Below, in pieces: positions 1-64,000 of a stretch of 64,000 nt of DNA. Both the position numbers and the translations under genes were made by a program. Where the stretch lies: contig JAAFKJ010000001.1 in assembly GCA_021399395.1 (NCBI GenBank), forward strand, positions 7,357-71,356, written 5' to 3'. Numbering within the stretch: position 1 is the first letter of the stretch; each line of letters starts with the position of its first letter. The notes under the pieces are model-generated. The model did no database searches. It saw nothing but the letters and a program-made list of their open reading frames with translations, and was not told the origin of the DNA. Source of the stretch: Candidatus Heimdallarchaeota archaeon (GTDB lineage: Archaea > Asgardarchaeota > Heimdallarchaeia > Heimdallarchaeales > Heimdallarchaeaceae).

Positions 1-939
1 TTTTTCTGGAGCAACAGCTGCAGGAGCACTAAAAACCAAGAATCCGTTGGATTTTAGTACTTTTCGAGCGTCAATCAAGAACTCATAAACTAAATCAGAT
101 AAATCCGCACCATGAGTAGAAGACTGTAGAGAATACGGAGGATCTGTTGCTATTGCGTCTACAGCCTTAATAGCTAGATAACGAGAATCACCACGATAGA
201 TTGATGTGTTAAAATTCTTAAATTGAGATAAATTCTCTTTAGAACCTTGAATTGCAAAACCGTCTAAATCACTCCCAATTGAATAAGCTCCCAGCTCAAA
301 TGCTTCTAACAGAAAACCTCCACCTCCACAAAATGGATCAAAGAAAGTATCACCTTGCTTAACTCTGGAAAGATTAACGATTGCTCTCGCAAAATCTGTT
401 CTCATAGCTCCTGGCCTAAAATAATCTCTCACCCCTGGTTCTCTTACTGCATATTTTTTTCTATCTTGAGACCAGAGTTCTAATCCTAAAAATAATTTCT
501 TCTTGAGTAAAACAGCTATAAATGAATAATATGGTGCTTTAAGATTCGCATCCAATTTAGCTTCCTCAAATTTGTGATAAATATGACCCCCTAGAATTCG
601 TTCAAGGTCAACTGATCGAAGTTTAATCTCTTTTCTACCTATTTTGCGCACTCTAACTGCAAAAGATTTGTTTGGTTCTATTTCTAGATGATTGTGTTCA
701 GCCTTAAAGTGGACTTTATCTTCAACAACCTCCCCCACATCAGTAAGAAGTATCAGTGCATGTAAAAACGCACATCTTGCAGCTGCTACCGTTGGATCTT
801 TTTCTGAATCAAAAATAATTATCTGATTTTCCTCGAGGACATTTTTGCATACAATTCCTTCGGCTTCTAAACAGGCATAGAATTCCTCATAGCCTATAGG
901 AAGAAAGTGTCCACAGATAAAGGCAAGATATTTTTTCAT
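1..939 (-). CDS. tRNA (guanine-N2)-methyltransferase, Trm11/Trm-G10 family (N-terminal THUMP-like region + class I SAM MTase); C-terminus runs off the window edge
   Basis: Absent from the ORF track because it has no stop in the window. My minus-strand translation from ATG 939..937 gives MKKYLAFICGH...PGAMRTDFARAIVNL...KQGDTFFDPFCGGGGFLLEA (SAM motif I) and ...DAIATDPPYS (DPPY motif IV). The frame stays open to base 1. The ATG overlaps the prs stop (ATGA). Confidence 0.8.
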   Translation of the reverse strand, partial: MKKYLAFICGHFLPIGYEEFYACLEAEGIVCKNVLEENQIIIFDSEKDPTVAAARCAFLHALILLTDVGEVVEDKVHFKAEHNHLEIEPNKSFAVRVRKIGRKEIKLRSVDLERILGGHIYHKFEEAKLDANLKAPYYSFIAVLLKKKLFLGLELWSQDRKKYAVREPGVRDYFRPGAMRTDFARAIVNLSRVKQGDTFFDPFCGGGGFLLEAFELGAYSIGSDLDGFAIQGSKENLSQFKNFNTSIYRGDSRYLAIKAVDAIATDPPYSLQSSTHGADLSDLVYEFLIDARKVLKSNGFLVFSAPAAVAPEK

Positions 940-1826
940 AAGAATTTGTCCTTAATAAATTTACTAGCAGCTGAACTAATTTCAATTTGTTCAATATCAG
1001 ATCGAGTTATTGTATTAGTAGAAATGACCTTATCTACGCCTATTTCCTTTATCTTGACAAATACATCAGGTTTAGCTATTGCATGTATAACAAGGAAAAA
1101 TAGAGATTTAGGTTTTCTGCTAAGAATAAGCTTACATGCATCAATTGCTGTCCCTCCAGAAGTGATGACATCATCAAGAAGTATGACATTCTTGTCTTCA
1201 ATATCCAACCCTGTATCCGTCATTGTTATTTCATGTGTCTCTGGGTCTCTAAATTTATCTAGAGAATTGAAAGGTATTGTCAATTCATCAGAGAAATATT
1301 GTAATTCATTAGTGATACCTCTATCTGGTCCTACAATCACAAAATTTTCATCAACTATATCCTTGAGATAGTCTCTGATTTCAGGTAAAATACTAATATC
1401 ATATTTCTCTAATTCTGGAACTAATGAAGTAAAAGCTTCTCTATTATGAACATTAAAGGTAAGAACAGAATCCACCCCCGATTTATAGAGCAATTCAAGT
1501 GTAACTTTGTGAGAAATGATTTCTTTTGCTATTCTTCTCCTATCTGCTCTAGCATAACAAAGATAGGGTGCAAAAAGATATACCTTTGATGCTTCAAACT
1601 CTTTCAATGTTGAAGCAATTAGCATAATCTCAATAAGGCGCTTCTCTTGGTTAGGAAAAGTGTTTTGGACAATCATAACCTCTTCATTCTCAACTTCACC
1701 ATCAATCTGAAGATAAGTTTCACCATCAGTAAATAATTTATTTTCCAAATTAATCAGAGACAAATTTAGTTCATTTGCAATCTTTTTACCCAGTTCAATT
1801 GAAGCAGGACCAGCTAATATTTTCAT
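936..1826 (-). CDS. prs: ribose-phosphate pyrophosphokinase (PRPP synthetase)
   Basis: 296 aa. N-terminal MKILAGPASIELGKKIA, the YLCYARADRR motif, and the PRPP-binding loop ILLDDVITSGGT. Confidence 0.92.
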   Translation of the reverse strand: MKILAGPASIELGKKIANELNLSLINLENKLFTDGETYLQIDGEVENEEVMIVQNTFPNQEKRLIEIMLIASTLKEFEASKVYLFAPYLCYARADRRRIAKEIISHKVTLELLYKSGVDSVLTFNVHNREAFTSLVPELEKYDISILPEIRDYLKDIVDENFVIVGPDRGITNELQYFSDELTIPFNSLDKFRDPETHEITMTDTGLDIEDKNVILLDDVITSGGTAIDACKLILSRKPKSLFFLVIHAIAKPDVFVKIKEIGVDKVISTNTITRSDIEQIEISSAASKFIKDKFL

Positions 1827-1857
1827 TGTTAGTAAGAAGTAGAAGATAACTAAATTA

Positions 1858-1873
1858 AAGCATTTTCATGCTT
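1858..1873. promoter_or_regulatory. palindrome AAGCA-ttttca-TGCTT upstream of prs (relaxed variant, GCA-N6-TGC core)
   Basis: Read directly. It lies about 32 nt upstream of the prs ATG (1826, minus strand). Confidence 0.3.
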
Positions 1874-1988
1874 ATTAAAAGTAAATAGCGCACTTCTGTA
1901 ACGATAGAATTTTGACCTAAAACATAGCTTTATTAACGCAAGTAACCCTTTTCTTTTGAAAATACTACTAGTGTTATTTGTGATAATT

Positions 1989-3926
1989 ATGGCTTCTAAA
2001 AAAGGAACTGGCAGTAAAAAGAAAGCCAAAACAAAAAAAGAACCGATTCTTGACATAGATTTCAAAGATACTAGTGAAATCTCCGTACCACCTCGATTAA
2101 TTGATCAGGTGATAGGACAAGAAACAGCTTCTGAGATAATTAAGAAGGCTGCTTTGCAAAGAAGACATGTACTGCTTATCGGAGAACCGGGAACAGGTAA
2201 AAGTATGCTAGGTGTAGCTATGGCAGAACTTCTCCCAAAAGAAGAGTTAGTCGATATTCTTTGTATCGCTAATCCAAAATATCCAAATCAACCCAGAATA
2301 GCAACCCTACCTGCAGGACATGGTTCTAGAAAGGTTGAAATGGATGCTGAAGTTGCTAGGAAAAGCGGAAACAAGAGGTTCATAATTTCAATTGCCATAC
2401 TTTTAGCAATAATTGGTTACGCTTTAATAGCAACAGCTGGTCGTCCAGACCAACAACCTACAACTCTTTTGATGGCAATGTTTGTAGGATTTTTCATATT
2501 CTTTATGCTCAATCAATCCAGATCAAAAACAGAATCATTAGTTCCAAAATTACTAGTAGATAATAATAAAAAGGACAGAGCGCCATTTAACGATTCAACT
2601 GGGAGCCATGCTGGTGCATTACTAGGAGATGTACGCCATGATCCATTTCAAAGTGGAGGATTAGGCACTCCTCCTCACGAACGTGTCGAAAGTGGTTTAA
2701 TCCACAAATCTCACTTAGGAGTTCTTTATTGTGATGAAATTGGAACTCTTGAAATGCGAACACAGCAAAAACTACTAACCGCAATGCAAGAAGGAAAACT
2801 GCAAATTACAGGACAATCTGAACTAAGTAGTGGAGCAATGGTTCGTTCAGAACCCGTACCTTGTAGATTTGTTTTAATTGCTGCAGGAAATATCGAAACT
2901 ACTCGAAACATGCATCCTGCACTAAGGTCAAGAATCCAAGGTTCAGGTTATGAAGTTTACATGGGAGACACAATGCCAGATCTTCCAGAAAATCGAAGAA
3001 AACTAGCAAGATTTTGTGCTCAAGAGATTTTTAATGACAGGAAAATCCCACATTTCACAAAAGAAGGTGTGGAAGAGATCATCTATGAAGCTCAGAGGAG
3101 AGCAGATAAGAAAGAGCATCTAACACTTAGATTGAGAGAGCTTGGAGGTCTAATAAGAGCTGCTGGAGACCTTGCTAAAGAACGAGGAGAAGACTTGGTT
3201 TCAGCTGAAACTGTCAGATCATCAAAAGTAATCGCACGAACCTTAGAAAATCAAATGAGTGATGCATATGCAGATTCAAGAAAGTTGTATAAGATCTTCA
3301 AGACTGAAGATGCTATGGTAGGTAGAGTTAATGGTTTAGCTGTAATCAATCAAAGGTCAGGAATAGTAATGCCTATCGAAGCAGAGGTTGTTCCAGCTTT
3401 CAGTCGAAGAGAAGGTAAAATCATAGCTACAGGTCAATTAAGGGTCATTGCGAGAGAGGCAGTTCAAAATGTTTCTGCAATAGTTAAGAAATATGTTGGA
3501 AAGGATATTTCTGATTTTGATTATCATATACAATTCGTTGGAGCATATGCAGGAGTTGAGGGTGATTCAGCTTCTATTTCCATTGCTGTCGCCATAATTT
3601 CAGCATTAGAAAAAGCACCAATACGCCAGGATACTGCAATGACTGGTAGTTTAACAGTTAGAGGAATCGTAATTCCTATTGGAGGAGCTACTGCAAAAAT
3701 CGAAGCAGCATCTGCAGCAGGAATTAAAAGAGTAATAATTCCAGTTCAAAACATAGATGATGTGAAACTTGAGGAGAGATACAAAGGCAAAGTAGAAATA
3801 ATTCCGGTTTCAAATTTCCATGAAGTTTTAAGAGCTGCTTTGCCTGAAGAATACCACTCTATAGCTAAAAAATTCGAAGATTTAGCTAACGAAAAATCAG
3901 AAATTCCTGCTAAGGGAGCAAAATAA
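1989..3926 (+). CDS. lon: archaeal membrane-bound Lon protease (LonB type)
   Basis: Walker A GEPGTGKSM and Walker B LYCDEIG. Two hydrophobic helices (FIISIAILLAIIGYALIATAG, LLMAMFVGFFIFFML) are inserted in the AAA+ module. C-terminal protease domain has GDSASIS. I prefer ATG 1989 (MASKKGTG...) over the track's TTG 1956. Confidence 0.9.
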   Translation: MASKKGTGSKKKAKTKKEPILDIDFKDTSEISVPPRLIDQVIGQETASEIIKKAALQRRHVLLIGEPGTGKSMLGVAMAELLPKEELVDILCIANPKYPNQPRIATLPAGHGSRKVEMDAEVARKSGNKRFIISIAILLAIIGYALIATAGRPDQQPTTLLMAMFVGFFIFFMLNQSRSKTESLVPKLLVDNNKKDRAPFNDSTGSHAGALLGDVRHDPFQSGGLGTPPHERVESGLIHKSHLGVLYCDEIGTLEMRTQQKLLTAMQEGKLQITGQSELSSGAMVRSEPVPCRFVLIAAGNIETTRNMHPALRSRIQGSGYEVYMGDTMPDLPENRRKLARFCAQEIFNDRKIPHFTKEGVEEIIYEAQRRADKKEHLTLRLRELGGLIRAAGDLAKERGEDLVSAETVRSSKVIARTLENQMSDAYADSRKLYKIFKTEDAMVGRVNGLAVINQRSGIVMPIEAEVVPAFSRREGKIIATGQLRVIAREAVQNVSAIVKKYVGKDISDFDYHIQFVGAYAGVEGDSASISIAVAIISALEKAPIRQDTAMTGSLTVRGIVIPIGGATAKIEAASAAGIKRVIIPVQNIDDVKLEERYKGKVEIIPVSNFHEVLRAALPEEYHSIAKKFEDLANEKSEIPAKGAK

Positions 3927-3971
3927 TCTTGATATGATTCACATGTTAGTTCATCAAAGGTGCGAACATAA

Positions 3972-4292
3972 ATGACAACTGCAGGTTTTTACCATTATTA
4001 TTGTGGAATAACAGCACAACCTAATGATGAAGAACAATATGAAGACTTGGGGGAATTTGATTTACACATACAACTTGTTCAGACTGAACTGACTGAAAAA
4101 GAACCTAAAAGACAACCTAGATTTGAAACAGGATATTTTCAAGCTGAATGGATTGAAATAACTTTTATCTTCAGAGCATCTTTTAGAGATAATAATGAAG
4201 AGATTTACAGATACATTGATTTGGTTACAGAAACATTGGAGGAACAATTAAACATTACTATTGTCAATTTCCAAGTAGAGTCAATAATCTAA
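3972..4292 (+). CDS. hypothetical acidic protein (106 aa)
   Basis: Fills the spacer without overlapping neighbours. No motif recognised. Confidence 0.4.
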   Translation: MTTAGFYHYYCGITAQPNDEEQYEDLGEFDLHIQLVQTELTEKEPKRQPRFETGYFQAEWIEITFIFRASFRDNNEEIYRYIDLVTETLEEQLNITIVNFQVESII

Positions 4293-4297
4293 AAGAA

Positions 4298-5335
4298 TTA
4301 TTTGAAAATAATATTTAATTGTGTTTCACATTTATTACAATTTCCAGTTAAAGAAATTCTTCTAAGTTCAGTCACAGTTGAAGATCTCTTAATCAACAAT
4401 TCATTACAATTTGGACAATAAGTGTTATTGGAATCATGATCTGGGACATTGTCTAAGTAAACAAAATGCAATCCTGCATCTTTTGCAGCTTTGAATGATT
4501 CTTCTAGAAGCACAATAGAAGTTGGAGATAGTTCTTTTAGTCTGTGTGCTGGAAGTAATCGGGCTAAATGCAAGGGAACTGAAGGTGACAATTCGGTTTT
4601 TATCCAGTCAGCTAATTTTCTAGCTTCTTCTACACCATTTCCTAGTTTCTCATGAATTACAAGATTGAGTTCCAAGAGCTTTTCTTTTTCATGAATAAGT
4701 TTAATAATTGATTTTATTTGCCCAAAATTTCCTCTCCGACAATTGCTTTCGTAGCCTTTGTCTGAAATTGATTTAATATCAATAGTTACCGCATCAACAT
4801 ATTCCAAAATTTCTTCAACGGGTTCTTTGTTAAAGTAACCATTTGTTCTAAGTAAAATTTTTAATCCTCTATCTTTTGCTAACTTAGCCGAATCTCTAAA
4901 CCATTCAAAAGAAATTAGTGGTTCTGCCTCTCCAAAACAGATAACCTTGGAACCTGAAGCCATTCCAAACATTGCTACTTGATCAGGAGCTAATTTCTTT
5001 CCCATGTATTTTTCAGGATCTGAAAATGCCTTATCCGGCATTGTACAATAGTCACAATCCAAGTTACAATTGTATGTTGAAAATGTTTGTGCTCTAGAAT
5101 TAGGTAGAAAATGATAAACATGCTGTTTTTCAATCATGTCTATTTTCATATCTGTTGCTCCGTAAGTGAGAGAATACAGTTTACCATCAATGTTTTTTCG
5201 TGCTAAACATTTACCTGTTTCCTCCCTTAGAAGTGTACACTCAATTGGACACAGTTTACATTGAATAACTTGGTTGTCTTCATCAAGAATTTCATAATAA
5301 TCTGCTTCGTGCAAAGTTTGAGACATCGGCTTCAT
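4298..5335 (-). CDS. radical SAM protein, divergent AmmeMemoRadiSam (AmrS)/PFL-activase-like
   Basis: CX3CX2C cluster YNCNLDCDYC, N-terminal auxiliary Cys motif QCKLCPIECT...GKC, C-terminal CPNC...CNKC ribbon. Collinear with the paralog at 20620..21645, but the usual CQNW after the cluster reads CTMP. Confidence 0.75.
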   Translation of the reverse strand: MKPMSQTLHEADYYEILDEDNQVIQCKLCPIECTLLREETGKCLARKNIDGKLYSLTYGATDMKIDMIEKQHVYHFLPNSRAQTFSTYNCNLDCDYCTMPDKAFSDPEKYMGKKLAPDQVAMFGMASGSKVICFGEAEPLISFEWFRDSAKLAKDRGLKILLRTNGYFNKEPVEEILEYVDAVTIDIKSISDKGYESNCRRGNFGQIKSIIKLIHEKEKLLELNLVIHEKLGNGVEEARKLADWIKTELSPSVPLHLARLLPAHRLKELSPTSIVLLEESFKAAKDAGLHFVYLDNVPDHDSNNTYCPNCNELLIKRSSTVTELRRISLTGNCNKCETQLNIIFK

Positions 5336-5503
5336 GACAATCTTTGAGGTTCATTATTAAAGTTTATTAAACCAACAAATACATGAACAAACAAACAATC
5401 TCGATAGATATTAATAAGATAAAATTCGGTCTACTTTTCCATAAAGCAAAAATCTTGAGAAATGAGCAAAAAGTATTTCTAATCTAAAACTATTTTTCTC
5501 ATA

Positions 5504-6649
5504 ATGTGGTCTCTTCTTCGTAAAGATGTCATGACAGTTTGGCAACAAGTTGAATTGAAGGAAAGGTTAGTTCGATATAGAGAGATTTTCCAAGGAAAGC
5601 GTATTCCAAGGTATAAGCTTGCCAGATTATTTTTTGTTCCATTTGACGAATATAAAGATAGGGGGGAATTATTGGACATTCATGAGCATTATCACACAAA
5701 ATTCAAAGCATGGTTAGAAGAGAAGCAATCCTTACCATTGGAAAAAGTGGAACAGGAAGTCTATACTAAGCATACAGAGACCGAGATAGTAAACAACAAT
5801 TATTTGAAACTAAAATCAATAATTCTAAATGACATTTTATCCTCGTGCGAGTTCTGTGAAACAAGGTGCAAAACTAATCGTTCTGAAGGTAAAGTTGGAA
5901 AATGTGGAGTAGATGGAGAAGCGTATGTCAGTTCATCGTTTATTCACATGGGGGAAGAAAGTCCAATTATACCTAGTGGAACAATTTTCTTCTATGGATG
6001 TACAATTGACTGTCAATTTTGTCAAAATTGGGATATAAGCCATGAATTTGATCTACAAAGGTTTAAAGGACGAGGAACATCTTCTGTTGAATTAGCTAGT
6101 ATGTTTTATTCTCTTGTAAAACAAAATGCAAGAAATATCAACTTTGTAGGTGGAGAACCAACACCAAACCTTCATGTGATTTTTGAAGCTCTTCTCATTA
6201 CACAAGTAGATGTACCAATGTTGTGGAATAGTAATATGTACTTAACCGAGACAAGTATGAAACTAATCTCGGACATATTTGATATTTGGTTACCTGATAT
6301 GAAATATAGTAACAATGAATGTGCTTCAAAATATTCCAAAGCACCAGTATATTGGGATGCTTTGAAACGAAATATGAAGATGATAGAGCAAAGAGGAAGT
6401 GGAGAATATGTTATACGTCATCTTGTAATGCCAAGCCATACAAAGTGTTGTTCACTACCTATTTTGGACTGGGTTAATGAGAATTTGAAAACACCATTAA
6501 TCAATATCATGGCACAATATCATCCAGACTACAAAGTACTTCAAACAGATAGATTTCCAGAGATTGGAAGAAGAGTATCTACAGGTGAAATGCATGAAGT
6601 TAGAAGTTATGCAGATAAACTTGGTCTCTACTGGAAAAGTGTGTCTTAA
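5504..6649 (+). CDS. radical SAM protein, PflX-like putative activating enzyme
   Basis: GCTIDCQFCQNWDISH (CX3CX2C followed by QNW), an upstream Cys-rich stretch CEFCETRCK...GKCG, and NFVGGEPTP. Confidence 0.75.
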   Translation: MWSLLRKDVMTVWQQVELKERLVRYREIFQGKRIPRYKLARLFFVPFDEYKDRGELLDIHEHYHTKFKAWLEEKQSLPLEKVEQEVYTKHTETEIVNNNYLKLKSIILNDILSSCEFCETRCKTNRSEGKVGKCGVDGEAYVSSSFIHMGEESPIIPSGTIFFYGCTIDCQFCQNWDISHEFDLQRFKGRGTSSVELASMFYSLVKQNARNINFVGGEPTPNLHVIFEALLITQVDVPMLWNSNMYLTETSMKLISDIFDIWLPDMKYSNNECASKYSKAPVYWDALKRNMKMIEQRGSGEYVIRHLVMPSHTKCCSLPILDWVNENLKTPLINIMAQYHPDYKVLQTDRFPEIGRRVSTGEMHEVRSYADKLGLYWKSVS

Positions 6650-6659
6650 GAGCAATATA

Positions 6660-7148
6660 TTATTGGATACTCATTTCCCAGAGTAATCTTTTGGTAGTAT
6701 TTCTTTCCCACTTATTTAATGCGCTTCGTGCTGCTATAGTTTCTGATAAGAATTTATGTTGGAAATCAGATATAAAATCAATCAGTTTCTCAATTTCTGA
6801 CACTTTTTCAAGTAAAGCTTGGGAGATATAGAATGTAATAGAAAATCCTGGTTCAGGTTCTTTTTGTACAATCCCTGTAGATTCATACAAAGCTAGACTC
6901 AATCTTCTTAATAGCATATCATCAAATGGGTCTCTTAATTCTAGAATTAAGGAAATTAAGCTAGAGTTTCGTGTTTTTTCAATGAACCCATTCTTTAGAG
7001 GAAACTGCTTTAGATCCATTTCTCTACATTCTTTACAGATCACACATGGATAGTTTATCTCCCTATGAGGACAAACATAGCGTTGTAATCTTAGAGCCTC
7101 TCTAATTTTATCCTTATCTTCCAAAAATTCGGGTTGACCAGAACTCAT
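6660..7148 (-). CDS. hypothetical protein with CPH-x7-CVICKEC putative metal-binding motif
   Basis: 162-aa ORF filling the spacer. Only the Cys/His motif was recognised. Confidence 0.45.
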   Translation of the reverse strand: MSSGQPEFLEDKDKIREALRLQRYVCPHREINYPCVICKECREMDLKQFPLKNGFIEKTRNSSLISLILELRDPFDDMLLRRLSLALYESTGIVQKEPEPGFSITFYISQALLEKVSEIEKLIDFISDFQHKFLSETIAARSALNKWERNTTKRLLWEMSIQ

Positions 7149-7220
7149 TACCTAACACAGAACATGTTATGTTTTTAATATTTCTTTTGTCCTACTCAAA
7201 AAAAACTTAAGAAATTGGAT

Positions 7221-7667
7221 CTAAATCTCAAAAACATCACTGTTTTCAAAATAAGTTGAATTTGCTTGTTTCTTCTCAACAAAAGCTGGCATAATTGACG
7301 AGATTGTCTCTTTGAGTTTCCAATAATACTTGTAGCTCTCTACTGGTTTCTTCCTAAAAAGTGCTACTGAATCTTTTGAATTCATTACTGTTTCATTAAG
7401 TAATGTTATTGCTTTGGGAAGGGAGCTAGTGCCTTTAAGATTATCCAGATAGATTTTTTGCCACCTTTCTTTTCCATCTTCTTTTTCCAATACCACTTTA
7501 AATTTGATGGCTATCATTTCTAATTCAGCTCTCAGATCCCAGATGAGATTTTCAATCCCATTCATAGGTGTTTTTGCTGTCTTTGAGATGATTTTCTCCA
7601 GGTTTTTGTTTATTGCCTGAATATTTCTCAAGAGATCTTCTTTAGTGAGTACTGAATTTTCTTGCAT
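7221..7667 (-). CDS. hypothetical protein (148 aa, helical-looking)
   Basis: ORF with no competing frame and no motif recognised. Confidence 0.45.
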   Translation of the reverse strand: MQENSVLTKEDLLRNIQAINKNLEKIISKTAKTPMNGIENLIWDLRAELEMIAIKFKVVLEKEDGKERWQKIYLDNLKGTSSLPKAITLLNETVMNSKDSVALFRKKPVESYKYYWKLKETISSIMPAFVEKKQANSTYFENSDVFEI

Positions 7668-7706
7668 CTTGTGTAGGGAAACTTAAGTTCTTTAAAAAAA
7701 TGGTGT

Positions 7707-8939
7707 TTGGAAACAAAGTTTAAAATAAAGAATTTTTTATCTCTCCTAATGTCCTTTAGGAACAGTTTCGGATTAGATTTTCATTTTTCTGAGAATGAAA
7801 TTTATCTAGATTCTGCTACTTCAGGTAAGTTACCAGTTACTTCTCTTGAAACCATGAATCGCTATTATACAGATTTGGGCGGTGGACTTAACAGAGGTAC
7901 TCACAAAAAAGCATTGAATGCCAATAGAATTTTAGAAAGATCTCGCTCCACTATCGCACATATCTTCTCAATAGAACCTTCTAATCTTTCTTTTCTCCCT
8001 TCAAGAGAAACAGCAATAACAAATTTCCTTTCATCGGGAATATTTTCAAGTGAAGATGAAGTTATTGTTAGCTCATTAGATGACCACTCAGTTATTGCAC
8101 CACTGCTCAAGATAAAATCATTATATAAGACTAACTTAAATTTCGTATCTTTAAAGGAAGAAAGTAATCTGGCTGAATCAATAAAAAATAAGATATCAAA
8201 CAAAACTAAAGCAATTGTTTTATCTTCCCTGACATTAGGAATGGGTATTAGTAGGGATTGGAGAGAATTAGCTAAGATAGCTCAAGATGCTGAAATACTA
8301 TTCTTACTTGACATAAGTAACGAAGTTGGTCATAAGAATTTTAATTTCAAAGAAATTATGCCCGATATGGTTATTTCTTCAGGCAATATTGGCGCACTAG
8401 GACCTCAAGGAACCGCTTTTCAAATCTTAAAAGAAGATATGATCAAAAAATTCGATCCCATACTTGTTGGTGGTGGATCTGTTATATCGCTTACTAAGGA
8501 CAATTTCAGACTATCTTCTACTATTTCAAAATATGAACCGGGAACTTTGAATATCGCTGGAATTTCTGCTTTAGCGAACAGTTTACATTCATTATCTGAG
8601 ATAGGGTTTGAGACCATTTCAGAACATGAGAAAAATCTTAGAAGGTTTCTTGTTAATGGATTATCAGAAACAAGTAAAATTGATATCATCGAACATCCAA
8701 AATTAAATTATGGTCCGATTCTTTCCTTTAAGAGCGAAGAAATAGATGCTCATGATATAGCAATTATTTTAGAAGATTTAGGAAATATCTATTTGAGAAG
8801 TGGGGCACTCTGTTCTCACTTATTTATGGAAGAAGTAAAACAAGAATCACTTGTTCAAGTTTCAACTCATCTTTATAATACTAAAGAGGATATTGAAATA
8901 TTCTTAGAAACTCTAAACTCAATAATGACAGAGATTTAA
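7707..8939 (+). CDS. class V aminotransferase-fold, SufS/CsdA-like cysteine desulfurase homolog apparently lacking the PLP lysine
   Basis: Aligns by eye along the whole length to SufS: IYLDSATSG, VGGGSVI, YEPGTLNIAG, RSGALCSHLF (active-site Cys loop), STHLYNTKEDIE. SGHK is replaced by SGNIG (8379..8393). TTG start. Confidence 0.75.
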   Translation: METKFKIKNFLSLLMSFRNSFGLDFHFSENEIYLDSATSGKLPVTSLETMNRYYTDLGGGLNRGTHKKALNANRILERSRSTIAHIFSIEPSNLSFLPSRETAITNFLSSGIFSSEDEVIVSSLDDHSVIAPLLKIKSLYKTNLNFVSLKEESNLAESIKNKISNKTKAIVLSSLTLGMGISRDWRELAKIAQDAEILFLLDISNEVGHKNFNFKEIMPDMVISSGNIGALGPQGTAFQILKEDMIKKFDPILVGGGSVISLTKDNFRLSSTISKYEPGTLNIAGISALANSLHSLSEIGFETISEHEKNLRRFLVNGLSETSKIDIIEHPKLNYGPILSFKSEEIDAHDIAIILEDLGNIYLRSGALCSHLFMEEVKQESLVQVSTHLYNTKEDIEIFLETLNSIMTEI

Positions 8940-9116
8940 AATAATCGGTCACCTAAGCTTCTTTCTGACATCGCTTTACGCTTTACCAAATGCCTTCCGA
9001 TCATTCCGATATATGTCAGTTACCAATTATATATACAAAAGTTTCTATGGATGAAAGTATTTATTTTTTGAACTAGTAAAATTTTAATACAGAATAGAGA
9101 ATAGAAAAAAGAAACT

Positions 9117-10313
9117 ATGTCATCAAATACTCATTTCGGGATTGATTTCAACATTAAACCAGGCCAAATTTATCTGGATTCAGCAACAATAGGCAAAATG
9201 CCCATTTCTTCAATAGAAACTATAACTAATTTCTATTCGAATGGAGGAGGTGTTCCAGTTAGAGGGATGTATAATGAAATATCTCAAGCGAATAATATCC
9301 TAGAATCTAATCGTAGAGAACTGGCTAGTATGTTCCAAATAGATCCCATACAGATATCATTTTTCTCTTCTAGAGAAGTTGTTTTGACAAATACATTATA
9401 TTCTCTTCCAGATCTAAAGGATAGGAGAATCGTTTCTAGCATTCTTGAAGAACATTCAGTCATAGCCCCAGCAATAAGAGTAAACAATGATGTAGGAACA
9501 AAAATTGAATACTTAAATCTAGATGATGAAATCGATATTCTTGATAGTATTAATGAAAAAATCAATTCAAAAGAAGATATACTTCTGCTATCATCTCTAA
9601 CTGCAACTAATGGAGTAAAAAGGAATTGGTCAGAAATCACCAAAATATGTCAAGATAATGGTGCAACCTTTATTCTGGATATGAGCTATTCAGTAGGACA
9701 TGAAGAAATACTCTTAAAGGACAATATGCCTGACATAGTCTTTTCATCAGGATGTATTGGTGCGCTAGGACCCCCTGGAACAGCTTTTCAAATAACTACT
9801 AATGAGATATATCCAGATATGGACCCCTTAATTGTTGGGGGAGGTTCCATAATCACTTTAGAAGAAGAATATTATCTTTTGAATTCTGCTGGATCAAAAT
9901 TTGAGACTGGATTGCTAAATATTGCCAACATATCTTCGATGACGAATAGTCTGAAGCTCTTATCTGAGGTGGGCTTCACAAAAATCCAGCAGCATGAAGA
10001 AACACTAATTTCTCACTTGCATAAAGGTCTAAAGGACATAGAAGGTATTGAAGTTAATGAACTCGAGAATGCTGAATATGGGTCTATTGTTTCATTTGGT
10101 AGCGAGCTAATTGAAGCACATGATTTTGCTCTTGTTCTCGAAGATTTGAAAAACATCCAAGTTCGAAGTGGTGCCCTTTGTTCTCATCTGTTCATGTATG
10201 AATTGAAATATTCTGATATAGTAAGGATATCGACACATCTCTATAATACTAAAGAAGAAATAACGATATTATTAGAAACAATATCTTCTCTACTCAAACA
10301 GATGCAAATTTAA
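9117..10313 (+). CDS. second SufS/CsdA-like paralog, also apparently lacking the PLP lysine
   Basis: IYLDSATIG, VGGGSII, FETGLLNIAN, RSGALCSHLF, STHLYNTKEEI. The SGHK position reads SGCIG (9747..9761). Confidence 0.75.
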   Translation: MSSNTHFGIDFNIKPGQIYLDSATIGKMPISSIETITNFYSNGGGVPVRGMYNEISQANNILESNRRELASMFQIDPIQISFFSSREVVLTNTLYSLPDLKDRRIVSSILEEHSVIAPAIRVNNDVGTKIEYLNLDDEIDILDSINEKINSKEDILLLSSLTATNGVKRNWSEITKICQDNGATFILDMSYSVGHEEILLKDNMPDIVFSSGCIGALGPPGTAFQITTNEIYPDMDPLIVGGGSIITLEEEYYLLNSAGSKFETGLLNIANISSMTNSLKLLSEVGFTKIQQHEETLISHLHKGLKDIEGIEVNELENAEYGSIVSFGSELIEAHDFALVLEDLKNIQVRSGALCSHLFMYELKYSDIVRISTHLYNTKEEITILLETISSLLKQMQI

Positions 10314-10368
10314 TAGATATACAGTTAGAGAAAATATTAAAAGCAATTCTTCTTAGGATAGGTTAAGA

Positions 10369-10442
10369 GCACGCATAGTCTAGTGGTAGGACCGAGGCTT
10401 CCCATGCCTCTAACCCGGGTTCGAGTCCCGGTGCGTGCACCA
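10369..10442 (+). tRNA. tRNA-Gly (anticodon CCC), CCA encoded in the genome
   Basis: Acceptor stem GCACGCA/TGCGTGC. Anticodon stem GAGGC/GCCTC with loop TTCCCAT. T arm CCGGG-TTCGAGT-CCCGG. Ends ACCA and is followed by a T-run. It is a G+C-rich island in AT-rich DNA. Confidence 0.9.
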
Positions 10443-10547
10443 GTTAGCTTTTTCCTCTTTCACTCTAATTTAGTTAAATTTCTTGACACAAAGCATTAAT
10501 TTTTAATAGATGAGAGCATATTTTGATGTAGAAGAAGGTGATTTTGG

Positions 10548-10772
10548 GTGGCAAGGTGTCCCGATTGCGGTGGTGAAGTCAAATACAAAGCTCCTTTCAT
10601 GGTCTGTTTGGATTGTGGTTTATCCATGAAAAGATGGGATTTTGACGAACAAAGTAAGAAAATCAAAGCAGAATTTAAAAAAGAAATGGGAGAATCAGAA
10701 GAAGAATCTGATCGAAAAGAAAGACAAAAGAAACGTGATTATCATGATTGGATCATGAAAAAGGAGGATTAA
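10548..10772 (+). CDS. small zinc-ribbon protein with a charged C-terminal tail
   Basis: CPDCGG-x13-CLDCG. GTG start 5 nt after AGGTGAT. Confidence 0.55.
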   Translation: MARCPDCGGEVKYKAPFMVCLDCGLSMKRWDFDEQSKKIKAEFKKEMGESEEESDRKERQKKRDYHDWIMKKED

Positions 10773-10776
10773 GGGA

Positions 10777-11034
10777 TTGACATTAATCGCTCAACACTTA
10801 AAATGTGATTTCAGAGATAGATGTGCGTCATGCAGTAAATATCTGTGGCCACCTAAACAAAAAGGAAGATACTTCTACTGCCCAGACTGCAAGTCAGACA
10901 TTCTCTGTGATCGAGGTCTGATACAAAATTTTACTACTGACAAAGATGGAATCATTCAGAAAAAGAATCTCTGCATGAAATGTAATAATGAAGTAGTAGA
11001 AAGAATGTGGCCAGAAGACGCTTTTGAAATATGA
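10777..11034 (+). CDS. small Cys-rich (zinc-finger-like) protein
   Basis: CASC...CPDC...CMKC pairs. TTG start about 10 nt after AAGGAGGA. Confidence 0.45.
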   Translation: MTLIAQHLKCDFRDRCASCSKYLWPPKQKGRYFYCPDCKSDILCDRGLIQNFTTDKDGIIQKKNLCMKCNNEVVERMWPEDAFEI

Positions 11035-11046
11035 AAAAATAAAATC

Positions 11047-12432
11047 CTATTGGATTATAACATATAATCCAGGATCATCCATGATGTAAATTATTTCATC
11101 AGGTTTTTCAGACATGTAATTTGTTATTTCTCTTCTGAGTGCATCAACTGGTGATTCTTCTGGTTTTTTAATGGGATTAACTCTGTAGTAATCACGTAAT
11201 TGATCAGCATCCCAGTCTGCAATCATTTTTAGGTTACCTTCTCCGATTAATTTGACTATCCTCATAGTATCAACTGGTTTTTGGTTTCCAATTTTGAAGG
11301 TTTCAGTTGTACAGTAATTGTCTAAGATATATTCTAAGCCTTCTTGAAGTGGCATTTCACCTGTTTCTTTCATGACTTGTTCATAATTAGCATTACCGAC
11401 ACCATCTGGAAGAGGTGCTACAGCTATAATTATTCCTGTACCATCTTGCTTTACTGCATTCCAAGCTGCATGTATGCCTTTCCCTGCTTGGTATAGGTTG
11501 ATACCCCAGCTTTGCATTCCACTAACAACAATACCTCCTGCTTTTGGAAGTTTGACTGTTCTCATTTTTACAATGAGATTTTTAGCTTCATCGTGAAGTT
11601 CTACTAGATCTCCAGCATTGAGGTAAACTATTTTACCTTCAGTTACAATTGTATCAATTCCGAAAATTGGTACTTTAGTTTTTAAGATATTTACCATGTT
11701 CTTAATATCTGAAATCACAGGATTATCTTCTGTACTACCTAACCTGCATCCTGGAACAAAACCTAGTTTTCTATCAAACATTCTAGGATGATTTTGTCTA
11801 ACAGTATCTCTGCCTGCTATTCCAGGGCATATTTCTTTTATAGTCCCAGCAACTCCTGCAAAATAGTGCAATTCACTATCTGTTATGGGAACTATGATAG
11901 ATGCTTCAAAAACCAATTTATCAAAAGTCATAGGTGTTCCAGCATCACTAATTCCAATATTAACTCCTTCATCATCACAATCATGTGATACTATATTTGC
12001 TCTATAGTTTTCATAAACAAATTCGCCAACCATCTTTGTTGGATATTCTTCTTCTTTTGGCTCACGATGGGTTCCTGTTGCAATTAAAACCCTAAAATCT
12101 TCTTTTGCTACACCAAGAGAAAGGATTTTTTCTATCATTAAAGGTAATATGATTTTTGTATGAATGTTAGGTCTAGTATAGTCATCAACTGCAAAAACGA
12201 TCGGTTTTCCTTTTTGATACTTTTGCTTTACTAGTTCTTCAAAAGAAATATCATAACCAATTGGATTTTCTAATTTCTTCATTAAAGCTTCCTTTACAGT
12301 TCCTTCAAACATTGGCTTCTTCGAAAACTCAGGAGGATGTAAGAATTTAGTCTGATCCATATATCTGGAGGGAACAAAATTATTTATTGTTTCTGCACCC
12401 CAAGATATTGGTGTGTCTAGATATTCTGTCAT
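11047..12432 (-). CDS. LarA-like (DUF2088) nickel-pincer-cofactor-dependent racemase/epimerase family protein
   Basis: VDDYTRP, ATGTHR, LHYFAGVAGTIKEICPG and RQNH motifs, matching the LarA family as I recall it. Confidence 0.75.
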   Translation of the reverse strand: MTEYLDTPISWGAETINNFVPSRYMDQTKFLHPPEFSKKPMFEGTVKEALMKKLENPIGYDISFEELVKQKYQKGKPIVFAVDDYTRPNIHTKIILPLMIEKILSLGVAKEDFRVLIATGTHREPKEEEYPTKMVGEFVYENYRANIVSHDCDDEGVNIGISDAGTPMTFDKLVFEASIIVPITDSELHYFAGVAGTIKEICPGIAGRDTVRQNHPRMFDRKLGFVPGCRLGSTEDNPVISDIKNMVNILKTKVPIFGIDTIVTEGKIVYLNAGDLVELHDEAKNLIVKMRTVKLPKAGGIVVSGMQSWGINLYQAGKGIHAAWNAVKQDGTGIIIAVAPLPDGVGNANYEQVMKETGEMPLQEGLEYILDNYCTTETFKIGNQKPVDTMRIVKLIGEGNLKMIADWDADQLRDYYRVNPIKKPEESPVDALRREITNYMSEKPDEIIYIMDDPGLYVIIQ

Positions 12433-12528
12433 AAGCTAACCAATTCTAAAGTGTATATAAAATATATCCTTTCGACAAAAAAGCATACCAACAATTAGTT
12501 TTTAATCATCTGAGTTTTTTCTCTTTTC

Positions 12529-14040
12529 ATGGCATTACATGAGATAGCTCTTCACCCCTCTAGAAAAATAAATATTCGTGTTCTAGTGTTTGCTAACCTC
12601 ATTAATGGTCTGATTACAGGTTTTTATAACGTTATTCTCCAACCTTTTATTGTAGAATTAATTCAATTAAATGGCAACAATATCAATCCTGAAGAAACTC
12701 TTGGAACTATAATGACCCTAGCTTCACTAATTATGATATTACCAATGATTTTTGCAGCTAAGCTTAGTGATAAAATTGGTAGAAAGAGGGTGATTCTTGG
12801 AAGTTTCATTTTTCTTCCAATAGCAATGCTCTTTTTAGGAATAGCAGGGCTACTACCCTTAAAGCAGCCCATGTCTTTCTTTACTTTACCAGATGGGCTC
12901 TTAATCGAAATCACGAATTATCCCCATTTCATTAAAAATGGTCTTTCTATTACATATGCACTTGCTGTTGCATTTCTTGGTCTGAGTTGCTTCTCTTTAG
13001 GGATAGGTTTTGGTGATCCAGCAACTGGTGCTTTAACAGCTGAGAGTGCAGAGAAGAAGAAAACCGCATCTTCTTTCAGCTTGATTAATATGGCTTTTTA
13101 CGCAACTGGTTTGATTGGTCCTCTTGTTATAAGAATTTTTACTAACAAAATAGAAATTTGGGTTTACTTCTTTATTCTTGCAGCTTTAAGACTAATCATG
13201 TTTATCTATCAATTGTTTGCGTTAAAGGAACCTCATGTTATCAAGGATTATAGTTCAAGTATCTTCAAACAATTCATCCAATCCTTGAAAGCCATCTATT
13301 TACTGTTTGTTCAGATGTTCAAATCTATATTCCTTTATCTTTCAGTTCCAGTCTATTTTGTTTTAAGAAGAAACAAAGAAAAAGAAAGAGGTAATTACTA
13401 TAGAGATGTTGAGACAAATCTGAATCTTCTAAAAGAGATCTTTCGTAATCCTGGAGTACCTTACGCAATAGGATTTTTCATGTTGGATGCTTTAACCTGG
13501 GGATTGAGCATAAGTATATTCTGGGGTAGTTTAGTCACTCAATATAATTTTGATGAAGGAAATATAGCTGTACTGAATCTCGTTTTCTATTTGAGCACTC
13601 TCATTTTCTTTATTCCAGTAACAAAGATATCAGATAAACTACGTAAACCACAACTCCTTCTCCTAAGTCAACTTACAGGTGGGTTGTTCTTTGCATCAAA
13701 CATAATTGCATATTTTACACTTCCACAGTATAGATTATACATAATTCTAATAGGATGGATCGGGATGGGTGCTAGTGTTGCTTTTTGGATGCCAGGAATA
13801 ATGTCCATACTTACAAATTTTGACAAAAAAAGAAGAGCTGAAGCCTATGGTTTAGTACAGGGATTACATAATCTTGGATGGTTACCAACCTCTTTTCTAG
13901 CTGGGATCATAATTTCAAGAGTCAACTTTCTTGCAGTCTTTATCATTAGTCTAGTTCTCCTTCCATTTAATCTTCTTATGGCTTGGAAGTTTCCTATAAA
14001 AGAAGAGCAGGAAGAAGAGAAATTGAAAGTTGAAAGTTAA
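12529..14040 (+). CDS. MFS-type transporter
   Basis: About 12 hydrophobic segments. The loop motif LSDKIGRKRV is MFS D-R/K-x-G-R-R/K-like. Confidence 0.7.
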   Translation: MALHEIALHPSRKINIRVLVFANLINGLITGFYNVILQPFIVELIQLNGNNINPEETLGTIMTLASLIMILPMIFAAKLSDKIGRKRVILGSFIFLPIAMLFLGIAGLLPLKQPMSFFTLPDGLLIEITNYPHFIKNGLSITYALAVAFLGLSCFSLGIGFGDPATGALTAESAEKKKTASSFSLINMAFYATGLIGPLVIRIFTNKIEIWVYFFILAALRLIMFIYQLFALKEPHVIKDYSSSIFKQFIQSLKAIYLLFVQMFKSIFLYLSVPVYFVLRRNKEKERGNYYRDVETNLNLLKEIFRNPGVPYAIGFFMLDALTWGLSISIFWGSLVTQYNFDEGNIAVLNLVFYLSTLIFFIPVTKISDKLRKPQLLLLSQLTGGLFFASNIIAYFTLPQYRLYIILIGWIGMGASVAFWMPGIMSILTNFDKKRRAEAYGLVQGLHNLGWLPTSFLAGIIISRVNFLAVFIISLVLLPFNLLMAWKFPIKEEQEEEKLKVES

Positions 14041-14055
14041 ATAATATCTGTTTAA

Positions 14056-14904
14056 TCAGAATGGTCTCTTTCCTACTTCGAGATGAAGAATTTCTGAGAG
14101 TTCATCTCCAATTTCATCTAACATAAGATGAATTTGCTCCTCTGCAGTTGGTTTGTAGTAGAAGTATCCGACTAACCAGAAATCGCTCTCTCTACCTGCT
14201 AATTGTTTCAAATACCATCCTTCATTAATCCCTAAAGTATCAATTTGAGAACTTACTAACCTTGTTTTTTCTTTTTCAGTTAAAGAAGACCTCACGAAAA
14301 TATTGCTATCTATTGAAAATGCTGTTAAAAGTTCAGAAAATAATGTGAGACTATTTTTCTCTCGCAATTCATTTTTATTTACTAAACTTAGAACCTTACC
14401 TTGATCAATGTCACCTATGAATAGATCAGCAATAAATAATTTCTCCTCATCTTCCATGTATTTGATTTTTCTGAGGATTTTTTCTAAAAATTCTTGTTTT
14501 ATACTATCCGTTGGGAAATTTTGTGTATATTTTGTGATATCTTGTACTCTAAAGCTAACATCTGTAGGTGGATTATAAAGTTCAAATGATATAAATGGTG
14601 ATAGAACTTCAAAGATAGCTTGTCCTTTAGTTTCTAAATAGGAGTTATTGTCATAAAGGTCAGTAAAGAATACAAATCGTAAAGGATTATTTTCACCTAA
14701 TGGTGAGTAGAGATATATTTTGATATCCTCTAGGGCAGCATTTACTAATGATCTTTCACTTCCTGTACATTCGCTAACAAAGTTGTTCAAGGCACTAATC
14801 ATCGGCCAAATAAGTTCTTCACTTATTTGTATTGAATTATCGTCATAGATGGTTCTACCTAATCCAGTTTCAATATCCATGAAAGCTGCTAAATGTATCA
14901 TCAA
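14056..14904 (-). CDS. hypothetical protein (282 aa)
   Basis: Long ORF with no competing frame and no catalytic motif. Confidence 0.5.
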   Translation of the reverse strand: MMIHLAAFMDIETGLGRTIYDDNSIQISEELIWPMISALNNFVSECTGSERSLVNAALEDIKIYLYSPLGENNPLRFVFFTDLYDNNSYLETKGQAIFEVLSPFISFELYNPPTDVSFRVQDITKYTQNFPTDSIKQEFLEKILRKIKYMEDEEKLFIADLFIGDIDQGKVLSLVNKNELREKNSLTLFSELLTAFSIDSNIFVRSSLTEKEKTRLVSSQIDTLGINEGWYLKQLAGRESDFWLVGYFYYKPTAEEQIHLMLDEIGDELSEILHLEVGKRPF

Positions 14905-15007
14905 GTATCCGAAAGTCTTATTCTAAATAAAACTATTCCCTCGTATCAGATTAAACCATAAGCTTATTAATTAAGTTTAAAACTTTAATAAAAATGCCGA
15001 TGATATT

Positions 15008-15457
15008 ATGCAACTAGAGACTTCTGCGGGGATTGTCGTTTACAATTCTGGTCATTATCTACTACTTAACTACGGACGAAGTCGCATAACAGAGAACCGA
15101 TGGGGTTTGACAAAAGGTCGTATTGAAGAGAATGAAACTGTTATGCAAGCAGCACTAAGAGAGACTTTTGAAGAAACAGGTATTTCAGACATATCCATCT
15201 TAGAAGAATTTCAGCATAAGATAATTTACTATTTTTCCCGAGGATCACACAGAATAAAGAAAACTGTAATTTATCTAATCGGGATATCTCCTGTTAAAGA
15301 AATAACGATATCTAAAGAACATATAGGTTTTCACTGGGCGAAGTACGAAGATGCTTTGGAAATGTTAACTTTTGAAAATACTCGAAAGGTTATAAGAGCC
15401 GCAGAAAGGTATCTGCGAGATAACGAATTAGCGAAAGAACCTTCAGAGGAGAATTGA
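15008..15457 (+). CDS. NUDIX hydrolase
   Basis: Nudix box GRIEENETVMQAALRETFEETGI (GX5EX7REUXEEXGU). Confidence 0.85.
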   Translation: MQLETSAGIVVYNSGHYLLLNYGRSRITENRWGLTKGRIEENETVMQAALRETFEETGISDISILEEFQHKIIYYFSRGSHRIKKTVIYLIGISPVKEITISKEHIGFHWAKYEDALEMLTFENTRKVIRAAERYLRDNELAKEPSEEN

Positions 15458-16024
15458 TTGGCACTTACAGAAGAAGATCTTATATCTAAAACTCCAACTA
15501 TCAAAAAACCAAAAACCTTGAATCCTCTAGGAGCAGTAATTTTTGGTTTGCTATTAGGAATTGGTCATACTCTTATCTATTCTAGTTTGCTTAGAATAAG
15601 GTACTATTGGTATTTCAGTATCTTTGGATTTCTACTAATCGCATTGTCAGTTCTTGTTATAATTGTAGTCATATCTTTAACATCAAAGTCCATATTATTC
15701 ACTCTTAAAATCGAAAAAGTGAAGACTCCTCCAGCACTATCAGTATTACAAATTCTACTATTCTACCTAGGATTCGTACCCATATATGGGTTCAGTATTA
15801 TGTATCTAGAACAAACAATCGAGTTCTGGGAAATTATGGTTACTACTGCAATCGTAGTCGTTCTTTTTGCACTTGCTCTTTTATTGAACATCTTTCTAAT
15901 CAAGAAGGAAAAAGCCAGCCTAGGTCATTTAAAGAAATTTTTCTATCAACCAAAAAAATTACTACTAATAGGTATAGGTATAATGATCTCTTCAATTGTT
16001 ACAGCAATTATTTTCTTGTTTTAG
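15458..16024 (+). CDS. integral membrane protein (about 5 TM)
   Basis: Hydrophobic segments throughout. The start abuts the NUDIX stop. Confidence 0.5.
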   Translation: MALTEEDLISKTPTIKKPKTLNPLGAVIFGLLLGIGHTLIYSSLLRIRYYWYFSIFGFLLIALSVLVIIVVISLTSKSILFTLKIEKVKTPPALSVLQILLFYLGFVPIYGFSIMYLEQTIEFWEIMVTTAIVVVLFALALLLNIFLIKKEKASLGHLKKFFYQPKKLLLIGIGIMISSIVTAIIFLF

Positions 16025-16031
16025 CACATTA

Positions 16032-16412
16032 TCATTGCATAATTCGAAAACCTTCAGCTGTAATTTCTTCTTTGAGCCTTTGAAAAGTTTTAATCGATTC
16101 ATCAAAGTCTACTTTGTTTGAAATAGTTTCAACTCCCTTTAAAGTAGAACCTTTGAATTTCCACATTTCCACGCTATATACGTAAGTGTCAGGTTCTGGT
16201 ATGTGTAAACCACTTCTGTCATAGACATATCCTGATCTTTGTCCAAAAGAGAGCATTAGAATGAACCAATAGTGTGGTCTAGGGTCATCATCATCATCTG
16301 ATGGTTTCTCTAGAGTTATTGTCTCTTCGACAGTTCCACTTTTAGTGTCCGCAGACAGTTTAAGTTTTTGTAAATTCTTATACACATCTGGGTGTAATCT
16401 TTTCGATGACAT
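16032..16412 (-). CDS. hypothetical protein (126 aa)
   Basis: ORF only. It contains a DDDDD acidic run. Confidence 0.45.
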   Translation of the reverse strand: MSSKRLHPDVYKNLQKLKLSADTKSGTVEETITLEKPSDDDDDPRPHYWFILMLSFGQRSGYVYDRSGLHIPEPDTYVYSVEMWKFKGSTLKGVETISNKVDFDESIKTFQRLKEEITAEGFRIMQ

Positions 16413-16599
16413 CTATCAACAGTATCAAAATACACTAATCAGTTAAAAATTTAACTCTTAATTTTAACGAATTTATATATAAAAAACCATTTGCTTAAGT
16501 AAGTGTTATCAAAAAATGGCTGTTAGTATTTAAAAAGGGTTTAAATAATACGGAAGGAATAATCTTCTACATACGGCTCATTACAAGTGTGATTTAGAG

Positions 16600-19221
16600 A
16601 TGTCTGAACAACCTTCTCCACTGAAATGCGTCATAATTGATATAGATTTTTTTATTCAAGAGAAGGAAAAAGAGATTGAAGAACCTATTATACGAATTCG
16701 TGGTAAAACAAAAGAGAATCAACCCCTAATTGTTCATATCTCCGGATTTTACCCTTATTTCTTCATTGATGACATTCCAACTACTACAGATGCAATACAG
16801 AGTTTGCTATATACAGAAAAAGAGTTTGGAAGTTGGATTAAAGATCACTATCCTCTAACTAAAAACAAATACTATCAACACAAACCAATTTATCTGCATA
16901 AAATCCTTGGAAGAAATCCGTGGAGGATTCTTAGATATAGTAAGAAATTGAAAGATATAGGTATTAAGAGCTATGAGAACGATATTTCTTATGTATCAAG
17001 ATTCTTAATTGACAACAATATCAAGGGTTTGAACTGGATAGAAATATCTAATTTTAAAGAGAAAACCGATAAAAATGGTGTAAGAGTAGTAGAAACAAAC
17101 ATAGAAAACATAAAACCTATAGAAGATGAAATAGAATTTCCACTCAATATCCTTTCTCTAAGCATAGTGATTAATTCTATCACAAAAGAAGGTAAGAAAA
17201 TAAAGAATTTTTCTAGTGTCTTTGAGGAGAAAGAAAATCGAATAGTTTGTGCAAGTATCGCTTGGGGGAAAAACATAGAAGAAACTAAGAGCAAAAGCTT
17301 TATTCTTGAGAAAGACGATGCAGAAAGTGAGCGTAAGCTTCTTTTTGATTTGATTAAAGAGATTCACGCAATTTCCCCTGAAGTTATAGTAACATTCAAT
17401 GGTAATCAAATTACATTACCTTATTTGATTGCAAGGATGGAAAGATTAGGCTTAAATCCAGCTACTTTAGGACCATATCAAGATGTAAAAATTAAATCGC
17501 CTATTGGCTATCTTGGTTATAGAATACCTGGGTACATAGTTTATGATTTAGTAAAGAGCACCAGATGGCTAAGAACAAGAACAGGAAGAAAGAGACTTTC
17601 TGATTTTGCTAGGGAACTTCTAAATATTGAGAGAGAAGGAGGATATGATAAAGCAAATAATATGTGGTTTAATTCGGTTATAAGGGGAGAAGAAAAACTT
17701 AGTAAGAAACTTAAAAAATTATGTGATCTTGACGCGATAATCGTTCATAATCTATTCTTTGAGATGGGTTTAGAAGAGTATTTGCAAATCGTAAAACTAG
17801 TTGGTATTCGACCCTCTGAAGGCATCTACTCCACTCCAAGACACATTGGAGAGTTTCAACTTTTCAGAGTTCTGCATCACAAAAACACCCTAATTCCCGC
17901 TGAACCTACACGAGAAGAATTAGCTTTTCGTAGGAGTACAAGATCTCAAGCAATTGGAGGTTTTGTTCTTGTTCCTAAAGGAACACTCCATGAAGCCGTT
18001 CTTATTGCTGATTTTCGTTCAATGTTTCCTTCAGTGATGGTTGCATTCAATGTTGGTGGAGAAGGTTACAATGGCGCTGTTGCCCTTCCCGAAAAGAAGT
18101 TTCGAGATGAACCAGATTCAGGTTTAAGAATAATGATGAGAGGATTACTGAAAGAGAGAAAGAAAATCAAACAACAAATTTATGATTTAGAGACATATCT
18201 TCGTACTTTTGAAGACTCAAAGAAGAAAACAGAACTAGGTATTAAGCTTCATAAGTTGAAGACAAAGTCAAGTGCACTAAAGATAACTGCAAATTCTCTA
18301 TATGGCAGTCACAACTATGTTGGGAGCCGTTTTTACGATACAGAAATCTCAAATGCCATTACAAGCATTGCTAAAGATTACATTAAGAAAGTAGACAAAT
18401 GGACTCAAGAGTTCTCAAGTAACCGTTGTCAAGCAATCTATGGTGATACTGATAGTATCTTCATTAAACTATCAGACAAGGATAAAGTCTTTGAAATAGC
18501 ACAGAAAGTAAAAGATGGTGGAGTATTTTCTTTAGAAGAAGTACCTGAAGCTGTTGCTCTATTTGACTTTTTTGAAACAAAATTACCTAAAGAGATGGAG
18601 CTAGAATTTGTTGATTTAGCAACAAGAATCGTTTTTGCTCCTGAAACCAAAAAGAGGTACAGTTACATAAGCGCTGTTACTGGAGAATTAACTATCACAG
18701 GTTTTGAAGCTATCAGAAGTGACACTTCTCCATTTGCTAAAGAGGTTCAGACCGAAGCTCTACAATGCGTTTTAGCTGATGGAAATGTCGACAAAGCAAG
18801 AAAAAGAGTTATTGAGTTGGGATTAGAATTCAAACAAATATCAGAGCAAGAATTACTTGATAAAACCACTATTTTAGGTCCAATTAGAAGGAATCCAAAA
18901 GACTATAAATCGAAGACTCCTGCAGTTGGAGCACTTGAGCATTTTACCATCAGAATGGGTTTGAATATTAATGAAATTTGGAAAGATTATGAAAGATTTC
19001 CATATGTAATTATGGAAGGAGATTCAGCACTGTATAAACGTGCACAACATCCTTCTTTAGCAGATTCTTCTAAAATTGATAAAAACCATTATCTTTTGGA
19101 AGCAGTACGTGATGTTCAGAGAATAGGAGTCAAAGTAGAATTAAGAGATCTTCAATCCTCAAGTCAAAAAACACTTGATTTTTCGTCATTACATGCTAAT
19201 GGAAAAAATGAAGAAGATTAG
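16600..19221 (+). CDS. polB: family B DNA polymerase with intact polymerase motifs but degenerate 3'-5' exonuclease motifs
   Basis: Motif A DFRSMFPS, motif B KITANSLYG, motif C YGDTDS. The Exo I position reads SIV, the Exo II position NGNQIT and the Exo III position LCDLD. Confidence 0.92.
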   Translation: MSEQPSPLKCVIIDIDFFIQEKEKEIEEPIIRIRGKTKENQPLIVHISGFYPYFFIDDIPTTTDAIQSLLYTEKEFGSWIKDHYPLTKNKYYQHKPIYLHKILGRNPWRILRYSKKLKDIGIKSYENDISYVSRFLIDNNIKGLNWIEISNFKEKTDKNGVRVVETNIENIKPIEDEIEFPLNILSLSIVINSITKEGKKIKNFSSVFEEKENRIVCASIAWGKNIEETKSKSFILEKDDAESERKLLFDLIKEIHAISPEVIVTFNGNQITLPYLIARMERLGLNPATLGPYQDVKIKSPIGYLGYRIPGYIVYDLVKSTRWLRTRTGRKRLSDFARELLNIEREGGYDKANNMWFNSVIRGEEKLSKKLKKLCDLDAIIVHNLFFEMGLEEYLQIVKLVGIRPSEGIYSTPRHIGEFQLFRVLHHKNTLIPAEPTREELAFRRSTRSQAIGGFVLVPKGTLHEAVLIADFRSMFPSVMVAFNVGGEGYNGAVALPEKKFRDEPDSGLRIMMRGLLKERKKIKQQIYDLETYLRTFEDSKKKTELGIKLHKLKTKSSALKITANSLYGSHNYVGSRFYDTEISNAITSIAKDYIKKVDKWTQEFSSNRCQAIYGDTDSIFIKLSDKDKVFEIAQKVKDGGVFSLEEVPEAVALFDFFETKLPKEMELEFVDLATRIVFAPETKKRYSYISAVTGELTITGFEAIRSDTSPFAKEVQTEALQCVLADGNVDKARKRVIELGLEFKQISEQELLDKTTILGPIRRNPKDYKSKTPAVGALEHFTIRMGLNINEIWKDYERFPYVIMEGDSALYKRAQHPSLADSSKIDKNHYLLEAVRDVQRIGVKVELRDLQSSSQKTLDFSSLHANGKNEED

Positions 19222-19224
19222 TGC

Positions 19225-19911
19225 TTACAATTCGTGAAGCTCTTCATGAAGGAGTGAGAGTAAATCTCCAGCTCTTTCTCTTGATTTTTCGTTTTCAGAC
19301 ATTTTTTTGACAGAATTTAGAATTGAAAGATTAGAGAAAAGTACTATTAAATTCCAAAGTTTTTCATCTATTTCCAATCCATAATCATCTTTCAAAGAGT
19401 TCATGGATTCATGAGCAAAGTCAATCATATCCTTAACAACAGAGGTTAGAAGCTCGATCTTGAATTCATTTACATCTTTAAAGATTTTATCAGCCATTTT
19501 TCTTACAATTCTCTGAATAGGACGTTCGGGTAGTGGAACTCTTGATTGTAATTCTGTAGGTTCAATTTCATCGAGAGGAGCCCATAGAAGTAAGTTAATA
19601 GCATCAGGTTTATAACTAGCACGATAGTATTTTATTGTCTTAGCCATGTTTTTAATGCTCTCTTCTCTAACTACGACTATCAATTTTGATTTTTCTAAAA
19701 TTTGGAGATGATGATAAACAGCTTGAGGAGTACTATCGATTTTTTCAGCAATTTCAGAGAGGTTCAACTCATTTTCAGAAAGGTGTTGTAAAATGGTTAA
19801 TCGTTTGGTTGAACCTAAAGCCTTGCTGATATTAACAGTTTCGCCTTTTTTCAACTTGATAATATTCACATCTTTTATGCCACTTTCATCTGAACTTGGT
19901 TTTTCTGTCAT
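19225..19911 (-). CDS. ArsR-family winged-helix transcriptional regulator with a C-terminal helical domain
   Basis: RLTILQHLSENELNLSEIAEKIDSTPQAVYHHLQILEKSKLI. Confidence 0.7.
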   Translation of the reverse strand: MTEKPSSDESGIKDVNIIKLKKGETVNISKALGSTKRLTILQHLSENELNLSEIAEKIDSTPQAVYHHLQILEKSKLIVVVREESIKNMAKTIKYYRASYKPDAINLLLWAPLDEIEPTELQSRVPLPERPIQRIVRKMADKIFKDVNEFKIELLTSVVKDMIDFAHESMNSLKDDYGLEIDEKLWNLIVLFSNLSILNSVKKMSENEKSRERAGDLLSLLHEELHEL

Positions 19912-20031
19912 TTACGACTTTACCACACCTAAAAACCGTATTTCTGCCTTTTTTATCTTTTGGTAGAAGTTAATCGAATTTGAGTAACAGAAATATGAGA
20001 ATTGTTCAAAAAAAAGAGTAAGATAAACCAA

Positions 20032-20406
20032 TTAATCTATCTTAATTGATTCAGTTTGTTTGAAAGGATCTTCACCGATAATTGGAATATGAACAACTAA
20101 TAACCCTTCATTATAATGCGCAACAGTTTCTTCTGGATCAGCATCCATTAAGAATGGGTATTCATTGACAAATTCGGAATATTGATCCCTTCTTGCATTT
20201 AGTCGCAATCCATTTTTTACTACTTTGATGGAGATATTTTCCTTCTTAACTCCAGGAAGTTCGTATATCAACCGATACTCATCTTTAGTATCTGCACATC
20301 CTTCTTCATGATTCTTTGTTTCTGTTCCACAATCACAACCACAGTGAACGTGGGGATTGATCCAATACTTTCTACTTCTAATTTCATTAGTTTTACTTTT
20401 TGCCAT
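20032..20406 (-). CDS. small heat shock protein (Hsp20/alpha-crystallin) with a Cys/His-rich N-terminus
   Basis: YRLIYELPGVKKENISIKV...GLLVVHIPI alpha-crystallin core. N-terminus has HVHCGCDCGTETKNHEEGC. Confidence 0.8.
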   Translation of the reverse strand: MAKSKTNEIRSRKYWINPHVHCGCDCGTETKNHEEGCADTKDEYRLIYELPGVKKENISIKVVKNGLRLNARRDQYSEFVNEYPFLMDADPEETVAHYNEGLLVVHIPIIGEDPFKQTESIKID

Positions 20407-20619
20407 TTTAATTCCTCTAAAAATTGAATAGAATTCAAAACAAATTAGTGTTAAATATAAGTAGATTGATTTATCCTTTTAAGACTACTCTTCTACCAAA
20501 AATAATTCTAAATTGAATGTATTTGAAGATTGGCCATTAATTTTAATAAAGCCAACCATCGACATGTTTATAGTTAAATATACTTCCTTCTTCTTGCTTA
20601 TCGGTATTTGATTCACTGA

Positions 20620-21645
20620 GTGATTTATTTGACATTGTATGAAGCAGAATACTATGAAAGACGAGAGGGAAAAGATGTTCAATGTTTATTATGTCCAAGA
20701 AAATGTATCATTAAATCTGAGGATTTAAGTGACTGCAAAGCTAGAAAGAACATAGACGGTAAACTCTATGCTCTTGGATATAATCGGTTTACATCTGTCC
20801 ATGCTGATCCAATTGAAAAAAAACCTGTCTATCATTTTAAACCAGGAACTAATTCCATGAGTTTTGGTGCAGCAGGTTGTAATCTTCATTGTGCTCATTG
20901 TCAAAATTGGAGTATCAGTCAGATTTCTGCTGAGAGTAATAATCTCATAACTGTAACCCCCCAAAATGCAATGGATATCATTCGCAAAAACAACTGTGAT
21001 ACTATCGCTTACACATATAATGAACCACTCATTAACTTTGAATGGATAAAAGATACAGGAAAACTTGCTCATCAAAATGGCTATGCCAATATTCTGGTCT
21101 CCAATGGTTTGATAAATGCTAAACCGTTGCAAGAATTGTTACCTATTATTGACGCAGCAAATATTGACATCAAAGCTTTTACAGAAGATTTCTATAAAGA
21201 TGTAACTGGTTTTCCAGGATTAAAACATATTAAGAAAAATGTAGTCACGATGCTGCAAGAAGGTATTCACATTGAACTTACAATGTTATTAATCCCTACA
21301 CTCAATGACAGCCCAGAAGAGATAGAAGCTTTTGCAAACTGGGTAAAAGAAACATTGAACTCCAAAGTACCTATACACTTCAGTAGGTTCTACCCTCATT
21401 ATAAGATGCAACATCTTCCCCCAACCCCCGTAGAAACAGTTTTGAATGCAAAGAAAATTGCTGAGAAAGTGGGTTTGAGATATGTTTATACAGGAAATTT
21501 ACCTTATTCTGAGATAAATACAACTACATGTCAGAACTGTGGATCTACATTAGTTGAACGTGTTAATTATACTGTGAAAATAATTGAATTAGGGATAGAT
21601 GGTAATTGTAGAAAATGTGGAGAACCATCTGATTTTCATCTTTAA
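20620..21645 (+). CDS. AmmeMemoRadiSam-system radical SAM enzyme (AmrS)-like
   Basis: QCLLCPRKC...DCKARKN, GCNLHCAHCQNWSIS, C-terminal CQNC...CRKC. GTG start; nearby TTG alternatives are possible. Confidence 0.85.
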   Translation: MIYLTLYEAEYYERREGKDVQCLLCPRKCIIKSEDLSDCKARKNIDGKLYALGYNRFTSVHADPIEKKPVYHFKPGTNSMSFGAAGCNLHCAHCQNWSISQISAESNNLITVTPQNAMDIIRKNNCDTIAYTYNEPLINFEWIKDTGKLAHQNGYANILVSNGLINAKPLQELLPIIDAANIDIKAFTEDFYKDVTGFPGLKHIKKNVVTMLQEGIHIELTMLLIPTLNDSPEEIEAFANWVKETLNSKVPIHFSRFYPHYKMQHLPPTPVETVLNAKKIAEKVGLRYVYTGNLPYSEINTTTCQNCGSTLVERVNYTVKIIELGIDGNCRKCGEPSDFHL

Positions 21646-21710
21646 ATCCTTCTAGTTTGAATATTGTGCTACAATTATCCTTATATGTTTATAGAAAAAC
21701 GAAGGAGCGT

Positions 21711-23108
21711 ATGTTAGACACCTTAGAGGAAATAATAAATGGTGTATCTCTATCGAACAAAGATTTTCTAGATATACGCTATGCATATGCTATGGGAGAA
21801 TCTTTTACTGTTCGAAATGGACGTTTTGATAGTATCAGCAATCAAACTACTGGAGGGATAGCTATTAGAGCTTTAATAGATAATGCTTGGGGTTTCACCA
21901 CAATAGTCGATACTGATAAAGAATCAATTCTCAAGGCAATTAAGAAAGCAATAAAGATGGCTAAAGCTGGATCTAAATACACCAAGCAAGAAAGAACAAT
22001 CAGCGATAATTGGGTATTTGAAGGAAGTGGAACAACTAAACTTGAAATAGATCCGAGAGAGATAGATAAAGAGACAAAATTCAATAAAATAATTCAAACA
22101 GAAAAGACTGCTAGGGAATACTCAGATACAATTGCCGAAGCTTCTTCAACCTATCAAGAATCTCATGGTAAAGAATTTATTGTAAACAATAAAGGAACAA
22201 AAGTTAGCAATGAAGAACATGTTATTCGGTTGATGAAAAATATTGTAGGGAGACAGGGGACAAAAATGCAAAGTGTTTTTGACTCTATTGGAGGTGCCGG
22301 TGGTTGGGAATTAGTTGAAAAATGGGATCCTGAAAAGGAAGGATTGAAAGCTGCAGTTCTAGTTGAAAAATTATTACTGGCTAGAGAGCCTCCATCAGGA
22401 AAAATGAATGTAATCATGGATCCCTCACTAACCGGAGTTTTCATCCATGAAGCATTTGGGCATGCTTGTGAGGCTGATGGAATTATCGCTAAAAATTCTA
22501 TTCTGGAAGGGAAGATAAACAAACGTGTTGGTGTTGAAGGAATTAACGTTTATGATGATCCTACCATTCCCCAATTGCGAGGTTCATTCGAGTATGACTC
22601 CGAAGGAACAAAAGCTCGTAAGAGGGTTTTGGTAGAAGATGGAATTCTAAAAGAATATTTCCATACTCTAGAAACTGCAACAGCATTAGGAATGGAACCA
22701 AATGGTGCTGGGAGGGCTATGAATTTTAATGTTACACCTCAAGCTCGTATGGGGAATACATATGTTGCTAGTGGTGACATGAAACTTGAAGAAATAGCAG
22801 AAAAGGTAAAAGATGGAGTATATCTCAAAGACTCATATGGGGGGTATGTTGTACCTGCTAAAGGTCAATTTTACTTCACATGCCAACTAGGCTATTTTAT
22901 CGAAAATGGTGAGATAACTGACATGATGGGTAATGTCGGGATGTCAGGTATGACTCTAGAAGTATTGCAAAACACTTTCGCAATTGGTGAGAAGTGGGAA
23001 CCAGCTTTTGAGGGAACGTGTGGCAAAGGTGGACAATGGGTTCCAGTAATTGGTGGAGGTCCAAATCTAGGGGTTTCAGATTTAGTTGTTGGAGGAACAG
23101 AACAATGA
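21711..23108 (+). CDS. tldD: TldD-family metalloprotease
   Basis: HEAFGHACEADG (HExxxH), C-terminal GGGPNLGVSDLVVGG. ATG 21711 is preceded by GAAGGAG. Confidence 0.9.
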   Translation: MLDTLEEIINGVSLSNKDFLDIRYAYAMGESFTVRNGRFDSISNQTTGGIAIRALIDNAWGFTTIVDTDKESILKAIKKAIKMAKAGSKYTKQERTISDNWVFEGSGTTKLEIDPREIDKETKFNKIIQTEKTAREYSDTIAEASSTYQESHGKEFIVNNKGTKVSNEEHVIRLMKNIVGRQGTKMQSVFDSIGGAGGWELVEKWDPEKEGLKAAVLVEKLLLAREPPSGKMNVIMDPSLTGVFIHEAFGHACEADGIIAKNSILEGKINKRVGVEGINVYDDPTIPQLRGSFEYDSEGTKARKRVLVEDGILKEYFHTLETATALGMEPNGAGRAMNFNVTPQARMGNTYVASGDMKLEEIAEKVKDGVYLKDSYGGYVVPAKGQFYFTCQLGYFIENGEITDMMGNVGMSGMTLEVLQNTFAIGEKWEPAFEGTCGKGGQWVPVIGGGPNLGVSDLVVGGTEQ

Positions 23109-24454
23109 CATCAAAAGAAGATTTACATGAACTAGCAGAATTCATCATAAAACAAGGGTTGAAACTAGGAGCAGATCAAGTAGAAGCTTATACATTATAT
23201 GGTTCAGCTAAGAGCGTTCAAGTTGAAAGAGGCTCAATTAGAAAGTTTACCGACATTAGCAACTCTGGTTTAGGAATCCGCATCATTAAGGACAAATCTA
23301 TAGGTATGGCTTCAACAACAATTTTTACCAAAGATAGCATAGAAAATTGCGTTAATAATGCATATGCTTTAGCTAAAGTAAGTCCGCCTGATCCAAATTT
23401 TGATTCTTTACCTGTAGATGAAACACCTACACCAGAGATACAGGACAGATATGATCAATCTGTTATCGATTTAGATGTTGAAGAATTTACTGAAATTATC
23501 TTACAATCCATTCAAGAAGCACAAAAGTATGAAAAAGCTATAATTGGAGGGAACTTCACAGCTGGTTATGGTGAAAGGTTTATCGTTAATTCACAAGGTA
23601 TTGATCGAACATCTTCTCAAACATCCGTCAGTGGATATCTGAGCGTTAAGCTAGAAGAAGGAGAAGATATCGGTAATGCGTATTATTATGATGCTTCAAC
23701 AGTTCTTTCTAAGTTTAAGTATGAGCAAATTGGAAAAGTAGCTGGGGAAAGAGCTAAAAACATGTTAGGATCTAAGAAAATAGAAACTACATCTTTGCCA
23801 ATTCTACTTGACCCCGACAGCACATATGGAACAATCGAACCTATCCTTTCGAACGGTATTAATGCTTTTAGCGTGTTTAACAGAACTGCATTCTTTGTTG
23901 ACAAAATTGGAGATGCAATAGCAAATGAGAAATTGAACATCACAGATGATCCTTTCTATCCAGGTGGGACAGATTCAGCCCCCTTTGATGATGAGGGTGT
24001 TGTTCCCAAAAAACTGAAATTGGTTGAAAATGGAATACTGCAGACCTATATCACTGACTCATATTCTGCGCCATTAGTTGGTTTAGAAAATACCGGTCAT
24101 GCTTCAAGAGGTTCATTCGCTTCTAGACCTAGACCAGCGCCTTATACACTCAGTATCGAACCTGGAACCATTTCTAAAGATAATCTAATAGCTGATATGA
24201 AAGAAGGAATCTTAATGATTGGTTCACCTCTCCATTCAAGAGGTAATAATCCTCAAATCTCAGCACAAATCAATCAAGGTTTTCTTGTTAAGGATGGAGA
24301 GATACAATACCCAATTAAAAATGCTGTAATTGGTTGTACTGTTTTCGATGTTTATCAAAAAATAGATAAACTAAGTAAAGAAATAGAAAACCGTAATGGC
24401 CATAAAGCACCTTGGATGTTATTAAAAGCATTACAAGTAAGTGGAGGCAAGTAA
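23105..24454 (+). CDS. pmbA: PmbA/TldE-family protein, partner of TldD
   Basis: Homologous TldD/PmbA fold without HExxxH. ATG 23105 overlaps the tldD stop (ATGA), so the track's upstream extension is rejected. Confidence 0.88.
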   Translation: MTSKEDLHELAEFIIKQGLKLGADQVEAYTLYGSAKSVQVERGSIRKFTDISNSGLGIRIIKDKSIGMASTTIFTKDSIENCVNNAYALAKVSPPDPNFDSLPVDETPTPEIQDRYDQSVIDLDVEEFTEIILQSIQEAQKYEKAIIGGNFTAGYGERFIVNSQGIDRTSSQTSVSGYLSVKLEEGEDIGNAYYYDASTVLSKFKYEQIGKVAGERAKNMLGSKKIETTSLPILLDPDSTYGTIEPILSNGINAFSVFNRTAFFVDKIGDAIANEKLNITDDPFYPGGTDSAPFDDEGVVPKKLKLVENGILQTYITDSYSAPLVGLENTGHASRGSFASRPRPAPYTLSIEPGTISKDNLIADMKEGILMIGSPLHSRGNNPQISAQINQGFLVKDGEIQYPIKNAVIGCTVFDVYQKIDKLSKEIENRNGHKAPWMLLKALQVSGGK

Positions 24455-24521
24455 CCTCCCAACCCACTATTTTTTGAAATTTAATCAAAAACTTTATTGG
24501 TATAGTATAAAGAATCTAACT

Positions 24522-25403
24522 ATGCCTAAAATCAGTTTGACTTCGATTGCGAATATTCTTTCAATTGGAGTAAATTCTTTACTTATTATTCTTAAACTGG
24601 TAATAGGATTTCTATTTAATTCAATCAGTCTAATAGCTGACGGATTTGATTCTGTTATGGATGTAGTCTCAGCTTCTATTGCTGGGGTTGGTGAAAGGAT
24701 AAGTAGAAAACCTCCTGATCGAGATCATCCATTTGGTCACCAGAAATTTCAACTTATCTCAAGTCTCGTAATTGTTCTTACAATGTTTATCTCATCTTAT
24801 TTTATTGCACAAGAATCAATTAATCGACTAATTGAAGCAACATCTTACGATTTAGAAATTTGGATATTAGTAGCTGCAAGTGTATCATTGGTCACTAAAT
24901 TATCAATTTCCATAGCTTTAATGAAAATAGGAAAAAAACTCAAGTCTACTGTCTATATAGCAAACGCAAAAAACTACAGAACAGATGCTATTTCGTCAAT
25001 TTTTGTAATTATTGCATATATTGGAGGTAGATTTGATGTGTGGTGGTTAGATCCAGCGTGTGCATTTGTTATTGTTGCATTGATTCTCTTTACAGGTTTT
25101 GAGATAGCCAAAATGTCTCTTCCAGAACTTCTCGATAAAGGTCCATCTTTGGAAATTGTTGAGGAACTAAAATCTACTGCACTTGCATGTCCTGAAATTA
25201 AAGAAGTGCACGTAATACGACTGAGATCAATTTTAGGTTCTTATACAGGAGATTTCCACATACTTGTAGACCCCGAGTTATCCATTCTTGAAGCACATGA
25301 AATCTCAGAAAGAGTTAAAGCGAAACTTGAATCTACAGGACACTTTAGAGACTTGTTAATTCATATAGAACCGTATATTCCTGAAGAAAGTTTGGAAGGT
25401 TGA
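24522..25403 (+). CDS. cation diffusion facilitator (CDF) metal efflux transporter
   Basis: TM2 motif LIADGFDSVMD, HPFGH, and TM5 YRTDAISS with a cytoplasmic C-terminal domain. Confidence 0.85.
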   Translation: MPKISLTSIANILSIGVNSLLIILKLVIGFLFNSISLIADGFDSVMDVVSASIAGVGERISRKPPDRDHPFGHQKFQLISSLVIVLTMFISSYFIAQESINRLIEATSYDLEIWILVAASVSLVTKLSISIALMKIGKKLKSTVYIANAKNYRTDAISSIFVIIAYIGGRFDVWWLDPACAFVIVALILFTGFEIAKMSLPELLDKGPSLEIVEELKSTALACPEIKEVHVIRLRSILGSYTGDFHILVDPELSILEAHEISERVKAKLESTGHFRDLLIHIEPYIPEESLEG

Positions 25404-25892
25404 TTATTCTTCAACAAGAGATCTGTTCTTTCTCTTCCAAGCAGTTAAAATGAAACCTAGTTCTCCTCCATGTTGATTAAGATGATGAATATACTCGAAT
25501 AACCAATCTTCGACAGAGATGCTATATTCTTTATATGTTCTCATCTCACTCAGCTGTTTATCAACAATATTTGCTAGTTCCTGTTCTACTTTGGAAACCA
25601 TTTCATCATACCCTTCAATCAAATCATCCAAAGTTAATCCCTCAGGTTTTTCCTCGAAATGATACCCTTCTTCATCATTATTTAGAATGACATTTACAAT
25701 CCAGATCTGATCATGAATTAGATGCTCTATTATCCATCCAGAGGTATACATTGTATCATGTACTTTCCAAGCTAGAATGTCTTCAGGTAGATGAGTTAAA
25801 TATTCTCGGAACGCTTCGTGTGATCTTTTTATAATTTCAAGATAGAACTGTGATTTTTGATTTAGAGTCATGATTATGAACCAAAAACCCAT
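25404..25892 (-). CDS. hypothetical protein, possibly DinB-like four-helix bundle
   Basis: Spaced His residues (EHLIHDQ, YIHHLNQHGGE). Weak call. Confidence 0.4.
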   Translation of the reverse strand: MGFWFIIMTLNQKSQFYLEIIKRSHEAFREYLTHLPEDILAWKVHDTMYTSGWIIEHLIHDQIWIVNVILNNDEEGYHFEEKPEGLTLDDLIEGYDEMVSKVEQELANIVDKQLSEMRTYKEYSISVEDWLFEYIHHLNQHGGELGFILTAWKRKNRSLVEE

Positions 25893-25975
25893 CTTCTATT
25901 TAAGATGTAGGTTTTGTAGAAATTTTCTGGGTTCTGATGAAAGATTTTTATTTATCATCGAATAGAGAATGTTGA

Positions 25976-27331
25976 ATGAGAAGTTTAAGCATAAATACCG
26001 ATGTTCTAATTGTTGGTGCTGGTCCAGCTGGTGTGAGTTTAGCAATTAATCTTGGTAAAAGAGATATCTCAACTATCGTTGTCGATCAAAAACAGAAAAA
26101 GAACATAGGTTACAAAGCTTGTGGAGATGCGTTATCACCAAATTCAACACGGAAACTATATGAATTTTCAGGGATTAAACAACCTTATGGAGATGAAATA
26201 GCTGAAAATTTGAAGACAGCTCATTTTCGACCAGTTAGTGATTTTGAATTATCTCTTGATTTCGTTTCACAAACAGTTGACCGTTTAAAATATGGTCAAC
26301 GTCTTTTAGAATCCCTAAAAGAATATTCTTCAATAGATGTGAAAACAGAACACAAAGTTGTAGGAACAATAGTTGAAGAAAACCAGGTAATTGGGTGTAA
26401 AGTAAGACAAAAAGATGGTAAAAAGTTCAATATTTATGCAAAAATTGTTGTTGATTGTTCGGGTATTACTGGTATTGTACGAAGAGGAATCCCAGTTTCA
26501 GTTTGTGACAAATTCCCAAATAAACTCAAGAAAGAAGAAACCATTGTTTCCTACCGAGAGATTATAGAAACTTCTGAACCTCACGAATATCAATATCAGA
26601 TGAGGATAGAATATCATGATGAAATGCCTCCTCCAGGTTATTTTTGGATTTTTTCCAAAGGTGAAAAGAAGCTAAATGTGGGTGTTGGTTGGTTACTTAA
26701 TGATAATAATAAGAAAGCAAATGTGAAAACCATACATGAAACTATCAGAAAGAAAATTTTTCCCAGCGCAAAAGTTTTGGATGCTGTTGGAGACACTTTA
26801 CCAGGTCGTTTACCATTGTATTCAATGGTCTGTAATGGTTTTCTGACTTGTGGAGATGCTGCTACACTTGTTAATCCTATTAGTGGAGAAGGGCATGGTC
26901 CAGCTTTGTTGAGTGCGTATCATGCTGCGGATATCGTGGAAAAAGCCATTAGAAATAACGATAACAGCGAAGAAGCTCTATGGGAGTATAACATTAAGAT
27001 TTGGAATTACTATGGATATGAGGGCGGATTAGGTATAGCTGTCCATAAACTTCTAGCTGCTGTTCCCTTCAGCGATTTCTCTTTTCTCTTCGAAAAAGGG
27101 ATAATAACACAAGAAGATGTAGATGCAATAATGGGATCTACAGCTGTTAAATTGCCAATATTCCAAAAAGTAATCAAAGGGATGAGGAAGCCAAAATTGC
27201 TAATCAAAGTAGCAAAAGGATTGTTACTAGCTGAGAGAATAAAGAAACTATCCACGAAATATCCTTCTAAACCAAATAGATTTTACAGGTGGAAAAAGAA
27301 GATAGAAAAAATTGAAAGGAAAAGAATCTAA
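25976..27331 (+). CDS. geranylgeranyl reductase family FAD-dependent oxidoreductase
   Basis: VLIVGAGPAGVSLA dinucleotide fold, KACGDALS, GDAATLVNPISGEG. Confidence 0.8.
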   Translation: MRSLSINTDVLIVGAGPAGVSLAINLGKRDISTIVVDQKQKKNIGYKACGDALSPNSTRKLYEFSGIKQPYGDEIAENLKTAHFRPVSDFELSLDFVSQTVDRLKYGQRLLESLKEYSSIDVKTEHKVVGTIVEENQVIGCKVRQKDGKKFNIYAKIVVDCSGITGIVRRGIPVSVCDKFPNKLKKEETIVSYREIIETSEPHEYQYQMRIEYHDEMPPPGYFWIFSKGEKKLNVGVGWLLNDNNKKANVKTIHETIRKKIFPSAKVLDAVGDTLPGRLPLYSMVCNGFLTCGDAATLVNPISGEGHGPALLSAYHAADIVEKAIRNNDNSEEALWEYNIKIWNYYGYEGGLGIAVHKLLAAVPFSDFSFLFEKGIITQEDVDAIMGSTAVKLPIFQKVIKGMRKPKLLIKVAKGLLLAERIKKLSTKYPSKPNRFYRWKKKIEKIERKRI

Positions 27332-29199
27332 GTAACAACTACTTTTCCGTCACCTATTCTAATCATCCTATCACATATTTTTGCAACTTCAAGATCATGG
27401 GTAACTAGAATAACTGCCGTACCTTGTTCTTTGGCAAATCTATTGATTAAATCAATTACAACTTTTCCTGTTTGAGAATCAAGATCTCCAGTTGGTTCAT
27501 CTGCGAAAAGAACTGCAGGATTGTTAATCATGGCCCTGGCTATGGTTACGCGTTGCATTTGCCCCCCAGATAGTTTGATAGGATATTGATTCTGAAATCG
27601 TTCAAGTCCTACTTCCCTAATGAGTTCTAATGCACGCTTTTTAACATCTCTTCTAGGGTTTCCAATCATCAAACCCGGAAACATTACATTTTCAAGTACT
27701 GTCAATTGAGGTACTAGATTATAGTATTGGAAGATGAAACCCATATTTCTTCTTCTGAACATGGAAACTGCAGAATCAGTCATAGTGTCAATGTTTGTAC
27801 CTAATAGAAAAACTGCACCTCGATTAGGTGTATCTAACCCTGAAAGTAAATTTAGAAGTGTTGTCTTTCCACTTCCGGAAGGTCCAATAATTGCTACCAT
27901 CTCACCCTTCTTGATTTCCATATCTACTCCTCTGAGTGCATAAACAGTTGATCCCACCAAACGATAGGTTTTGAAAAGCGAAACCCCTTTTAGAATAGTT
28001 TCTTCTTCAACGTCAATTGTTCGCCGGTTTTCAATTCCGATATCTGTAGGTATGGATTGAAAATAAGCTACATCCCTGAATTTGTCTGCAAAATATTTCA
28101 GTAGTTGAATCTCTGTCAATGTTTGAGTGAAAATATTGGCTAGAAAGTCAATTTGCTCAATTTCCTTTTCTGGAAGATCTTTATATTTGTTGATTATATT
28201 CAGTAGGGACTGATAGACTTTCTTAACATTTACTTGCAGATGATTCAAACGCGAAGTTGTATCTTCACAGTTTGTCATCGTTTCAACCATCATCAAATAA
28301 TCCATTAGTGTACCATATTCTAGCTTTTCTACCTCTATTTTTAGTTCTTTGTTAACCTCTGAAACTCGTTTTAATTGTTTTAGTAGAACAGAGATAGCTT
28401 GTTGTGTTGATGATAATAGACCAAATACAACACGCAAAGTTCTCCATAATTTATCACTCATTTGATCTTCTAGAAGCCTCACATTTTCTTCTATGAGTAT
28501 TAATTCTTCTAACTTATGGATTGCTACTTCATTTGATGCTAAGATTGAATTGAGATTATTGGAGCAGGCTTTTCCAAATTGAGCAATTAGAAGATGTTCT
28601 GCGATTAATCTTAGAGGCACGTTAGAGGTCTTATCTTCAACTTCTCGCTTCAATATAAAATCAGGAAACATTATAATATCTGGATAATCATCTGGAAAAT
28701 CCCATATAATTAAGAATGTTTTCAGTAGAACATCACTTACTCTTTCAATGACTTGATCATCTATTGTTTTTGCTTTTTGTACAATTCCTTCTATTATACC
28801 TGAACTATTTTGAGCGCCAGAACTTTTTACAAGATTAGTAAGCATTTGTGTAATATCTTTAATCTCAACATTTTTTCTTATTTCTTTGGAATAATTTGCA
28901 CACTCACCTTTACAATAATTTTGAACAATACTTTCTAATTTTTGTATAACCTCTTTTCTTTGTTCACCAGATTCTACTGAAGCTAAAGGAATGCTACATT
29001 TCACGAAAAGAAAAGTATTAACCTCAAGGACATCAAAGGAGCTCAGAGAGGAAGATGGTGTAAGTTTGGATACAAACTTTTTTAATTTTCGAATCAGAAG
29101 ATTCAGAGAATCTCTGTTTAATTTGTTTATGAGTACTCCCATCGTCATCTCTACGAATTTTTCTTGTGTTGGAAATTCTGTTGGTGTTTTTTCACTCAT
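27328..29199 (-). CDS. ABC transporter ATP-binding protein (MacB/LolD-like NBD) with a ~400-aa N-terminal domain of unknown function
   Basis: C-terminal GPSGSGKTTLLNLLSGLD, LSGGQMQRVTIARAM, LFADEPTGDLD, THD. No motif recognised in residues 1 to ~397. Confidence 0.85.
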   Translation of the reverse strand: MSEKTPTEFPTQEKFVEMTMGVLINKLNRDSLNLLIRKLKKFVSKLTPSSSLSSFDVLEVNTFLFVKCSIPLASVESGEQRKEVIQKLESIVQNYCKGECANYSKEIRKNVEIKDITQMLTNLVKSSGAQNSSGIIEGIVQKAKTIDDQVIERVSDVLLKTFLIIWDFPDDYPDIIMFPDFILKREVEDKTSNVPLRLIAEHLLIAQFGKACSNNLNSILASNEVAIHKLEELILIEENVRLLEDQMSDKLWRTLRVVFGLLSSTQQAISVLLKQLKRVSEVNKELKIEVEKLEYGTLMDYLMMVETMTNCEDTTSRLNHLQVNVKKVYQSLLNIINKYKDLPEKEIEQIDFLANIFTQTLTEIQLLKYFADKFRDVAYFQSIPTDIGIENRRTIDVEEETILKGVSLFKTYRLVGSTVYALRGVDMEIKKGEMVAIIGPSGSGKTTLLNLLSGLDTPNRGAVFLLGTNIDTMTDSAVSMFRRRNMGFIFQYYNLVPQLTVLENVMFPGLMIGNPRRDVKKRALELIREVGLERFQNQYPIKLSGGQMQRVTIARAMINNPAVLFADEPTGDLDSQTGKVVIDLINRFAKEQGTAVILVTHDLEVAKICDRMIRIGDGKVVVT

Positions 29200-29912
29200 T
29201 TCTGCTCATCTCCTTTATCAACAATTTCACCATCTACAATTCTAATTATCCTATGACAGAATGAAGCGATATATTCGGAATGCGTTACAACAAGAAATGT
29301 TTGTTCGTAGTTTTCGTTTATTGAAACGAATAAATTCATTATTTCAGTTGAAGTATCTTGATCTAAATCTCCTGTGGGTTCATCTCCAAGTATAATAGCA
29401 GGATTCATCAGCAGTGCTCTGGACACTGCAACTCGTTGTTGTTCTCCTCCACTTAGCTGATTTGGTAAGTGAAAGATTTTATCTCCCAAACCCATTTGAC
29501 GAAGCATCATTTTAGCTTCTTCCTCTGCTTCTAAACGGGATATATTGGTTAGCAATAAAGGTAAAACTGTGTTATCTAGAGCTGATATGAATTCAAATAG
29601 ATTGAATAATTGAAAGATATAACCTATATTGTGCAGTCGAAATTCTGTCATTTCAATATCAGCTAATTCACTTACATCTTGACCTTGGATGAAAATCTCT
29701 CCTTCTGTGGGTTGATCTATTCCTCCTAGAAGATTTAATAGAGTAGTTTTACCGCAACCTGAAGGACCCATGATAGCGACCATTTCACCTTTCTTAATCT
29801 CAATATCAAGTCCTTTAAGAGCATGAACCTCTAGGTCTGTACCTTCAGCGTATGTTTTGTGTAGATTTGTTGTCTTTAGTATAATTTCTTCGTTCATGTT
29901 ATCATCCCACAT
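29196..29912 (-). CDS. ABC transporter ATP-binding protein (MacB/LolD-like)
   Basis: GPSGCGKTTLLNLLGG, LSGGEQQRVAVSRAL, ILGDEPTGDLD. 4-nt overlap with the downstream ATPase gene. Confidence 0.9.
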   Translation of the reverse strand: MWDDNMNEEIILKTTNLHKTYAEGTDLEVHALKGLDIEIKKGEMVAIMGPSGCGKTTLLNLLGGIDQPTEGEIFIQGQDVSELADIEMTEFRLHNIGYIFQLFNLFEFISALDNTVLPLLLTNISRLEAEEEAKMMLRQMGLGDKIFHLPNQLSGGEQQRVAVSRALLMNPAIILGDEPTGDLDQDTSTEIMNLFVSINENYEQTFLVVTHSEYIASFCHRIIRIVDGEIVDKGDEQK

Positions 29913-32900
29913 ATCTTATTGCTTCAGCTGGAGTTATCTGACTCGCTCTTATTCCTGGTATTATCGACGCTATGAGTGCTATTCCGAGCATTATACCCGT
30001 ATAGAGTAACAATTTAAGTAATGGAATTACCAATCTCCAGTCATAAATATTCGAGAACGACCATCCTAGAATGAGACTGTTTATGAATCCCATTACTAAG
30101 CCTAAAATTGCCAGAATAAATAATTCCAGCATTATTGACCCAATTATTTGTCGTTTCTTAAAGCCTATTGCTCTCATCATTCCTATTTCTCTTCTTCTTT
30201 CTGATACATTCCTCACGGCAATAATTATCATCCCAAGCGCACCAACAACCAAACCAAAACCAACGAAATATTCTAGAAAGGCAAATGTTTTCACTTGGAA
30301 GTCAACTAATTGAAGCATTTCATTCCAATAAGAATCTGCATCAGCAGCAACAAAATCTTCACTCAGTACAAGTAATGATTCATTACCGTTGAAGTATTCT
30401 TCAATTCTTTCAGCAAGTTCATAGTTTTCATCAGTTCTGAAATTTAGAGATGTTTGTACTAGAAACCTTGTATACTTTGGATATAAAACAAAATTATCTC
30501 TTAATATTGGATAAAAGTCAGGTGTAATAATTAAACTTGGTAATCGTGATTCGAATGCAAATGGATACTGCATAACAGATGCAATTACTATTACCTGTCT
30601 TGGGGAATATCCTAGTCCGTGTAAGTTAAAAACAAATCCTGGTCTAAGAAGAGGTGTAGTTGAAATTACTGTTTCGAAACCATTGTCATTATCTACATAT
30701 CCTTCTGCATTGAATTTTGTTCGGTTATAGAAGAAATCCCAGATTTCGTGACTATATTCTCGTTGATACTCTTCTGAAGCTCCTGGTTTGTATTTTTTTG
30801 TAAATTGACTGATAGATTGTTCAAAAATGAAATCAAATGTATAATCACTGCCATTTTTGAAAGTATCTTCATAAATCATATCCACTCCAGCAGGTAGGAT
30901 TTCTGACGGTATCTCGAACTCATACCCTTCTACTTGCGTGATGTAAATAATCGTAGAATTTATTCCTTTTACGTAGGTGATTGCTTCATCCACCGAATAG
31001 AGATCTTTCTCTACTTCAACTAAAGATGAGTTTGCGATAGGTGTATCCAATTCGATAAATATTGGAGCACCACCACTAAAGAACTCCGCTGATTCTAACG
31101 TATTGTAGGAATATGTTGATTGGTAAATACCAGCGAAGATATTCATTGTTAGAACAAGTGCGAAAATACCGAATGTTAATGTACTCCGAATAGATTTTGA
31201 TGTCATATATTTACTTGAAATCAAAGAAACTCCTTTTTTCAATCTAGTTCTATATAGCATGTTTCTGAGAGAATTTGTAACAGCTGAAAGATTGACACCT
31301 ACAACTATTATTGACCCCAGTGCCAAAACGACAGCGAGAGTTGCCAAAATTTTAGTGTTTTCTGTAACTTCCTTTAGCGCGGGTAGTGAGGTTAGCAACA
31401 TAACAATAGCTACTCCCATAAAAGTAAGACCAATACCATTCCCCATTATTTTCTTAGAAAATAGATATCCTAGAATTATACTTACTCCAATTAGAACAGC
31501 CGCACTAGCTCCCATAAACATCCATTGTTCCAATGATGTATCCCAGCCTTCAGGTACAAAGAATGATCCATATAGTAGATACTGTGAGACAAAAATTCCT
31601 ATCCCACCTACGATAAATGTTAGACCTAAACCTAGAGAGAATGTTCCAGTCCTTTTTGGTTTTACTTTCTTAATTCCTCTAATTACTTCTATAACATCTA
31701 CTCTTGCAGCTCTTATCGCTGGAAATACACCTGCACCTACAGAGAGGATCAGTCCTAATACTATTGAATAAATGACAGCTCCACTCGTAACTGTTGGTTG
31801 AAGTATAATTGCACCTTCAAAAAATGTCTGTCCTATTTGGTACACTAAGAAAACGGACATACCATATCCCCCCGCTACACCCATAAACGAGCCAAAAATA
31901 CCTAGTACTGTTGATTCAATTAAGAACAGTTGAACAATCTCTCTTCGTTTTGATCCAATTGCTCTTAGAATTCCCAATTGCTGAATCCTATCTTCTACTT
32001 GAATAAGTTGAATATTCACCAATAGGAGAACACCAGCAAAGATAATTAGTGCCCCAAACAGGTTGAAAGCGATTAAAACATCAGCAAGAATTTCTTCAGA
32101 AACCTCAAGTATCAATGCACGAAAAGCTATGATAATCAACCCATTGGATCCTGTTGGATCTAGAAGTTCTTTAAGTTCTAATTCTACTTGTTTAGCATAT
32201 TCATTATCTACTGGATTTTCTTCGTGATTAGCACTTAGTGCAATATTAATATCAGTACAAACATCAGGATCTAAACCAAGAATTGACCTTATATTGTCAA
32301 TACTTGTCCAGAGAGCTCTTCCTCCGAGCTCCTTTCCCTTACCTAAATCTGATAAGAAGTCTACTACTTTCAAATCATAGGTTTTGTATTCATATCTCAG
32401 GGTGCCAGTTTGATTGAGTTCGCCTATTCTTATTTTAATAATGGACCCAACAGTAACGTTTAGGTCTTCTTGTAAATCAGATCCAAGAAGAACATGAGAT
32501 TCATTTGAAAATATGTCTGAGAGTTGAACTTGAGAGATTTTTGTTTCATTCTCGAAATGAAATTGCCCAAACACTGGATCTTCATCCAGTTCAACACCGA
32601 CAAAACTTACACCCTTTTCTAAATCTCCCGTTTCTAAATTGTAAACAGCAACGTCCTGCGTTACTCTCGCATTTATAGCTGCGAATTCGATATCCGAAGC
32701 ATATATCTGATCAATAATGCCTTCATAATCTTGAATTGGAAAACCAAATCCACTAATAATTATGTCATTTTCTCCTATAGCATCTGCAAAAAACTTCAAT
32801 GCTTCAGTTGAAAAACTTGTGATAGTAATCTGAACTCCCACCATTAAAGAAACGCCAAGGGAGATAGCAATCAAAGTACCGATGTTCTTTCCAAGTCTTC

Positions 32901-32940
32901 GTTTGAATGTTTTTTGGAAAAGATTTGTAATATAACTCAT
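29902..32940 (-). CDS. ABC transporter permease with two FtsX/MacB-type modules and large extracytoplasmic domains (1012 aa)
   Basis: N-terminal TM followed by a long soluble segment and a 3-TM FtsX-like block (RAIGSKRREI). The pattern repeats in the C-terminal half (RAIGFKKRQI). Confidence 0.85.
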   Translation of the reverse strand: MSYITNLFQKTFKRRLGKNIGTLIAISLGVSLMVGVQITITSFSTEALKFFADAIGENDIIISGFGFPIQDYEGIIDQIYASDIEFAAINARVTQDVAVYNLETGDLEKGVSFVGVELDEDPVFGQFHFENETKISQVQLSDIFSNESHVLLGSDLQEDLNVTVGSIIKIRIGELNQTGTLRYEYKTYDLKVVDFLSDLGKGKELGGRALWTSIDNIRSILGLDPDVCTDINIALSANHEENPVDNEYAKQVELELKELLDPTGSNGLIIIAFRALILEVSEEILADVLIAFNLFGALIIFAGVLLLVNIQLIQVEDRIQQLGILRAIGSKRREIVQLFLIESTVLGIFGSFMGVAGGYGMSVFLVYQIGQTFFEGAIILQPTVTSGAVIYSIVLGLILSVGAGVFPAIRAARVDVIEVIRGIKKVKPKRTGTFSLGLGLTFIVGGIGIFVSQYLLYGSFFVPEGWDTSLEQWMFMGASAAVLIGVSIILGYLFSKKIMGNGIGLTFMGVAIVMLLTSLPALKEVTENTKILATLAVVLALGSIIVVGVNLSAVTNSLRNMLYRTRLKKGVSLISSKYMTSKSIRSTLTFGIFALVLTMNIFAGIYQSTYSYNTLESAEFFSGGAPIFIELDTPIANSSLVEVEKDLYSVDEAITYVKGINSTIIYITQVEGYEFEIPSEILPAGVDMIYEDTFKNGSDYTFDFIFEQSISQFTKKYKPGASEEYQREYSHEIWDFFYNRTKFNAEGYVDNDNGFETVISTTPLLRPGFVFNLHGLGYSPRQVIVIASVMQYPFAFESRLPSLIITPDFYPILRDNFVLYPKYTRFLVQTSLNFRTDENYELAERIEEYFNGNESLLVLSEDFVAADADSYWNEMLQLVDFQVKTFAFLEYFVGFGLVVGALGMIIIAVRNVSERRREIGMMRAIGFKKRQIIGSIMLELFILAILGLVMGFINSLILGWSFSNIYDWRLVIPLLKLLLYTGIMLGIALIASIIPGIRASQITPAEAIRYVG

Positions 32941-33072
32941 AGTTTTAACCTTAACTTACGTAAATCAATGAATTTACTATATTTTCTAACTATATAAATG
33001 GTTATTTTTGTAAAAAATAGATATCATATGTAACTGTTTTAGATACTGCTCAATATTCAGATACTTTTAAAA

Positions 33073-34707
33073 ATGCCACAGATGGTTGTTCATAAATTGG
33101 TGAATTTTGACATGTTTGGAAAAAGAGAATCCTCTTTAATGGAACTTGGCAAGAGCTCAAAGTTCGCTATAGCATTTTTTGTTTCTTTTGCACTTGCAAA
33201 ATTGATAGGTCTTGCTTTTACTAAGATATTCACCAACACATTATCTGAAGCTGATATGGGTCAATATACTGTTATCGCTTCAGCAATTGCACTATTAATT
33301 GGATTCTCATCGTTTGGTTTTACTTCTTCAGTCAACCGATATACCATTAAGTATAAGATTTCGAAAGAACTTGATACTTTCAAGAATTTCATTTTCACAG
33401 GAATTCTAATTTATATTATTGCAGAAGTGGTTGTAATTGTATCAATTCTTATAGTGTTTTTTGTTACAGGACAAGGACCGTGGTTTCTTCAAGTAGAAAA
33501 TTACCTTATTATCATTCTGTTGATAGCTCTCATTGTATTTGCCCAAATTTTTAGTACAATATGTTACACAATAGCCACATCATTACAAAACAGTCGATAT
33601 TATGCTAACATCATTATAGCAAGAGTCTTACTCCAAATACCCTTCGGCATTATCTTTGTAATTTTCTTTGATTTAGGATTATTTGGTTTAGTTATTGGTT
33701 TAGCAGTGTCCGAAACAATTGTAGCCATTTATAGCATTTTTCATATTTTCAAGGATATTGGTATTGGTAGATTTTCCCTTACTGAGTTCAAGAAGATAAT
33801 GATTTTCTCACTTCCTTCATACTATGTTGGTATTGTTTGGCAAGGCTTCAACATATTAGTCTTATTGCTTGTTGAATACTTCTTCCCCCTGACTGGAACT
33901 GAGACAATTGCTCTTTATAGGTATGGTGCTTTACTTGTAACAAATTTAATCTTAGTTGCAGGTAATATGGTTACTATGGTGTATAGACCTGTGATTTACA
34001 GATTATTTGAGCGAGAAGAACATGATCGAATTCAACTTGTTTCTCAAAAAATCCTCAAGATATTCCTTATTATATTAGCTGTTTTGAGTATAGCTTTGTA
34101 TGCATTTTCTCCTATTCTAATAATATATTTCACTAATAGCAATTATCTTCCAAGTATATTCATTATTCCTTTCCTACTTGGAGCCGTTGTTTTCAAATAT
34201 CTTCAGGGTATACTGGCTTTTGGTCACAGTTTGTACTTCAAGCTATATTGGAATGCTATTTTTGTAACGATTGCATTTGGAGCTGCATTTGTTATTGCTT
34301 GGTTTGTTATTCCTTTGAACCCATTACTTGGATTAGCAGCTGCTTTCTTTGTAATCAGAGCGGTTTACTCTGCAGGAACGATTCTTATATCCCGACGATA
34401 TTACAAACTGAAATATGACATAAAGGGGTTGATTCATTTAGTTGTTATTTTCTTGATCTCAGCTGGTGTTGGAGTAGTTTGCTATTATCTTGCTTTTGAT
34501 TTCTTGGGGATTTACAACGTTACTCTATCTTTCTCAATCTCACTAGTTCTATTTGTTGCTGGTATTTTGTTAACTAAGCAAATAAGAAGAGATGATATAA
34601 CCTTCTTTACTACCTTATTCAAGGAATATTTCAAGAAATATAAAAAGCCTAAAGATAAAACTGAAAAAGTTTCTGATACAATCGAAGAGGCAACAGATCT
34701 TGATTAA
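33073..34707 (+). CDS. polysaccharide/oligosaccharide flippase-like (MOP/Wzx superfamily) membrane protein
   Basis: About 14 hydrophobic segments. Context of glycan-modifying enzymes. The start is uncertain, with an internal Met at residue 23. Confidence 0.6.
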   Translation: MPQMVVHKLVNFDMFGKRESSLMELGKSSKFAIAFFVSFALAKLIGLAFTKIFTNTLSEADMGQYTVIASAIALLIGFSSFGFTSSVNRYTIKYKISKELDTFKNFIFTGILIYIIAEVVVIVSILIVFFVTGQGPWFLQVENYLIIILLIALIVFAQIFSTICYTIATSLQNSRYYANIIIARVLLQIPFGIIFVIFFDLGLFGLVIGLAVSETIVAIYSIFHIFKDIGIGRFSLTEFKKIMIFSLPSYYVGIVWQGFNILVLLLVEYFFPLTGTETIALYRYGALLVTNLILVAGNMVTMVYRPVIYRLFEREEHDRIQLVSQKILKIFLIILAVLSIALYAFSPILIIYFTNSNYLPSIFIIPFLLGAVVFKYLQGILAFGHSLYFKLYWNAIFVTIAFGAAFVIAWFVIPLNPLLGLAAAFFVIRAVYSAGTILISRRYYKLKYDIKGLIHLVVIFLISAGVGVVCYYLAFDFLGIYNVTLSFSISLVLFVAGILLTKQIRRDDITFFTTLFKEYFKKYKKPKDKTEKVSDTIEEATDLD

Positions 34708-34709
34708 TT

Positions 34710-35537
34710 TCACTTATTTTTATCCCAAATCGAAACATCTAATCCTGTTAGGTCTGCTAGTTTCCTATTATGATCTATGAAGTAATGTTTCAATTCCTCT
34801 TTTATTTCAGGAGAGATTTTAGTGTATCCAGGTTTTTTTCTCTTGATTGCAAGAAATTGTATTCCTTTATGAATTAGAGATTTTTCATGAAAGATTTCTG
34901 AAGACTTTCTCAATAAACGAGGTATTCTAGGTATTATTGTTATGTTCCTTATCTCATCTTGATATTCAAAATTATTGAATGATACTCTTAGAAATTTGAA
35001 TAATCCTTTCATATTCTCTACTGGATTCCTTACAAAGTCTTCAAAGATCATAAAATACATCTGTTTCTTATCAAAGAAATTTAGGTATCTTTCAATCTGT
35101 TCAGCGTAGATGCTTCTCTTTAGATATCCTTTCCAAACATCTTTCTTTAGACGTTCAGGTTCTTTTCTCACTGCTTTATCAAAACTATAATTTTCTCGCC
35201 CAGACTTGACAGCATGCCAATAGTTTGAATAAGATCTACTTAAAGGGTTCCGAAAAATCCATACTAATTTTATATCAGATTTATACTCATAAATTCTTTC
35301 AGGAACTTTTTCTAAATAACTGTATGTTGGAGTCTTTTCACCGATTATGTTCTCTGGATTGCAGTCTTTGAAAATACCCTCATACCACTGTATACCTTTG
35401 TTGTAGTTTTCTTCATTGTTAAAATAATGTACTTCTTTCAAAGGGATACAAATCTGTGGATTGTGTTTGAGTTGAAATGCCAGACTTGATGTACCAGCTT
35501 TCATAGCGCCTACTATTATGAAATCAAGTTTTTTCAT
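34710..35537 (-). CDS. PAPS-dependent sulfotransferase family protein
   Basis: 5'-PSB-like IIVGAMKAGTSSL and 3'-PB-like IFRNPLSRSYS. Confidence 0.8.
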   Translation of the reverse strand: MKKLDFIIVGAMKAGTSSLAFQLKHNPQICIPLKEVHYFNNEENYNKGIQWYEGIFKDCNPENIIGEKTPTYSYLEKVPERIYEYKSDIKLVWIFRNPLSRSYSNYWHAVKSGRENYSFDKAVRKEPERLKKDVWKGYLKRSIYAEQIERYLNFFDKKQMYFMIFEDFVRNPVENMKGLFKFLRVSFNNFEYQDEIRNITIIPRIPRLLRKSSEIFHEKSLIHKGIQFLAIKRKKPGYTKISPEIKEELKHYFIDHNRKLADLTGLDVSIWDKNK

Positions 35538-35547
35538 GATTATCGCT

Positions 35548-36063
35548 CTAATGGAATTTTTTCTCTTCCTTCAATTTGTAGTAGTGATCTTTATCACGAT
35601 ACTTGAAGGTTTTAGCAGGATGTCCTCCTGCGATTCCACAAGCTGGTATATCTTTTATCACTACACTGCCAGCTTGAATAATTGCACCTTCACCTATTGT
35701 CACACCACCAGCAATAATACATCTAGCTCCAATCCACACATTGTCTTCGATTACGATTTTCTTTCGTATATAGGTCTCATCATATGGTATCTTTGTACTT
35801 TCATAGTTGTGATTTCGAGTGAGAAAGAGTATATCAGGACCACTGTGAAAATTGTCACCAATGACAACCTCACCATCACCTCTGATTGCTACTCCGTTAA
35901 AAGTTACATTGTTACCCAATGTTGTATTTTTATTAACATTTGATTTGAAATTGACACTAAGTCCATCACCAACTTCTAGTGCAACCTTCTTCACTTGAGA
36001 TCGATACATTCGGCGCTTAGTATTTCTTAGGACTGTTTTGACTACCCCATAGATATTAACCAT
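35548..36063 (-). CDS. hexapeptide-repeat (LbH) sugar O-acetyltransferase-like
   Basis: Repeated [LIV]-G-x4 hexapeptides ([27 protein letters not shown]). Confidence 0.8.
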
Positions 36064-36179
36064 ATATAAACACTCAAACTATTTATTATTCCTAGATATT
36101 TAAGCCTTTTTTCTTTTGATTACACTATGATAAAAGACAAAGAAGTTTATATATATATGTAGATGAGTATCTCACAATT

Positions 36180-36857
36180 ATGAAAGATAGATTGCTAAAA
36201 AAAATACGAACCCTTCCTAAGAAGCTTAGAGAGAAATTATTTTTTAGTAAATTAACTCATAAGCAAGCTCTAACATATTGGTCTGAACCCAATGATGGTT
36301 CTAATAAACCTGAAGGATATTTACAACTAGAAAAAACAAAAAGATCTCAACTACTTCTGAAGCTTCTTGAAATTGCTGACATTCCCAAGAACGCTAAGAT
36401 TCTAGAATTAGGACCAAATGCATGTAGAAATCTAAATTTCTTGTACAACAATGAGTATGTAAACTTATTTGGTATTGAAATATCAGAAAACGCTTTAGAC
36501 TTAGCTAAGAAGAGCTTTCCAAGTCAAATTAATAAAATTACTTTATTAAATGCACCAGTTGAATCAATTCTACCACTATTTTTTACAAAGTTTGATGTAA
36601 TTTTTACAATGGCGGTATTAGAGCATATTCACACTAAAGCCTCAAAAGAAATATTCAAACATATTTCTAAATTGACTAATATTCTAATTACAATTGAAGA
36701 TGAATTTGGGGTTTCAGAACGGCATTTCCCTCGCAATTATCAAAAAATATTTGAGTCCTTGGGTTTTAACCAAATTCATGTAGAAGAAGATGTAACAAAC
36801 CACCATTTTAACAAAAGTTTCAGAGCTAGGATTTTTGTAAAAAAAGAACATACTTAA
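36180..36857 (+). CDS. class I SAM-dependent methyltransferase
   Basis: ILELGPNACRN (motif I-like) and DVIFTMAVLEHI (motif II/III-like). Confidence 0.65.
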   Translation: MKDRLLKKIRTLPKKLREKLFFSKLTHKQALTYWSEPNDGSNKPEGYLQLEKTKRSQLLLKLLEIADIPKNAKILELGPNACRNLNFLYNNEYVNLFGIEISENALDLAKKSFPSQINKITLLNAPVESILPLFFTKFDVIFTMAVLEHIHTKASKEIFKHISKLTNILITIEDEFGVSERHFPRNYQKIFESLGFNQIHVEEDVTNHHFNKSFRARIFVKKEHT

Positions 36858-37037
36858 GATCTTTGCCGACAGAGAATAAGAGAAGGAATTTATGATAATT
36901 TTTTTCGCATTTACTTCTCAAAATTTCATTTTAGTTATTTTAGCATGTTTTTGGTTTTAATTACACAAATTGACTACCTCTATCAGTTATATCCTCTTTA
37001 TCCAAAAATTCTTAAGATAAGAAAACAAAAATTGCCT

Positions 37038-37610
37038 ATGTCCGACATTTACCATACTAAATCACCTTTTATCGGAGAAAAAGTGAAATTACGTCCTTTA
37101 GAAAAAGAGGATTTAGATGACATTATGGAACATTGGAACACATATGAATCTAGAATAGGTTTAGGTTTGTTAATACCTATGTCCTCAATGATGGAAGCTG
37201 AATTTATTGAAAGTGCTCATAGTATGGCAAAAAGCGGAAAAGAGTATGTTTTGGCAATTGAAGAAATTTCAACTGGAAATTTCCTTGGAACTTGTGGAGT
37301 AGGTAAGATCAATTCTGTAAGCAGATCTGCTGAACTAGGTATTACCATTCACAATCCAGCTAATCACAGCAAAGGTTATGGTACTGATGCTATGAAGTGC
37401 CTTCTGAAATTCGGATTCAATATTCTCAATTTCCATCGTATAGAACTCTGGGTTATGGAGTATAATGAACGAGCTATCCATGTTTATAAGAAAGTTGGAT
37501 TTAAGGAAGTTGGAAGAAAAAGAGAAGCACATTACTTACAAGGTAGTTATCACAATGTAGTGGTAATGGACATCTTAGAAGAGGAGTTTAGGGAGAAGTA
37601 CAAGGACTAG
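37038..37610 (+). CDS. GNAT family N-acetyltransferase (RimJ/RimL-like)
   Basis: KGYGTDAMKCLLKFGF, HRIELWVMEYNERAIHVYKKVGF. I prefer internal ATG 37038 over the track start 36945. Confidence 0.8.
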   Translation: MSDIYHTKSPFIGEKVKLRPLEKEDLDDIMEHWNTYESRIGLGLLIPMSSMMEAEFIESAHSMAKSGKEYVLAIEEISTGNFLGTCGVGKINSVSRSAELGITIHNPANHSKGYGTDAMKCLLKFGFNILNFHRIELWVMEYNERAIHVYKKVGFKEVGRKREAHYLQGSYHNVVVMDILEEEFREKYKD

Positions 37611-37663
37611 CCGAAACTTACACAAATCTTATAATTAACTAGTTTAGACACATCCTATCTCAA

Positions 37664-39229
37664 ATGAATGAAACTGTCAGTGAAAAAGCAGAAGAAAAGG
37701 ATTCTATCAAAGTTTGGGTGCTTATTTCTGCAACAGGAATTGGAGCATTTTTAGCTTCTCTCGATGGGACCATTGTAAATATTAGCTTACCTCAAATGAT
37801 GGAGAGTTTAGATGTAGCACAGCATCAAGTACAGTGGATTGTTCTAAGCTATCTACTAACCATGATTGCATTTACAACAGTTTCTGGAGACTTGGGTGAC
37901 AGAATTTCAAATAAACTGATCTTCCAGATTGGGATGGTCATTTTTTCAGTAGCATCACTATTATGTTTCTTTGCGAGATCTCTAGGTGTTTTAGTCTTGT
38001 TTAGAATCTTACAAGGGATTGGAGCCACAGGATTAGTTGCCAATGGAATGGCAATAATTACCAGGTTCACATCAAGAGAAAACAGAGGGTTAGCAATAGG
38101 TTTGAATTCTTTACTTATTGCATTAGGGATTTCATTAGGACCTATTCTCGGAGGTGCGCTAACCGAATTTCTTGATGGTGTTCTTAATGGATATTCAGGT
38201 TGGCCTTTTATATTTCTCATCAATGTACCAGTTGGTTTAATTGGCTTTTTCTGGGTTCAGTACATTATTCCTCCAACTCCCCCTCTTACAGATAGTCGTC
38301 GTAAAGCTGATATACTTGGATCATTATTCTTGTCCGGTTTTCTGTTCTTGCTGGTATTTTGTTTCAGTGTTTTTGCTAGTATATTCGATCACACATATTT
38401 TGGACCGAATAAATCACATTGGCCTGGAGGTGTAGTAGTTCCATACTTTAAAACGGAAGTTGGTACGTTTGGACCTTTTGCAAAGCTTCTATCAGGATTA
38501 AGTTTGGGATTTAGTATTATCTTTTTGATAGCTTTTATCTTCTGGGAAAAACATACCAAACATCCTGTTATTGATTTATCTATGTTCAAAAATAGAAGGT
38601 TTACAGTAGGTATTTTCTCTGGGGTGTTAGCTTATCTTGGTCTATGTGTAATCATATATCAACTTCCATTCTTTGTTCAACAAATTTTGCACTATACTAC
38701 ATTTCAAACAGGAGTTGCTATCATGGGTACGCCTATAGGAATGGCTCTTGCAGCAGTCCTTTCGGGTGCGGTATCAAACAAGATTGATGTTAAATATCTT
38801 TCCACGGCTGGCATAGGTATCATGATGTTATCACTCGTGTTGGGTGCATTGTTTATTACCGAACAAGTACCAATTTATGTAATTATAATTATAGCAACAA
38901 TCATTGGGATATCACTGGGCATATTTATTGCACCAAATAATACTTCTGTAATGTCATCAGCACCCGAAAAGAAACTTGGTATAGCAAACAGTATGTTAAG
39001 TCTCTCTACCAATGTCGGTTTCAGCTTAGGGACAGCATTAGCAACAGCTGTTTTTGTTTTTTCACAAAATAAATATCAAAGTATCAATGGTGGAAGAATA
39101 GAAGATGTTATCAATTATGTACCAGCAATGAGGGTGTTATTTGGCGTGTTCGCAGGATTCATGCTGTTCTCAACAATATTCTCTTATTTTAGAGGACCAA
39201 AACCAAAAATAGAAATAAACAAAACTTGA
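37664..39229 (+). CDS. MFS transporter, 14-TM DHA2 (EmrB/QacA)-like
   Basis: LDGTIVNISLPQM, GDLGDRISNK, LFRILQGIGA. About 14 hydrophobic segments. Confidence 0.8.
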   Translation: MNETVSEKAEEKDSIKVWVLISATGIGAFLASLDGTIVNISLPQMMESLDVAQHQVQWIVLSYLLTMIAFTTVSGDLGDRISNKLIFQIGMVIFSVASLLCFFARSLGVLVLFRILQGIGATGLVANGMAIITRFTSRENRGLAIGLNSLLIALGISLGPILGGALTEFLDGVLNGYSGWPFIFLINVPVGLIGFFWVQYIIPPTPPLTDSRRKADILGSLFLSGFLFLLVFCFSVFASIFDHTYFGPNKSHWPGGVVVPYFKTEVGTFGPFAKLLSGLSLGFSIIFLIAFIFWEKHTKHPVIDLSMFKNRRFTVGIFSGVLAYLGLCVIIYQLPFFVQQILHYTTFQTGVAIMGTPIGMALAAVLSGAVSNKIDVKYLSTAGIGIMMLSLVLGALFITEQVPIYVIIIIATIIGISLGIFIAPNNTSVMSSAPEKKLGIANSMLSLSTNVGFSLGTALATAVFVFSQNKYQSINGGRIEDVINYVPAMRVLFGVFAGFMLFSTIFSYFRGPKPKIEINKT

Positions 39230-39231
39230 AA

Positions 39232-40287
39232 TCAAATCTTACAGAAATTGGTTACAAGCTTTATTGTTTTGAGAATATCATCGATTAACAGTAATCCTGC
39301 GTTAGCATGTATGTATCTACATGGAACAGAAACAACTCCCGAAGGAACACCTGCACGTGTTTTAGATATTGAACCAGCATCAGTCCCACCATAAGTTGGT
39401 TTTTTGTATTGCCATTTGATATCGCCCATTACTGCCGCTTGCTTAATCCTTTCAAGTATTTTCTTAGGCACAATTAACGATCTATCTGCAGCTGTAACAG
39501 CTGGTCCATCACCAAGGCTTGTAACTATTTTTTGGCTCGGAACACCAGGAACATCACTTGCGATAGTATTTTCAAGAGCTAGAGCTATACTTGGTTCTAA
39601 AGTATAACCGGCAACTATTGCACCTCTTGTACCTACTTCTTCTTGTACTGCGAAATTTATCAGTAATGTATGTGGTATCTCTACTTCTTTTAGCTCTTCA
39701 AGTACATGCAAAATCACATTACAAGCTGTTCTATCATCAAAAGCTTTACCAAGAATTGTTTCCTCATTTAGCAGGATACACTCAGTATAAAAAGTACCAA
39801 CAGAACCTATGTCCAAACCCAAAGCTAATACTTCTGCCCGATTCTTACATCCTATATCAACGAACATTTCATTAATTTCAGGAACTTTATCTCGCTCATC
39901 AGGTTTTGTTACATGTGGAGGAGCTGCCCCTACTACACCTATAATTCTTTCACGAAAATCATTTTGGAATTGTAGTAAAGCTCCTAACATGAGTCTTTTA
40001 TCAATTCCTCCCAGGTTTTCTATTGTAAGAAAACCTTCTTCGTGAACATGTGATATCATAAATCCTACTTCGTCTACGTGAGCATCAAGCATTATTCTTA
40101 ATCCGTTTGGATTTGTTCCCTCTTTTATAGCTAAAACATTTCCTAGGGGATCAATCCATGCTTTATCGACACCAAGTTTTTCTAACTTCACTAAAACATA
40201 ATCAGTAACTTCTTCCTCATGTCCTGGGACACCAATAAGGTTACTTAACTCAATTTGAGTTTTAATAACACTGTCTCTATTGACCAT
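39232..40287 (-). CDS. M42 family metallopeptidase (TET/FrvX-like aminopeptidase)
   Basis: GVPGHEEEV, LDAHVDEVGFMI, FAVQEEVGTRGA, PCRYIHA. Confidence 0.85.
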   Translation of the reverse strand: MVNRDSVIKTQIELSNLIGVPGHEEEVTDYVLVKLEKLGVDKAWIDPLGNVLAIKEGTNPNGLRIMLDAHVDEVGFMISHVHEEGFLTIENLGGIDKRLMLGALLQFQNDFRERIIGVVGAAPPHVTKPDERDKVPEINEMFVDIGCKNRAEVLALGLDIGSVGTFYTECILLNEETILGKAFDDRTACNVILHVLEELKEVEIPHTLLINFAVQEEVGTRGAIVAGYTLEPSIALALENTIASDVPGVPSQKIVTSLGDGPAVTAADRSLIVPKKILERIKQAAVMGDIKWQYKKPTYGGTDAGSISKTRAGVPSGVVSVPCRYIHANAGLLLIDDILKTIKLVTNFCKI

Positions 40288-40403
40288 TTTAATTCCAAAA
40301 ATACTATGAGAGATTTTTATTAAATGTTTCCGTCCAAATGTGGATTATGAACGTATATATTTGATAAGTAGTAAACTTTATTTAATCCAACCTTTCAGTT
40401 TCG

Positions 40404-41240
40404 TTGAGTACTATGAAGATTATTGTGTTTATAGACCAAATCGTAAGCACACAAGTCAAGCTTCAAGGTGTGGATTTCTTTGATCCCTCCAAGGTTGACG
40501 ATGTTGACTTGGTTATTAATCCTACAAGCAAAAATGCTATTGAAGGAGCACTGAAACTCAAAAACACTTTCGATGCTGAGAAAGAAGAAGAGGAAGAAGG
40601 TGCTAAAGTAACCGCAGTGTGTGTAAGAGGTTTGAAACCAATCAAAGCTTTAAGAGAAGCTATTGCAATGGGGTGCACTGATGCAATTGAAATTGCAGAT
40701 GATACACTCTATACAGAAGATCCTTTGCTTTTAGCGAAAATTTACGTTGGAGCATTGGAGAAAATTGGTGATTTTGATTTAGTTTTCCTAAGTGCTGAAG
40801 AACAGTCTTCTAGTTCCTATGCAGTAGGAGCTATGTTAGCAGAAAAACTTGGCCTCCCAAGTGTTCTTTATGCAGAAGAAATAGAAAACATTGACGGTGG
40901 ATTTAGAGTTGGACATGTTCTAGAAGGTGGAAGAAAAATAGTTGAGGTACCACAAAAGGCTTTGATTAGCACAAGTGATAGCCAATACTTCACTCCTAGA
41001 TATACATCCATGAAAGGTATTCTAAACGCTAAACGAGCAGTAATACCTACTTGGACAGCAACAGATTTGGGATTGAGTGCAAATGTTGTTGGTAAAGAAG
41101 CCGCATCGTTACAACAAGTTTCCCTAACCAATATTGTGATTGAAAAGGAAAGCTATATCATTACTGAAGGAGAACCTGAGGAAATGGTAGACAATCTTCT
41201 TTCGAAATTAAAAGAAGATGAGGTAAAACTAGGAGCGTGA
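40404..41240 (+). CDS. etfB: electron transfer flavoprotein beta subunit (EtfB/FixA)
   Basis: INPTSKNAIEGALKLK, LVFLSAEEQSSSSYAVGAMLAEKLGLP. Confidence 0.88.
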   Translation: MSTMKIIVFIDQIVSTQVKLQGVDFFDPSKVDDVDLVINPTSKNAIEGALKLKNTFDAEKEEEEEGAKVTAVCVRGLKPIKALREAIAMGCTDAIEIADDTLYTEDPLLLAKIYVGALEKIGDFDLVFLSAEEQSSSSYAVGAMLAEKLGLPSVLYAEEIENIDGGFRVGHVLEGGRKIVEVPQKALISTSDSQYFTPRYTSMKGILNAKRAVIPTWTATDLGLSANVVGKEAASLQQVSLTNIVIEKESYIITEGEPEEMVDNLLSKLKEDEVKLGA

Positions 41241-41245
41241 AATAA

Positions 41246-42202
41246 ATGAAAATATTAGTATTTGGACAAATTAGAGATAATGCAATTGAAGAAAACGTTC
41301 TAGGTATTCTCAACAAATTATCTGAAGTTTTTGCAGATAGTGAAATCAGTTTAGCACTCCTAGCTAATCAAATTAATAATGATTGGGTTGAAGAACTTGG
41401 AAAACATGGAGCTAAGAAAGTTTATACTGTCGAAGCATCAGAATTAGAGAATTATCTCAGTTACCCTTATGTAAAATCTATGCTTGAGATTATTGAAAAA
41501 ACTGAACCTTCTTTGGTTCTAGCAGCTGGAACTGTCTTTGGAGAGGATCTTATTCCAAGACTTGCTGTTCATCATGGAATATCCTGTGCCCAAAGAATTG
41601 TTGACATCTCTTTAGATATCGATAACATTCTTTTCCACACTCCAGTTAGAGATGATCAAGCCATGAGAGTTACTAAGCTAGTAGGAGCAATTAAATTCGC
41701 TACTACAAGAACTGGAGCCTTCTTCATAAATGAAAATCCATCAGGTAAATCTCCAGAAGTAGAAAAGGTAGAAGTTACTTTTGAAGCAGAAGATATGTTA
41801 GTAAAACACATTGAGATTAAGAAAGCAGAACGAACTGTAAATCTTAAAGACGCTAAACTCATTGTCGCTGGAGGTAGAGGAGTGGGAGGAAAAGATAATT
41901 TTCAGATTTTAAAGGATCTTGCTACACTGCTAAATGGAGAAATTGGTGCAACAAGAGCTTGTACTGATCTTCATTGGATTGAAGAAACTTATGAAATCGG
42001 GCAAACTGGTCAATCAGTATCTCCTGACATTTACATCGCTGCCGGGATTTCTGGTGCTCCACAACATTTGAGTGGAGTTAAAGCTAAGACTTTAATTTCT
42101 ATCAACAAAGATGAAGGTGCTCCAATATTCAATTATTCTGATTATGGGATTGTTGGAGACTTACATGAAATTCTACCAATACTTAAGAAGAAGTTAGAGT
42201 AA
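41246..42202 (+). CDS. etfA: electron transfer flavoprotein alpha subunit (EtfA/FixB)
   Basis: VAGGRGVGG, GATRA, IGQTGQSVSPDIYIAAGISGAPQHLSG. Confidence 0.88.
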   Translation: MKILVFGQIRDNAIEENVLGILNKLSEVFADSEISLALLANQINNDWVEELGKHGAKKVYTVEASELENYLSYPYVKSMLEIIEKTEPSLVLAAGTVFGEDLIPRLAVHHGISCAQRIVDISLDIDNILFHTPVRDDQAMRVTKLVGAIKFATTRTGAFFINENPSGKSPEVEKVEVTFEAEDMLVKHIEIKKAERTVNLKDAKLIVAGGRGVGGKDNFQILKDLATLLNGEIGATRACTDLHWIEETYEIGQTGQSVSPDIYIAAGISGAPQHLSGVKAKTLISINKDEGAPIFNYSDYGIVGDLHEILPILKKKLE

Positions 42203-42275
42203 AACTTCTCTTTCTATTTTATTTTTTATGTTCTAAATCCCCAATACTTATAAAATTAAAATTTGCTATCTATTT

Positions 42276-42962
42276 GTGAAGGGAATATTCAGAAACGAAA
42301 GAGCTACAGAAATAGCAAACGGTAGAACTCCTATCAAATTCTTAGATAATGCTAAACTTATTCTTCACTTAATTGCAGGAGAATCTTCTACAATAGATAA
42401 GAATTACAACATCGAGATTATTTCTAGAAATCCTAAATTCCTTAAACCTATCAAATATATGGGGATGGAACTTAGTCATACGTTTGATGGGTTCCTTACT
42501 TATACAACTGATTTATCTGGTGTAGCTAGATCATATGTCCATCTTTACAGAAAAGGTATTATTGAAGCAGTGGAAGGAAGTCTCTTGAAACCTATTGCAT
42601 CAAAATTAGAAATCCCAAGTGTTTCGTTCGAAGAAGAAATTCTTAAAGCTCTCCCCGATTACATTGAAGTGTTCAAAAGAATTTCAGTGAATCCTCCTTT
42701 CAGTCTATATTTGACTCTAGTTCAAGTTAGAGATTATGAGATGAAGTTAAACAAAGATATTCTTGGTGTTAATCCAGTTCCAATCGATAGAGATGAATTG
42801 AAGTTTCAAGAGATTTTTATTGAGGATTACTCACAAACCGAAAACATTCCTCTACTTGTTCAACCCTGGTTTGACGAAATATGGACTGCGTGTGGAATGT
42901 TTAAATCATTCAATTATGATGAAGATGGTAATTGGGGATATGGCTTAAATTCAGATAAATAG
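42276..42962 (+). CDS. hypothetical protein (228 aa) between etfBA and fixCX
   Basis: GTG-start ORF on the same strand as its neighbours. No motif recognised. Confidence 0.5.
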   Translation: MKGIFRNERATEIANGRTPIKFLDNAKLILHLIAGESSTIDKNYNIEIISRNPKFLKPIKYMGMELSHTFDGFLTYTTDLSGVARSYVHLYRKGIIEAVEGSLLKPIASKLEIPSVSFEEEILKALPDYIEVFKRISVNPPFSLYLTLVQVRDYEMKLNKDILGVNPVPIDRDELKFQEIFIEDYSQTENIPLLVQPWFDEIWTACGMFKSFNYDEDGNWGYGLNSDK

Positions 42963-43020
42963 TGTCTGTAATTTGCCAAGTAGCATTATTTATAAAGCGA
43001 TATTTTGAACTCATTTCATA

Positions 43021-44316
43021 ATGTCAGAAGAATATGATTTCGATGTTGCAATCATAGGAGCTGGTCCAGCAGGTATTGCAGCAGCTTTAACACTAGCAAG
43101 AGCTGGTATAGAAACTGTTGTTCTTGAAAGAGGTCAATATCCTGGTTCAAAGAACGTTAGTGGAGCCGCACTTTATGGTCCTGTATTGCATAAATTAGTC
43201 CCAAATTACTGGGAAGATGACAAATCATTTGAAAGATATCTAACAACAAAAAAAATTACTCTTCTTTCTGAAACACGTTCAGTTACAATTGATGCTGATC
43301 TGAGGAATTTTGCTCAAACCCCATACAATGGTGTAACTGTCATAAGACCAAAATTCGACAGATGGTTAGCTGAAAAAGCAGAAGAAGCAGGTGCAATGAT
43401 TCTTCCAGATACAATGGTTGAGGATTTGGTTTGGAAAGATAAACAAGTTGTTGGAGTTAAATCAGGTGATGAGGAACTTAAAGCTAAATTGATAATTATT
43501 GCTGAAGGAGCTAATAACCTCTTAGTTGAAAAAGCTAATTTAATGAAAAAACCCAAAGCCAAACATTATGCCTTAGGTATGAAGGAGACCTATGAATTAT
43601 CAAAAGGTAAAATCGAAGAGAGATTTCATCTAGATGAGAACGAAGGTATAAGTAACGAAATTCTTGGTCATACTAAAGGTATTCCAGGTGGAGGTTTCTA
43701 CTATACTAATAAAGAAACTGTCTCTTTCGGTTTGATACTCAACATGGATGTCTTAGCTAAGAAAAAACTTGAAGCACCAGCTGTTTTTGAAGAATTTAAA
43801 AACCATTCATATATCAGGAAACTTCTCAAAGATGCAAAAATGATTGAATACTCTGCCCACATCATTCTAGAAGGCGGATTTAAATATATGCCAAAATTAT
43901 TCGGTAATGGAGTATTAGTTGTTGGTGATGCCGCGGGTATGACTCTTAATGCAGGTCTTTACATAGAAGGAATAAATTTTGCCCTACAATCTGGAATAGT
44001 TGCTGCTGAATCAGCAATTGACATTCTTAAATCTAATACATACACCAAACGAAGCACAAAGATTTATAAGAAGAATCTAAAGAAAAGCTTTGTTTACAAA
44101 GATTTGAAGACATTTAGAAGAGCAGGTCATTTTCTAGAAAATGAGCACATGTATACAACTGCCCCAGATCTTGTTACTGTATTAATGGAAAAATTACTGA
44201 GAAATAATGGACAACCAAGAAAAAGAATTGTTATGACAGCTATTTGGCACATACTCCGAAAAACACCTCTTTGGGCTATGTTCAAATTGTTAATAGGAGC
44301 GGTGAGATCACTATGA
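43021..44316 (+). CDS. fixC: FixC-like FAD-dependent oxidoreductase (ETF-quinone oxidoreductase family)
   Basis: DVAIIGAGPAGIAAALTLA, VVGDAAGM. Sits next to etfBA and a FixX-like ferredoxin. Confidence 0.85.
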   Translation: MSEEYDFDVAIIGAGPAGIAAALTLARAGIETVVLERGQYPGSKNVSGAALYGPVLHKLVPNYWEDDKSFERYLTTKKITLLSETRSVTIDADLRNFAQTPYNGVTVIRPKFDRWLAEKAEEAGAMILPDTMVEDLVWKDKQVVGVKSGDEELKAKLIIIAEGANNLLVEKANLMKKPKAKHYALGMKETYELSKGKIEERFHLDENEGISNEILGHTKGIPGGGFYYTNKETVSFGLILNMDVLAKKKLEAPAVFEEFKNHSYIRKLLKDAKMIEYSAHIILEGGFKYMPKLFGNGVLVVGDAAGMTLNAGLYIEGINFALQSGIVAAESAIDILKSNTYTKRSTKIYKKNLKKSFVYKDLKTFRRAGHFLENEHMYTTAPDLVTVLMEKLLRNNGQPRKRIVMTAIWHILRKTPLWAMFKLLIGAVRSL

Positions 44317-44624
44317 GTAAAGCAAAACAATCCAAATCTATAGAAGAGAAATTAGATCTAACAAAGTTTACATCAGATCAAAATTATGCACACATAACTA
44401 TCAATCCAGAAATATGTAAATCAAAATGTACAACATACCAATGTGTATACGGATGTCCAGCTAGTTGCTACAAATTTACCGAAGGTGACGAAGCAGAAGG
44501 ACCAGTTTCTTTTGATTATATTTCTTGTCTTGAGTGTGGTACTTGTAAACTTGTCTGTCCCCATGAGAGTGTTGATTGGCATTATCCTAAAGGTGGATTT
44601 GGCGTAGAGTTCAAACATAGTTAA
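44313..44624 (+). CDS. fixX: FixX-like ferredoxin-like protein
   Basis: CKSKCTTYQCVYGCPASC and CLECGTCKLVCP. ATG 44313 overlaps the fixC stop (ATGA). Confidence 0.8.
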   Translation: MSKAKQSKSIEEKLDLTKFTSDQNYAHITINPEICKSKCTTYQCVYGCPASCYKFTEGDEAEGPVSFDYISCLECGTCKLVCPHESVDWHYPKGGFGVEFKHS

Positions 44625-44694
44625 TGCTATTATTCTTTCTTTTTTTCCATCCTTAAATATTCAAAAATATCCATTTTCTCAACGAATCCTATAA

Positions 44695-45942
44695 GTGATG
44701 AATATGAAGGTTGAGAAGATTCAAGCAAAAACTCTTGTTAGAACAAGTAATAGAAGCCCTCACCATATCCACATGAATCTCTATCAAGGTTGTTATCACA
44801 ATTGTGCTTATTGTAATGGAACTTCAGATAACTATCATATGCATGATGATTTTGGTGTGACCATTAAGGCAAAAATCAATGCACCTGAACTATTCGAAGA
44901 ATATCTTGTTAAGAAAGGATTAGTCCCTTTCAACAGAAACGGAACAACAACCTTGGATGAATTTATTGAATCCAAGAACAACTCTCTAACTAAGTATCAG
45001 ACACCAAAATTCTTACTCAGCCTATTTGGCAATGTATGTGACATCTACCAACCAGCTGAAGAGGAACTGCAGCTTACGAGACAATTATTGCTAATAGCCT
45101 ACGATTATGGAATACCAGTTAGGTTGCTGACAAAGAGCGATTTAGCCTTAAGAGATCTTGATATCATCAAGAAGATACATGAAACCTCTTTTGCTCGTGT
45201 TGCTTTCACTGTTACTCTCATGAACGAAAATGATCAAAAAAATATCGAACCAAATGCTAGCTCTACTTTTTCAAGAATTCAAGCAATCAAAGAATTTCGG
45301 AATGCAAGCATACCTTCTGGAGCATATATTACCCCAGTTATTCCTTTCATAGGTGACACTGAGGAAAATCTTGAAAATATTTTTGCTGAACTACACAGAG
45401 TCAATGCAGAATTTGTCATAACAGGCGGTCTAACCCTTAAACCCCGAAGAAATAAAGATGTTTTTATGCAAGTTATTCACGAAAACTATCCCTCCATCTT
45501 TAACAAAATGCTTGAACTTTATTCTAACAATATCTCATACGGACAACCTGATCCTGAAATTGCACACAATTATCAACTTCTCAAACCTGTTTCAGAAGGT
45601 TATCATCTTGCAAAAAAGCATAGAATAAACTTTTTTGAACCGAGATACATTCCAAATGTTAAATTCCGAAAGAATCTAGAAACAGCAACTTATCTGGCAA
45701 GAATAGGTTTTCTCATGAGAGAAGTGTTCTTTGAAAGAATATCAATAGCTCATCAATTCCGACAAGCTGCAGCTGAACTAGAGTGTCTGGAATCAGATAT
45801 TTTAAAGATGTCAGATTCACAATTACAGAAACTGCCCATATCTCAAGCTGTTATCCCAACTATTAGGGAGATATTGGTTGAGGGAAAAAGTACATATCTT
45901 GAAGACAAAGGAGATTTTGGTGAACTTTTGTATAGCAAATAA
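44695..45942 (+). CDS. radical SAM protein (SplB/DNA-repair-photolyase-like COG family)
   Basis: GCYHNCAYCNG (CX3CX2C) near the N-terminus. The function is not determinable from sequence. Confidence 0.65.
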   Translation: MMNMKVEKIQAKTLVRTSNRSPHHIHMNLYQGCYHNCAYCNGTSDNYHMHDDFGVTIKAKINAPELFEEYLVKKGLVPFNRNGTTTLDEFIESKNNSLTKYQTPKFLLSLFGNVCDIYQPAEEELQLTRQLLLIAYDYGIPVRLLTKSDLALRDLDIIKKIHETSFARVAFTVTLMNENDQKNIEPNASSTFSRIQAIKEFRNASIPSGAYITPVIPFIGDTEENLENIFAELHRVNAEFVITGGLTLKPRRNKDVFMQVIHENYPSIFNKMLELYSNNISYGQPDPEIAHNYQLLKPVSEGYHLAKKHRINFFEPRYIPNVKFRKNLETATYLARIGFLMREVFFERISIAHQFRQAAAELECLESDILKMSDSQLQKLPISQAVIPTIREILVEGKSTYLEDKGDFGELLYSK

Positions 45943-46009
45943 CACCCTTACTTACTCAATCGGCCATTTCTTTGCGATAGATTTTTGAATAAAGATAATT
46001 TATACATTC

Positions 46010-46879
46010 TTGAGTTTAATGAGCGGGATTGAACAACTTAAAGAAATTATTCCAGATGTTATTGCAGGTTTTGTTCGTTATGCTGATTTTAGCATGATAC
46101 CTGAAATTTCTCCTCTTAAAAATAAAAATACACTCTTGCCTATACTTAAACGTATGAAAGAAGGAGGAGCTAATGGATGTTTATTCTATCTTTATGATGA
46201 AGATATGGCTCAATTTCTAAATACCGTAAATGCAGAAATCAAAGACTTTCCCATTATGATTGTAGTTCGTTCTGCAGAAATAGGAAAAACCACTACTTTA
46301 TTGCAAAACTTAGAATTCAAACCACTTGTTATTTTCTTAGATTATGCTATTGCAGATCAAAGAGATAATGAGATTGTTAACAAGTACTTACACACTTTAG
46401 CAAAATATACCGAACATTTTGGTCTTTTCAGTATAGAACCTATTGGAACAGTGTCTTTTTTCATTACGCAGAATCCACTTATCAACATCTATCTAATTCC
46501 CTTCAACATGTTAGGATTTGGTGTTCAAAACAGAAGTTTGCTTGAAATGATTGTAAACTCATCAGAGAATGTCTACTTGACAATGAATCCTCTTGCTCAA
46601 GGTAGAATTAAACCAAGACAAGCCTTCGATTATATAACTACTCATAAAATCCATGGATCGATGGTTGAGATTGCAAATGTAGATATTAATTTAGAAGCAA
46701 TCAAGTTTGCAAAATACTTCTTCGAAACACATGATTTCTTACAAATAGCTTTAGAGTTTGAGGATCACGCAGAAGTATGTGAAAACTGTGGGATAGGTAT
46801 GTATAGATATTTTCCACCTTCTGGTGGTAGTGGGTTCTACTGCCCTCAGTGTCAAGCAACAAGAAATCTACCAAAATAA
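46010..46879 (+). CDS. hypothetical protein with a C-terminal zinc ribbon
   Basis: CENCG-x15-CPQC at the C-terminus. The rest is unrecognised. Confidence 0.5.
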   Translation: MSLMSGIEQLKEIIPDVIAGFVRYADFSMIPEISPLKNKNTLLPILKRMKEGGANGCLFYLYDEDMAQFLNTVNAEIKDFPIMIVVRSAEIGKTTTLLQNLEFKPLVIFLDYAIADQRDNEIVNKYLHTLAKYTEHFGLFSIEPIGTVSFFITQNPLINIYLIPFNMLGFGVQNRSLLEMIVNSSENVYLTMNPLAQGRIKPRQAFDYITTHKIHGSMVEIANVDINLEAIKFAKYFFETHDFLQIALEFEDHAEVCENCGIGMYRYFPPSGGSGFYCPQCQATRNLPK

Positions 46880-46890
46880 TTATCTAACGG

Positions 46891-47463
46891 GTGAGTAAGA
46901 TGAAATCATGTCCTTTCTGTGAAAGGTCTATTCCAGAAATTTCTGTTTTTTGTGCTTATTGTGGTAAAAAGGTTAAAGATATTGAAGTAAGCGAATCAAA
47001 ACAATCTAATTTTGAATCAGGCTTTCAAAAATCTTTGAAGAAAATGAAGAAGCAAGTATCAACCTTTGTTTCAGGTTTAAACACCAAAGTTGAGAATTCT
47101 GAATCTCTCTCTTTTGTTAATAAACAAAGGATTCTTGGCATTCTCAATCAGCTTCAGATTCAAGACCAAAGAGAACTAAGTGAAGATAAAGAAGAACTAG
47201 CTATTTGGGTTGAGAAAGTAGAAGAAGCTATATCAGGAGACAAATGCATTATTTGCTTGCAAGAATTCGAAGTTAAAGAAAATGAAGAGCTAAATGTTAT
47301 TTTATGTCCTTCATGCAATTATGCTGGCCATCCAAACCATTTCATAACTTGGTTAGACACAAAAAACAACTGTCCTATGTGTAGAAGCGAGTTAACTAAA
47401 AAGAGCTTATTACGTGGTCATTTAACAATCAAAGAAGAGCAATTGACTTTCATACAAGATTGA
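46891..47463 (+). CDS. zinc-ribbon + RING-like (cross-brace) zinc-finger protein
   Basis: N-terminal CPFC-x10-CAYCG. C-terminal CIICLQEFEVKENEELNVILCPSCNYAGHPNHFITWLDTKNNCPMCRSEL closely resembles RING-H2 E3 domains. Confidence 0.65.
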   Translation: MSKMKSCPFCERSIPEISVFCAYCGKKVKDIEVSESKQSNFESGFQKSLKKMKKQVSTFVSGLNTKVENSESLSFVNKQRILGILNQLQIQDQRELSEDKEELAIWVEKVEEAISGDKCIICLQEFEVKENEELNVILCPSCNYAGHPNHFITWLDTKNNCPMCRSELTKKSLLRGHLTIKEEQLTFIQD

Positions 47464-47477
47464 ACCTTCAAGAATTA

Positions 47478-48281
47478 TCATTGGGAGTTTTTCTTTTCTC
47501 TCATTTCCAATTTGTATTTTTTCAGGAGATTTTTATATTCTTCTGCTTTTTGTCCCGGATCATCAGAATAAACAATTGGACCTCCAACACAGATCATTGC
47601 ATTGTCATCAAAATTGTAAATTACACTTTTTACGATCAGGTGTTCGCTCCCATAAATAGGTGTTAAGGCAAGGATTTTCGATCCTATTGTTTCTTTCATT
47701 TTCCTAACATCTTTAACATCGATATGCTCTGCATTCCCTATCCAAAATCCATCTACTTGAGCTTTCTTACATCTCTCAGCGACATATAGATAGAGAGGTT
47801 GTTCACTTATGGTAGCAATCTTATAGAACATAGATTCTGGATTCGATAACAAGGTAAGAACAATTATTCCTAGTTTTCTTTGTTGAGCAAGAAGTGATGC
47901 CTTAGCTATATTAGCACTAAAAGGAGAAAATGTAAATGCATCAAAATTCTCTTCTTTGAACCAAAAAATCGCGGAATCATTTGAGGTGTCAATGTCACCT
48001 AGTTTATGGTCAATTATTGAAAGCATATTATTCTGGTGAATCAGAATATTGATTGATCTTATTTCATCAGATGTTAATCCGATTAAATATTGTCTATTAA
48101 GCTTGATTGCACAACTGTAAGGAGCAACATTTTTGATTATCCTTTTCATGAAATTAACTCTATCATCATCTAACATTACAGACCTTGAACGTTGAGATGG
48201 TAGAGCTGGATCTAAACTCACACAGAGCAAACTATCTTTGCTCTTAGAGATTGCAAGATATTGCTGGAGAAACTGTGACAT
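47478..48281 (-). CDS. orotidine-5'-phosphate decarboxylase-like paralog with degenerate C-terminal motifs
   Basis: LCVSLDP, AIKLN and IIDHKLGDID (DxKxxD) are retained. PG[VI]GAQGG reads TPIYGSEH, and VGRxI reads VGGPI. Confidence 0.7.
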   Translation of the reverse strand: MSQFLQQYLAISKSKDSLLCVSLDPALPSQRSRSVMLDDDRVNFMKRIIKNVAPYSCAIKLNRQYLIGLTSDEIRSINILIHQNNMLSIIDHKLGDIDTSNDSAIFWFKEENFDAFTFSPFSANIAKASLLAQQRKLGIIVLTLLSNPESMFYKIATISEQPLYLYVAERCKKAQVDGFWIGNAEHIDVKDVRKMKETIGSKILALTPIYGSEHLIVKSVIYNFDDNAMICVGGPIVYSDDPGQKAEEYKNLLKKYKLEMREKKNSQ

Positions 48282-48351
48282 CTATTAATTCCCATGGAGT
48301 TCATAGGAATCAACGTTTATAATTTTTATTTTTGTTTTCTCCATCATTTTT

Positions 48352-48367
48352 TTGCAGTGAAATGCAA
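48352..48367. promoter_or_regulatory. palindrome TTGCA-gtgaaa-TGCAA in the pyrF-like / pyrBI divergent spacer
   Basis: Read directly. It is the third exact copy of the same half-sites and spacing. Confidence 0.5.
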
Positions 48368-48442
48368 TAAAAACCCCTTTTTTCCTAAGAAATCGCATGA
48401 TTTATAACTGAAAATTTCTTTACTGAATTGGAAGATACGAGA

Positions 48443-49360
48443 ATGAATCTCGAACACTTATTTACAATAAGAAGAATGTCCAAAAATCTTATGGAGGACA
48501 TTTTCGATTTAGCTTCTTCTATAGAAGAAAAACCGGATTCTTTTGCTGAAAAATGCAAAGGAAAAATACTAGCTGCTCTCTTTTTTGAACCAAGTACCAG
48601 AACAAGATTATCCTTTGAAAGCGCTATGTTAAGACTTGGAGGACAAATTCTTGGGTTCTCAAGTGCAAAAGTAAGTAGTTCATCTAAAGGAGAGAGTATC
48701 GCTGATACCTTTAGAATGTTAAATCACTACGCGCACATAGCAGTAATTCGGCATTACATCGAAGGGATTGGAGAGATTGCTAAGGAATTTGCTACAATCC
48801 CAATGATATCTGGAGGTACAGGAACACAAGAACATCCGACTCAAGCACTGCTTGATCTTTATACCATAAGGAAGGAACTAGGAAAGGTAGACGATATAAC
48901 GATTGGAATCATGGGAGATTTACTCTATGGAAGAACAATACCCTCTCTTCTTTTTGGTTTAGCTAAATATGATAATGTGAAAGTTCATCTAATTTCTCCA
49001 CCAGCACTACATATACGTAAAAATGTAAAACTGCGCCTGGAAGAAAATGGTCTTGCTTTCAGAGTAACAGAAAATCACAAAGAAGTAATAGATGAACTAG
49101 ATGTGCTGTATGTGACACGCTTACAGAAAGAACGATTTCCTGACCCAACAGATTATGAGAGACTAAAAGGAGCATATCAGATCCGTAAATCTGATTTGAG
49201 AAAAGCAAAAGATAGCATGATAATTTTGCACCCTCTTCCAAGAGTAAGTGAGATTCCTTTTGAATTGGATGAACTAAAATATGCTAAGTATTTTGACCAA
49301 GCAAAAAATGGAGTATGGGTACGAATGGCTCTAATTCTTAAATATCTAGGAGTGGATTAA
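48443..49360 (+). CDS. pyrB: aspartate carbamoyltransferase catalytic subunit
   Basis: FFEPSTRTRLSFE, HPTQALLD, HPLPR. ATG 48443 is preferred; the track's TTG 48428 is possible. Confidence 0.92.
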   Translation: MNLEHLFTIRRMSKNLMEDIFDLASSIEEKPDSFAEKCKGKILAALFFEPSTRTRLSFESAMLRLGGQILGFSSAKVSSSSKGESIADTFRMLNHYAHIAVIRHYIEGIGEIAKEFATIPMISGGTGTQEHPTQALLDLYTIRKELGKVDDITIGIMGDLLYGRTIPSLLFGLAKYDNVKVHLISPPALHIRKNVKLRLEENGLAFRVTENHKEVIDELDVLYVTRLQKERFPDPTDYERLKGAYQIRKSDLRKAKDSMIILHPLPRVSEIPFELDELKYAKYFDQAKNGVWVRMALILKYLGVD

Positions 49361-49831
49361 ATGAATGAAGATAAGAATAAATTGATTGTAAGAAAAATAG
49401 AGAATGGAACAGTGATTGACAGAATTCCTCCAGGTAAAGCTTTGCGCATACTCGAGGTTTTAGGAATAGATGCAAATTACCCATATACAGTTGCACTCGC
49501 TATACGTGTTCTTTCCAAAAAAATGTCTCTTAAAGATGTAGTAAAAATCAAAGGTAAGGAATTAACAGAAAATGAAGTTCATAAGCTCTCATTTATTGCT
49601 CCAGGAGCATCTGTAAATATCATTCAGAATTTCGAGGTTCAGAGAAAAATACAGTTAGAAATTCCTGACCATGTTGAAGAATTTATCAAGTGTCTTAATC
49701 CAAATTGTGTTTCTAATTCCCATGAACCCATAACCTCATCATTTGATATAATTTCTAAAAAACCTTTGATTCTTAGATGTATCTACTGTGATAGAGTTAT
49801 GGAGGACAAATATCTAAGTGGAAAACTATAG
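49361..49831 (+). CDS. pyrI: aspartate carbamoyltransferase regulatory subunit
   Basis: LIVRKIENGTVIDRIP, C-terminal zinc domain CLNPNC...CIYC. Starts 1 nt after pyrB. Confidence 0.9.
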   Translation: MNEDKNKLIVRKIENGTVIDRIPPGKALRILEVLGIDANYPYTVALAIRVLSKKMSLKDVVKIKGKELTENEVHKLSFIAPGASVNIIQNFEVQRKIQLEIPDHVEEFIKCLNPNCVSNSHEPITSSFDIISKKPLILRCIYCDRVMEDKYLSGKL

Positions 49832-51079
49832 GTAGGTACCAATGTCTTTTCTGTAGAAAAGATTCCCTTTTATTTGTGTAATCTTCCTATCATTTTCAAT
49901 TTTAGCAGATTCCAGGTCATCTCCCTTTGTTACAAGAGCTATAGCTCTACTGGATGTTGTTCTGATGGTGCTTTTATCTCGATAAACTGAAGCATAAAAA
50001 ATATCCTTATTTATGGCTGGATCAACCTCCACCGGTTCCTCTTTTACAGGATTTTGTGGATATCCTTGAGGAACTAGATAAGTACATACGGTAGCTTGTT
50101 TCTGAAACTCTGCTTTTGATAAATTCCCGTCTATTATTTGAGAAGCAATTTGCAGGAAATCAGTTTGTAATAATTTTAGAACATTTAGTGCTTCTGGGTC
50201 ACCAAATCTTACATTATATTCAATTAAAAATATACTATCTTCCGTTTTCATAAATTGTCCATACAGAATCCCTTTGAATTTTTCACCTGTGTTCTGATTT
50301 AATGCTTTCAGGGTTTTCTTTATTATATTCAGCGCATCCTTGTAATCCTTCTTTGAAAGGAATGGTAAATTGTGATCAGGAAGACTATATGATCCCATGC
50401 TTCCAGTCAAGGGTCCTTCCTCATTCTCGTATGCTCTTTTATAATCTCTTACCAAAGGCATAGGTAGAATGTTTGAACCATCTGTAAAAACCTGTAAGGA
50501 GAATTCTTTACCCTTCTTCTTCTCTTCAATCAAGTATTCACCTTCGCGGTTAATTAAGGTTTTAACGTACTTTGTTGCTTCATGAATATTTGTTAAATGA
50601 TCACCATAAACTTTTACACCCTTACCCCCAGTTAATCCATCGGGTTTGATGACAAAATCAGTTCCAAATTCATCTACAGCAACATCAAGATCCTCAACTG
50701 ATTTACCAATCATATAAGATACATTTCCAGGAACATTATAAATGTCCATCAAGTAACGAGTAAAAATCTTGCTACTTTCAATTTTTGCTACATTCTGTCG
50801 AGGACCACATGTTGGAATCCCTAGTTTATCTTCTAGATAATCAGTAATGCCATTTGCAAGAGGATTTTCAGGACCAATGATCGCAAAGTCTACATTTCTG
50901 TATTTCTTTAATTTCTCAAAATTATTTAGATCTCCAATACTAAATTTTTTTGATAAATCTGCAATACCAGGATTCTCTCTAGACATATATGAAAAAAGTT
51001 TGGCATCATTCTCTACAATCTTCATTGCAATGGAGTGTTCTCTTGCCCCATTTCCTACAAGTAATACTTTTAACCCCAT
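49826..51079 (-). CDS. purD: phosphoribosylamine-glycine ligase
   Basis: KVLLVGNGAREHSIA, ATP-grasp VIKPDGLTGGKGV, EYNVRFGDPE. Confidence 0.92.
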   Translation of the reverse strand: MGLKVLLVGNGAREHSIAMKIVENDAKLFSYMSRENPGIADLSKKFSIGDLNNFEKLKKYRNVDFAIIGPENPLANGITDYLEDKLGIPTCGPRQNVAKIESSKIFTRYLMDIYNVPGNVSYMIGKSVEDLDVAVDEFGTDFVIKPDGLTGGKGVKVYGDHLTNIHEATKYVKTLINREGEYLIEEKKKGKEFSLQVFTDGSNILPMPLVRDYKRAYENEEGPLTGSMGSYSLPDHNLPFLSKKDYKDALNIIKKTLKALNQNTGEKFKGILYGQFMKTEDSIFLIEYNVRFGDPEALNVLKLLQTDFLQIASQIIDGNLSKAEFQKQATVCTYLVPQGYPQNPVKEEPVEVDPAINKDIFYASVYRDKSTIRTTSSRAIALVTKGDDLESAKIENDRKITQIKGNLFYRKDIGTYL

Positions 51080-51081
51080 GT

Positions 51082-52479
51082 TTAGACCTCTTCATAGTGG
51101 CTTCTGCTTACTAATTCTCCATTCAAGTATCTTATCCGTATTTCTTGTGCATGTTCAGTAGGATAACTACCTGAAAGACATGCAGTACATAAGTCAGAAA
51201 ATCCGATAGATTTTTTCAAAGATTCAATGTTTTGATAGTATAATTCATCCACATCCAGAATTTGTTTCATTTCTTCAATTTTGTATCCGGAAGCGATCAG
51301 TTCATCATCAGTAGGAAAATCAATTCCATAATAACAGGCAAATCTAATAGCAGGACAAGTGACAGCTAGATAGATCTTTTTTGCACCTAGTTTTCTAAGG
51401 TCCTTAATGATTTTCTGGCTTGTTAATCCTCTTACAATGGAATCATCTACAACAAGGATATTTCTATCTTTAATGAAAGTTGGAGTGTAGAGATATTTTC
51501 TCTTAGCTACGCTTGTTCTCTCTTCCTTACTTTTCATAATGAAAGTTCTCTGAAGATATCTGTTTTTGATAATTGCTTCTCTAACCGGGATGTTGAGAAC
51601 CTCTGATAGACCTTGGCTTGCAGGTCTAGATGTATCTGGAACAGGTACAATGAAATCAATTTCAAGTTCAGATTTCTGAATTCTATGTCCTAACTCTCTA
51701 CCAAGTTCTAACCTTACATCATACACTAACCTCTGTTCAATATATGAACATGGATGTGCAAAATAAACAAACTCAAACATACAATGAGCATGATCACGTT
51801 GAACTATACTGGTATGTTTAACATCGTTTTTATTGATAAAAACTAATTCACCAGGTTTAACATCTTCGAATTTCTCTATTCCTAAATTTTGAAGAACGAC
51901 GCTTTCTGATGTAACTAGAGACACATTTTCAAACTTCCCCATTACTAGAGGTCTCAAACCTCTTGGATCTCTAAATGCAAACAATTGATCATTAAGAATA
52001 CCAATAATTGAATAACTTCCATCTATTGATTCCATAAATGCTCTTACTGCCGCTTCAATATCTCCTTTCATTTTATTAATTTGCATCCCTAAGAAATCAA
52101 CAACAAATCTAGCATCTGATTCGTATGATTGTTGTGTTAGAGAGGAGAGATTGGTAACATTTCCATTATGTACAATCGACAAGCTTCCAGATTCTGTTTC
52201 AAATGAGAATGGTTGTGCATATGTTTCTATATTGGAACTATCGGTTCTTGTACCAAAAGTAGGATATCGTGTTGCACCAAGTAGAGATCTAGTTTCTATT
52301 TTCTCATCTATTTCAAGTAAATCGGGATAACTATCTGATTTAGAAGTAATCAGACTAGCTGTGGATTCATCATACCAAGCTAAACCACTGGCATCCTGAC
52401 CTCTGTGTGTGAGCATCTGAAGCAGTATTCGGCCTTGTCCCAAGGTTGTTAATCCTTTGATTCCTAAAACTCCACACAT
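51082..52479 (-). CDS. purF: amidophosphoribosyltransferase
   Basis: N-terminal MCGVLGI (Ntn Cys), HRGQDASG, PRT loop ILVVDDSIVRGLTS. Confidence 0.93.
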   Translation of the reverse strand: MCGVLGIKGLTTLGQGRILLQMLTHRGQDASGLAWYDESTASLITSKSDSYPDLLEIDEKIETRSLLGATRYPTFGTRTDSSNIETYAQPFSFETESGSLSIVHNGNVTNLSSLTQQSYESDARFVVDFLGMQINKMKGDIEAAVRAFMESIDGSYSIIGILNDQLFAFRDPRGLRPLVMGKFENVSLVTSESVVLQNLGIEKFEDVKPGELVFINKNDVKHTSIVQRDHAHCMFEFVYFAHPCSYIEQRLVYDVRLELGRELGHRIQKSELEIDFIVPVPDTSRPASQGLSEVLNIPVREAIIKNRYLQRTFIMKSKEERTSVAKRKYLYTPTFIKDRNILVVDDSIVRGLTSQKIIKDLRKLGAKKIYLAVTCPAIRFACYYGIDFPTDDELIASGYKIEEMKQILDVDELYYQNIESLKKSIGFSDLCTACLSGSYPTEHAQEIRIRYLNGELVSRSHYEEV

Positions 52480-53085
52480 TTATTCCACTATCCTAGCTTT
52501 ATTACTATATACCTGTATTTTCCCTAAAGAGAAGAGTGAAATTGCTTTAGGTAGTAACACATGTTCTTCTCTCAAAATCCTATCAGCAAGTTCTTTCTCT
52601 GAATCCTCACTGTATACCTCAACACATTTCTGCAGAATAATGGGTCCTTCATCAACTGTTTCAGTTACAATATGAACAGTACAGCCTGAGATTTTCACAC
52701 CAAAGTCTAATGCTTGTTTTTGCGCTTTTAGCCCAGGAAAAGAAGGAAGTAGGGAGGGATGTATATTGATGATTTTGTTCTTATACTTAGATATAAAATT
52801 CGAGGATAAGATCTGCATGAATCCTGCGAGAACTATGAACTCAATTTTATTGTGTTCAAGTATTTCTAAAATTTCGCTCTCTTGTTCACAATAATCAAGA
52901 TTCTTTTTATCGACAATAGCTGTTTGTTTGTGACTTCTTTGAGCAATTTCTAATCCTTTTGCTTCAGGATTGTTTGATAGTACTAAAACAATTTTAGTTT
53001 TCCCCAAGCTCTTCTCTTCTTCTGCTTTCAGAATAGCTTCAAGGTTTGTTCCTCTTCCAGATATTAAAACAGCTGTTCTCATCAT
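52480..53085 (-). CDS. purN: phosphoribosylglycinamide formyltransferase
   Basis: AVLISGRGTNLEAIL, INIHPSLLP, GCTVHIVTETVDEGPII. Confidence 0.9.
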   Translation of the reverse strand: MMRTAVLISGRGTNLEAILKAEEEKSLGKTKIVLVLSNNPEAKGLEIAQRSHKQTAIVDKKNLDYCEQESEILEILEHNKIEFIVLAGFMQILSSNFISKYKNKIINIHPSLLPSFPGLKAQKQALDFGVKISGCTVHIVTETVDEGPIILQKCVEVYSEDSEKELADRILREEHVLLPKAISLFSLGKIQVYSNKARIVE

Positions 53086-53086
53086 C

Positions 53087-54121
53087 TCACCTCGTAAATA
53101 TCACATTATAGTCTTGAATTTTAACAATAGGATCCGTGATAATCTCACCGATTATTAGCGAATCAAAGTGTTTTGAAAGAGTTTCGAGAGCTTTTTGAGC
53201 ATTATTTTTGGAAACAATGACAACGAAGCCTATACCCATGTTGAATATGGAGAACATTTCTTGGTAGTCTATATTCCCTACAGATTGAATCTCATGAAAT
53301 ATTTGTGGGATGTTGCACCATTTGTCGATTTGAAAACCAAGATTTGTTATTCGAAATAGTTTCTTAAAACCTCCACCTGTGATATGAGCAAGTCCATTTA
53401 TTTCGCAATTTTCTGATAAGTCTTTAATTGCTTCAGTGTATATTCTTGTAGGAATTAGCAATTCCTCTCCTACATTTGTTCCCCATGGAAAACTTTCATT
53501 GTATTCATATTTAATAGATAAAACTTTTCGAAGTATAGTAAAACCATTAGAATGAATCCCACTACTTGTTATCCCTATGATTACATCTCCAACTTTTATT
53601 TTAGAACCATCTACAATTTCTTTGATATCAACTATTCCGAGTGCAGTACCAGCAAGATCAAAAGAATTGATGTTAGTTGATAGAAGCTCTGGTATTTTCG
53701 CCAGCTCACCTCCTATCAGAGGTATTTTTGCCAGCTCACAACCTTTCAAAATTCCTTGCATGATACCATCTATAACATCTTCTTGAAAGTCTGAAACTGC
53801 TAGATAATCAACAAAAGCACTTGGTTGAATTCCCATTGCTAGAAGATCATTAACATTCATTGCAACACAATCTATACCCACAGTATCAAACTTTCCAGTT
53901 TTTTGGGCTATAAGCAGTTTAGTTCCAACTCCATCAGTTGCTAAGGCCAGTCCATAATCTCCAAATTTAATCAGATTAGCATAATGACCTTCTTTAGATA
54001 CAACATTTCCAAGTTCAAAGCTACTTTTCACATACTTGTTGATATTCTTCAAAATCCTAGCTTCTTTAGATAAATCTATTCCAGCCTCAGCATAAGTATT
54101 AGGTATATTCTTTTCAGTCAT
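53087..54121 (-). CDS. purM: phosphoribosylformylglycinamidine cyclo-ligase (AIR synthetase)
   Basis: YAEAGIDL, LATDGVGTKL, GIDCVAMNVNDL, SSGIHSNGF, AHITGGG. Confidence 0.93.
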   Translation of the reverse strand: MTEKNIPNTYAEAGIDLSKEARILKNINKYVKSSFELGNVVSKEGHYANLIKFGDYGLALATDGVGTKLLIAQKTGKFDTVGIDCVAMNVNDLLAMGIQPSAFVDYLAVSDFQEDVIDGIMQGILKGCELAKIPLIGGELAKIPELLSTNINSFDLAGTALGIVDIKEIVDGSKIKVGDVIIGITSSGIHSNGFTILRKVLSIKYEYNESFPWGTNVGEELLIPTRIYTEAIKDLSENCEINGLAHITGGGFKKLFRITNLGFQIDKWCNIPQIFHEIQSVGNIDYQEMFSIFNMGIGFVVIVSKNNAQKALETLSKHFDSLIIGEIITDPIVKIQDYNVIFTR

Positions 54122-54140
54122 TGAATTCCATCTCCCATAA

Positions 54141-54539
54141 TTATCTTACATTATTGAAATTGATAAGCTTAAGAATTCGAATCGATAGATATGCAGCATT
54201 TTCTCCGTTATCAATCCCTACTGTTGCAACAGGTACCCCTTTAGGCATCTGAACCATGGACAATAGTGCATCCATCCCATTCAATGCTGCCGACACTGGA
54301 ACCCCTATTACTGGTTTTTTTGTCAAAGATGCTACAACTCCAGGTAGAGCTGCTGCTAAACCAGCTATGCAAACGAAAATATGTGCTTTAGAATTTTCTA
54401 CTTTAACTACTAATTTATCGTGATCTCTATGAGCAGAAATATAGCTCACTTTGAAATCGATTGAGTGTTTTTCCAAAACACTTGTAACTTTTTTAACTAT
54501 TTTTTCATCACTTTTGCTTCCCGCAATTATTTCTATCAT
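54141..54539 (-). CDS. purE: phosphoribosylaminoimidazole carboxylase catalytic subunit / N5-CAIR mutase family (short, 132 aa)
   Basis: [31 protein letters not shown]. No purK in the window. Confidence 0.88.
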
Positions 54540-54540
54540 A

Positions 54541-56718
54541 TTATTCCTCCATAAATCTTGAAATCGCTTTTGACCAGCTTTCCCTTAGTTCTTTCAGATC
54601 AATACTAATCTCATCATCAATTCTAATTTCAGGTGTAGAAATTGTTTTTCCGAGAATCTTATAATCGTCATCTTTCTTCAAATTCTCTTTAATATACTCT
54701 AGTTTTGATTGTGATATTTCTACAACATATCTAGTTGGAGCTTCTGCAAAAATAAACTCTTCAATGGATAGATTCTCCTCTTCTAGAACATTGTTTAAAG
54801 ATAATTCCACACCAATATTTTTATCAAAAGCCATTTCAATGAGAGATGTAATTAGCCCCCCATTTGATATATCGTGGCAACTTAAAATGAGTTTTTCATT
54901 ATTTAATTTCTCGATAATCTGCCTTGATTTCATTTCTTTATCGAAATCATAAGTTGAGATTTTTCCCTCTATTTTACCATGATTATATCTCAGATATTCA
55001 GAACCATTCAAGTTTCCATCATTAAATCCAATCGAGATAATTATGCTATCTTCACTCTGAAAACTGTTCTTGATAAGTTGATTTGGCTCTTCAATTATTC
55101 CAATCATACCTATTGTGGGTGACGGATTAATGCGATCCTTCTTTCCAGCAATTGAAGATTCATTATAGAATGAGACATTCCCACCAACTATCGGTAATGA
55201 AAAATCCTTAGAAAATTGTCCCAATCCTTTTACAGCTTCTACAAATTGCCAATACGAATCTGGGTTTTCTGGATTACCAAAATTTAAGCAATCGACAATA
55301 GCTAATGGTTTGGCACCTACACATACGAGATTCCGCATCGCTTCTGCTGCATTGTTTGCAGTTCCATTGAATGGGTCTAGATAAGTCATGAAAGAATTAC
55401 AATCCAAAGATAGGGCTATGTATTTTTCATTTTCCAATTTTAACACAGCAGAATCAGATCCTGCAGCGATTACTGTCTGAGTCTGTACATGTTGGTCATA
55501 TTGTTGATAAACCCAGGATTTATCTCCAATATTTGGTGAAGACAATAGCTTCAAAATCTCTTCTTTGATATTTGGAGAGATTGGCACAGTGTATGATATC
55601 TCATCAGACACATAATCAGGAATTTCAAGAAGTCTTTCAGGTTCTGGGCAACCTTCAACAACTAGATCTACTGGCAATTCCACGACTTTATTTCCCTCAA
55701 AGAATGCGATATAATGACTATTGTCTGTAACCTCTCCTATTACTGAAGATTGTAAATCATATTTATCCAAGATTTCGCACACTTTTGATAGTTTCTCAGA
55801 ATCTACAATTGCAAGCATTCTTTCCTGAGATTCAGAAACAAGGATTTCCCAAGGTTCCATGTTTTTCGCTCTTAAGGGAATATCTTCTAATCGTATTATT
55901 GCACCAGTTCCTCCTCGAGAACACATTTCAGTTACACCGCAACTCAATCCACCTCCACCTAAATCCTGCAAACCAGCAAGTAGTTCTTCTTCTACTAGCT
56001 CAAGCGTAGCATCAATGAGGATTTTTTCCATTAGTGGATCCCCGATTTGAACTGCAGGTCTATCTTTCTCGCTTTTATCACTTAGATCCTTTGATGCAAA
56101 AGAAACACCATGAATTCCATCTCTTCCAGTTGACGAACCATACAGAACGAGGAAACTTCCAGGTTTTGATGCAATACTTCTAACTACTTTTTTCTTATCT
56201 ATTACTCCCACACACATTGCATTAACTAAACAGTTTTCTTCAAAAGGTTGAGCAAATTCAACTTCTCCTCCTAAAGTTGGTATTCCGCAACAATTTCCAT
56301 AAAATGAAATTCCTCTCACTACATTTTCAAATAGATGTTGAGACCTCTTAGATTCTAATTCTCCAAATCGAATAGAATCTAATAGTGCTACTGGTCGACA
56401 TCCTTGAGAAAGTATATCTCTAATTATTCCACCTACACCTGTTGCAGCACCATCATAAGGTGAAATTGCTGATGGGTGATTGTGACTCTCCAAACCCAAA
56501 CCAACTAAAAATCCATCTCCAATATCAATTAAACCTGCACCTTCACCAATTCCCAGTTCTAAGTATGGAGCTTCTGTATTGAATAAATGAAACCACCTCT
56601 TAGATGATTTATAGGAGCAATGCTCAGACCACATTGCTTCAAATACAGCTATTTCAGCTTCGTTTGGTTCCCTTTCAAGAGAATCTTTAATTGTACCATA
56701 TTCTTCAACAGTTAGCAT
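54541..56718 (-). CDS. purL: phosphoribosylformylglycinamidine synthase subunit II
   Basis: [30 protein letters not shown], 725 aa. Confidence 0.93.
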
Positions 56719-57401
56719 GTCAATTCCTCTTTTAAATTTTCAAAAATTATTTTTCCATCTTCTGATCCTAAATACAGAAAGCTGGCTCTTTCGGGATGGG
56801 GCATCATGCCTAACACATTGCCAGTTTTGTTAACTATCCCAGCTATATTTTCCAATGAACCATTTGGATTGCTTTCCTCATTAATTTCCCCCTGTTCATT
56901 GCAATAACTAAAGGCTATCTGATTATTATTTCCTAGCCTCTGGATGTTCGCTGGTTCGGAATAATAACGGCCTTCATAATGAGCAATTGGGAGCTTGAGT
57001 TTTTTATTTTCCATGCCTTTAAGTAAGGAGCATGAAGTTTGTTCAGTAGAGATATTTACCCACTTGCAGATGAATTTTGTAGAAGTGTTTGTAGTAAGTA
57101 TTCCAGGCAGTAATCCTAATTCACAGAGTATCTGAAAACCATTACAGATACCAATTACAAATTTGCCTGATTCAACATACTCTGGAAGTTTTTTTGCTAT
57201 AGGTGAATGAGATGCTATTGCACCTGGTCTTAGATAATCACCATAAGAGAACCCTCCTGCAATTATCAAAGCATCAACTTCTTCTAGAAGTTCAGAGTTA
57301 TTGGGAAAGATGTACTCATACCGAAGTCCCAGTGAACTTAAAACCCTAGCTACATCTTGTTCGTTATTTGTTCCTGGAAATTTAGTTATACCAATTTTCA
57401 G
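56712..57401 (-). CDS. purQ: phosphoribosylformylglycinamidine synthase subunit I (glutaminase); the start appears to be a non-canonical CTG
   Basis: GICNGFQIL (Cys nucleophile) and MPHPERA. The frame upstream of the track's ATG (57269) stays open and encodes (L)KIGITKFPGTNNEQDVARVL...DALIIAGGFSYGD, the conserved PurQ N-terminus. An in-frame TAA lies directly before CTG 57401..57399, and GGGTGAT lies 4 nt upstream. Confidence 0.85.
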   Translation of the reverse strand: MKIGITKFPGTNNEQDVARVLSSLGLRYEYIFPNNSELLEEVDALIIAGGFSYGDYLRPGAIASHSPIAKKLPEYVESGKFVIGICNGFQILCELGLLPGILTTNTSTKFICKWVNISTEQTSCSLLKGMENKKLKLPIAHYEGRYYSEPANIQRLGNNNQIAFSYCNEQGEINEESNPNGSLENIAGIVNKTGNVLGMMPHPERASFLYLGSEDGKIIFENLKEELTC

Positions 57402-57406
57402 TTATA

Positions 57407-58390
57407 TCACCCTTCGTTAGATGTCTCGAAATATTCCATGGATAACTTGGTTTCTTCAATCAAAGGATTTGAGAGAATTCTGTTGGATATTTCTTGTGTT
57501 TTTTTGTAAAGTGATTCAGAAGGAACGGATGAAAACTTGATACTAGCGTTTTTACCAAGTCTAACTGATTCAATATTCTCATATTCATTCCGTTTTAATG
57601 ACCTAAAAGTAACTTCACCGGCTGGGTCGAGAACTGAATCCTTTAGAGAAATCCGAATATTGGTTTTGGTGTTGAACTCTATATTAGGAAGTTCTGTGAT
57701 TGTTTCCAATCTTTCAAGTATATCCTTATAGTGTTGAATGACATCTCCAAGATCTTTTCGATATCTATCCTTATCCTTAATTTCCCCAGTATTAATTTCC
57801 CATAACCTCATTGTATCAGCTGAAATTTCATCTGCTATAATCAGTTTACCCTCATGACTTCTACCAAATTCAAGCTTAAAATCCACAAGTACAAGTGAGA
57901 TTGACTTGAATATATTTCTTAGAATATGATTCACTGCTAAAGTAACAGCTTTAATTATAGTTGCATCTTCACCCGATAGGTAGTTCATCAAGATTGCTGC
58001 TTCTTCTGTAATTAATGGATCATGTAATTCATCTTCCTTCAAAAAGAACTCAACTAAAGGTTGATCGAAGTTTGTTCCAATCTCAATCCCATATCTTCTA
58101 CAAAAACTTCCAGCAGCTATATTTCTACAAACTATTTCTACGGGAATTATATCGACTTTTTCACAAAGTAAATCTCTACTCGATATACTCTTGAGATAAT
58201 GTGTTTCTATATTATATTCATTCAAAATCTCAAATAGTTTTGCAGAAGTTCGGCAGTTAACTTCACCCTTATTCAGAAGTTCTTCTGTTTTTTCTCCATC
58301 AAATGCAGAAATCGAATCTCTAAAATGGATTTTAACTTCCTTTTCATCCAGAAGTTCTATATCTTTTGCTTTTCCAGAGTATCTCTCCAA
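57407..58390 (-). CDS. purC: SAICAR synthetase fused to a C-terminal PurS domain
   Basis: Residues 1 to ~235: YSGKAKDI, DSISAFDG, LVDFKLEFG (PurC). Residues ~241-327: IRISLKDSVLDPAGE...VRLGKNASIKF...ILSNPLIEE, matching PurS (compare VSLKESVLDPQG...VRIGK...LLANTVIED). TTG start. Confidence 0.88.
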   Translation of the reverse strand: MERYSGKAKDIELLDEKEVKIHFRDSISAFDGEKTEELLNKGEVNCRTSAKLFEILNEYNIETHYLKSISSRDLLCEKVDIIPVEIVCRNIAAGSFCRRYGIEIGTNFDQPLVEFFLKEDELHDPLITEEAAILMNYLSGEDATIIKAVTLAVNHILRNIFKSISLVLVDFKLEFGRSHEGKLIIADEISADTMRLWEINTGEIKDKDRYRKDLGDVIQHYKDILERLETITELPNIEFNTKTNIRISLKDSVLDPAGEVTFRSLKRNEYENIESVRLGKNASIKFSSVPSESLYKKTQEISNRILSNPLIEETKLSMEYFETSNEG

Positions 58391-58403
58391 ATTTTACACC
58401 ACT

Positions 58404-58419
58404 TTGCATTATTTTGCAA
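58404..58419. promoter_or_regulatory. palindrome TTGCA-ttattt-TGCAA (extends to TTTGCA/TGCAAA), just upstream of the purC-purS start
   Basis: Read directly from the sequence. It lies 13 nt from the TTG start of the minus-strand pur operon. Confidence 0.55.
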
Positions 58420-58548
58420 ATTAATGACTTTTTGAAACTGGGAATTTTAGTATGTATAGTTTTTAAACTTTCTGGATAATACTATTAAAAAACCTATAGA
58501 ATCAACTTAAGGGTTTATGAAAATACACAAATATAAAAAGATAAGTTC

Positions 58549-58564
58549 TTGCACAGTAATGCAA
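58549..58564. promoter_or_regulatory. palindrome TTGCA-cagtaa-TGCAA upstream of the HTH-PRTase gene
   Basis: Read directly. It lies about 9 nt downstream of the TATA-like ATATAAAAAG (58531..58540) and about 50 nt upstream of ATG 58614. Confidence 0.55.
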
Positions 58565-58613
58565 AACCTTTTCAATGATATGAAAAGGACTATATTGAAA
58601 AACAAGTGATATT

Positions 58614-59393
58614 ATGTCAAATGCAAGCACACCTGATAGTTATATTGATGCTCAAGAGAAACTAATGACACTTAATCTTCTTCAGATGGCCTTTAAAAAA
58701 TTCGACACTCTTGAAACATGCAGATCATTTCTTCAAGAACATGGGGTTGAGGTTTCTGTTGCAAACCTTTCTAGATATATCAACGGGAAAGCAATTCCAA
58801 AATCAAAACTCAAAAATTCTTTGCTCAAAGTCCTGATAGACAACAAAGAACTTGGTTTAACAATTAAAGAGCTCATAATCAAACACTTAGATATCAAGAC
58901 CGATGAAACAGGTATGATTACAGTAAACAATACCTATTTGCTAAATGACTCAAAAACCTTGAAAGCGATTTTATTTCTAGCAATCCAACAAGGCATTATT
59001 CCAAGAGAGGTTGATAAAGTGATAACTGCTGAAGTTGATGGAATTCCAATTGCAATGACTCTTGCTCATCTTCTTAACATTGATTGTGTTTATGCAAGGA
59101 AGAAGAAACCCATTGGTACCTCTGAGTTTCATAGTGAGGATATTATTTCAGCGAATACTAGTAGAATGGAGACAATCTATTTTCCAGATAAATTCATCAG
59201 AAAGAATGAGAGGGTTATAATCATCGATGACATTATTCGCTCAGGTGCAACACAAACGGCACTAGTTAATCTTGTAAATAAATGTGAAGGAATTCCTCTA
59301 AAAATCATCATACTAACTGGTGTTGGAGGACACTGGGAAAAAACTACTAAATTAAAGTTTACTGATTTCAAAACTCTAGTTACTCTAAAATAA
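58614..59393 (+). CDS. XRE-type HTH domain fused to a type I phosphoribosyltransferase domain; putative nucleotide-biosynthesis regulator
   Basis: N-terminal VSVANLSRYINGKAIPK (Cro/C1-like HTH recognition helix). C-terminal PRPP-binding loop VIIIDDIIRSGATQ. It lies divergent from the pur operon, 16 nt upstream of purP. Confidence 0.7.
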   Translation: MSNASTPDSYIDAQEKLMTLNLLQMAFKKFDTLETCRSFLQEHGVEVSVANLSRYINGKAIPKSKLKNSLLKVLIDNKELGLTIKELIIKHLDIKTDETGMITVNNTYLLNDSKTLKAILFLAIQQGIIPREVDKVITAEVDGIPIAMTLAHLLNIDCVYARKKKPIGTSEFHSEDIISANTSRMETIYFPDKFIRKNERVIIIDDIIRSGATQTALVNLVNKCEGIPLKIIILTGVGGHWEKTTKLKFTDFKTLVTLK

Positions 59394-59409
59394 CGGCAGA
59401 TGGTGTTAT

Positions 59410-60492
59410 ATGATTCAAGAACTGATAAAACAATATGATTATGAGAACATTAGTGTAGGAGTAATTGGATCCCACTCTGCTCTCGATATATTAGATGGTG
59501 CAAAAAAAACAAGATTCAAAACCACAGTAATTTGCGAAAAAGGAAGGGAAGAGCCCTATACAAGATTTGATAGGATCATAGATAATTTGATAATTTTAGA
59601 TAAGTTCTCGGACATATATTCAATCCAAGAGGAATTAAGAGAAGAGAATTGCATTTTCGTACCAAATCGTTCTTTTGCCGTGTATTGTAATACAAACCGA
59701 ATTGAAAAAGAATTTAGAGTGCCTTTGTTCGGTTCAAGAGAACTCCTAAAAGTTGAGGAAAGGGTAGGACTGCACAATTATTATGAAGTACTAGATGCAG
59801 CAAAAATAAAATATCCTAAAACTTTCAAAAATCCAGAGGAAATTGATTGTCCAGTCATATGCAAAATGCCTCATGCTAAACTTGAAGTTGAAAGAGGTTT
59901 CTTTGTAGCAAAAGATAAAGAAAATTTTTTTGAGGAATTCAATAAGCGTGTCGAAAATGGTACAATAAGAAGAGGTGATCTTTCTAAGGCATCGATAGAA
60001 GAATTCATTTCTGGTGTTACATTCAATTTCAATATCTTTTACTCCCCGATATATAATCGAACAGAATTAATTGGGATAGACCGTCGTTTTGTTACAGATC
60101 TAGATGGAATTGTACGTTTGCCTGCGGAACAACAACTTCAACTAGAACTTGAAGAAGAAATGAAAGAGATAGGCAACTATGCTGTTACTTTAAGAGAATC
60201 AATGTTAAGACACGTATTTCCAATGGCAGACGACTTCGTTAAAGCAACAAAGAAACTCTATCCTCCGGGCATTATTGGCCCATTTGCGCTTCAAACCATG
60301 ATAACTAAGGATTACGAATTCATAGTATTCGATGTATCCATGAGAATGGGTGGTGGAACAAATAGTTTCATGGGGACAGGCAGTCAATATTCAGCTGTTT
60401 ATTGGGGAGAACCAATCTCAGCAGGTAAGCGAGTTGGAATGGAAATAAGAAGAGCCGTTGAACAAAACAGATTGCAGTATATTGTAACTTGA
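59410..60492 (+). CDS. PurP-family ATP-grasp protein (5-formaminoimidazole-4-carboxamide ribonucleotide synthetase family), divergent paralog
   Basis: VIGSHSALDILDGAKK, VPLFGSRELL, PPGIIGPFALQ, GGGTNSF. Confidence 0.8.
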   Translation: MIQELIKQYDYENISVGVIGSHSALDILDGAKKTRFKTTVICEKGREEPYTRFDRIIDNLIILDKFSDIYSIQEELREENCIFVPNRSFAVYCNTNRIEKEFRVPLFGSRELLKVEERVGLHNYYEVLDAAKIKYPKTFKNPEEIDCPVICKMPHAKLEVERGFFVAKDKENFFEEFNKRVENGTIRRGDLSKASIEEFISGVTFNFNIFYSPIYNRTELIGIDRRFVTDLDGIVRLPAEQQLQLELEEEMKEIGNYAVTLRESMLRHVFPMADDFVKATKKLYPPGIIGPFALQTMITKDYEFIVFDVSMRMGGGTNSFMGTGSQYSAVYWGEPISAGKRVGMEIRRAVEQNRLQYIVT

Positions 60493-60526
60493 GAGTACTA
60501 ATAATCGTAAAAAGAAAATGAAGAAT

Positions 60527-60576
60527 ATTCAACATTCAAAGGATTACACTGAAGAATTCTTCGAATGATGTTGAAT
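60527..60576. repeat. nested inverted repeat between the two purP paralogs
   Basis: Outer arms ATTCAACAT (60527..60535) and ATGTTGAAT (60568..60576). They enclose the perfect 12-bp palindrome GAAGAATTCTTC (60551..60562). Confidence 0.6.
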
Positions 60577-60616
60577 GTTAGACTAAAGAAATAAAAACAG
60601 TTTCAAAAACTACGAT

Positions 60617-61621
60617 GTGAATAACTTGATAATCTCAACCATAGGAAGTCATTCCGCACTTCAAATATTATTTGGAGCTAAACAAGAGAATTTCAATACC
60701 AAAGTATATTGCTTAAAGGACCGAGATAGTCTTTACCGAAGATATCCCGTCGCAAATGAAATAGTCACACTTGATTCTTATGAAGATCTTCTAGAAATTG
60801 CTGCTGATTCCCAAGAAATTTTTATTCCTCATGGTACTCTGATTGCGGCTCTAGGAGACAAATTAAGGGACATTTCTATACCTATGTTTGGAAATAGAGA
60901 GGGGATGTTGTGGGAGATGAATCGAGCAAAGAATCAAAAACTTCTGGAAACTGCAGGAATTAGAGTTCCTCGAACACTGAAATCTGATGATATCACCGAG
61001 TTAGCGATCGTGAAATTTCCAGGAGCTATGGGTGGTTCAGGGTATTTTGTTTGCTCCTCCTCTGATGAATTCGATACCAAAATTAATGATTTAGTCTCTC
61101 AAAATAAGATCTCAGATTATGACATTAAAAATGCCCAAATTCAAGAGTATGTAACTGGAGTAACTATGTATCCCCATTACTTCTATTCTGGGATCTATGA
61201 AAGAGTTGAGATGCTTGGAATAGATAGGAGATATGAAACCAACGTAGATGCGCTAGGTCGATTATCTCAGAACGATCATCCAGTTGAACCCTCATATAAG
61301 GTAGTTGGGAATCAACCTTTAATTGCAAGAGAATCTCTATTACCACAAATCCTAGAACATGGTGATAAATTGAGGGAAGCTTCAACAAATCTTTTTGCAC
61401 CAGGTTTGATAGGTCCATATTGTATAGAAATGGCCATTACATCAGAAGAGATAGTTGCTTTTGAATTTACTAGCAGAATTGTAGCGGGTACAAGTTTGTA
61501 TGTAAACGGTTCACCTTATTCAAAGATCTTATTCAATGAAGAAATGAGTATGGCTAAGCGTATTGCAAGGGAGATAAAAATGGCAATGGGGCAAAGAAGG
61601 CTGCAGGAGTTCCTTACATAA
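60617..61621 (+). CDS. purP: 5-formaminoimidazole-4-carboxamide-1-(beta)-D-ribofuranosyl 5'-monophosphate synthetase
   Basis: STIGSHSALQILFGAKQ, IPMFGNRE, VKFPGAMGGSGYF, ARESLLPQ, APGLIGPYC, MAKRIAREIKMA. GTG start. Confidence 0.85.
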   Translation: MNNLIISTIGSHSALQILFGAKQENFNTKVYCLKDRDSLYRRYPVANEIVTLDSYEDLLEIAADSQEIFIPHGTLIAALGDKLRDISIPMFGNREGMLWEMNRAKNQKLLETAGIRVPRTLKSDDITELAIVKFPGAMGGSGYFVCSSSDEFDTKINDLVSQNKISDYDIKNAQIQEYVTGVTMYPHYFYSGIYERVEMLGIDRRYETNVDALGRLSQNDHPVEPSYKVVGNQPLIARESLLPQILEHGDKLREASTNLFAPGLIGPYCIEMAITSEEIVAFEFTSRIVAGTSLYVNGSPYSKILFNEEMSMAKRIAREIKMAMGQRRLQEFLT

Positions 61622-61632
61622 AAGGTGATGAA

Positions 61633-63141
61633 ATGGATAAAATCGGAGTATTTGATTTTGGTGGCCAATATTGCCATCTTATTGCTAGAAGGATTAGAGA
61701 TTTAGGTGTTTATGCTGAGATAATCTATGAACCTTCTCAGGAGTACAAAGGTTTCATTTTATCAGGGGGACCGGGTAATATCTCTGAAGAAGAAGCACCC
61801 CAATTACCAGAAGAATTCTTCAATGAGGTGGAAGTACCAGTTCTTGGGATATGTTATGGTCATCAAATGATTGCACAGACTTTTGGAGGAAAAGTTGAAA
61901 GAGGGAGAGAAAGAGAATACGGGAAGAAAACAGCCATTCTTGAAAACTCTTCTTCTTTGTTTAAGGGTTTGAATAAGGAGGAACAAGTCTGGATGTCACA
62001 TTATGATCAAGTTACGATTCTACCTGATGATTTCGATGTCATTGGTTCAACTGACATCTGTGGAATAGCAGCATATCAAAACATCCACAAAAATATTTTT
62101 GGGGTCCAATTTCATCCAGAAGTCATTCACACTATAAATGGCACTAAAATTCTTAAAAACTTTTTAGATATTATTGGATGTAAGAGAGAATGGAAACTAA
62201 GTCAATGGGTGGAAAAGAAAATACACGAACTGCAAACAGAGATAGGTTCTAACAGAGTAATCATGGCAGTTAGTGGAGGAGTAGATAGTACAGTAGCTGC
62301 TGCACTTCTAACTAAAGCTAAGATAAACGCTCATTTCATACATGTAGACACTGGTCTCATGAGATTGAATGAATCAGAGGAAGTAGCAAAAATTTTCGAG
62401 GATTTGGGCACGGAAAACCTTCATATTGTAGATGCTAAAAAAAGATTTTTTAAGAGATTAGAAGATATCTCTGATCCAGAATTAAAGCGGAAGATAATTG
62501 GAAACCTCTTTATCGATATTTTTGAAGAAGAATCTGATAGATTAGACAATTTTGATTTCTTAGGACAAGGAACAATATATCCAGATAGAATAGAAAGCGC
62601 TCAACCAAGTAAACATGCAAGTGTAATCAAAACCCACCATAATGTTGGTGGTCTTCCTGAAAGAATGAAGTTAAAATTAATTGAGCCTCTCAATGAGCTT
62701 TACAAGGATGAAGTCAGAAAAATAGGCGAGATGTTAGGTCTTCCAAAGAGATACATTGATAGACACCCATTCCCAGGTCCGGCTCTTGCAATCAGGATCT
62801 TAGGCATAGTTACTGAAGAGAGAGTGGATATATTAAGAAAAGCTGATGCGATTGTTACACAAATCATAGAGAATAATGGTATTTATGATTCTCTTTGGCA
62901 AGTTTTTCCTGCACTCATCCCTGTTAAATCTGTAGGTGTGATGGGAGATAAAAGAACATATGAATATATCTTAACCATTAGAGCTGTTGAATCAGTAGAC
63001 GCGATGACAGCTGATTGGGCAAGATTAGATTATGATGTTTTAGAAGAAATATCCACAAAGATCATCAATAAAGTAAATGGTGTGAATAGAGTCCTATATG
63101 ATATCACCAGCAAACCCCCAGGTACAATTGAATATGAATAA
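61633..63141 (+). CDS. guaA: GMP synthase (glutamine-hydrolysing), with GATase and ATP-pyrophosphatase domains fused
   Basis: GICYGHQ, FHPEV, SGGVDSTV (PP-loop), C-terminal KPPGTIEYE. ATG is preceded by AGGTGATG. Confidence 0.93.
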   Translation: MDKIGVFDFGGQYCHLIARRIRDLGVYAEIIYEPSQEYKGFILSGGPGNISEEEAPQLPEEFFNEVEVPVLGICYGHQMIAQTFGGKVERGREREYGKKTAILENSSSLFKGLNKEEQVWMSHYDQVTILPDDFDVIGSTDICGIAAYQNIHKNIFGVQFHPEVIHTINGTKILKNFLDIIGCKREWKLSQWVEKKIHELQTEIGSNRVIMAVSGGVDSTVAAALLTKAKINAHFIHVDTGLMRLNESEEVAKIFEDLGTENLHIVDAKKRFFKRLEDISDPELKRKIIGNLFIDIFEEESDRLDNFDFLGQGTIYPDRIESAQPSKHASVIKTHHNVGGLPERMKLKLIEPLNELYKDEVRKIGEMLGLPKRYIDRHPFPGPALAIRILGIVTEERVDILRKADAIVTQIIENNGIYDSLWQVFPALIPVKSVGVMGDKRTYEYILTIRAVESVDAMTADWARLDYDVLEEISTKIINKVNGVNRVLYDITSKPPGTIEYE

Positions 63142-63160
63142 AATGATAAAGGTTAGAAAA

Positions 63161-63769
63161 ATGAAAGCAAATTTGCAAGAACTGACAAAGCAGATTATTA
63201 AGCAGGGAATTTTGAAGTTTGGCGATTTTACCTTGAAATCAGGTAAAAAATCCTGGTTCTATCTCGATTTAAGATTGATATCATCTTTTCCAGATACTTT
63301 TAATTTCGTAATCAAATGTTATAAAAAGAAATTAAAAGAAATAGGTAAATATGACGCTGTAGTAGGTGTAGCTGTAGCTGGTGTGCCTTTTTCTGCTGTT
63401 TTGGGTTACACTTTGAACATTCCCTCCTTAATTATAAGGACGCAAAAAAAAGATCATGGTTTGAGGAATAAAATTGAGGGGTTTCTTCCAGAAAAATCAA
63501 CTATTGTTCTCATAGATGATTTAATAACGACAGGTTCTAGCAAAATTCCTGGCATACTTGCATTACGTGAAATGGGATATGTTGTAAAAGATATGTTGGT
63601 TTTAGTTGACCGAAGCCAAGGTCATAGTGGTCAAATTGATCAACTAGGAGTAAAACTTCATTCATTTGCTTCAATTGAGCAGATATTTACAGAAAGCCTA
63701 CATCTTGATGATGACATTTTAGATGAGAAAACAAGAGAAATTATAGCTAAAAATCTTAGAACCGATTAA
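63161..63769 (+). CDS. pyrE: orotate phosphoribosyltransferase
   Basis: GDFTLKSGKKSWFYLDLR, PRT loop IVLIDDLITTGSS. Start is ATG 63161 or 63143; the track's 63098 overlaps guaA. Confidence 0.88.
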   Translation: MKANLQELTKQIIKQGILKFGDFTLKSGKKSWFYLDLRLISSFPDTFNFVIKCYKKKLKEIGKYDAVVGVAVAGVPFSAVLGYTLNIPSLIIRTQKKDHGLRNKIEGFLPEKSTIVLIDDLITTGSSKIPGILALREMGYVVKDMLVLVDRSQGHSGQIDQLGVKLHSFASIEQIFTESLHLDDDILDEKTREIIAKNLRTD

Positions 63770-63795
63770 GCAAGATACCTTCATGAACAAATCCG

Positions 63796-64000
63796 TTATT
63801 CATTGAACTGTTTTTGGAATTGCGCTGCAATTTCAGCTGGATTTTCTGAATAGATAATAGATCTTCCAACATTTATCATTAAGTTTCTATTGAATCTTCT
63901 TATGATATCGTTCGCATCCCCACCTTGAGCACCAACTCCGGGAACAAGTAAGAGCATATTTTCATCTATCGAATTTTTAATTAGTTCTAAATTTTCTAAT
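63796..64000 (-). CDS. pyrF: orotidine-5'-phosphate decarboxylase, C-terminal fragment (N-terminus beyond the window edge)
   Basis: Absent from the ORF track. My minus-strand translation gives ...MLLLVPGVGAQGGDANDII...LMINVGRSIIYSENPAEIAAQFQKQFNE*, with canonical PGVGAQGG and VGRSI motifs. Stop at 63796..63798. Confidence 0.8.
   Translation of the reverse strand, partial: LENLELIKNSIDENMLLLVPGVGAQGGDANDIIRRFNRNLMINVGRSIIYSENPAEIAAQFQKQFNE

Follow-up and report, generated by a model that had tools for sequence, protein, structure and literature searches.

The window, the whole 64-kb stretch of DNA analysed here, carries a tandem pair of forward-strand genes, paralog A (7749..8939; 396 residues, identical to the database protein P0001) and paralog B (9117..10313; 398 residues, identical to the database protein P0072), whose products are 46.5% identical to each other and represent SufS-derived proteins that lack the PLP-binding lysine. 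Translation of paralog A almost certainly begins with the ATG at 7749, as in P0001 and all orthologs, and not with the in-frame TTG at 7707 from which an earlier note, made from this sequence alone, had reckoned the stretch; the motif positions in that note, on the other hand, are exact on translation. These genes are annotated by NCBI as "aminotransferase class V-fold PLP-dependent enzyme" and by JGI as "cysteine desulfurase/selenocysteine lyase". Searches with the Pfam class V aminotransferase-fold profile (PF00266) recovered both proteins with matches covering profile positions 1-371 of 371 (E = 3.8e-61 for A and 1.5e-58 for B). The predicted AF2 models are of high confidence (pLDDT 94.4 and pTM 0.93 for A; pLDDT 92.7 and pTM 0.92 for B), and a Foldseek comparison of the A model with SufS structures gave TM-scores of ~0.9 (0.88-0.91). 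The best matches in sequence and structure (E = 2.5e-46, TM 0.88-0.91) are SufU-partnered type II enzymes, namely Bacillus subtilis SufS (PDB: 5xt5/5j8q) and the cysteine desulfurase of Thermococcus onnurineus (PDB: 5b7s). Both paralogs are hence confirmed as full-length class V aminotransferase-fold proteins, of fold type I architecture, with confidently predicted SufS-like models.

Profile scores place the pair well apart from the characterized desulfurase families: TIGR01979 (sufS) scores 205.0 bits with A and 186.9 bits with B against a cut-off of 475.1, the IscS models reach 45-57 bits, and none of the NCBIfam models attains its own cut-off for either protein. Examination of homologs revealed that the lysine is absent in all 93 full-length proteins from the Heimdall lineage and in about 80 more from Thor-, Hel-, Sif-, Ran- and Promethearchaeota (~25 cluster representatives, and 54 proteins from the Thor, Hel, Sif and Promethearchaeota lineages), while every canonical outgroup sequence compared retains it. 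In a phylogeny, 58 lysine-less sequences, which are otherwise just 25-35% identical, form a monophyletic group inside type II SufS (neighbor-joining bootstrap 87/100). The loss is thus shared by the whole family and had a single ancient origin across the Asgard archaea and, given that the pair belongs to this Asgard-wide clade, it long predates the tandem duplication. We found no earlier description of the clade in the literature searched, and this lysine-less SufS-like family of Asgard archaea is previously undescribed. The nearest canonical matches, P0101-P0104, were considered as candidates for the Asgard housekeeping SufS; they come from Halobacteriota, where they occur in Nif-like contexts, and are therefore uninformative on Asgard.

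These data leave virtually no probability that the genes are decaying pseudogenes or products of an assembly or sequencing error, an explanation for which no supporting point was found and which is refuted by the occurrence of uninterrupted full-length ORFs in over 170 independent assemblies, two of them closed genomes, by the confidently predicted folds, and by dN/dS values well below 1 (0.08-0.22 for A and 0.11-0.28 for B, computed with one alignment per gene), which indicate purifying selection on both genes. Even at a locus (L001) where a 5.5-kb insertion separates A from B, both genes are intact. The earlier note had reasoned, from two diverged copies, that sequencing error was unlikely and that the proteins have a conserved non-canonical function; the former is borne out by the loss in every homolog of the family, and the latter by the conservation of this loss together with purifying selection and the confidently modelled SufS fold.

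We then examined the conservation pattern around the former cofactor site, using E. coli SufS as the source of residue numbering and mutational data (all motif coordinates below are on the forward strand). In place of the canonical S-G-H-K, paralog A reads SGNIG (8379..8393; H225 to N213, K226 to I214) and paralog B SGCIG (9747..9761; H225 to C213, K226 to I214), with a cysteine at the H225 position in 7 of 9 B-type representatives. An isoleucine lies beneath the Schiff-base lysine column for both proteins in four independent alignments; it is seen in phmmer pairwise alignments with PDB 5b7s, 8d8s, 1t3i and 5j8q, in MAFFT alignments of 116, 152 and 122 sequences, and in an L-INS-i alignment with E. 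coli SufS, in which K226 corresponds to I214 in both. The loss of the lysine in both copies, as read in the earlier note, is upheld by these alignments. That note had also named the lysine of the GHKNF motif of paralog A as one that a rigorous alignment might yet place in the Schiff-base position. This residue aligns with E. coli H208 and is a lysine in just one of the nine A-type sequences and one of the nine B-type sequences, and inspection of the alignment columns revealed no other conserved lysine close to the pocket.

Most of the remaining site is altered too. The D-G-A-Q contact reads DISN in A (8310..8321) and DMSY in B (9678..9689), such that, much as the earlier note had it, the aspartate (D200, here D188) is kept and the three residues following it are changed (Q203 to N191 in A and to Y191 in B). 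The canonical Thr95, which we take to contact the PLP phosphate, is replaced by E87 in A (8007..8009) and by the same residue in B (9375..9377), and H123-H124 is replaced by D112-H113 in A (8082..8087) and E112-H113 in B (9450..9455). In all, the changes relative to E. coli SufS comprise T95E, H123D/E, N175L/A, Q203N/Y and H225N/C, with T278L in addition in B, each at a position that is invariant among the 30 canonical SufS sequences compared; mapping to E. coli numbering showed N99 and H362/H363 to be gone as well. Of the PLP-contact residues, D200 and S223 are still present in both paralogs and a threonine occupies the T278 position in A. Across the clade, D188 alone among the pocket residues is conserved; the Q203 position, for instance, is arginine in Thor and asparagine, tyrosine or histidine in Heimdall, where the proteins appear to present three acidic residues at the former PLP site. 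Having lost not only the Schiff-base lysine but also the general base His123 and the majority of the cofactor contacts, A and B would be unable to cleave cysteine.

One could still envisage that a B6 vitamer, PLP or PMP, is held non-covalently for a structural purpose or a modified reaction. The persistence of D200 and S223 is compatible with this, as is the precedent of Archaeoglobus fulgidus IscS, which lacks the lysine and yet binds PMP, with which it crystallises (PMC8918507). However, it is not a single lysine but many otherwise invariant positions (T95, H123, N175, Q203, H225 and, in B, T278) that have been replaced, and the negative charge of a glutamate at T95 would be expected to repel the phosphate. 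We accordingly consider this highly unlikely; among the options raised in the earlier note a non-covalent cofactor is the weakest, as the residues that bind the phosphate and the ring are themselves replaced, Thr95 to Glu among them. The binding of PMP by A. fulgidus IscS nonetheless counts against the view that no cofactor is bound.

In contrast to the dismantled cofactor site, the residues linked to sulfur transfer are retained. The loop RSGALCSHLF (8796..8825 in A; 10164..10193 in B), the cysteine of which the earlier note rightly described as preserved, contains R350 (= R359) and C355 (= C364; codon 8811..8813 in A and 10179..10181 in B), and its first residues, RSGALC, constitute an intact short type II loop of the form R-x-G-x-x-C in both paralogs. 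Among the 58 lysine-less sequences C364 and G361 are present in every one and R359 in 57, while R56, which corresponds to R49 in the paralogs, is found in 43 (48 if either arginine or lysine is counted). According to mutagenesis in E. coli, the desulfurase half-reaction involves K226 and H123, and the role of R56 and R359 is chiefly in the transpersulfurase step (PMC11507941). Further, the dyad H335-D336 (8751..8756 in A; 10119..10124 in B) aligns with His342 of B. subtilis SufS, a residue that ligates the zinc of SufU and occurs specifically in SufS enzymes partnered by SufU (PMC8918507); this column is histidine in 52 of the 58 sequences and tyrosine in E. coli SufS. The clade has also gained residues of its own. 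These are a histidine two positions after the cysteine (81%; H357 in A) and another at the A383 position (93%), the latter being H374 in the Q370-x-S372-x-H374 segment of A (8856..8870), in which R379 is replaced by glutamine; the counterpart in B (10224..10238) has an arginine at 370. The STHLYNT motif overlaps this segment in both proteins (8862..8882 in A; 10230..10250 in B).

The gained histidines, the B-type cysteine at the H225 position and the three acidic residues where PLP sat in the Heimdall proteins could alternatively be read as signs of a neofunctionalised enzyme or metal-binding protein, in which the remodelled pocket (D/E112, E87, D188, H113, C355, H357, H374 and C213 of B) might form a new active site or a metal or cluster site. 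We regard this as quite unlikely, in that the pocket residues other than D188 vary across the clade and no genomic context points to a substrate. Of the options in the earlier note, the best fit to the retention of R56, R359 and C364 while K226 and H123 are gone is a persulfide carrier or sulfur relay that works independently of PLP.

The closest functional parallel is A. fulgidus IscS (AF0564; PDB: 4hvk, 4eb5), an "inactive cysteine desulfurase paralog" that likewise comes from an archaeon, and an anaerobe. As in A and B, its lysine is replaced, in this case by aspartate, and its loop cysteine is kept; it has no desulfurase activity, its cysteine is a ligand to a [2Fe-2S] cluster on IscU, and its proposed role is that of a scaffold providing this ligand, with the sulfur coming from sulfide (PMC7585200; PMC8918507). 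There are several differences: A. fulgidus IscS belongs to the type I lineage whereas the Asgard clade nests in type II; it shows a single change in an otherwise intact, PMP-bound site, whereas most of the site is dismantled in the Asgard clade; its gene adjoins that of its partner IscU, whereas the Asgard genes have no adjacent scaffold gene in the contexts examined; and the Asgard clade, unlike it, is superphylum-wide and duplicated in Heimdallarchaeia. IscS1 of Methanosarcina acetivorans, also reported to lack the essential lysine and suggested to resemble A. fulgidus IscS (PMC7585200), is an uncharacterised type I protein whose gene accompanies that of IscU1; beyond membership of the same superfamily, it has no relationship to the Asgard clade. 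Among active enzymes, SufU-partnered SufS shares with A and B the R-x-G-x-x-C loop, R56, R359 and the His342-type docking residue, but is a PLP-dependent desulfurase that keeps K226, H123, N175, Q203, H225, T95 and T278. The SufE/CsdE-partnered type II enzymes E. coli SufS and CsdA share the fold and the loop; E. coli SufS differs in its tyrosine at the His342 position, its PLP dependence and its location in the sufABCDSE operon. The precedent of A. fulgidus IscS, the Asgard-wide clade, the conserved SufU-docking histidine and the neighboring gene described below all go beyond what the sequence-only note contained.

Analysis of gene-neighborhoods revealed a single recurring neighbor of the family, p148 (7221..7667, reverse strand), which is divergent from A and codes for an orphan 148-residue protein devoid of cysteine. 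It has no match in Pfam or PDB, and a profile search against PDB was likewise empty. We considered a relationship to ISD11/LYRM-like or other known proteins and rejected it, as no Pfam family recurs among 13 members with E-values up to 10. Downstream of p148 lies a gene for a 162-residue ARPC4-like protein (6660..7148, reverse strand; PF05856, E = 1.9e-7, above the gathering score), which is syntenic with A across Heimdallarchaeales. Both p148 and the ARPC4-like gene are missing from the Thor, Sif and Ran contexts; a 335-residue protein encoded upstream in Thor and Sif was examined as a possible fusion of the two but shows no similarity to them, having a weak NTP_transf_2 match alone. In at least 12 independent contexts, drawn from Heimdall, Thor, Sif, Ran and other lineages, no gene for SufU, IscU, SufE, SufBCD, rhodanese or TusA was found within ~10 kb, and the rest of the 64-kb window, where the part at 46010..46879 was annotated by Pfam, has none either.

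The 81-bp divergent intergenic region (7668..7748) contains an A/T-rich, TATA-like element, TTTAAAATA at 7719, which precedes the ATG of A by some 25 bp and which we infer to be a promoter element of that gene. Likewise, the 177-bp spacer between A and B (8940..9116) contains the TATA-like sequences TATATATA at 9028 and TTTTAATA at 9082, suggesting that B may have its own promoter. A scan for sigma-70 promoters and intrinsic terminators, a method that is not applicable to archaea, returned fewer matches than shuffled sequences.

This context lends some weight to the proposal that the proteins are structural or regulatory pseudoenzymes unrelated to sulfur transfer, in which the SufS fold would serve solely as a binding platform, for instance for p148 and conceivably for the ARPC4-like protein, and the cysteine loop would have a structural role. 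Consistent with this, the sole recurring neighbor has no cysteine, the ARPC4-like gene keeps its synteny across Heimdallarchaeales, genes for Fe-S assembly or sulfur trafficking were not found nearby, and the lining of the former PLP pocket varies by sublineage, as expected of a filled, non-functional pocket. We nevertheless hold it to be unlikely: despite sequence identities of just 25-35%, Cys364 and Gly361 are invariant and Arg359 nearly so, the His342 equivalent and R56 are also retained, these being precisely the persulfide-transfer residues, and the putative partners are missing in Thor, Sif and Ran.

Hence, we tentatively propose, as a possibility that is short of probable, that A and B are functional descendants of a SufU-partnered type II cysteine desulfurase and constitute a PLP-independent sulfur relay or cysteine-ligand scaffold; this would be the most likely function, and one resembling that of A. 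fulgidus IscS. Having lost cysteine cleavage, they would retain the transfer half of SufS, namely C355, R49, R350 and H335, with H335 predicted to dock Zn-bearing SufU-type acceptors. C355 would either carry a persulfide, the source of which would be sulfide, polysulfide or a canonical desulfurase encoded elsewhere, or ligate a nascent Fe-S cluster, and would hand its cargo to a U-type or other acceptor. The functional unit would be a dimer, perhaps an A:B heterodimer in the Heimdall lineage and a homodimer where a single copy is present. NFS1- and ISCU-type proteins have been reported as Asgard-associated (PMC12872458), and donors and acceptors thus plausibly exist. Counting against a relay are the absence of an adjoining Fe-S or sulfur-trafficking gene, a neighbor, p148, with neither a cysteine nor a recognisable domain, and the less than universal presence of R56; moreover, the kept cysteine, arginine and histidine could serve another chemistry. 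The apparently separate promoters of A and B count against the heterodimer.

A more speculative, very unlikely scenario is that the lysine-less SufS-like dimer and p148 form a new Asgard sulfur- or metal-handling module. Here, a new metal- or Fe-S-binding or catalytic site comprising C355, H357, H374, D188, D/E112 and C213 of B would have arisen from the former PLP pocket, and p148, being small and helical, would be its obligate accessory subunit, perhaps analogous in function to ISD11 on eukaryotic NFS1. If so, the pair would represent a machine in its own right, specific to the archaeal lineage closest to eukaryotes, rather than a degenerate relay.

Metabolic reconstruction has credited Asgard archaea with cysteine desulfurases (10.1101/385732), and such reconstructions may count proteins incapable of desulfurating cysteine. 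As the relay or scaffold that we favor, the family would be a natural separation-of-function SufS, with the C-S lyase half-reaction removed and the persulfide-transfer residues kept, and thus a useful test case for persulfide handling and for the building of Fe-S clusters from environmental sulfide in anaerobic archaea. With it, lysine-less desulfurases are no longer confined to isolated type I cases (A. fulgidus and M. acetivorans) but include a type II clade that is both large and ancient and is conserved in the superphylum closest to eukaryotes, whose own NFS1/ISCU Fe-S machinery is debated in the context of eukaryogenesis (PMC12872458).

The two tandem SufS-derived genes lie on a Heimdallarchaeota (Asgard) contig, the window having a G+C content of ~34%, and paralog A matches a protein of a 'Candidatus Heimdallarchaeota archaeon' MAG with 100% identity. 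Both forward-strand reading frames described in the earlier note are present, that of paralog B at 9117..10313; the frame of paralog A, open over 7707..8939, almost certainly begins at ATG 7749 rather than TTG 7707, as all its orthologs are 396 residues long. The two products share 46.5% identity and each matches the Pfam PF00266 model across the entire profile. The motifs SGNIG (A, 8379..8393) and SGCIG (B, 9747..9761) lie exactly where that note had placed them, and in phmmer alignments against SufS structures (5b7s, 8d8s, 1t3i and 5j8q) they sit under SGHK(G). Ile214 of both proteins falls in the column of the Schiff-base lysine, E. coli K226, in each of three large MAFFT alignments and also when E. 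coli SufS is included in an L-INS-i alignment, bearing out the proposal that this lysine is missing from both copies. The lysine of the GHKNF motif, considered as a substitute, aligns with E. coli H208 in a non-conserved column, and the alignments showed no further conserved lysine column able to stand in.

Examination of the remaining active-site positions (E. coli numbering) revealed that T95 and N99 are replaced in both paralogs by Glu and Thr, and H362-H363 by Ala-Leu; H123 has become Asp in A and Glu in B, N175 Leu and Ala, Q203 Asn and Tyr, and H225 Asn and Cys, respectively. T278 is Leu in B, and R379 is Gln in A and remains Arg in B. D200, S223, H124, R56, R359, G361 and C364 are kept in the paralogs. 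The former cofactor site of the Heimdall proteins is lined by three acidic residues (E87, D/E112 and D188). Elsewhere in the lysine-less clade an apparent swap combines Q203 to Arg with R379 to Gln, e.g. in 12/12 Thor-type sequences; in the B-type Heimdall proteins position 379 is back to Arg.

The conservation of the loss in orthologs, a check suggested by the earlier note, could be traced well beyond the window. None of the 93 full-length proteins in the immediate family has the lysine; the family comprises A-type and B-type subfamilies usually found on one contig. Scanning a single genome for each GTDB species recovered this family only from Heimdallarchaeota, at ~32 loci, among them those of the closed Ca. 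Heimdallarchaeum endolithica and Ca. H. aukensis genomes (which apparently carry one copy), the remaining matches being canonical bacterial SufS. When 1.84 billion cluster representatives were searched exhaustively with a profile and the matches aligned, ~25 more lysine-less representatives emerged, and a profile built from these recovered 54 further proteins, with named members from Helarchaeota, Thorarchaeota, Sifarchaeia and Promethearchaeota and, like paralog A, a consensus of N-I at the His-Lys position. A representative from Ranarchaeia, a group assigned by NCBI to the Asgard kingdom Promethearchaeati, came from the earlier profile search. In a neighbor-joining tree of 94 sequences all 58 lysine-less proteins form one clade within type II SufS (bootstrap 87/100), inside which the Heimdall A and B groups branch; this topology argues for a single loss of the cofactor site that long predates the A/B tandem duplication. 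Literature searches found no prior description of this clade.

AlphaFold2 models of A (pLDDT 94.4, pTM 0.93) and B (pLDDT 92.7, pTM 0.92) are confident, and that of A superimposes on SufS structures of T. onnurineus, E. coli, B. subtilis and a plant with TM ~0.9. Comparisons of closely related Heimdall genomes gave dN/dS values of 0.08-0.22 (A) and 0.11-0.28 (B), similar to those of rSAM1, one of two upstream radical SAM genes (mostly 0.13-0.25; a single outlier pair reached 0.70); values for Lon, the second radical SAM gene rSAM2 and the strongly conserved ARPC4-like gene are somewhat lower (0.02-0.15). Together with the family-wide loss of the lysine, the low dN/dS and confident folds uphold the general reading of a conserved non-canonical function, and it is highly probable that A and B are functional proteins with a role other than that of a PLP-lysine desulfurase.

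To place these proteins in context we examined their gene-neighborhoods. On most Heimdallarchaeales contigs the order is Lon, a 106-aa gene, rSAM(-), rSAM(+), ARPC4-like(-), p148(-), A(+) and B(+), followed by two small zinc-ribbon genes, LarA-like(-) and an MFS transporter. The divergent radical SAM genes (4298..5335, -, with a C-terminal zinc-ribbon-like tail; 5504..6649, +), syntenic in most Heimdallarchaeales, sit directly upstream of the module and encode Fe-S client proteins. Directly downstream of B, and syntenic in nearly all Heimdall loci, are conserved zinc-ribbon proteins of 74 aa (10548..10772, +) and 85 aa (10777..11034, +) and the LarA-like gene (11047..12432, -; Lar_N, E 4.6e-38). 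A and B each have their own TATA-like element, so co-transcription is not required. At a homologous locus (GCA_030603365.1, JAUVXV010000002.1, 11309..16700) a 5.5-kb insertion, in which a TnpB/Cas12f1-like gene (735 aa) is accompanied by several small ORFs, separates the A and B orthologs, both of which remain intact despite it. The 162-aa ARPC4-like protein (6660..7148, -) scores above the gathering threshold of Pfam ARPC4 (E 1.9e-7, 31.3 bits), the family of the 20-kDa subunit of the ARP2/3 complex, and would count as a eukaryotic signature protein; its gene adjoins p148 and the SufS-like gene throughout Heimdallarchaeales, including the closed Ca. Heimdallarchaeum genomes. Farther along the window are a purine biosynthesis cluster (49826..56718, -, and 59410..63141, +; GARS, amidophosphoribosyltransferase-like, AIR synthase, FGAM synthase, DUF1246/DUF1297 (PurP-like) and GMP synthase) and, at 20620..24454 (+), a radical SAM gene, two TldD/PmbA-family genes and a cation-efflux gene, an arrangement resembling peptide-maturation cassettes. 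No Suf, Isc or sulfur-carrier gene was found elsewhere in the 64-kb window or near the lysine-less family in any lineage examined; that A and B are pseudoenzymes unrelated to sulfur is nevertheless unlikely.

The SufS-like gene retains just two of these neighbors, p148 and the ARPC4-like gene, in more distant Heimdall genomes, and p148 (7221..7667, -; 9475..9909, -, at the homologous locus L092) is its one deeper neighbor association. This orphan family of ~148 residues (21 clusters) lacks cysteine, has no Pfam or PDB relative, and shows conserved tryptophans and an LWKLKETISS motif. It is always divergent from the lysine-less gene, even beside the deep-branching homolog P0139, where the 145-aa upstream gene is a p148 homolog (BLASTP E 7e-4, nearly full length). 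Reciprocal phmmer among 672 Heimdall ORFs matched only p148 orthologs (best E 2.9e-7), none of 1,994 shuffles reached the real profile score, and at least 11 of the 21 known clusters lie on contigs that agree in length with contigs bearing a lysine-less SufS-like gene. A conserved acidic-hydrophobic C-terminal tail is common to p148 (ending at 7221; [DE][IV]FEI in 12/13 sequences), the 85-aa zinc-ribbon protein (11034; WP[ED][DE]x[LF]E[IL]) and paralog A (8936; SIMxEI in ~16/27), with none on paralog B, and may represent a shared tail-recognition motif.

Mutational work on E. coli SufS places K226 (alpha-proton abstraction) and H123 (C364 deprotonation) in the desulfurase half-reaction, and gives R56 and R359 the greatest importance in persulfide transfer to the acceptor (PMC11507941). 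The Asgard clade lacks K226 and H123, and keeps C364 and G361 in 58/58 members and R359 in 57/58; the R56 column has Arg in 43/58, and Arg or Lys in 48/58. H335 of A and B aligns with B. subtilis SufS His342, a residue that ligates the Zn of SufU when the two proteins form a complex and that is specific to SufU-partnered SufS (PMC8918507); His occupies this column in 52/58 members of the clade, and Tyr in E. coli SufS. The simplest reading of these patterns would be a half-enzyme without C-S lyase chemistry, whose cysteine would carry a persulfide or donate a ligand and which would keep the docking surface for a U-type acceptor. A role as a sulfur relay or Cys-ligand scaffold is thus a tentative proposal, to which we give a little under an even chance. 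Conserved histidines have also been gained in the clade, at Cys+2 (H357, in 81%) and in the A383 column (H374, in 93%); a rebuilt metal or catalytic site is, in our estimate, distinctly unlikely.

There are precedents for such proteins. In A. fulgidus IscS an Asp replaces the lysine and desulfurase activity is absent; it gives a Cys ligand to the [2Fe-2S] cluster that IscU carries, the sulfur of which has been proposed to come from sulfide, and M. acetivorans IscS1 likewise lacks the lysine (PMC7585200; PMC8918507). A. fulgidus IscS still binds PMP, so that loss of the lysine alone is no proof of cofactor loss, and A and B might by analogy hold B6 non-covalently. In the Asgard clade, however, ring- and phosphate-contact positions are replaced as well; given these changes and the acidic residues of the Heimdall site, retention of PLP or another B6 cofactor appears unlikely, and we regard non-covalent B6 binding as very improbable for A and B. 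Lysine-less desulfurase paralogs are thus already known in the type I lineage; the Asgard clade is of type II.

Follow-up and report, generated by a model that had tools for sequence, protein, structure and literature searches.

A family-B DNA polymerase of the Heimdallarchaeaceae with an intact polymerase site and a predicted dead proofreading exonuclease

The eukaryotic polymerases Pol zeta (Rev3) and Pol alpha have kept the exonuclease fold, have lost its catalytic residues, and are specialized enzymes that work beside proofreading paralogues (PMC7544198; PMC12680538). Among archaea, the PolB2 (Dpo2-type) enzymes are exonuclease-degenerate translesion polymerases whose hallmarks are the absence of Exo III, a single-Asp motif C with a conserved His, and a compensating D(K/R) motif (PMC7544198). 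The archaeal B3 group includes the Thermococcales PolB enzymes Pfu, KOD, Tgo, and 9N. The homologous PolB of Thermococcus kodakarensis functions in lagging-strand maturation, and its standard exo- variant carries D141A/E143A alone (PMC13136892). The Pol-delta-like Baldrarchaeia PolB3 and Aenigmarchaeota B6 enzymes of Asgard and DPANN archaea have been discussed as relatives of the eukaryotic polymerases.

We analyzed a 64,000-nucleotide stretch of Candidatus Heimdallarchaeota contig JAAFKJ010000001.1 (the window), to which all coordinates refer. The gene at 16600..19221 (+ strand) encodes an 873-aa family-B DNA polymerase, P0001, which we read from its open reading frame, Pfam matches, and AF2 model as polymerase intact and probably exonuclease dead. 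P0001 matched DNA_pol_B (PF00136; 2.3e-33) and DNA_pol_B_exo1 (PF03104; 8.5e-17), and PF03104 and the full-length AF2 model (pLDDT 83, pTM 0.82) put the N-terminal domain and the exonuclease fold ahead of the palm. The best Foldseek matches of the model were the KOD, Tgo, and 9N PolBs, with a target-normalized TM of ~0.8. Membership in family B is supported by the DNA_pol_B domain together with motifs A, B, and C and KxY, with the Tyr of SLYPS replaced by Phe.

The gene was found in 27 of 29 Heimdallarchaeaceae genomes, either as an intact open reading frame or truncated at a contig end. Full-length copies with the frame intact occur in 23 of these 27 genomes, and the other 4 hold pieces that end at contig ends. 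The polymerase is single copy in the family, where it has no proofreading sister copy. A mobile-element or contamination origin was rejected because the gene tree tracks taxonomy, two single-contig genomes carry the gene, and synteny is kept between genera. The database labels one family member "3'-5' exonuclease," and the exonuclease-dead assignment corrects labels of this kind.

Four of the five exonuclease catalytic residues of Pfu PolB are replaced in P0001. Within the context LSIVI (residues 187 to 191), the Exo I remnant reads S188-I189-V190 instead of D-I-E (17161..17169, + strand), with S188 at the position of Pfu D141 and V190 at that of E143. The Exo II remnant NGNQITLPYL (residues 267 to 276; 17398..17427, + strand) has T272 (17413..17415) where the catalytic Asp (Pfu D215) would be. 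In the Exo III remnant LCDLDA (residues 374 to 379; 17719..17736, + strand), L374 (codon 17719..17721) replaces Pfu Y311, and Pfu D315 is kept as D378, the only survivor of the site. The DxE, D, and YxxxD that define a DEDDy proofreading exonuclease are absent as a set from P0001.

The register of these motifs was identical in three independent alignments. These were a MAFFT alignment of Heimdallarchaeaceae polymerases with P0039, a 32%-identical relative that reads FDIEVD / NGNQFDLPYL / YALKDA; L-INS-i alignments of 44 to 73 PolBs that included intact orthologues of other families; and a further L-INS-i alignment against Pfu PolB, whose sequence we verified as identical to PDB 3a2f_A (residues 1 to 775). 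HMMER alignments to the P. abyssi and KOD PolBs gave the same Exo II and Exo III columns. The initial annotation had located the exonuclease motifs by eye, had listed the polymerase motifs, and had reported Asp to Ser and Glu to Val in Exo I, Asp to Thr in Exo II, and Tyr to Leu in Exo III. The motifs read at exactly those places, and the three alignments and the verified Pfu reference agree on each substitution.

Across the 29 aligned family members, the Exo I Asp, the Exo I Glu, and the Exo III Tyr are present in none and the Exo II Asp is present in one, and the Exo III Asp is retained in all 29. All intact orthologues and outgroups of the Pfu-anchored alignment have D, E, D, Y, and D. Given this pattern over the family, the loss of the site, as judged from aligned residues, is not a chance effect. 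The substitutes at the exonuclease columns are chemically mixed within the family (N/S/G/R, V/I/A/T/N/F, and T/I/L/V), which is a signature of released constraint. The rate of the exonuclease domain relative to the polymerase domain is ~1.5 times that of intact lineages (1.79 versus 1.21), and the domain is well short of free decay. Residues 192 to 213 form a loop specific to the family.

It is very improbable that exonuclease activity has been retained through noncanonical residues in a rewired site or a shifted register. Such a site could draw on the invariant Asp378, on a domain that is still under selection, and on E210 and E393, the only conserved and family-specific acidic columns; we rejected these two as compensating residues because they form no DxE-like pair. 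Against a surviving activity are the agreement in register between three alignment methods and the validated Pfu sequence, the lack of any conserved pair resembling DxE, the heterogeneous substitutes at the catalytic columns, and the finding that D141A/E143A alone makes the T. kodakarensis homologue exo- (PMC13136892). Its predicted active sites mark P0001 as a B-family enzyme deficient in exonuclease, as opposed to a proofreading replicase. The proposal of a dead proofreading site therefore stands, with four of five catalytic residues replaced and the polymerase site complete.

The polymerase motifs all lie on the + strand. Motif A, DFRSMFPS (from residue 471; 18010..18033), keeps D471; motif B, KITANSLYG (from residue 561; 18280..18306), contains K561, N565, and Y568 and is invariant in the family; motif C, YGDTDS (from residue 614; 18439..18456), contains D616 and D618 and is invariant in the family and the wider clade; and the KxY motif, KKRY (18649..18660), contains K685 and Y687 and is invariant. 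Each of these residues aligned to a Pfu catalytic residue, and they are invariant in five genera with identity down to 48%. The earlier description of motifs A, B, and C as intact holds for all of the catalytic residues but not for the steric-gate Tyr of motif A (Pfu Y410), which is F476 (18025..18027) in P0001; the steric-gate role has been assigned to the equivalent KOD Y409 (PMC13136892).

Intact frames and invariant polymerase residues within the family led us to reject a pseudogene reading. The suggestion that P0001 is a relic, either decaying or catalytically inert (as a scaffold might be, in the manner of the C-terminal half of Pol epsilon), could appeal to the long stem branch of the exonuclease-dead family (0.67 to 0.71 changes per site) and to its faster-evolving exonuclease domain. 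It is hardly credible for a protein with these invariant catalytic residues, a frame left intact in all but the contig-end pieces, and stable synteny.

P0001 has a PIP-like tail, QKTLDFSSL (19165..19191, + strand), whose Q856, T858, and L859 vary little or not at all within the family. Compared to the PIP box Q-x-x-[LIM]-x-x-[FYW]-[FYWL], the conserved QKTLDFS[LS] is noncanonical in that its aromatic residue comes one position too soon. The corresponding stretch of orthologues reads TTLFDFV, RLDDFL, or RLIDFF, and the PolB1 of the same genome ends in QKSLDNWFK.

We placed P0001 in trees of archaeal PolBs, in which no B2 or eukaryotic sequences were included; a homology search with a Baldrarchaeia query had listed archaeal proteins alone among its best 120 matches. 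P0001 is a vertically inherited single-copy orthologue in a Heimdallarchaeia-wide, B3-like PolB clade, where "B3-like" refers to similarity. It is nested among proofreading-competent Heimdallarchaeia orthologues with 100/100 support, and clade members of other families retain DxE, D, and YxxxD. The exonuclease-dead Heimdallarchaeaceae sequences form one clade (100/100), whose sister (100/99) consists of intact orthologues from the same order, and the exonuclease loss falls on the Heimdallarchaeaceae stem. The same clade contains at least three further independent losses of exonuclease residues. A single origin for all exonuclease-dead lineages was rejected by an AU test (delta lnL 105.5, p 1.6e-123), the group having been named after the tree was seen. 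The Heimdall-type sequences group together with 100/100 support behind a stem of 0.9 to 1.1, and the position of this clade relative to B3 and B6 shifts between the trees. We did not find this clade described as exonuclease dead in the literature searched, and a search for the AB_125 orthologue (OLS31778.1) in Kazlauskas et al. 2020, supplements included, and in other papers gave no match.

The closest PDB matches by sequence, profile, and fold were the Thermococcales and Pyrobaculum B3 enzymes, and the PDB profile scores fell from KOD (359) through Pol delta (242) and Pol alpha (206) to Pol zeta (151). A positive control, the Pol-delta-like PolB of Baldrarchaeia, scored Pol delta best (456 bits versus 380 for KOD). 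The delta-like clade (Pol alpha, delta, and zeta, B4, and B6) is marked by a conserved Cys in Exo I (FDIEC), Exo III, and motif A and by a Cys-rich C-terminal domain; P0001 has neither such a Cys nor that domain, and it ranks Pol delta below B3.

The initial annotation had likened P0001 to PolB2-type enzymes or to eukaryotic Pol alpha/zeta, and as statements of identity or descent neither was supported. A PolB2 identity was rejected because motif C has both Asp residues and part of Exo III, Asp378 included, persists, unlike the PolB2-type genes of the class, which read AG[IL][TV]DS. Pol alpha/zeta ancestry was rejected because P0001 is nested at 100/100 in the archaeal tree and because the PDB ranking, backed by the Baldrarchaeia control, puts Thermococcales PolB3 first. 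Since P0001 lies among exonuclease-proficient orthologues and has B3 as its best match, its likeness to Pol alpha and Pol zeta reflects convergent loss and not shared ancestry.

The polymerase inventory of the family, a point raised in the initial annotation, comprises PolD, a proofreading PolB1, and a Y-family polymerase alongside the exonuclease-dead PolB. PolD DP2 and the Y-family polymerase were each present in 22/22 Heimdallarchaeaceae genomes checked, and DP1 was found in the same genome as P0001. A PolB1 with intact DIE/FD/YxxxD (Dpo1 1s5j, E 6.5e-174) was present in all Heimdallarchaeaceae genomes checked. P0001 might act as a functional analogue of Pol alpha, extending primers made by a eukaryote-like primase before PolD or PolB1 takes over. 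The classical exonuclease-dead B-family enzyme is Pol alpha, eukaryote-like primases occur in the "Heimdall clan" (PMC12680538), and the polymerase site of P0001 is intact. We nevertheless regard this role as improbable: P0001 has no C-terminal Zn/Fe-S domain and is unrelated by descent to Pol alpha, the primase genes are neither fused nor adjacent to it, and other families of the clan with the same primase type keep the exonuclease.

The polymerase gene is divergent from orf126 (16032..16412, - strand), which encodes an orphan 126-aa protein with a tentatively predicted WGR-like fold. The two genes are separated by an AT-rich spacer of 187 bp (16413..16599; no strand assigned), which we identified by reading the sequence and which presumably holds the promoters of both. 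We found orf126 in 22/22 Heimdallarchaeaceae genomes versus 0/30 genomes from other Heimdallarchaeia families; it adjoins the polymerase in 21 of the 22, and a contig end intervenes in the 22nd. Its homologues (n = 57) all belong to Heimdallarchaeaceae/-ota, and orf126 is better conserved than the polymerase, with 64% versus 49% identity to genus g3. A 120-aa gene divergent from another exonuclease-dead member, P0101, was considered as a relative of orf126 and rejected as unrelated.

The AF2 model of orf126 (pLDDT 85.6) consists of a helix, a long antiparallel sheet, and a helix. Foldseek matched it weakly to the PARP2 WGR domain on DNA breaks, which gave the top matches (prob 0.91 to 0.99, TM 0.44 to 0.60, E 0.1 to 0.6) and accounted for 12 of the best 30 (prob up to 0.99, TM 0.43 to 0.60, E 0.1 to 1.0). 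The Pfam WGR profile gave no match at E<=10 in 31 orf126 members, and a search of the genome with the WGR profile did not match the orf126 locus. The model thus weakly suggests a fold resembling the nick-binding WGR domain of PARP2.

Just upstream of this gene pair are two conserved genes, one for a NUDIX hydrolase (15008..15457, + strand; Pfam NUDIX 3.6e-16) and one for a 188-aa membrane protein (15458..16024, + strand). The order of these two genes is common to genera g1, g3, and g4 and is absent beside the intact orthologue of family f2, which shares none of the synteny of the P0001 locus. Genera g1 and g4, unlike g3, have also conserved an HTH_5 gene downstream.

Another exonuclease-dead polymerase in the class has a different neighbor. 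The paralogue of family f6, which lost its exonuclease independently, is always preceded by a SRAP gene (an HMCES/YedK-type abasic-site sensor with an N-terminal Cys). The SRAP gene was found in 0/22 Heimdallarchaeaceae genomes, where orf126 is the neighbor instead. SRAP genes in bacteria are linked with SOS/translesion polymerase genes, and the f6 pairing matches this coupling. With the f6 paralogue linked to SRAP and the Heimdallarchaeaceae polymerase linked to orf126, loss of proofreading appears to accompany lesion-sensing partners in this clade.

Based on these results, we think that P0001 is probably a polymerase-active, nonproofreading enzyme specialized for repair or damage tolerance, perhaps guided by orf126. 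On the stem of the Heimdallarchaeaceae, the 3'-5' exonuclease site lost its tyrosine and all of its carboxylates except D378, and the polymerase site, the overall fold, and the PCNA-box-like tail stayed under purifying selection. Its residues suggest that P0001 most likely still makes DNA but without its own proofreading. PolD, through its DP1 exonuclease, and the proofreading PolB1 would carry out bulk high-fidelity replication, and P0001 would be a specialized, nonidling polymerase for repair, gap filling, or damage-tolerant synthesis at nicks, gaps, or lesions. The co-evolved orf126, with a predicted fold like that of the nick- and 5'-end-binding WGR domain of PARP2, may guide P0001. Losing the exonuclease would help by stopping futile excision opposite damaged templates and by favoring strand displacement. 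Some observations weigh against a repair role: a Y-family polymerase is already in the family, which leaves the translesion role not obviously vacant; gene adjacency is no proof of physical or functional partnership; and the WGR likeness of orf126 is weak and the PIP-like tail noncanonical.

P0001 might alternatively still be a replisome enzyme for the lagging strand and Okazaki-fragment maturation, having lost its exonuclease because PolD-DP1 or PolB1 proofreads in trans and because strand displacement is better without it. We give this role a limited chance. The Thermococcales PolBs, its closest characterized relatives, work on the lagging strand and mature Okazaki fragments by displacing strands (PMC13136892). 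In addition, the cells have PolD and DP1, the PIP-like tail has been conserved, and the gene is single copy in a family with no proofreading sister copy. The family-specific orf126 with its break-sensor-like fold and the SRAP linkage of the parallel f6 paralogue point instead to damage processing, and an intact PolB1 is at hand for replicative duty. In Pol delta, moreover, losing exonuclease "idling" harms nick maintenance rather than aiding maturation, which also counts against a lagging-strand role.

A wider reading is also conceivable, although we think it less likely than not. One Heimdallarchaeia PolB lineage would have passed from proofreading enzyme to exonuclease-dead specialist at least four times and, where data suffice, each time coupled to a DNA-lesion sensor (the WGR-like orphan or the f6 SRAP protein), and the Heimdallarchaeaceae pair would be a new two-protein module for nick or gap repair. 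If true, this would be a living archaeal parallel to the origin of Pol zeta and Pol alpha from a Pol-delta-like ancestor. A hallmark of eukaryotic replication is that B-family enzymes divide the labor between proofreading replicases and exonuclease-dead specialists (Pol alpha and Pol zeta, for example), and Heimdallarchaeia is the archaeal class closest to eukaryotes. The class shows such a transition under way, from intact orthologues through intermediates in which the Exo II Asp survives to forms that are fully degenerate, and sister lineages repeat the loss independently. The WGR-like orphan and SRAP are candidate partner genes. With its pairs of exo+ and exo- orthologues, the class is a tractable setting in which to ask, by comparison, why proofreading loss is selected.

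Among known systems, the closest match of P0001 is Thermococcales PolB (phmmer E 8e-41; clade profile 359 bits), with which it shares the domain order, motifs A, B, and C, KxY, and a PCNA-box-like tail. It differs in an identity of only 22 to 24%, in the replacement of D141, E143, D215, and Y311, and in the Phe at the steric gate, and its clade branches on a separate long stem, apart from the B3 sequences sampled. The Baldrarchaeia PolB3 and Aenigmarchaeota B6 enzymes were the nearest outgroup to the Heimdall-type clade in one tree; unlike P0001, they are exonuclease proficient (FDIEC), have a DP2-like C-terminal domain, and match Pol delta best in the PDB, where the Heimdall-type clade matches B3 best. 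The WGR domain of PARP1 and PARP2, a DNA-break sensor, resembles orf126 at the level of the model, with no sequence match and no PARP catalytic domain nearby. P0001 is like Pol zeta and Pol alpha in keeping the exonuclease fold without its catalytic residues, but the loss is not of common descent, and P0001 has no Cys-rich C-terminal domain or FDIEC Cys signature. It differs from PolB2 in its YGDTDS motif, its retained Exo III Asp, and its place in a different clade. Like PolB2, P0001 combines a degenerate exonuclease site with coexisting proofreading polymerases, and a role in damage tolerance is likely.

The polymerase gene (16600..19221, + strand) encodes P0001, an 873-amino-acid family-B DNA polymerase (PolB) with Pfam DNA_pol_B (2.3e-33) and DNA_pol_B_exo1 (8.5e-17) domains. 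Every motif quoted in the initial annotation was found where it had been placed, with the Exo I, II, and III remnants LSIVI, NGNQITLPYL, and LCDLDA at residues 187-191, 267-276, and 374-379 and polymerase motifs A (DFRSMFPS), B (KITANSLYG), and C (YGDTDS) starting at residues 471, 561, and 614. The family alignment gave a confident AF2 model (pLDDT 83, pTM 0.82). Its top PDB structure matches were the KOD/Tgo/9N/Pfu PolB enzymes (E ~1e-42, TM ~0.8), followed by Pol delta (TM 0.75 normalised to the query).

About 38 proteins, every one from a Heimdallarchaeaceae/Heimdallarchaeota MAG, are close relatives of P0001 (48-80% identity), and a single relative, P0039, is more distant (32% identity). 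The family name Heimdallarchaeaceae is taken from NCBI labels of homologues. In the relatives' alignment, FDIEVD, NGNQFDLPYL, and YALKDA of P0039 aligned exactly with LSIVIN, NGNQITLPYL, and LCDLDA of P0001. We retrieved orthologues from 20 other Asgard genomes for comparison, and all those outside Heimdallarchaeaceae retained DIE, FD, and YxxxD at the Exo columns. When a Pfu PolB sequence that matches PDB 3a2f_A identically over residues 1-775 was aligned with 72 PolBs, Pfu D141/E143/D215/Y311/D315 corresponded to P0001 S188/V190/T272/L374/D378, and Pfu D405/K488/N492/Y495/D541/D543/K593/Y595 corresponded to identical residues. HMMER alignments to the P. abyssi and KOD PolB proteins gave a concordant register for Exo II and III. 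The column equivalence that had been proposed by eye for the three Exo motifs was reproduced in the relatives', orthologue, and Pfu alignments, and none of these three checks recovered the D-x-E and Asp residues at shifted positions. Among 29 aligned family members, the Exo I Asp, the Exo I Glu, and the Exo III Tyr were each absent from all, the Exo II Asp was present in 1, and the Exo III Asp was present in all 29. The residues at the lost catalytic columns were chemically heterogeneous, and E210 and E393 were the only family-specific conserved acidic columns within the exonuclease domain. These results show that the exonuclease catalytic set of P0001 is gone and that its polymerase set and fold are kept. 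Retention of a cryptic exonuclease activity is a less likely reading; T. kodakarensis PolB, a homologue, is made exo- by the D141A/E143A change alone (PMC13136892).

NCBI labels P0038, an incomplete sequence belonging to the exo-dead family, "3'-5' exonuclease, partial", which misleads given that the protein lacks the catalytic residues. Around Pfu residues 378-412, the alignment shows that the Y-GG/A motif has lost its Tyr throughout the Heimdall-type clade, the B3-like PolB clade found across Heimdallarchaeia, with substitution by His (PHxGG) in most families and by Ala or Val in the order holding Heimdallarchaeaceae; the loop following Exo I carries an insertion across this whole order. Because they occur clade-wide and order-wide, respectively, these changes are not specific to the exo-dead group.

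The polymerase motifs had also been called intact, and this held for the catalytic residues, which align as identical with those of Pfu, but not for the motif A steric-gate Tyr (Pfu Y410; KOD Y409 [PMC13136892]), which is Phe476 in P0001 (18025..18027). Within the family, genera g1, g2, and g4 have Phe at the steric gate and genus g3 has Tyr, as do all exo-intact orthologues.

We built a quick IQ-TREE phylogeny (LG+C20, 70 rows) and a careful one (UFBoot/SH-aLRT, 45 rows), neither of which included eukaryotic or B2 sequences. The two trees gave the same overall pattern, with the Heimdall-type clade supported at 100/100, and differed in where this clade as a whole falls with respect to B3 and B6. 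The exo-dead Heimdallarchaeaceae proteins formed one group (100/100, stem 0.67-0.71), and its sister (100/99) consisted of exo-intact orthologues from f2 and f4, two other families in that order. The gene tree matches the taxonomy, and therefore the exonuclease loss maps to the stem of Heimdallarchaeaceae. The Exo II Asp is still found in g3 and g4 and is absent from g1 and g2, and the decay within the family is, as read from these residues, stepwise. Three more exo-degenerate lineages each lie beside an intact sister: paralogue b of family f6 (f6b), with Exo I variants NIKIA, NVKIA, or KVEIT; P0098 (locus L044), with ITVEAK and an Exo III D-to-R change; and P0101 (L038), with IRINPG. A Hel308-like helicase gene lies near P0101. 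Constraining the Heimdallarchaeaceae proteins and f6b, a group named post hoc from the tree, to one clade cost 105.5 lnL units (p-AU 1.6e-123), and the AU test ruled this arrangement out.

Domain rates were compared by fixing the topology and estimating branch lengths separately for each domain. The exonuclease/polymerase rate ratio was 1.21 in intact lineages versus 1.79 in the Heimdallarchaeaceae crown, and the stem ratios were 1.67 for Heimdallarchaeaceae, 0.72 for its sister, and 3.99 for f6b; the N-terminal domain had no comparable shift. The exonuclease domain is therefore relaxed about 1.5-fold yet still constrained, as would be expected of a retained structural domain. Of 29 family genomes, 27 carry the polymerase gene, either as an intact ORF or as a fragment truncated at a contig end. 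Its inheritance is vertical and it is under selection, and we consider it less likely that P0001 is an inert relic.

Head-to-head with the polymerase gene lies orf126 (16032..16412, - strand), encoding an orphan 126-amino-acid protein, and directly upstream of this pair are a NUDIX hydrolase gene and a 188-amino-acid membrane-protein gene (15008..16024, + strand). This gene order is kept in g1, g3, and g4, and the surroundings of the intact f2 orthologue lack it. We found orf126 in 22/22 family genomes versus 0/30 from other families within the class. It is the divergent neighbour of the polymerase in 21 of the 22, usually spaced by ~170-290 bp, and in the remaining genome a contig end falls between the two genes. 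A collection of 5.8 billion proteins yielded 57 homologues, all Heimdallarchaeaceae/-ota and none with a Pfam domain. orf126 is better conserved than the polymerase (64% versus 49% identity to g3). The top Foldseek matches of its AF2 model (pLDDT 85.6) were PARP2 WGR-domain/DNA-break complexes (prob 0.91-0.99, E 0.1-0.6, TM 0.44-0.60), a weak resemblance that tentatively suggests a WGR-like fold; no support for a WGR match was found at the sequence level. About 9.5 kb upstream, a gene at ~6660..7148 (- strand) has a Pfam match to ARPC4 (Arp2/3 complex subunit 4), a eukaryotic-signature-type protein, and recurs in the syntenic region of g4. In the family's two single-contig genomes, the orf126-PolB pair lies 8.5 kb (G026:C1:8534-11110) and 48 kb (G074:C1:48393-50963) from coordinate 1 of the record.

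The independently exo-dead f6b has a different neighbour. A SRAP (HMCES/YedK-type) gene, which retains the N-terminal Cys, precedes f6b on the same strand in every f6 genome having f6b (L037, 5065..5799; L039, L040, and L041), and the sole f6 genome without f6b is also without SRAP. Another SRAP gene lies 4.3 kb from P0098, behind a TnpB and toxin-antitoxin (HEPN/NT) insertion. Heimdallarchaeaceae had no SRAP gene at all.

The polymerase inventory called for in the initial annotation showed that P0001 is accompanied by PolB1, PolD, and a Y-family polymerase. The window's genome (2.8 Mb, 82% complete) has exactly two PolB genes, a pattern general throughout the family. The second (contig C18, 902 amino acids) has intact DIE/NGDNFDF/YNGRDAE motifs and a canonical PIP tail and is PolB1 (Dpo1, 1s5j, E 6.5e-174). 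PolD DP2 and a Y-family polymerase were each found in 22/22 family genomes, and DP1 was found in the window's own. The DP2 frame is ~1724 amino acids in the window's genome (G000 contig C52, L003) and several relatives and ~1190 elsewhere, and PolB1 frames range from ~920 to ~1340 amino acids, which suggests variable intein content. PolB2-type genes (L029-L032; G054, G256, G199, and G148) of ~720-780 amino acids with a single motif C Asp (AG[IL][TV]DS) occur in families f2 and f5, and one lies on a 2.8-kb contig of a Heimdallarchaeaceae genome; in the window's own genome we found none.

We predict that P0001 polymerises without proofreading, that high-fidelity replication would be carried by PolD/DP1 and PolB1, and that P0001 would serve repair, gap filling, or damage tolerance. 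Its recruitment may occur via its conserved PIP-like tail (QKTLDFS[LS]) and via the WGR-like partner. The main alternative is that P0001 works on the lagging strand or in Okazaki maturation, with proofreading supplied in trans, as the role of Thermococcales PolB would suggest (PMC13136892). Of most interest are the stepwise and repeated exonuclease losses and the lesion-sensor-like partner genes, orf126 and SRAP. The parts searched of the two most pertinent papers, Kazlauskas et al. 2020 (PMC7544198) and a 2025 Asgard replisome study (PMC12680538), do not mention an exo-dead Heimdallarchaeaceae PolB, no paper found cites the AB_125 orthologue OLS31778.1, and wider literature searching was likewise negative.

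The initial annotation had likened P0001 to PolB2-type or Pol alpha/zeta-like enzymes. Neither affinity was supported, as P0001 lacks the defining features of PolB2 and of the Delta-like clade, and a wider-clade profile scored KOD highest in the PDB (359 bits), above Pol delta (242), Pol alpha (206), Pol zeta (151), E. coli Pol II (145), and Sulfolobus Dpo1 (125). A Pol-alpha-like primer extender is likewise a less likely identity for P0001. B3 also scored first for an intact Heimdall-type clade member, and in a control with P0110, a Pol-delta-like PolB of Baldrarchaeia, Pol delta ranked first (456 versus 380 bits). A search of 1.84 billion representative proteins delimited a discrete clade above 360 bits, with a fall to below 300 bits for other PolBs. 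Exo-dead B-family polymerases have already been described in Pol alpha, Pol zeta, PolB2, and the C-terminal half of Pol epsilon (PMC7544198), and P0001 is a further, independent case within a B3-like Asgard clade.

Follow-up and report, generated by a model that had tools for sequence, protein, structure and literature searches.

The 64,000-nucleotide stretch of Candidatus Heimdallarchaeota DNA analyzed here (the window) carries next to pyrBI a gene, pyrF2 (47478..48281, minus strand), whose product has the fold and the catalytic residues of an orotidine 5'-phosphate decarboxylase (OMPDC) and changed residues at its phosphate site. It is under purifying selection and is retained, linked to pyrDK and a regulator gene, in genomes of the same genus that lack pyrE and the canonical pyrF. 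The paralog probably performs a new task distinct from the decarboxylation of OMP. Judged from its sequence and its retention, we give an even chance to its being a neofunctionalized OMPDC that decarboxylates an unphosphorylated orotate derivative and thereby serves a PyrE- and PyrF-independent route to uracil and UMP via Upp.

The paralog and the canonical PyrF protein

The paralog (267 amino acids) is encoded by an intact, monocistronic reading frame that is convergent with a RING/zinc-ribbon gene. Its match to the Pfam OMPdecase model PF00215 covers the whole barrel (residues 18-249; 56.1 bits, with the cut-off at 27). Structure prediction, one of the checks proposed in the initial annotation, yielded an OMPDC-type (beta/alpha)8 fold: the AF2 model has a pLDDT of 92.9, and the Foldseek matches listed are OMPDCs without exception (50/50), the best of them with query-normalized TM-scores of about 0.8 and E-values of at most 1e-14. 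An affinity to KGPDC or HPS, which was to be checked by profile alignment, is excluded, as neither the UlaD (KGPDC) nor the HxlA (HPS) model matched the paralog at E<=0.01 in the profile search, and Lys60 occupies the position of the metal-binding Glu. Two other PF00215 genes of the genome are HPS-like (1e-42 and 6e-26 on TIGR03128).

The partial gene at 63796..64000 (minus strand) had been taken for the canonical pyrF, and this assignment holds: it contains the PGVGAQGG and VGRSI motifs, adjoins pyrE, and represents the C-terminal part of a 259-amino-acid protein (P0046) whose gene continues past the end of the window, is the last one of a pyrD-pyrK-pyrC-pyrF operon, and lies about 16 kb from the paralog. 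The two proteins of this genome share 48% identity. With the PyrF equivalog model TIGR02127 (pyrF_sub2; cut-off 110.6 bits), P0046 passes with 114.3 bits; the paralog fails with 53.4 bits and is matched in just its N-terminal two-thirds, and four paralogs (P0001, P0010, P0027, P0019) score 53-54 bits. Decay of the canonical pyrF in genome G009, hinted at by internal-stop flags, was not upheld; the reading frame is intact in L040.

Active-site residues kept and altered in the paralog

The paralog was aligned residue by residue with the OMPDC of M. jannaschii (PDB 4lui) and with 53 relatives, and the pocket geometry discussed here is read solely from this alignment. The N-terminal OMPDC signature described in the initial annotation (SLDP with D24, AIKLN with K60, DHKLGDI with D91, K93 and D96) is indeed kept. 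Asp24 (48210..48212, minus strand), the equivalent of Sc D37 / Mt D20 that contacts the ribosyl hydroxyl and the Lys network, is invariant in the clade; Lys60 (48102..48104, minus strand) corresponds to Mt K42 and is conserved; the segment DHKLGDID (residues 91-98; 47988..48011, minus strand) retains the catalytic D-x-K-x-x-D motif; and Ser146 (47844..47846, minus strand), the counterpart of Sc S154 / Mt S127 for recognition of pyrimidine N3/O4, sits in LTLLSNPES. In 21 paralogs, which range down to 52% identity, D24, D91, K93, D96, S100, N101 and S146 are invariant, and residue 60 is a Lys in 20 and an Arg in the remaining one. The family-specific N-terminal segment LDPALPxQR is present as well.

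The C-terminal phosphate- and pyrimidine-binding motifs had been reported as altered from PG[IV]GAQGG to TPIYGSEH and from VGRxI to VGGPI. They are altered, with PGVGAQGG aligned to PIYGSEHL and VGR to VGG, and the alignments to 4lui and the 53 relatives rule out a register shift that would hide equivalents of the gripper Gln and Arg. PIYGSEHL (residues 208-215; 47637..47660, minus strand) is a remodeled phosphodianion gripper loop (canonical PG[VI]GxQGG) in which Glu213 takes the position of the gripper Gln (Sc Q215 / Mt Q185); Gln, Asp or Asn is found at this position in sister lineages. In VGG (residues 232-234; 47580..47588, minus strand), Gly234 stands for the gripper Arg (Sc R235 / Mt R203), a residue present in all 33 canonical relatives and absent from 20 of the 21 paralogs, with G018/P0015 as the one paralog that retains it. 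The Gly-rich gripper loop is lost in every paralog; Gln at its position persists in clade B only.

Beyond the changes recorded initially, we found substitutions of Val by Trp at residue 180, of Gly by Asp at residue 98, of Ala-Thr by Asn-Ala at residues 183-184 and of Val by Tyr at residue 210. Trp180 lies in the segment FWIGNA (residues 179-184; 47730..47747, minus strand; clade-specific columns in the alignment to 4lui) and replaces a Val of the hydrophobic CO2/carboxylate pocket; Asn183-Ala184 stand where canonical OMPDC has Ala-Thr. This Val corresponds to Mt V155 and the replaced Thr to Mt T159, in the numbering of the Gerlt/Richard variants, which are among the Foldseek matches. Gly98 is replaced in 19 of the 21 paralogs, so that DIG becomes DID, and Tyr210 takes the place of the canonical Val. 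The changes diagnostic for the clade (G98D, V180W, A183N, T184A, V210Y, R234G and the loop) fall on gripper/closure and pocket positions only. Taken together, the Arg to Gly, Gln to Glu and Gly to Asp exchanges would partly reverse the charge at the phosphate site and point best to a non-phosphorylated substrate, a possibility raised from the start.

Distribution, selection and retention in reduced genomes

A survey of the phylogenetic distribution, also proposed at the outset, placed the paralog changes in a single monophyletic clade that is confined to one Heimdallarchaeial genus, within which the paralog would have arisen from a canonical type-2 pyrF. No described paralog of this kind was found in literature searches. 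Eighteen genomes and numerous metagenome contigs contain intact reading frames, and the clade is under purifying selection, with dN/dS values of 0.04-0.10 that equal those of the canonical pyrF, pairs from reduced genomes included.

In ten congeners (G008, G013, G016, G017, G018, G019, G023, G024, G025 and G030), which like all genomes compared are MAGs of 72-92% completeness, the paralog is the sole PyrF-like gene. These reduced genomes are without pyrBI, the pur operon, pyrE and the canonical pyrF; pyrE was found neither in a protein search nor with the TIGR00336 HMM at E<=1e-3, and neither a true pyrB nor purM was found in them. The paralog is kept in all ten, and pyrD in nine. In every bootstrap tree, the reduced state requires at least three changes along the paralog phylogeny; the reductions occurred independently at least three times. 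The initial view that a redundant OMPDC is unlikely is borne out by purifying selection, by its failure with TIGR02127 and by its retention in the ten genomes without pyrE, pyrF and pyrBI, as no known enzyme can supply OMP there. Its role as the sole OMPDC of a complete pathway is rejected, since pyrE and pyrB are missing from the same genomes.

Wherever the contigs of reduced genomes show its neighbors, the paralog is accompanied by the gene for an HTH-PRT regulator (REG) and by pyrK-pyrD. The gene order is RING-PARALOG-REG-pyrC-pyrK-pyrD in G023 and G030, and PARALOG-REG-pyrK-pyrD in G013, G016 and G024. The P0019 contig reads pyrD-pyrK-REG-pyrC-PARALOG, and the paralog, 48 bp behind pyrC, occupies there the ancestral operon position of pyrF. 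The adjacency to pyrB-pyrI (48428..49831, plus strand; assigned by Pfam and synteny), to which the initial annotation had drawn attention, is ancestral; it is not a conserved link, as pyrBI is deleted in the reduced genomes and the regulator gene and pyrK-pyrD, sometimes with pyrC, stay instead.

The shared spacer and the HTH-PRT regulator

Paralog and pyrB share a divergent promoter spacer of 146 bp (48282..48427) with two TTTATAA TATA-like boxes, at 48316 and 48401, one directed toward each gene. As already stated in the initial annotation, they also share a palindrome of the form TTGCA-N6-TGCAA (TTGCAGTGAAATGCAA; 48352..48367), a candidate operator of the HTH-PRT (PurR-like) regulator, whose gene (58614..59393, plus strand) is the immediate divergent neighbor of the paralog in reduced genomes. 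A genome-wide count returned six exact sites in 2.8 Mb, three of them within the nucleotide supercluster. In G009, G028 and G014 the corresponding spacer has kept the palindrome with 0-1 mismatch; the paralog-REG spacer of G030 carries an exact copy and the G023 locus a degenerate one, and our operator search of the reduced loci did not detect it at the paralog loci of G013, G016 and G024. The paralog is probably under the control of the same PurR-like regulator as pyrB. A hidden OPRT in the HTH-PRT protein is unsupported, its PRT domain being APRT/XPRT/PurR-like and not OPRT-like (130 versus 38 bits).

Surrounding nucleotide metabolism

Upp is present in 22 of the 25 genomes of the genus, among them eight of the ten reduced ones, and two nucleoside phosphorylases of the PNP_UDP_1 type occur in all. 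A PRK-type uridine kinase is absent, and uridine would therefore need prior cleavage to uracil. The sole ATCase-like gene of the reduced genomes, not found in G017 or G018, forms an operon with another carbamoyltransferase gene and a carbamate kinase gene that adjoins genes for a hydantoinase-like protein and a Se-dependent xanthine dehydrogenase. Because this operon looks catabolic, we do not take this second ATCase-like gene (C41 / G023 C10) as proof of de novo synthesis. A PRT of 211 amino acids at C95 was considered as an OPRT and rejected by its sequence motifs, with just 20.5 bits on the pyrE model; these motifs suggest a resemblance to archaeal hypoxanthine/guanine PRTs.

Discussion

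In the reading that we prefer, the paralog would have kept the catalytic core required for decarboxylation of an orotate ring, that is, the Asp-Lys-Asp-Lys-Asp' network together with the Ser that binds the pyrimidine and with Asp24 and Ser100, which contact the ribosyl group. The phosphodianion-driven closing apparatus would have been dismantled and its charge partly reversed, with the gap in the phosphate site filled by the bulky Ile209, Tyr210 and Trp180, so that the enzyme should no longer depend on a 5'-phosphate and would probably repel it. Its catalytic activity, substrate and pathway we infer from these features: orotidine would be the most likely substrate, with free orotate as an alternative, and orotate delivered by PyrD/PyrK would be converted by the paralog to uracil or uridine, and further to UMP via Upp, with neither PyrE nor PyrF needed. 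Neither a natural decarboxylase of orotidine or orotate nor a phosphorylase that forms orotidine is known to us, and none turned up in literature searches. It also counts against this reading that PyrDK might persist for an unrelated reason, for instance the reduction of orotate, that the reduced genomes, with their catabolic-looking ATCase-like operon, may be unable to make carbamoyl-aspartate, that uridine would have to pass through uracil, that the genomes are incomplete MAGs, and that the G018/P0015 paralog still has its gripper Arg.

Rather unlikely is an OMPDC isozyme with non-canonical 5'-phosphate binding that has replaced PyrF in the reduced lineages and receives OMP from an unrecognized PRT, possibly the HTH-PRT protein. 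The phosphate might then be contacted, for example, by the backbone amides of G233/G234, by His214, by Lys218 or by the family-specific Q30-R31, and several facts are compatible with such an enzyme: the intact catalytic and ribosyl-binding residues, the position directly behind pyrC in the P0019 contig that is ancestral for pyrF, the constant retention of the HTH-PRT gene beside the paralog, and the survival of the gripper Gln in clade B and of the Arg in G018. However, even the TIGR00336 HMM detected no OPRT in the ten reduced genomes, the candidate PRT domain is of the wrong type, and the new acidic residues D98 and E213 would repel a dianion. Moreover, in the yeast OMPDC the absence of just Arg and Gln already costs about 8 kcal/mol (PMC12874384). 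With a good canonical PyrF encoded 16 kb away, a poorer isozyme is consequently not needed in this genome. The pseudoenzyme that the initial annotation had offered as an alternative, a non-catalytic binder of a pyrimidine (orotate, uridine or UMP-like) that acts as sensor or partner of the PurR-like regulator, of PyrDK, or of PyrF in a heterodimer, appears improbable to us. It could account for the lost substrate-anchoring residues, the Trp in the CO2 pocket, and the tight linkage to the regulator gene with an operator-bearing spacer in common, and OMPDC is an obligate dimer with active sites shared between its subunits. Yet pseudoenzymes usually lose their catalytic residues, and here these are invariant or nearly so; the palindrome is undetectable at the most reduced loci. 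The paralog also persists without the canonical PyrF and is therefore not its obligate partner.

We consider it highly unlikely that the paralog serves with PyrDK in catabolism, in which a uracil compound would be turned into an orotate compound by carboxylation or another conversion, then into dihydroorotate, carbamoyl-aspartate, and finally carbamoyl-phosphate and ATP through the ATCase-like/carbamate kinase operon. The makeup of that operon and its hydantoinase-like and xanthine dehydrogenase neighbors would suit this scheme, as would the reversibility of class 1B DHODH, an enzyme first described in the orotate-fermenting Clostridium oroticum. C6 carboxylation of uracil compounds is, however, very unfavorable both kinetically and thermodynamically, and the catabolic cluster shows no linkage to the paralog and is missing from some of the genomes that bear the latter. 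The degenerate C-terminal motifs and the PyrF HMM score, which is half as high as for the canonical copy, could also suggest a decaying duplicate, a nascent pseudogene without function. This idea has next to no probability; it is refuted by the intact reading frames, the low dN/dS values, the conservation of the substitutions themselves across the paralogs, and the retention of the gene through at least three independent reductions that removed its neighbors.

In textbooks, OMPDC exemplifies an enzyme whose closure over its substrate is paid for by about 12 kcal/mol of phosphate-binding energy. A relative from which evolution has removed the gripper apparatus, with the core under strong selection, provides a test case from nature for the "core plus activating domain" model and hints at an unrecognized reaction in pyrimidine metabolism. 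Only tentatively, and with doubts, do we propose the complete route in which orotate from PyrDK would be decarboxylated, as orotidine or orotate, by a gripper-less OMPDC descendant without an OMP stage, and Upp would form UMP. If true, PyrE and PyrF would be dispensable and their repeated loss explained; pyrimidine synthesis would have a terminal branch not recognized before, with the paralog as the first decarboxylase of orotidine or orotate from nature; and the "catalytic core without dianion activation", so far made by mutagenesis only, would have a natural equivalent. Independent of its function, our data show that de novo nucleotide synthesis has been lost repeatedly and in parallel inside one Asgard genus. 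Databases name proteins of the paralog type orotidine 5'-phosphate decarboxylase, and metabolic reconstructions would therefore wrongly count the last step of UMP synthesis as present in Asgard lineages without pyrE, pyrF, pyrBI and the entire purine pathway.

Among known systems, the Bacillus PurR-type regulon with its HTH/PRT repressor and palindromic operators resembles the divergent, operator-bearing spacer that the paralog shares with pyrB or the regulator gene; this likeness, read from sequence, concerns regulation only, and the operator is undetectable in the most reduced loci. KGPDC (UlaD) and HPS exemplify OMPDC-fold enzymes with other substrates and have the same barrel and D-x-K-x-x-D motif as the paralog; they differ in using Mg2+ via a Glu at the position of Lys60 and in still binding phosphate, and the paralog matches neither model. 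Canonical type-2 OMPDC (TIGR02127, EC 4.1.1.23; P0046, PDB 4mjz, 3qw3 and 4lui/4luj) shares with it the (beta/alpha)8 fold, the length, LDPALPxQR, the D/K/D-x-K-x-x-D network, the pyrimidine Ser and the Asp and Ser that contact the ribosyl group. The paralog in contrast has Gly for the gripper Arg, Glu for Gln, P[IL][YM]G... for the loop PG[VI]GxQGG, Trp for the CO2-pocket Val and DID for DIG, and it occurs without PyrE in ten genomes.

The same side chains are missing, with the catalytic core intact, in the engineered yeast OMPDC variant Q215A/Y217F/R235A of the Richard laboratory (PMC12874384). Without its gripper side chains, the yeast enzyme pays 12 kcal/mol on OMP (from 1.1e7 to 0.037 M-1 s-1) and merely a 9-fold cost on a phosphate-truncated substrate, and its core can also decarboxylate 5-fluoroorotate (PMC12874384). 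By analogy, this variant, with almost no activity on OMP and near-normal activity on the truncated substrate, can serve as a model for the paralog. The paralog, however, was shaped by selection and the yeast variant by alanine scanning, and the paralog adds the compensating residues Ile209, Tyr210, Trp180 and Asp98, which may hold the enzyme closed without a dianion.

Residues kept and changed in the paralog

The paralog (P0001) is encoded by an intact open reading frame on the minus strand (47478..48281; 267 aa) and matches the Pfam family OMPdecase (PF00215) over residues 18-249 with 56 bits (cut-off 27). Its NCBIfam matches are OMPDC models only, all far under cut-off (TIGR02127, 53.4 versus 110.6 bits). 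The genome carries four PF00215 genes: two of the hexulose-phosphate-synthase (HPS)-like type, the paralog, and the canonical pyrF, which extends past the end of the window (63796..>64000, minus strand). The canonical protein (P0046, 259 aa) shares 48% identity with the paralog, clears the TIGR02127 cut-off with 114.3 bits, and possesses both PGVGAQGG and VGRSI, as the initial annotation had read from the partial gene. The second HPS-like protein (223 aa; C128:7959-8630 of the home genome G000, L004:1405-2076) is likewise a degenerate OMPDC-suprafamily protein; kept in most congeners, it scores far under the HPS cut-offs and has ADIAILNVTE instead of the C-terminal VGR/VGG phosphate motif. An AlphaFold2 model of the paralog, built from a 54-sequence alignment, is confident (pLDDT 92.9, pTM 0.91), and all of its best matches in the PDB are OMPDCs, from Toxoplasma (4mjz), Leishmania (3qw3), Plasmodium, M. 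jannaschii (4luj) and M. thermautotrophicus.

Aligned residue by residue to the M. jannaschii OMPDC (PDB 4lui) and within the 54-sequence set, the paralog keeps the N-terminal signatures SLDP (D24), AIKLN (K60) and DHKLGDI (D91, K93, D96). PIYGSEHL (residues 208-215) stands in the place of PGVGAQGG, and VGGPI (residues 232-236) in that of VGRAI, so that Gly234 and Glu213 occupy the positions of the Arg and Gln that grip the 5'-phosphodianion of the substrate; neither alignment contains a register shift that would hide these two residues. The initial annotation, which had claimed intact N-terminal signatures and altered C-terminal phosphate motifs, is thereby borne out. In a set of 21 paralogs with identities as low as 52%, D24, D91, H92, K93, D96, S100, N101, S146, P148 and others are invariant, and K60 is Lys in 20 and Arg in one. 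A column-by-column contrast with 33 canonical relatives singled out only eight columns, six of them active-site or closure positions (G98D, V180W, A183N, T184A, V210Y, R234G), in addition to the wholly altered Gly-rich loop.

Via the 4lui alignment, W180, A184, Y210, E213 and G234 correspond to V155, T159, V182, Q185 and R203 of M. thermautotrophicus OMPDC (numbering of the Gerlt/Richard variants), V155 being part of the hydrophobic CO2/carboxylate pocket. Mapped in this manner, every diagnostic change affects either the closing machinery driven by the phosphodianion or the pocket next to C6. The phosphate site has lost its Arg and gained Asp98 and Glu213, which inverts its predicted charge. 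A deep subclade (G014, G015, G021, G026, G028) with PIMGQYKEN, VGGAI and Met at positions 180 and 210, and without Asp98, looks from its residues like an intermediate stage.

Two further sets of sequences deserve mention. The G031 copy (P0008; L008, C89:11054-11722) has 45 unrelated N-terminal residues without SLDP/Asp24 and lies within ~270 bp of a contig end; either the gene is truncated or rearranged, or the assembly is at fault. Several type-2-like OMPDC representatives (P0068, P0073, P0117, P0137, P0149, P0205) keep the gripper Gln and carry Ser/Thr for Arg (VGS, VGT, VSS); this Arg is thus not strictly universal in this OMPDC branch.

Distribution and selection

Searching 5.8 billion proteins turned up 64 relatives. 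Those with degenerate motifs (P0001-P0022, P0027) are, where named, labelled Heimdallarchaeota or Heimdallarchaeaceae. Among 1.84 billion cluster representatives, a profile search recovered the paralog type only as the full-length P0007 and as fragments; nearly all other matches retain G-x-G-x-QGG and [GS]R. Maximum-likelihood trees unite the paralogs in one clade (SH-aLRT 97), which lies among the canonical PyrFs of their own archaeal family; its nearest relatives are the canonical PyrFs of congeners without the paralog. Deeper nodes are weakly supported, so duplication with differential loss and transfer between congeners are not separable. Pairwise dN/dS is 0.04-0.10 for paralogs and 0.04-0.12 for canonical pyrF genes; the paralog is under ordinary purifying selection.

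The canonical PyrFs of this one GTDB genus fall into three deeply split groups (G010/G011, G014/G028 and G000/G009 types; branch lengths 0.3-0.5), a divergence unusual for orthologues within a genus and suggestive of pyrF having been replaced or transferred between congeners.

Retention of the paralog in reduced genomes

Among 25 species-level genomes of the genus, all of them metagenome-assembled and 72-92% complete, seven carry both genes, six only the canonical pyrF and eleven only the degenerate type. G026, which is among these eleven, is probably an artefact: its contig breaks off at pyrE, where pyrF is the next gene expected. In the other ten (G008, G013, G016, G017, G018, G019, G023, G024, G025, G030), within this range of completeness, a PF00215 search found no further PyrF-like gene, neither protein search nor the TIGR00336 HMM found pyrE, and true pyrB and purM were likewise not found. 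The weak TIGR00336 matches (20-29 bits) are comparable to those of matching ~210-aa PRT ORFs in full genomes (e.g., G000, G009, G010). The pyrD gene has been retained in nine of these ten genomes, at 62-100% identity to the query from G023.

The ancestral order, seen in G010, is rSAM - unk289 - RING - pyrBI - pur operon - REG (the HTH-PRT, PurR-like regulator gene) - purP - purP - guaA - pyrE - pyrF - pyrC - pyrK - pyrD - metallophos, to which G000, G009, G014 and G028 add the paralog between RING and pyrB. The reduced loci read RING - paralog - REG - pyrC - pyrK - pyrD in G023 and G030, and the same without pyrC in G013, G016 and G024. On the metagenome contig with P0019 (pyrD - pyrK - REG - pyrC - paralog - RING), the paralog follows pyrC by 48 bp on the same strand, the place of pyrF in the ancestral pyrD-pyrK-pyrC-pyrF operon. 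Paralog, REG and pyrK-pyrD are spared in each of these six reduced loci, the only ones with neighbours on the contig. The conserved functional association of the paralog is with pyrDK and the regulator; the position beside pyrBI noted initially is the ancestral arrangement, not the association that is conserved. Every bootstrap replicate of the paralog tree calls for three or more changes to explain the reduced state; we read these as at least three independent reductions because regain of a 20-kb cluster at the same place is implausible.

The losses, in 10 of 25 genomes, comprise the entire pur operon, pyrBI, both purP, guaA, pyrE and pyrF, at the locus corresponding to window 48428-64000 and beyond (G000 C174; L035, L037, L039, L048, L049, L050); the HTH-PRT regulator gene is retained wherever a contig shows the reduced locus. 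Auxotrophy for purines and pyrimidines has thus evolved repeatedly inside one Asgard genus. Flanking the paralog (46010-47463) are genes for a 289-aa protein without Pfam or NCBIfam match and a zinc-ribbon/RING-H2-like protein, with a radical-SAM gene further along. All three are present in every genome whose contig extends there, including the paralog-less G010; given their convergent orientation, the 289-aa and RING genes are probably not co-transcribed with the paralog.

The promoter spacer

As the initial annotation stated, the paralog and pyrB share a divergent spacer (146 bp) and its palindrome. The operator-like element, TTGCAGTGAAATGCAA at 48352-48367, sits between the TATA-like boxes (TTTATAA) of the two genes. 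Exact TTGCA-N6-TGCAA sites occur six times in the 2.8-Mb assembly, three of them within this nucleotide supercluster. In G009, G014 and G028 the palindrome is conserved, with 0-1 mismatch. G030 has two copies in its paralog-REG spacer and G023 a degenerate one, and none was detectable at the reduced loci of G013, G016 and G024. The PurR-like protein could plausibly regulate the paralog together with pyrB in this genome; such co-regulation is not universal.

The remaining exact sites lie at G000 C148:4277, C66:16487 and C176:10562. One is 174 bp upstream of the gene for a predicted membrane protein of 388 aa (C148:2937-4103), which may also belong to the regulon, and one falls within a long ORF.

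Possible function

Ten reduced genomes without any recognised OMP-making enzyme, together with purifying selection, indicate that the paralog is not a redundant OMPDC, which reinforces the initial annotation. A non-canonical OMPDC, supplied with OMP by an unrecognised PRT, strikes us as unlikely: it requires an undetected OPRT, and would have to work against the charge reversal at the phosphate site. The invariance of the catalytic residues (K60 in 20/21) disfavours a pseudoenzyme or sensor, an option left standing initially and now weakened; a catabolic carboxylase is chemically implausible. Decay of a duplicate is refuted by the dN/dS and retention data.

The independent comparative evidence also lends weight to the earlier suggestion of a non-phosphorylated substrate, which we consider probable. 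Asp24 and Ser100 of the paralog, the counterparts of the ribosyl-hydroxyl binders D37 and T100' of the yeast enzyme, are retained, suggesting that the substrate still bears a ribosyl group; we therefore favour orotidine, with free orotate as the alternative. Upp is encoded in 22 of 25 genus genomes and two PNP/UDP-type phosphorylases in all; none of the genomes has a PRK-type uridine kinase, making uracil plus PRPP the likely entry to UMP. In the hypothetical route, (dihydro)orotate would yield orotate, decarboxylation would give uracil or uridine, and these would be converted to UMP, bypassing PyrE and PyrF; this is consistent with the linkage of the paralog to pyrDK.

The sole ATCase-like gene of the reduced genomes (TIGR00670, 258 bits; cut-off 237) shares an operon with genes for a further carbamoyltransferase and a carbamate kinase, next to hydantoinase-like and Se-dependent xanthine dehydrogenase genes. 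This arrangement looks catabolic, which makes the gene a doubtful source of carbamoyl-aspartate/dihydroorotate in these genomes. At G000 C41:10525-29079 and L041 (G023 C10:33000-46000), the operon, with its ATCase-like gene just over the TIGR00670 cut-off and an OTC/YgeW-like carbamoyltransferase, is divergent from a dihydropyrimidinase-like amidohydrolase gene and adjoins that of the selenium-dependent dehydrogenase; on C41 there are, in addition, PreA-like, SsnA-like and PLP-enzyme genes. The cluster looks like ATP-yielding anaerobic purine or pyrimidine (ureide) catabolism.

In yeast OMPDC, R235A costs 5.6 kcal/mol and Q215A 2.2 kcal/mol; a gripper-less triple variant drops from 1.1e7 to 0.037 M-1 s-1 on OMP, with only a 9-fold loss on a phosphate-truncated substrate, and the core can decarboxylate even 5-fluoroorotate (PMC12874384). 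The paralog shares the architecture of this gripper-less enzyme, its core being intact and its gripper gone. It goes beyond the yeast variant in its bulky Ile209, Tyr210 and Trp180 and a possible Ser146-Glu/Gln213 clamp, which together could hold the paralog closed without the dianion.

Follow-up and report, generated by a model that had tools for sequence, protein, structure and literature searches.

The window, the whole 64,000-nucleotide stretch analysed here, comes from a metagenome-assembled genome of 2.8 Mb with 34% GC. Its proteins have homologues labelled Candidatus Heimdallarchaeaceae, a family that includes Ca. Heimdallarchaeum aukensis and Ca. H. endolithica. Positions 47478-64000 hold a nucleotide-synthesis cluster. 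This opens with a minus-strand OMPDC-like gene, followed by pyrB and pyrI on the plus strand and by a minus-strand pur operon that ends, in map order, with purL, purQ and purC::purS. Beyond these are a plus-strand gene for a 259-aa PRT-domain protein, two purP-type genes, guaA and an ORF taken as pyrE. A minus-strand pyrD-pyrK-pyrC-pyrF operon lies directly past the window end (G000:C174:71152-75032). The palindrome described below is absent from the region upstream of that operon. Hence, pyrBI are the sole pyr genes with a site. Coordinates are listed in Table 1.

Table 1. Features of the nucleotide-synthesis cluster, in map order, with the basis of each assignment.
Feature	Coordinates	Strand	Basis
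OMPDC-like paralogue, divergent from pyrB	47478..48281	-	Pfam OMPdecase 6.5e-15
OMPDC-like gene TATA box (inferred), TTTATAAT, minus-strand reading ATTATAAA	48316..48323	-	sequence; genome-wide TATA position
pyr palindrome, TTGCAGTGAAATGCAA	48352..48367	.	read from sequence
pyrB TATA box (inferred), TTTATAAC	48401..48408	+	invariant block in spacer alignment; genome-wide TATA position
pyrB	48443..49360	+	NCBIfam asp_carb_tr 9.7e-104; start from spacer alignment
pyrI	49361-49831	+	Pfam PyrI and PyrI_C
purC::purS, first gene of minus-strand pur operon	57407..58390	-	Pfam SAICAR_synt 3e-72, PurS 1e-15
pur site A, TTGCATTATTTTGCAA	58404..58419	.	exact motif; top PWM match in genome, 23.9 bits
pur site B, TTGCACAGTAATGCAA	58549..58564	.	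exact motif; 49 nt upstream of HTH-PRT gene ATG
HTH-PRT gene, candidate binding protein, 259 aa	58614..59393	+	Pfam Pribosyltran 2.4e-9; structure model; family profile
Fourth site, TTGCAGTATATTGTAA, one mismatch	60472..60487	.	PWM score 16.0 bits

A palindromic motif recurs in the cluster

We focused on a palindrome, TTGCA-GTGAAA-TGCAA, in the spacer between the OMPDC-like gene and pyrB. The initial annotation had described a site at this place, and it is present exactly there. We refer to it as the pyr palindrome. With its flanks it reads TTTGCA-N6-TGCAAT, which agrees with 17 of the 18 bases of an extended consensus, TTTGCA-N6-TGCAAA. The window contains three exact copies of TTGCA-N6-TGCAA where 0.14 are expected, and none of 100 shuffled sequences gave three. 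All are in spacers between nucleotide genes. The other two, pur sites A and B, sit between purC::purS and the gene for the 259-aa protein. As the earlier reading had it, the half-sites and spacing of the pyr palindrome match those of the two pur copies.

A genome-wide motif search had been put forward as a check on this site. By that measure the exact motif is at chance level. There are six copies in the whole 2.8 Mb genome, against 4.4 (first-order Markov) or 6.3 (half-site counts) expected, and so no enrichment. The reversed pattern is not a fair control for this count, because it holds CG dinucleotides. Three of the six copies are packed into about 370 bp of nucleotide-gene promoter DNA. 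Of the others, one is inside an ORF of the MMPL family, one falls in a gene-poor gap and the last is where an aminotransferase gene has its 3' end. Since the genome-wide count is not enriched, the case for the pyr palindrome rests on position and conservation. Separately, we observed a 56-aa minus-strand ORF (MMIVQSKIRDYVKELGDYKVGG...; G000:C66:16060-16230) about 260 nt from another exact copy. By eye, its product resembles a small histone-fold or DUF1931-type protein.

The same motif is found at purine genes

Pur site A is 14 nt upstream of the purC::purS start (10-15 nt among loci). About 39 nt upstream of site A lies a ATTAATAAA element (TTTATTAAT when read in the direction of purC) that is strongly conserved. 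We infer that this element is the purC TATA box. Site A would hence lie within the purC leader, a repressor-type position, and it appears to control the pur operon led by purC::purS. The position of site B relative to the TATA box of the downstream HTH-PRT gene is inconsistent between lineages. A fourth site, with one mismatch, lies at the last codons of purP1, upstream of purP2-guaA. Exact sites occur at the same purP1/purP2 junction in Ca. Heimdallarchaeum aukensis and Ca. H. endolithica.

Two further observations concern the purP1-purP2 spacer. In Ca. H. aukensis the exact site in this spacer is followed, about 113 nt on, by another with one mismatch, TTGCAAAATGTTGTAA (locus L047, 4041-4056 and about 4153-4168), so that the purP2-guaA promoter there also has a site pair. 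In the window, downstream of the fourth site, positions 60527-60577 contain an inverted repeat with perfectly matching 9-bp arms, ATTCAACAT and ATGTTGAAT, separated by about 33 nt. This could be a terminator or an attenuator-like hairpin.

Site pairs are a recurrent feature upstream of the HTH-PRT gene. We examined 30 loci that contain an orthologue of the 259-aa protein. In 20 of them, which together cover all five genera of the family, we found two sites 141-164 bp apart, neither with more than one mismatch. The pairs flank purC and the HTH-PRT gene, and their N6 spacers vary among the 20 loci. The conserved motif is TTRCA-N6-TGYAA; an extra T or A on each flank of the pur sites gives the consensus TTTGCA-N6-TGCAAA.

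A position weight matrix (PWM) was built solely from the pur sites of other genomes, with the window's own genome left out. In that genome, site A ranks first and the pyr palindrome seventh (17.1 bits). Eighteen matches reach at least 14 bits, five of them on the contig with the pur/pyr cluster. These five are the four promoter or junction sites and one match inside an unrelated ORF about 19 kb downstream of the HTH-PRT gene, which we treated as chance. A wider regulon was likewise considered and set aside. In the same genome and its relatives, the other exact or high-scoring sites adjoin unrelated genes (AFOR, a zinc-ribbon protein, L7Ae/L30e, methyltransferases, MMPL, an aminotransferase, pyruvate kinase and FMN reductases) and were treated as chance. 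One match of 18.3 bits, outside the window, is between two divergent paralogous genes (G000:C127:7540). Both paralogues have a weak, sub-threshold ATP-cone match and a P-loop kinase-like domain. The same-contig intra-ORF site aside, this is the only high-scoring off-cluster site with a possible nucleotide link.

The pyrB site is conserved and helically phased within one genus

Two TATA-like elements, claimed at about 48315 and about 48399, were located on either side of the pyr palindrome (Table 1). The inferred pyrB TATA box follows the palindrome after 33 nt and precedes the pyrB ATG by 42 nt. The inferred TATA box of the OMPDC-like gene is 28 nt from the palindrome and also 42 nt before its start codon. 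Both assignments are sequence-based. That for pyrB draws on conservation and on genome-wide TATA position: TTTATA[AT] peaks at -45 to -26 from start codons, and the pyrB element is at -42. The pyrB start had been given as either 48428 or 48443. Alignment with nine relatives selects the ATG at 48443 and not the TTG at 48428 called by the ORF finder, and a purine-rich stretch, GGAAG/GGAAAAAAGG, precedes the conserved ATG. Together, pyrB and pyrI (48443..49831) are probably an operon regulated via the pyr palindrome. The divergent OMPDC-like gene, which scores below all NCBIfam pyrF cut-offs, may be co-regulated with pyrBI.

We compared pyrB loci from the 16 family genomes, out of 31, with a strong pyrB match. 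Ten belong to the same genus as the window. Eight of these ten have a site with at most one mismatch before pyrB, 69-76 nt from the start codon. The remaining two (G010 and G011) have TTACT-N6-TGCAA at the same place, with two mismatches and one perfect half-site. A MAFFT alignment of the ten spacers has a mean column identity of 57%. Invariant columns fall in the left half-site (TTT-C), the right half-site (TGCAA), the TATA box (TTTATAA) and the ATG. Given a background density of 4.2e-5 per nt for sites with at most one mismatch, such conservation has a chance probability of 2e-6 at most, even with no more than four lineages taken as independent.

The alignment contains a sole large indel between the palindrome and the pyrB TATA box, and this is 10 nt long. 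Hence, palindrome and TATA box are 33 nt apart in two of the ten, the window and G008, and 23 nt apart in the remaining eight. The two spacings differ by one helical turn, which keeps the palindrome on the same DNA face relative to the TATA box. Spacing to the pyrB TATA box is kept with either type of upstream neighbour, a divergent OMPDC-like gene or a co-directional RING-type one. Conversely, the distance to the OMPDC-like TATA box varies, from 28 nt in the window to about 44 nt in relatives. The palindrome thus belongs to the pyrB promoter. The initial annotation had left its role ambiguous between an operator and an upstream activating site. That ambiguity is now narrowed, as both TATA boxes have the palindrome on their upstream side. 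In this position it is not an operator of the classical kind, which would overlap a TATA box or a transcription start.

In the four other genera of the family, where pyrB is far from the HTH-PRT gene, no site with at most one mismatch was found before pyrB. A two-mismatch sequence, TTACA...TGAAA, before pyrB in one of the genera (g5) was judged unconvincing. Absence from orthologous pyrB promoters had been named as evidence against the site. In the event, it is present in its own genus, where pyrBI adjoins the pur operon, and absent from the other four. The broader claim, of a cis-element shared by purine and pyrimidine genes, holds in so far as a common motif is conserved at both promoters. 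Since the pyrB site is present in one genus only, the coupling of the two pathways is genus-level and not family-wide. We consider the pyr palindrome very likely to be a functional cis-element.

Site pairs co-occur with the target operon

Across the 31 genomes, purC::purS is present in 19, and every one of those 19 has the site pair. The 12 genomes without purC::purS also lack a strong pyrB match (0/12). Purine auxotrophy is possible in these lineages. In eight of the 12, the sequence upstream of the HTH-PRT gene is readable. In seven of these the pair is absent, although one of the seven (G022) keeps a half-site. G029 is the exception: purC::purS is gone, yet two palindromes are kept upstream of the HTH-PRT gene. 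The pair is therefore kept with purC::purS and mostly lost without it, so the motif tracks its target operons.

The OMPDC-like gene is directly divergent to the HTH-PRT gene in all annotated loci without purC::purS. There are five such loci, including L003 (G029), L004 (G022), L019 (G016) and L027 (G007). They look as if the block of about 10 kb between the pyr and pur palindromes, containing pyrBI and the pur operon, had been deleted.

Genomes without the pur operon and pyrB still have the HTH-PRT gene, with its HTH unchanged, flanked by pyrC or by pyrK and pyrD. The HTH does not co-vary with site presence, being as well conserved where sites are missing as where they are kept. Survival of the gene in this form implies other targets, or another role, for the HTH-PRT protein. 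Of the points against this protein as the binder, we consider this the weightiest.

The HTH-PRT protein is a candidate binder

The 259-aa protein consists of a probable N-terminal lambda/XRE-like HTH (residues 6-89, approximately) and a type I phosphoribosyltransferase domain (residues 93-259) that keeps the PRPP-loop motif VIIIDDIIRSGAT. A structure model (pLDDT 92) has a helical N-terminal domain, at residues 6-89, and a PRT fold. Among all PDB sequences, the best match to the family profile is B. subtilis PurR (1o57/1p4a; 1.9e-19), over residues 104-232, in the PRT domain only. Full-length fold alignment with PurR gives an rmsd of about 13 A. The protein scores below all NCBIfam enzyme cut-offs, the best being adenine PRTase PRK08558/NF006328 (129.7 vs 184 bits). 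TIGR01743 gave 58.7 bits against a cut-off of 258.7, for the PRT part only. The GfcR model NF045507 gave 17.9 bits against a cut-off of 300.

The nature of the N-terminal domain was assessed in several ways. A Pfam search with residues 1-120 gave no match, and the PuR_N winged helix (PF09182) was not found. HTH_3 is matched by four of 36 family members (best 2.4e-7), which are distant but full-length homologues of the protein; the protein encoded here is itself unmatched. Briefly, the domain has an invariant R54-Y55-x2-G58-x3-P62 within a conserved ...LSRYINGKxxP stretch. As a sequence pattern, this stretch, with R54, Y55, G58 and P62, is typical of Cro/CI-type HTH domains. In a separate model of residues 1-95 (pLDDT 88.6), the top fold matches are nearly all HTH domains of XRE, lambda, EspR or MqsA type, at non-significant scores (all E >=0.76).

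The motif itself is a dyad. Its half-site centres are 11 bp apart, or one helical turn, and the spacer centre favours A/T. With this spacing, two HTH motifs of the lambda/XRE type could sit in consecutive major grooves, and a dimer of such domains recognises dyads spaced in this way. Type I PRT domains, including that of PurR, dimerise. On these grounds, we think it likely that the HTH-PRT protein would bind the pyr palindrome.

The family with this HTH and PRT arrangement is common in archaea (Bathyarchaeia, Thermococci, Baldr-, Odin-, Hel-, Jord-, Njord-, Frey- and Hodarchaeota, and Nitrososphaeria). Neither pur nor pyr genes adjoin the distant homologues in Bathyarchaeia, Thermococci and other Asgard lineages, and the palindrome is missing there too. 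Where a source names the family, the label is adenine phosphoribosyltransferase or phosphoribosyltransferase family protein. The first of these may be wrong, at least for the Heimdall members.

Discussion

With moderate confidence, we favour a model in which the pyr palindrome is a conserved site in the pyrBI promoter, putatively bound by an HTH-PRT dimer, from which pyrBI would be activated. A dimer of this protein would be the most likely binder of all the palindromes. The predicted regulon is small and local, with four sites: at pyrB, in the purC leader, upstream of the HTH-PRT gene and at the purP1/purP2 junction. As in Bacillus PurR, the signal sensed by the PRT domain is most likely PRPP or a related ligand of phosphoribosyl or nucleotide type. 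Bound at the purC leader site, downstream of the inferred TATA box, the protein would repress. Bound at the phased site upstream of the pyrB TATA box, it would contact TBP/TFB and so stimulate pyrBI transcription. A single signal would thereby coordinate the synthesis of purines and pyrimidines, possibly in reciprocal fashion.

The pyr palindrome is almost equidistant from the two divergent TATA boxes. Its position upstream of both favours activation. In archaea, sites upstream of BRE/TATA go with activation and those downstream with repression (PMC4158304). It is because of this position rule (PMC4158304) and the GfcR precedent (PMC10838023) that we propose activation at pyrB and repression at purC. 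Given binding, activation from the pyr palindrome strikes us as roughly an even call. The full dual mode is tentative: here, the bound regulator would block the purine operon from the leader and would activate pyrBI from the phased upstream site.

The foremost alternative has the same site and the same binder acting by repression. Nucleation at the palindrome would be followed by spreading or looping over the pyrB and OMPDC-like TATA boxes, and purine and pyrimidine genes would go off together at low effector. Upstream position is no proof of activation, since PurR represses from upstream sites by spreading. Thus, the PurBoxes of B. subtilis are directly upstream of -35, yet PurR, whose protection of DNA reaches well past them, acts as a repressor (PMC8789054). 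In E. coli, pyrBI, carAB, pyrC and pyrD are repressed by PurR along with pur genes (PMC3159470), and the purC site described here is in a repressor position. The arrangement at pyrB fits repression less well. Spreading needs no conservation of helical phase, yet the 23 and 33 nt spacings preserve it. The archaeal position rule favours activation from upstream sites (PMC4158304). The pyrB spacer has a single site, with no second box for looping within it. We consider repression rather unlikely.

A different transcription factor could occupy a genuine palindrome, with the HTH-PRT protein being an enzyme or the regulator of something else. The persistence of the gene, with an identical HTH, in genomes without sites would fit this. 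So would distant homologues that are unlinked to pur genes, databases that call the family adenine phosphoribosyltransferase, and an intact PRPP motif with which catalysis may be possible. Set against these, HTH-PRT is the only DNA-binding-type gene that consistently adjoins the sites, one of which is directly upstream of it in all five genera. Its product falls short of every NCBIfam enzyme cut-off, including the nearest (129.7 vs 184 bits), and has a PRT domain closest to that of PurR. A different binder is thus improbable in our estimation. Least probable by far is a chance palindrome, or an RNA or DNA hairpin with no protein-binding role: although the genome-wide count equals the chance expectation and motif and surrounding intergenic DNA are both AT-rich, a position kept across diverged spacers speaks against chance (probability <=2e-6), and the RNA hairpin was rejected given a weak stem (-5.8 kcal/mol, z -1.3 to -1.9), a common variant, TTACA...TGCAA, that breaks the stem with no compensating change, and a position upstream of both inferred promoters, where the site is probably not transcribed.

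The predicted system works like a PurR regulon, yet it lies outside the Bacillus PurR, E. coli PurR and GfcR families. PurR of Bacillus subtilis and Lactococcus lactis (PDB 1O57, 1P4A, 7RMW) likewise has a DNA-binding domain fused to a non-catalytic-looking type I PRT. Further points of likeness are a regulator gene beside pur genes, a site before the regulator gene and paired sites at a pur promoter. The Lactococcus homologue activates rather than represses. For Bacillus PurR, PRPP is the effector (inducer), and the operator consists of two 14-bp PurBoxes with a central CGAA, 16-17 bp apart (PMC8789054). By contrast, the operator here is a 16-18 bp palindrome, TTTGCA-N6-TGCAAA, and the N-terminal domain is probably a lambda/XRE-like HTH in place of the PuR_N winged helix. 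These differences in operator and N-terminal domain are our reason for placing the system outside the Bacillus PurR family. In addition, the host has an archaeal TBP/TFB promoter and the predicted regulon takes in pyrBI.

The logic is the same in E. coli, where one purine-responsive PurR acts over pur and pyr genes. To our knowledge, every known case of E. coli PurR control is repression. Its operator is a 16-bp palindrome, and its targets are the pur genes together with pyrBI and the other pyr and car genes named above (PMC3159470). E. coli PurR belongs to an unrelated protein family (LacI/GalR, with hypoxanthine or guanine as corepressor) and has another operator sequence.

We know of only one characterised archaeal regulator with an HTH and a PRT domain, GfcR. 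In Haloferax volcanii, this HTH-PRT protein binds promoters directly and is a proven activator, and its PRPP-like pocket takes sugar phosphates (PMC10838023). GfcR is PyrE-like and serves sugar catabolism, whereas the protein described here is nearer the APRT/PurR type and is encoded among nucleotide genes. TrmBL1/Tgr, Ptr2 and TFB-RF1 are archaeal dual-function regulators whose sign is set by site position (PMC4158304). The pyrB and purC sites resemble this arrangement, being upstream and downstream, respectively, of their inferred TATA boxes. Those regulators belong to other families and recognise other motifs, and the promoters and signs proposed here are inferred from sequence alone. Our literature search found no description of the motif, or of a nucleotide-pathway regulator of such type in archaea. 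New here are the geometry of the pyrB site, its restriction to one genus and the loss of sites alongside their target operons.

These sequences describe a compact candidate regulator-operator system: one sensor protein, one 16-18 bp motif and four target promoters with geometries that predict opposite signs. They also suggest that archaea came to use a PRT domain as the sensor in nucleotide control in combination with another type of DNA-binding domain. With the pyrB site, a predicted regulon of purine genes reaches as far as the committed step in making pyrimidines. If the dual mode is true, the system would be a transcriptional switch that balances purines and pyrimidines, like the control of ATCase by ATP and CTP, on an archaeal TBP/TFB promoter. 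Heimdallarchaeia would then also have their first defined regulator-operator pair.
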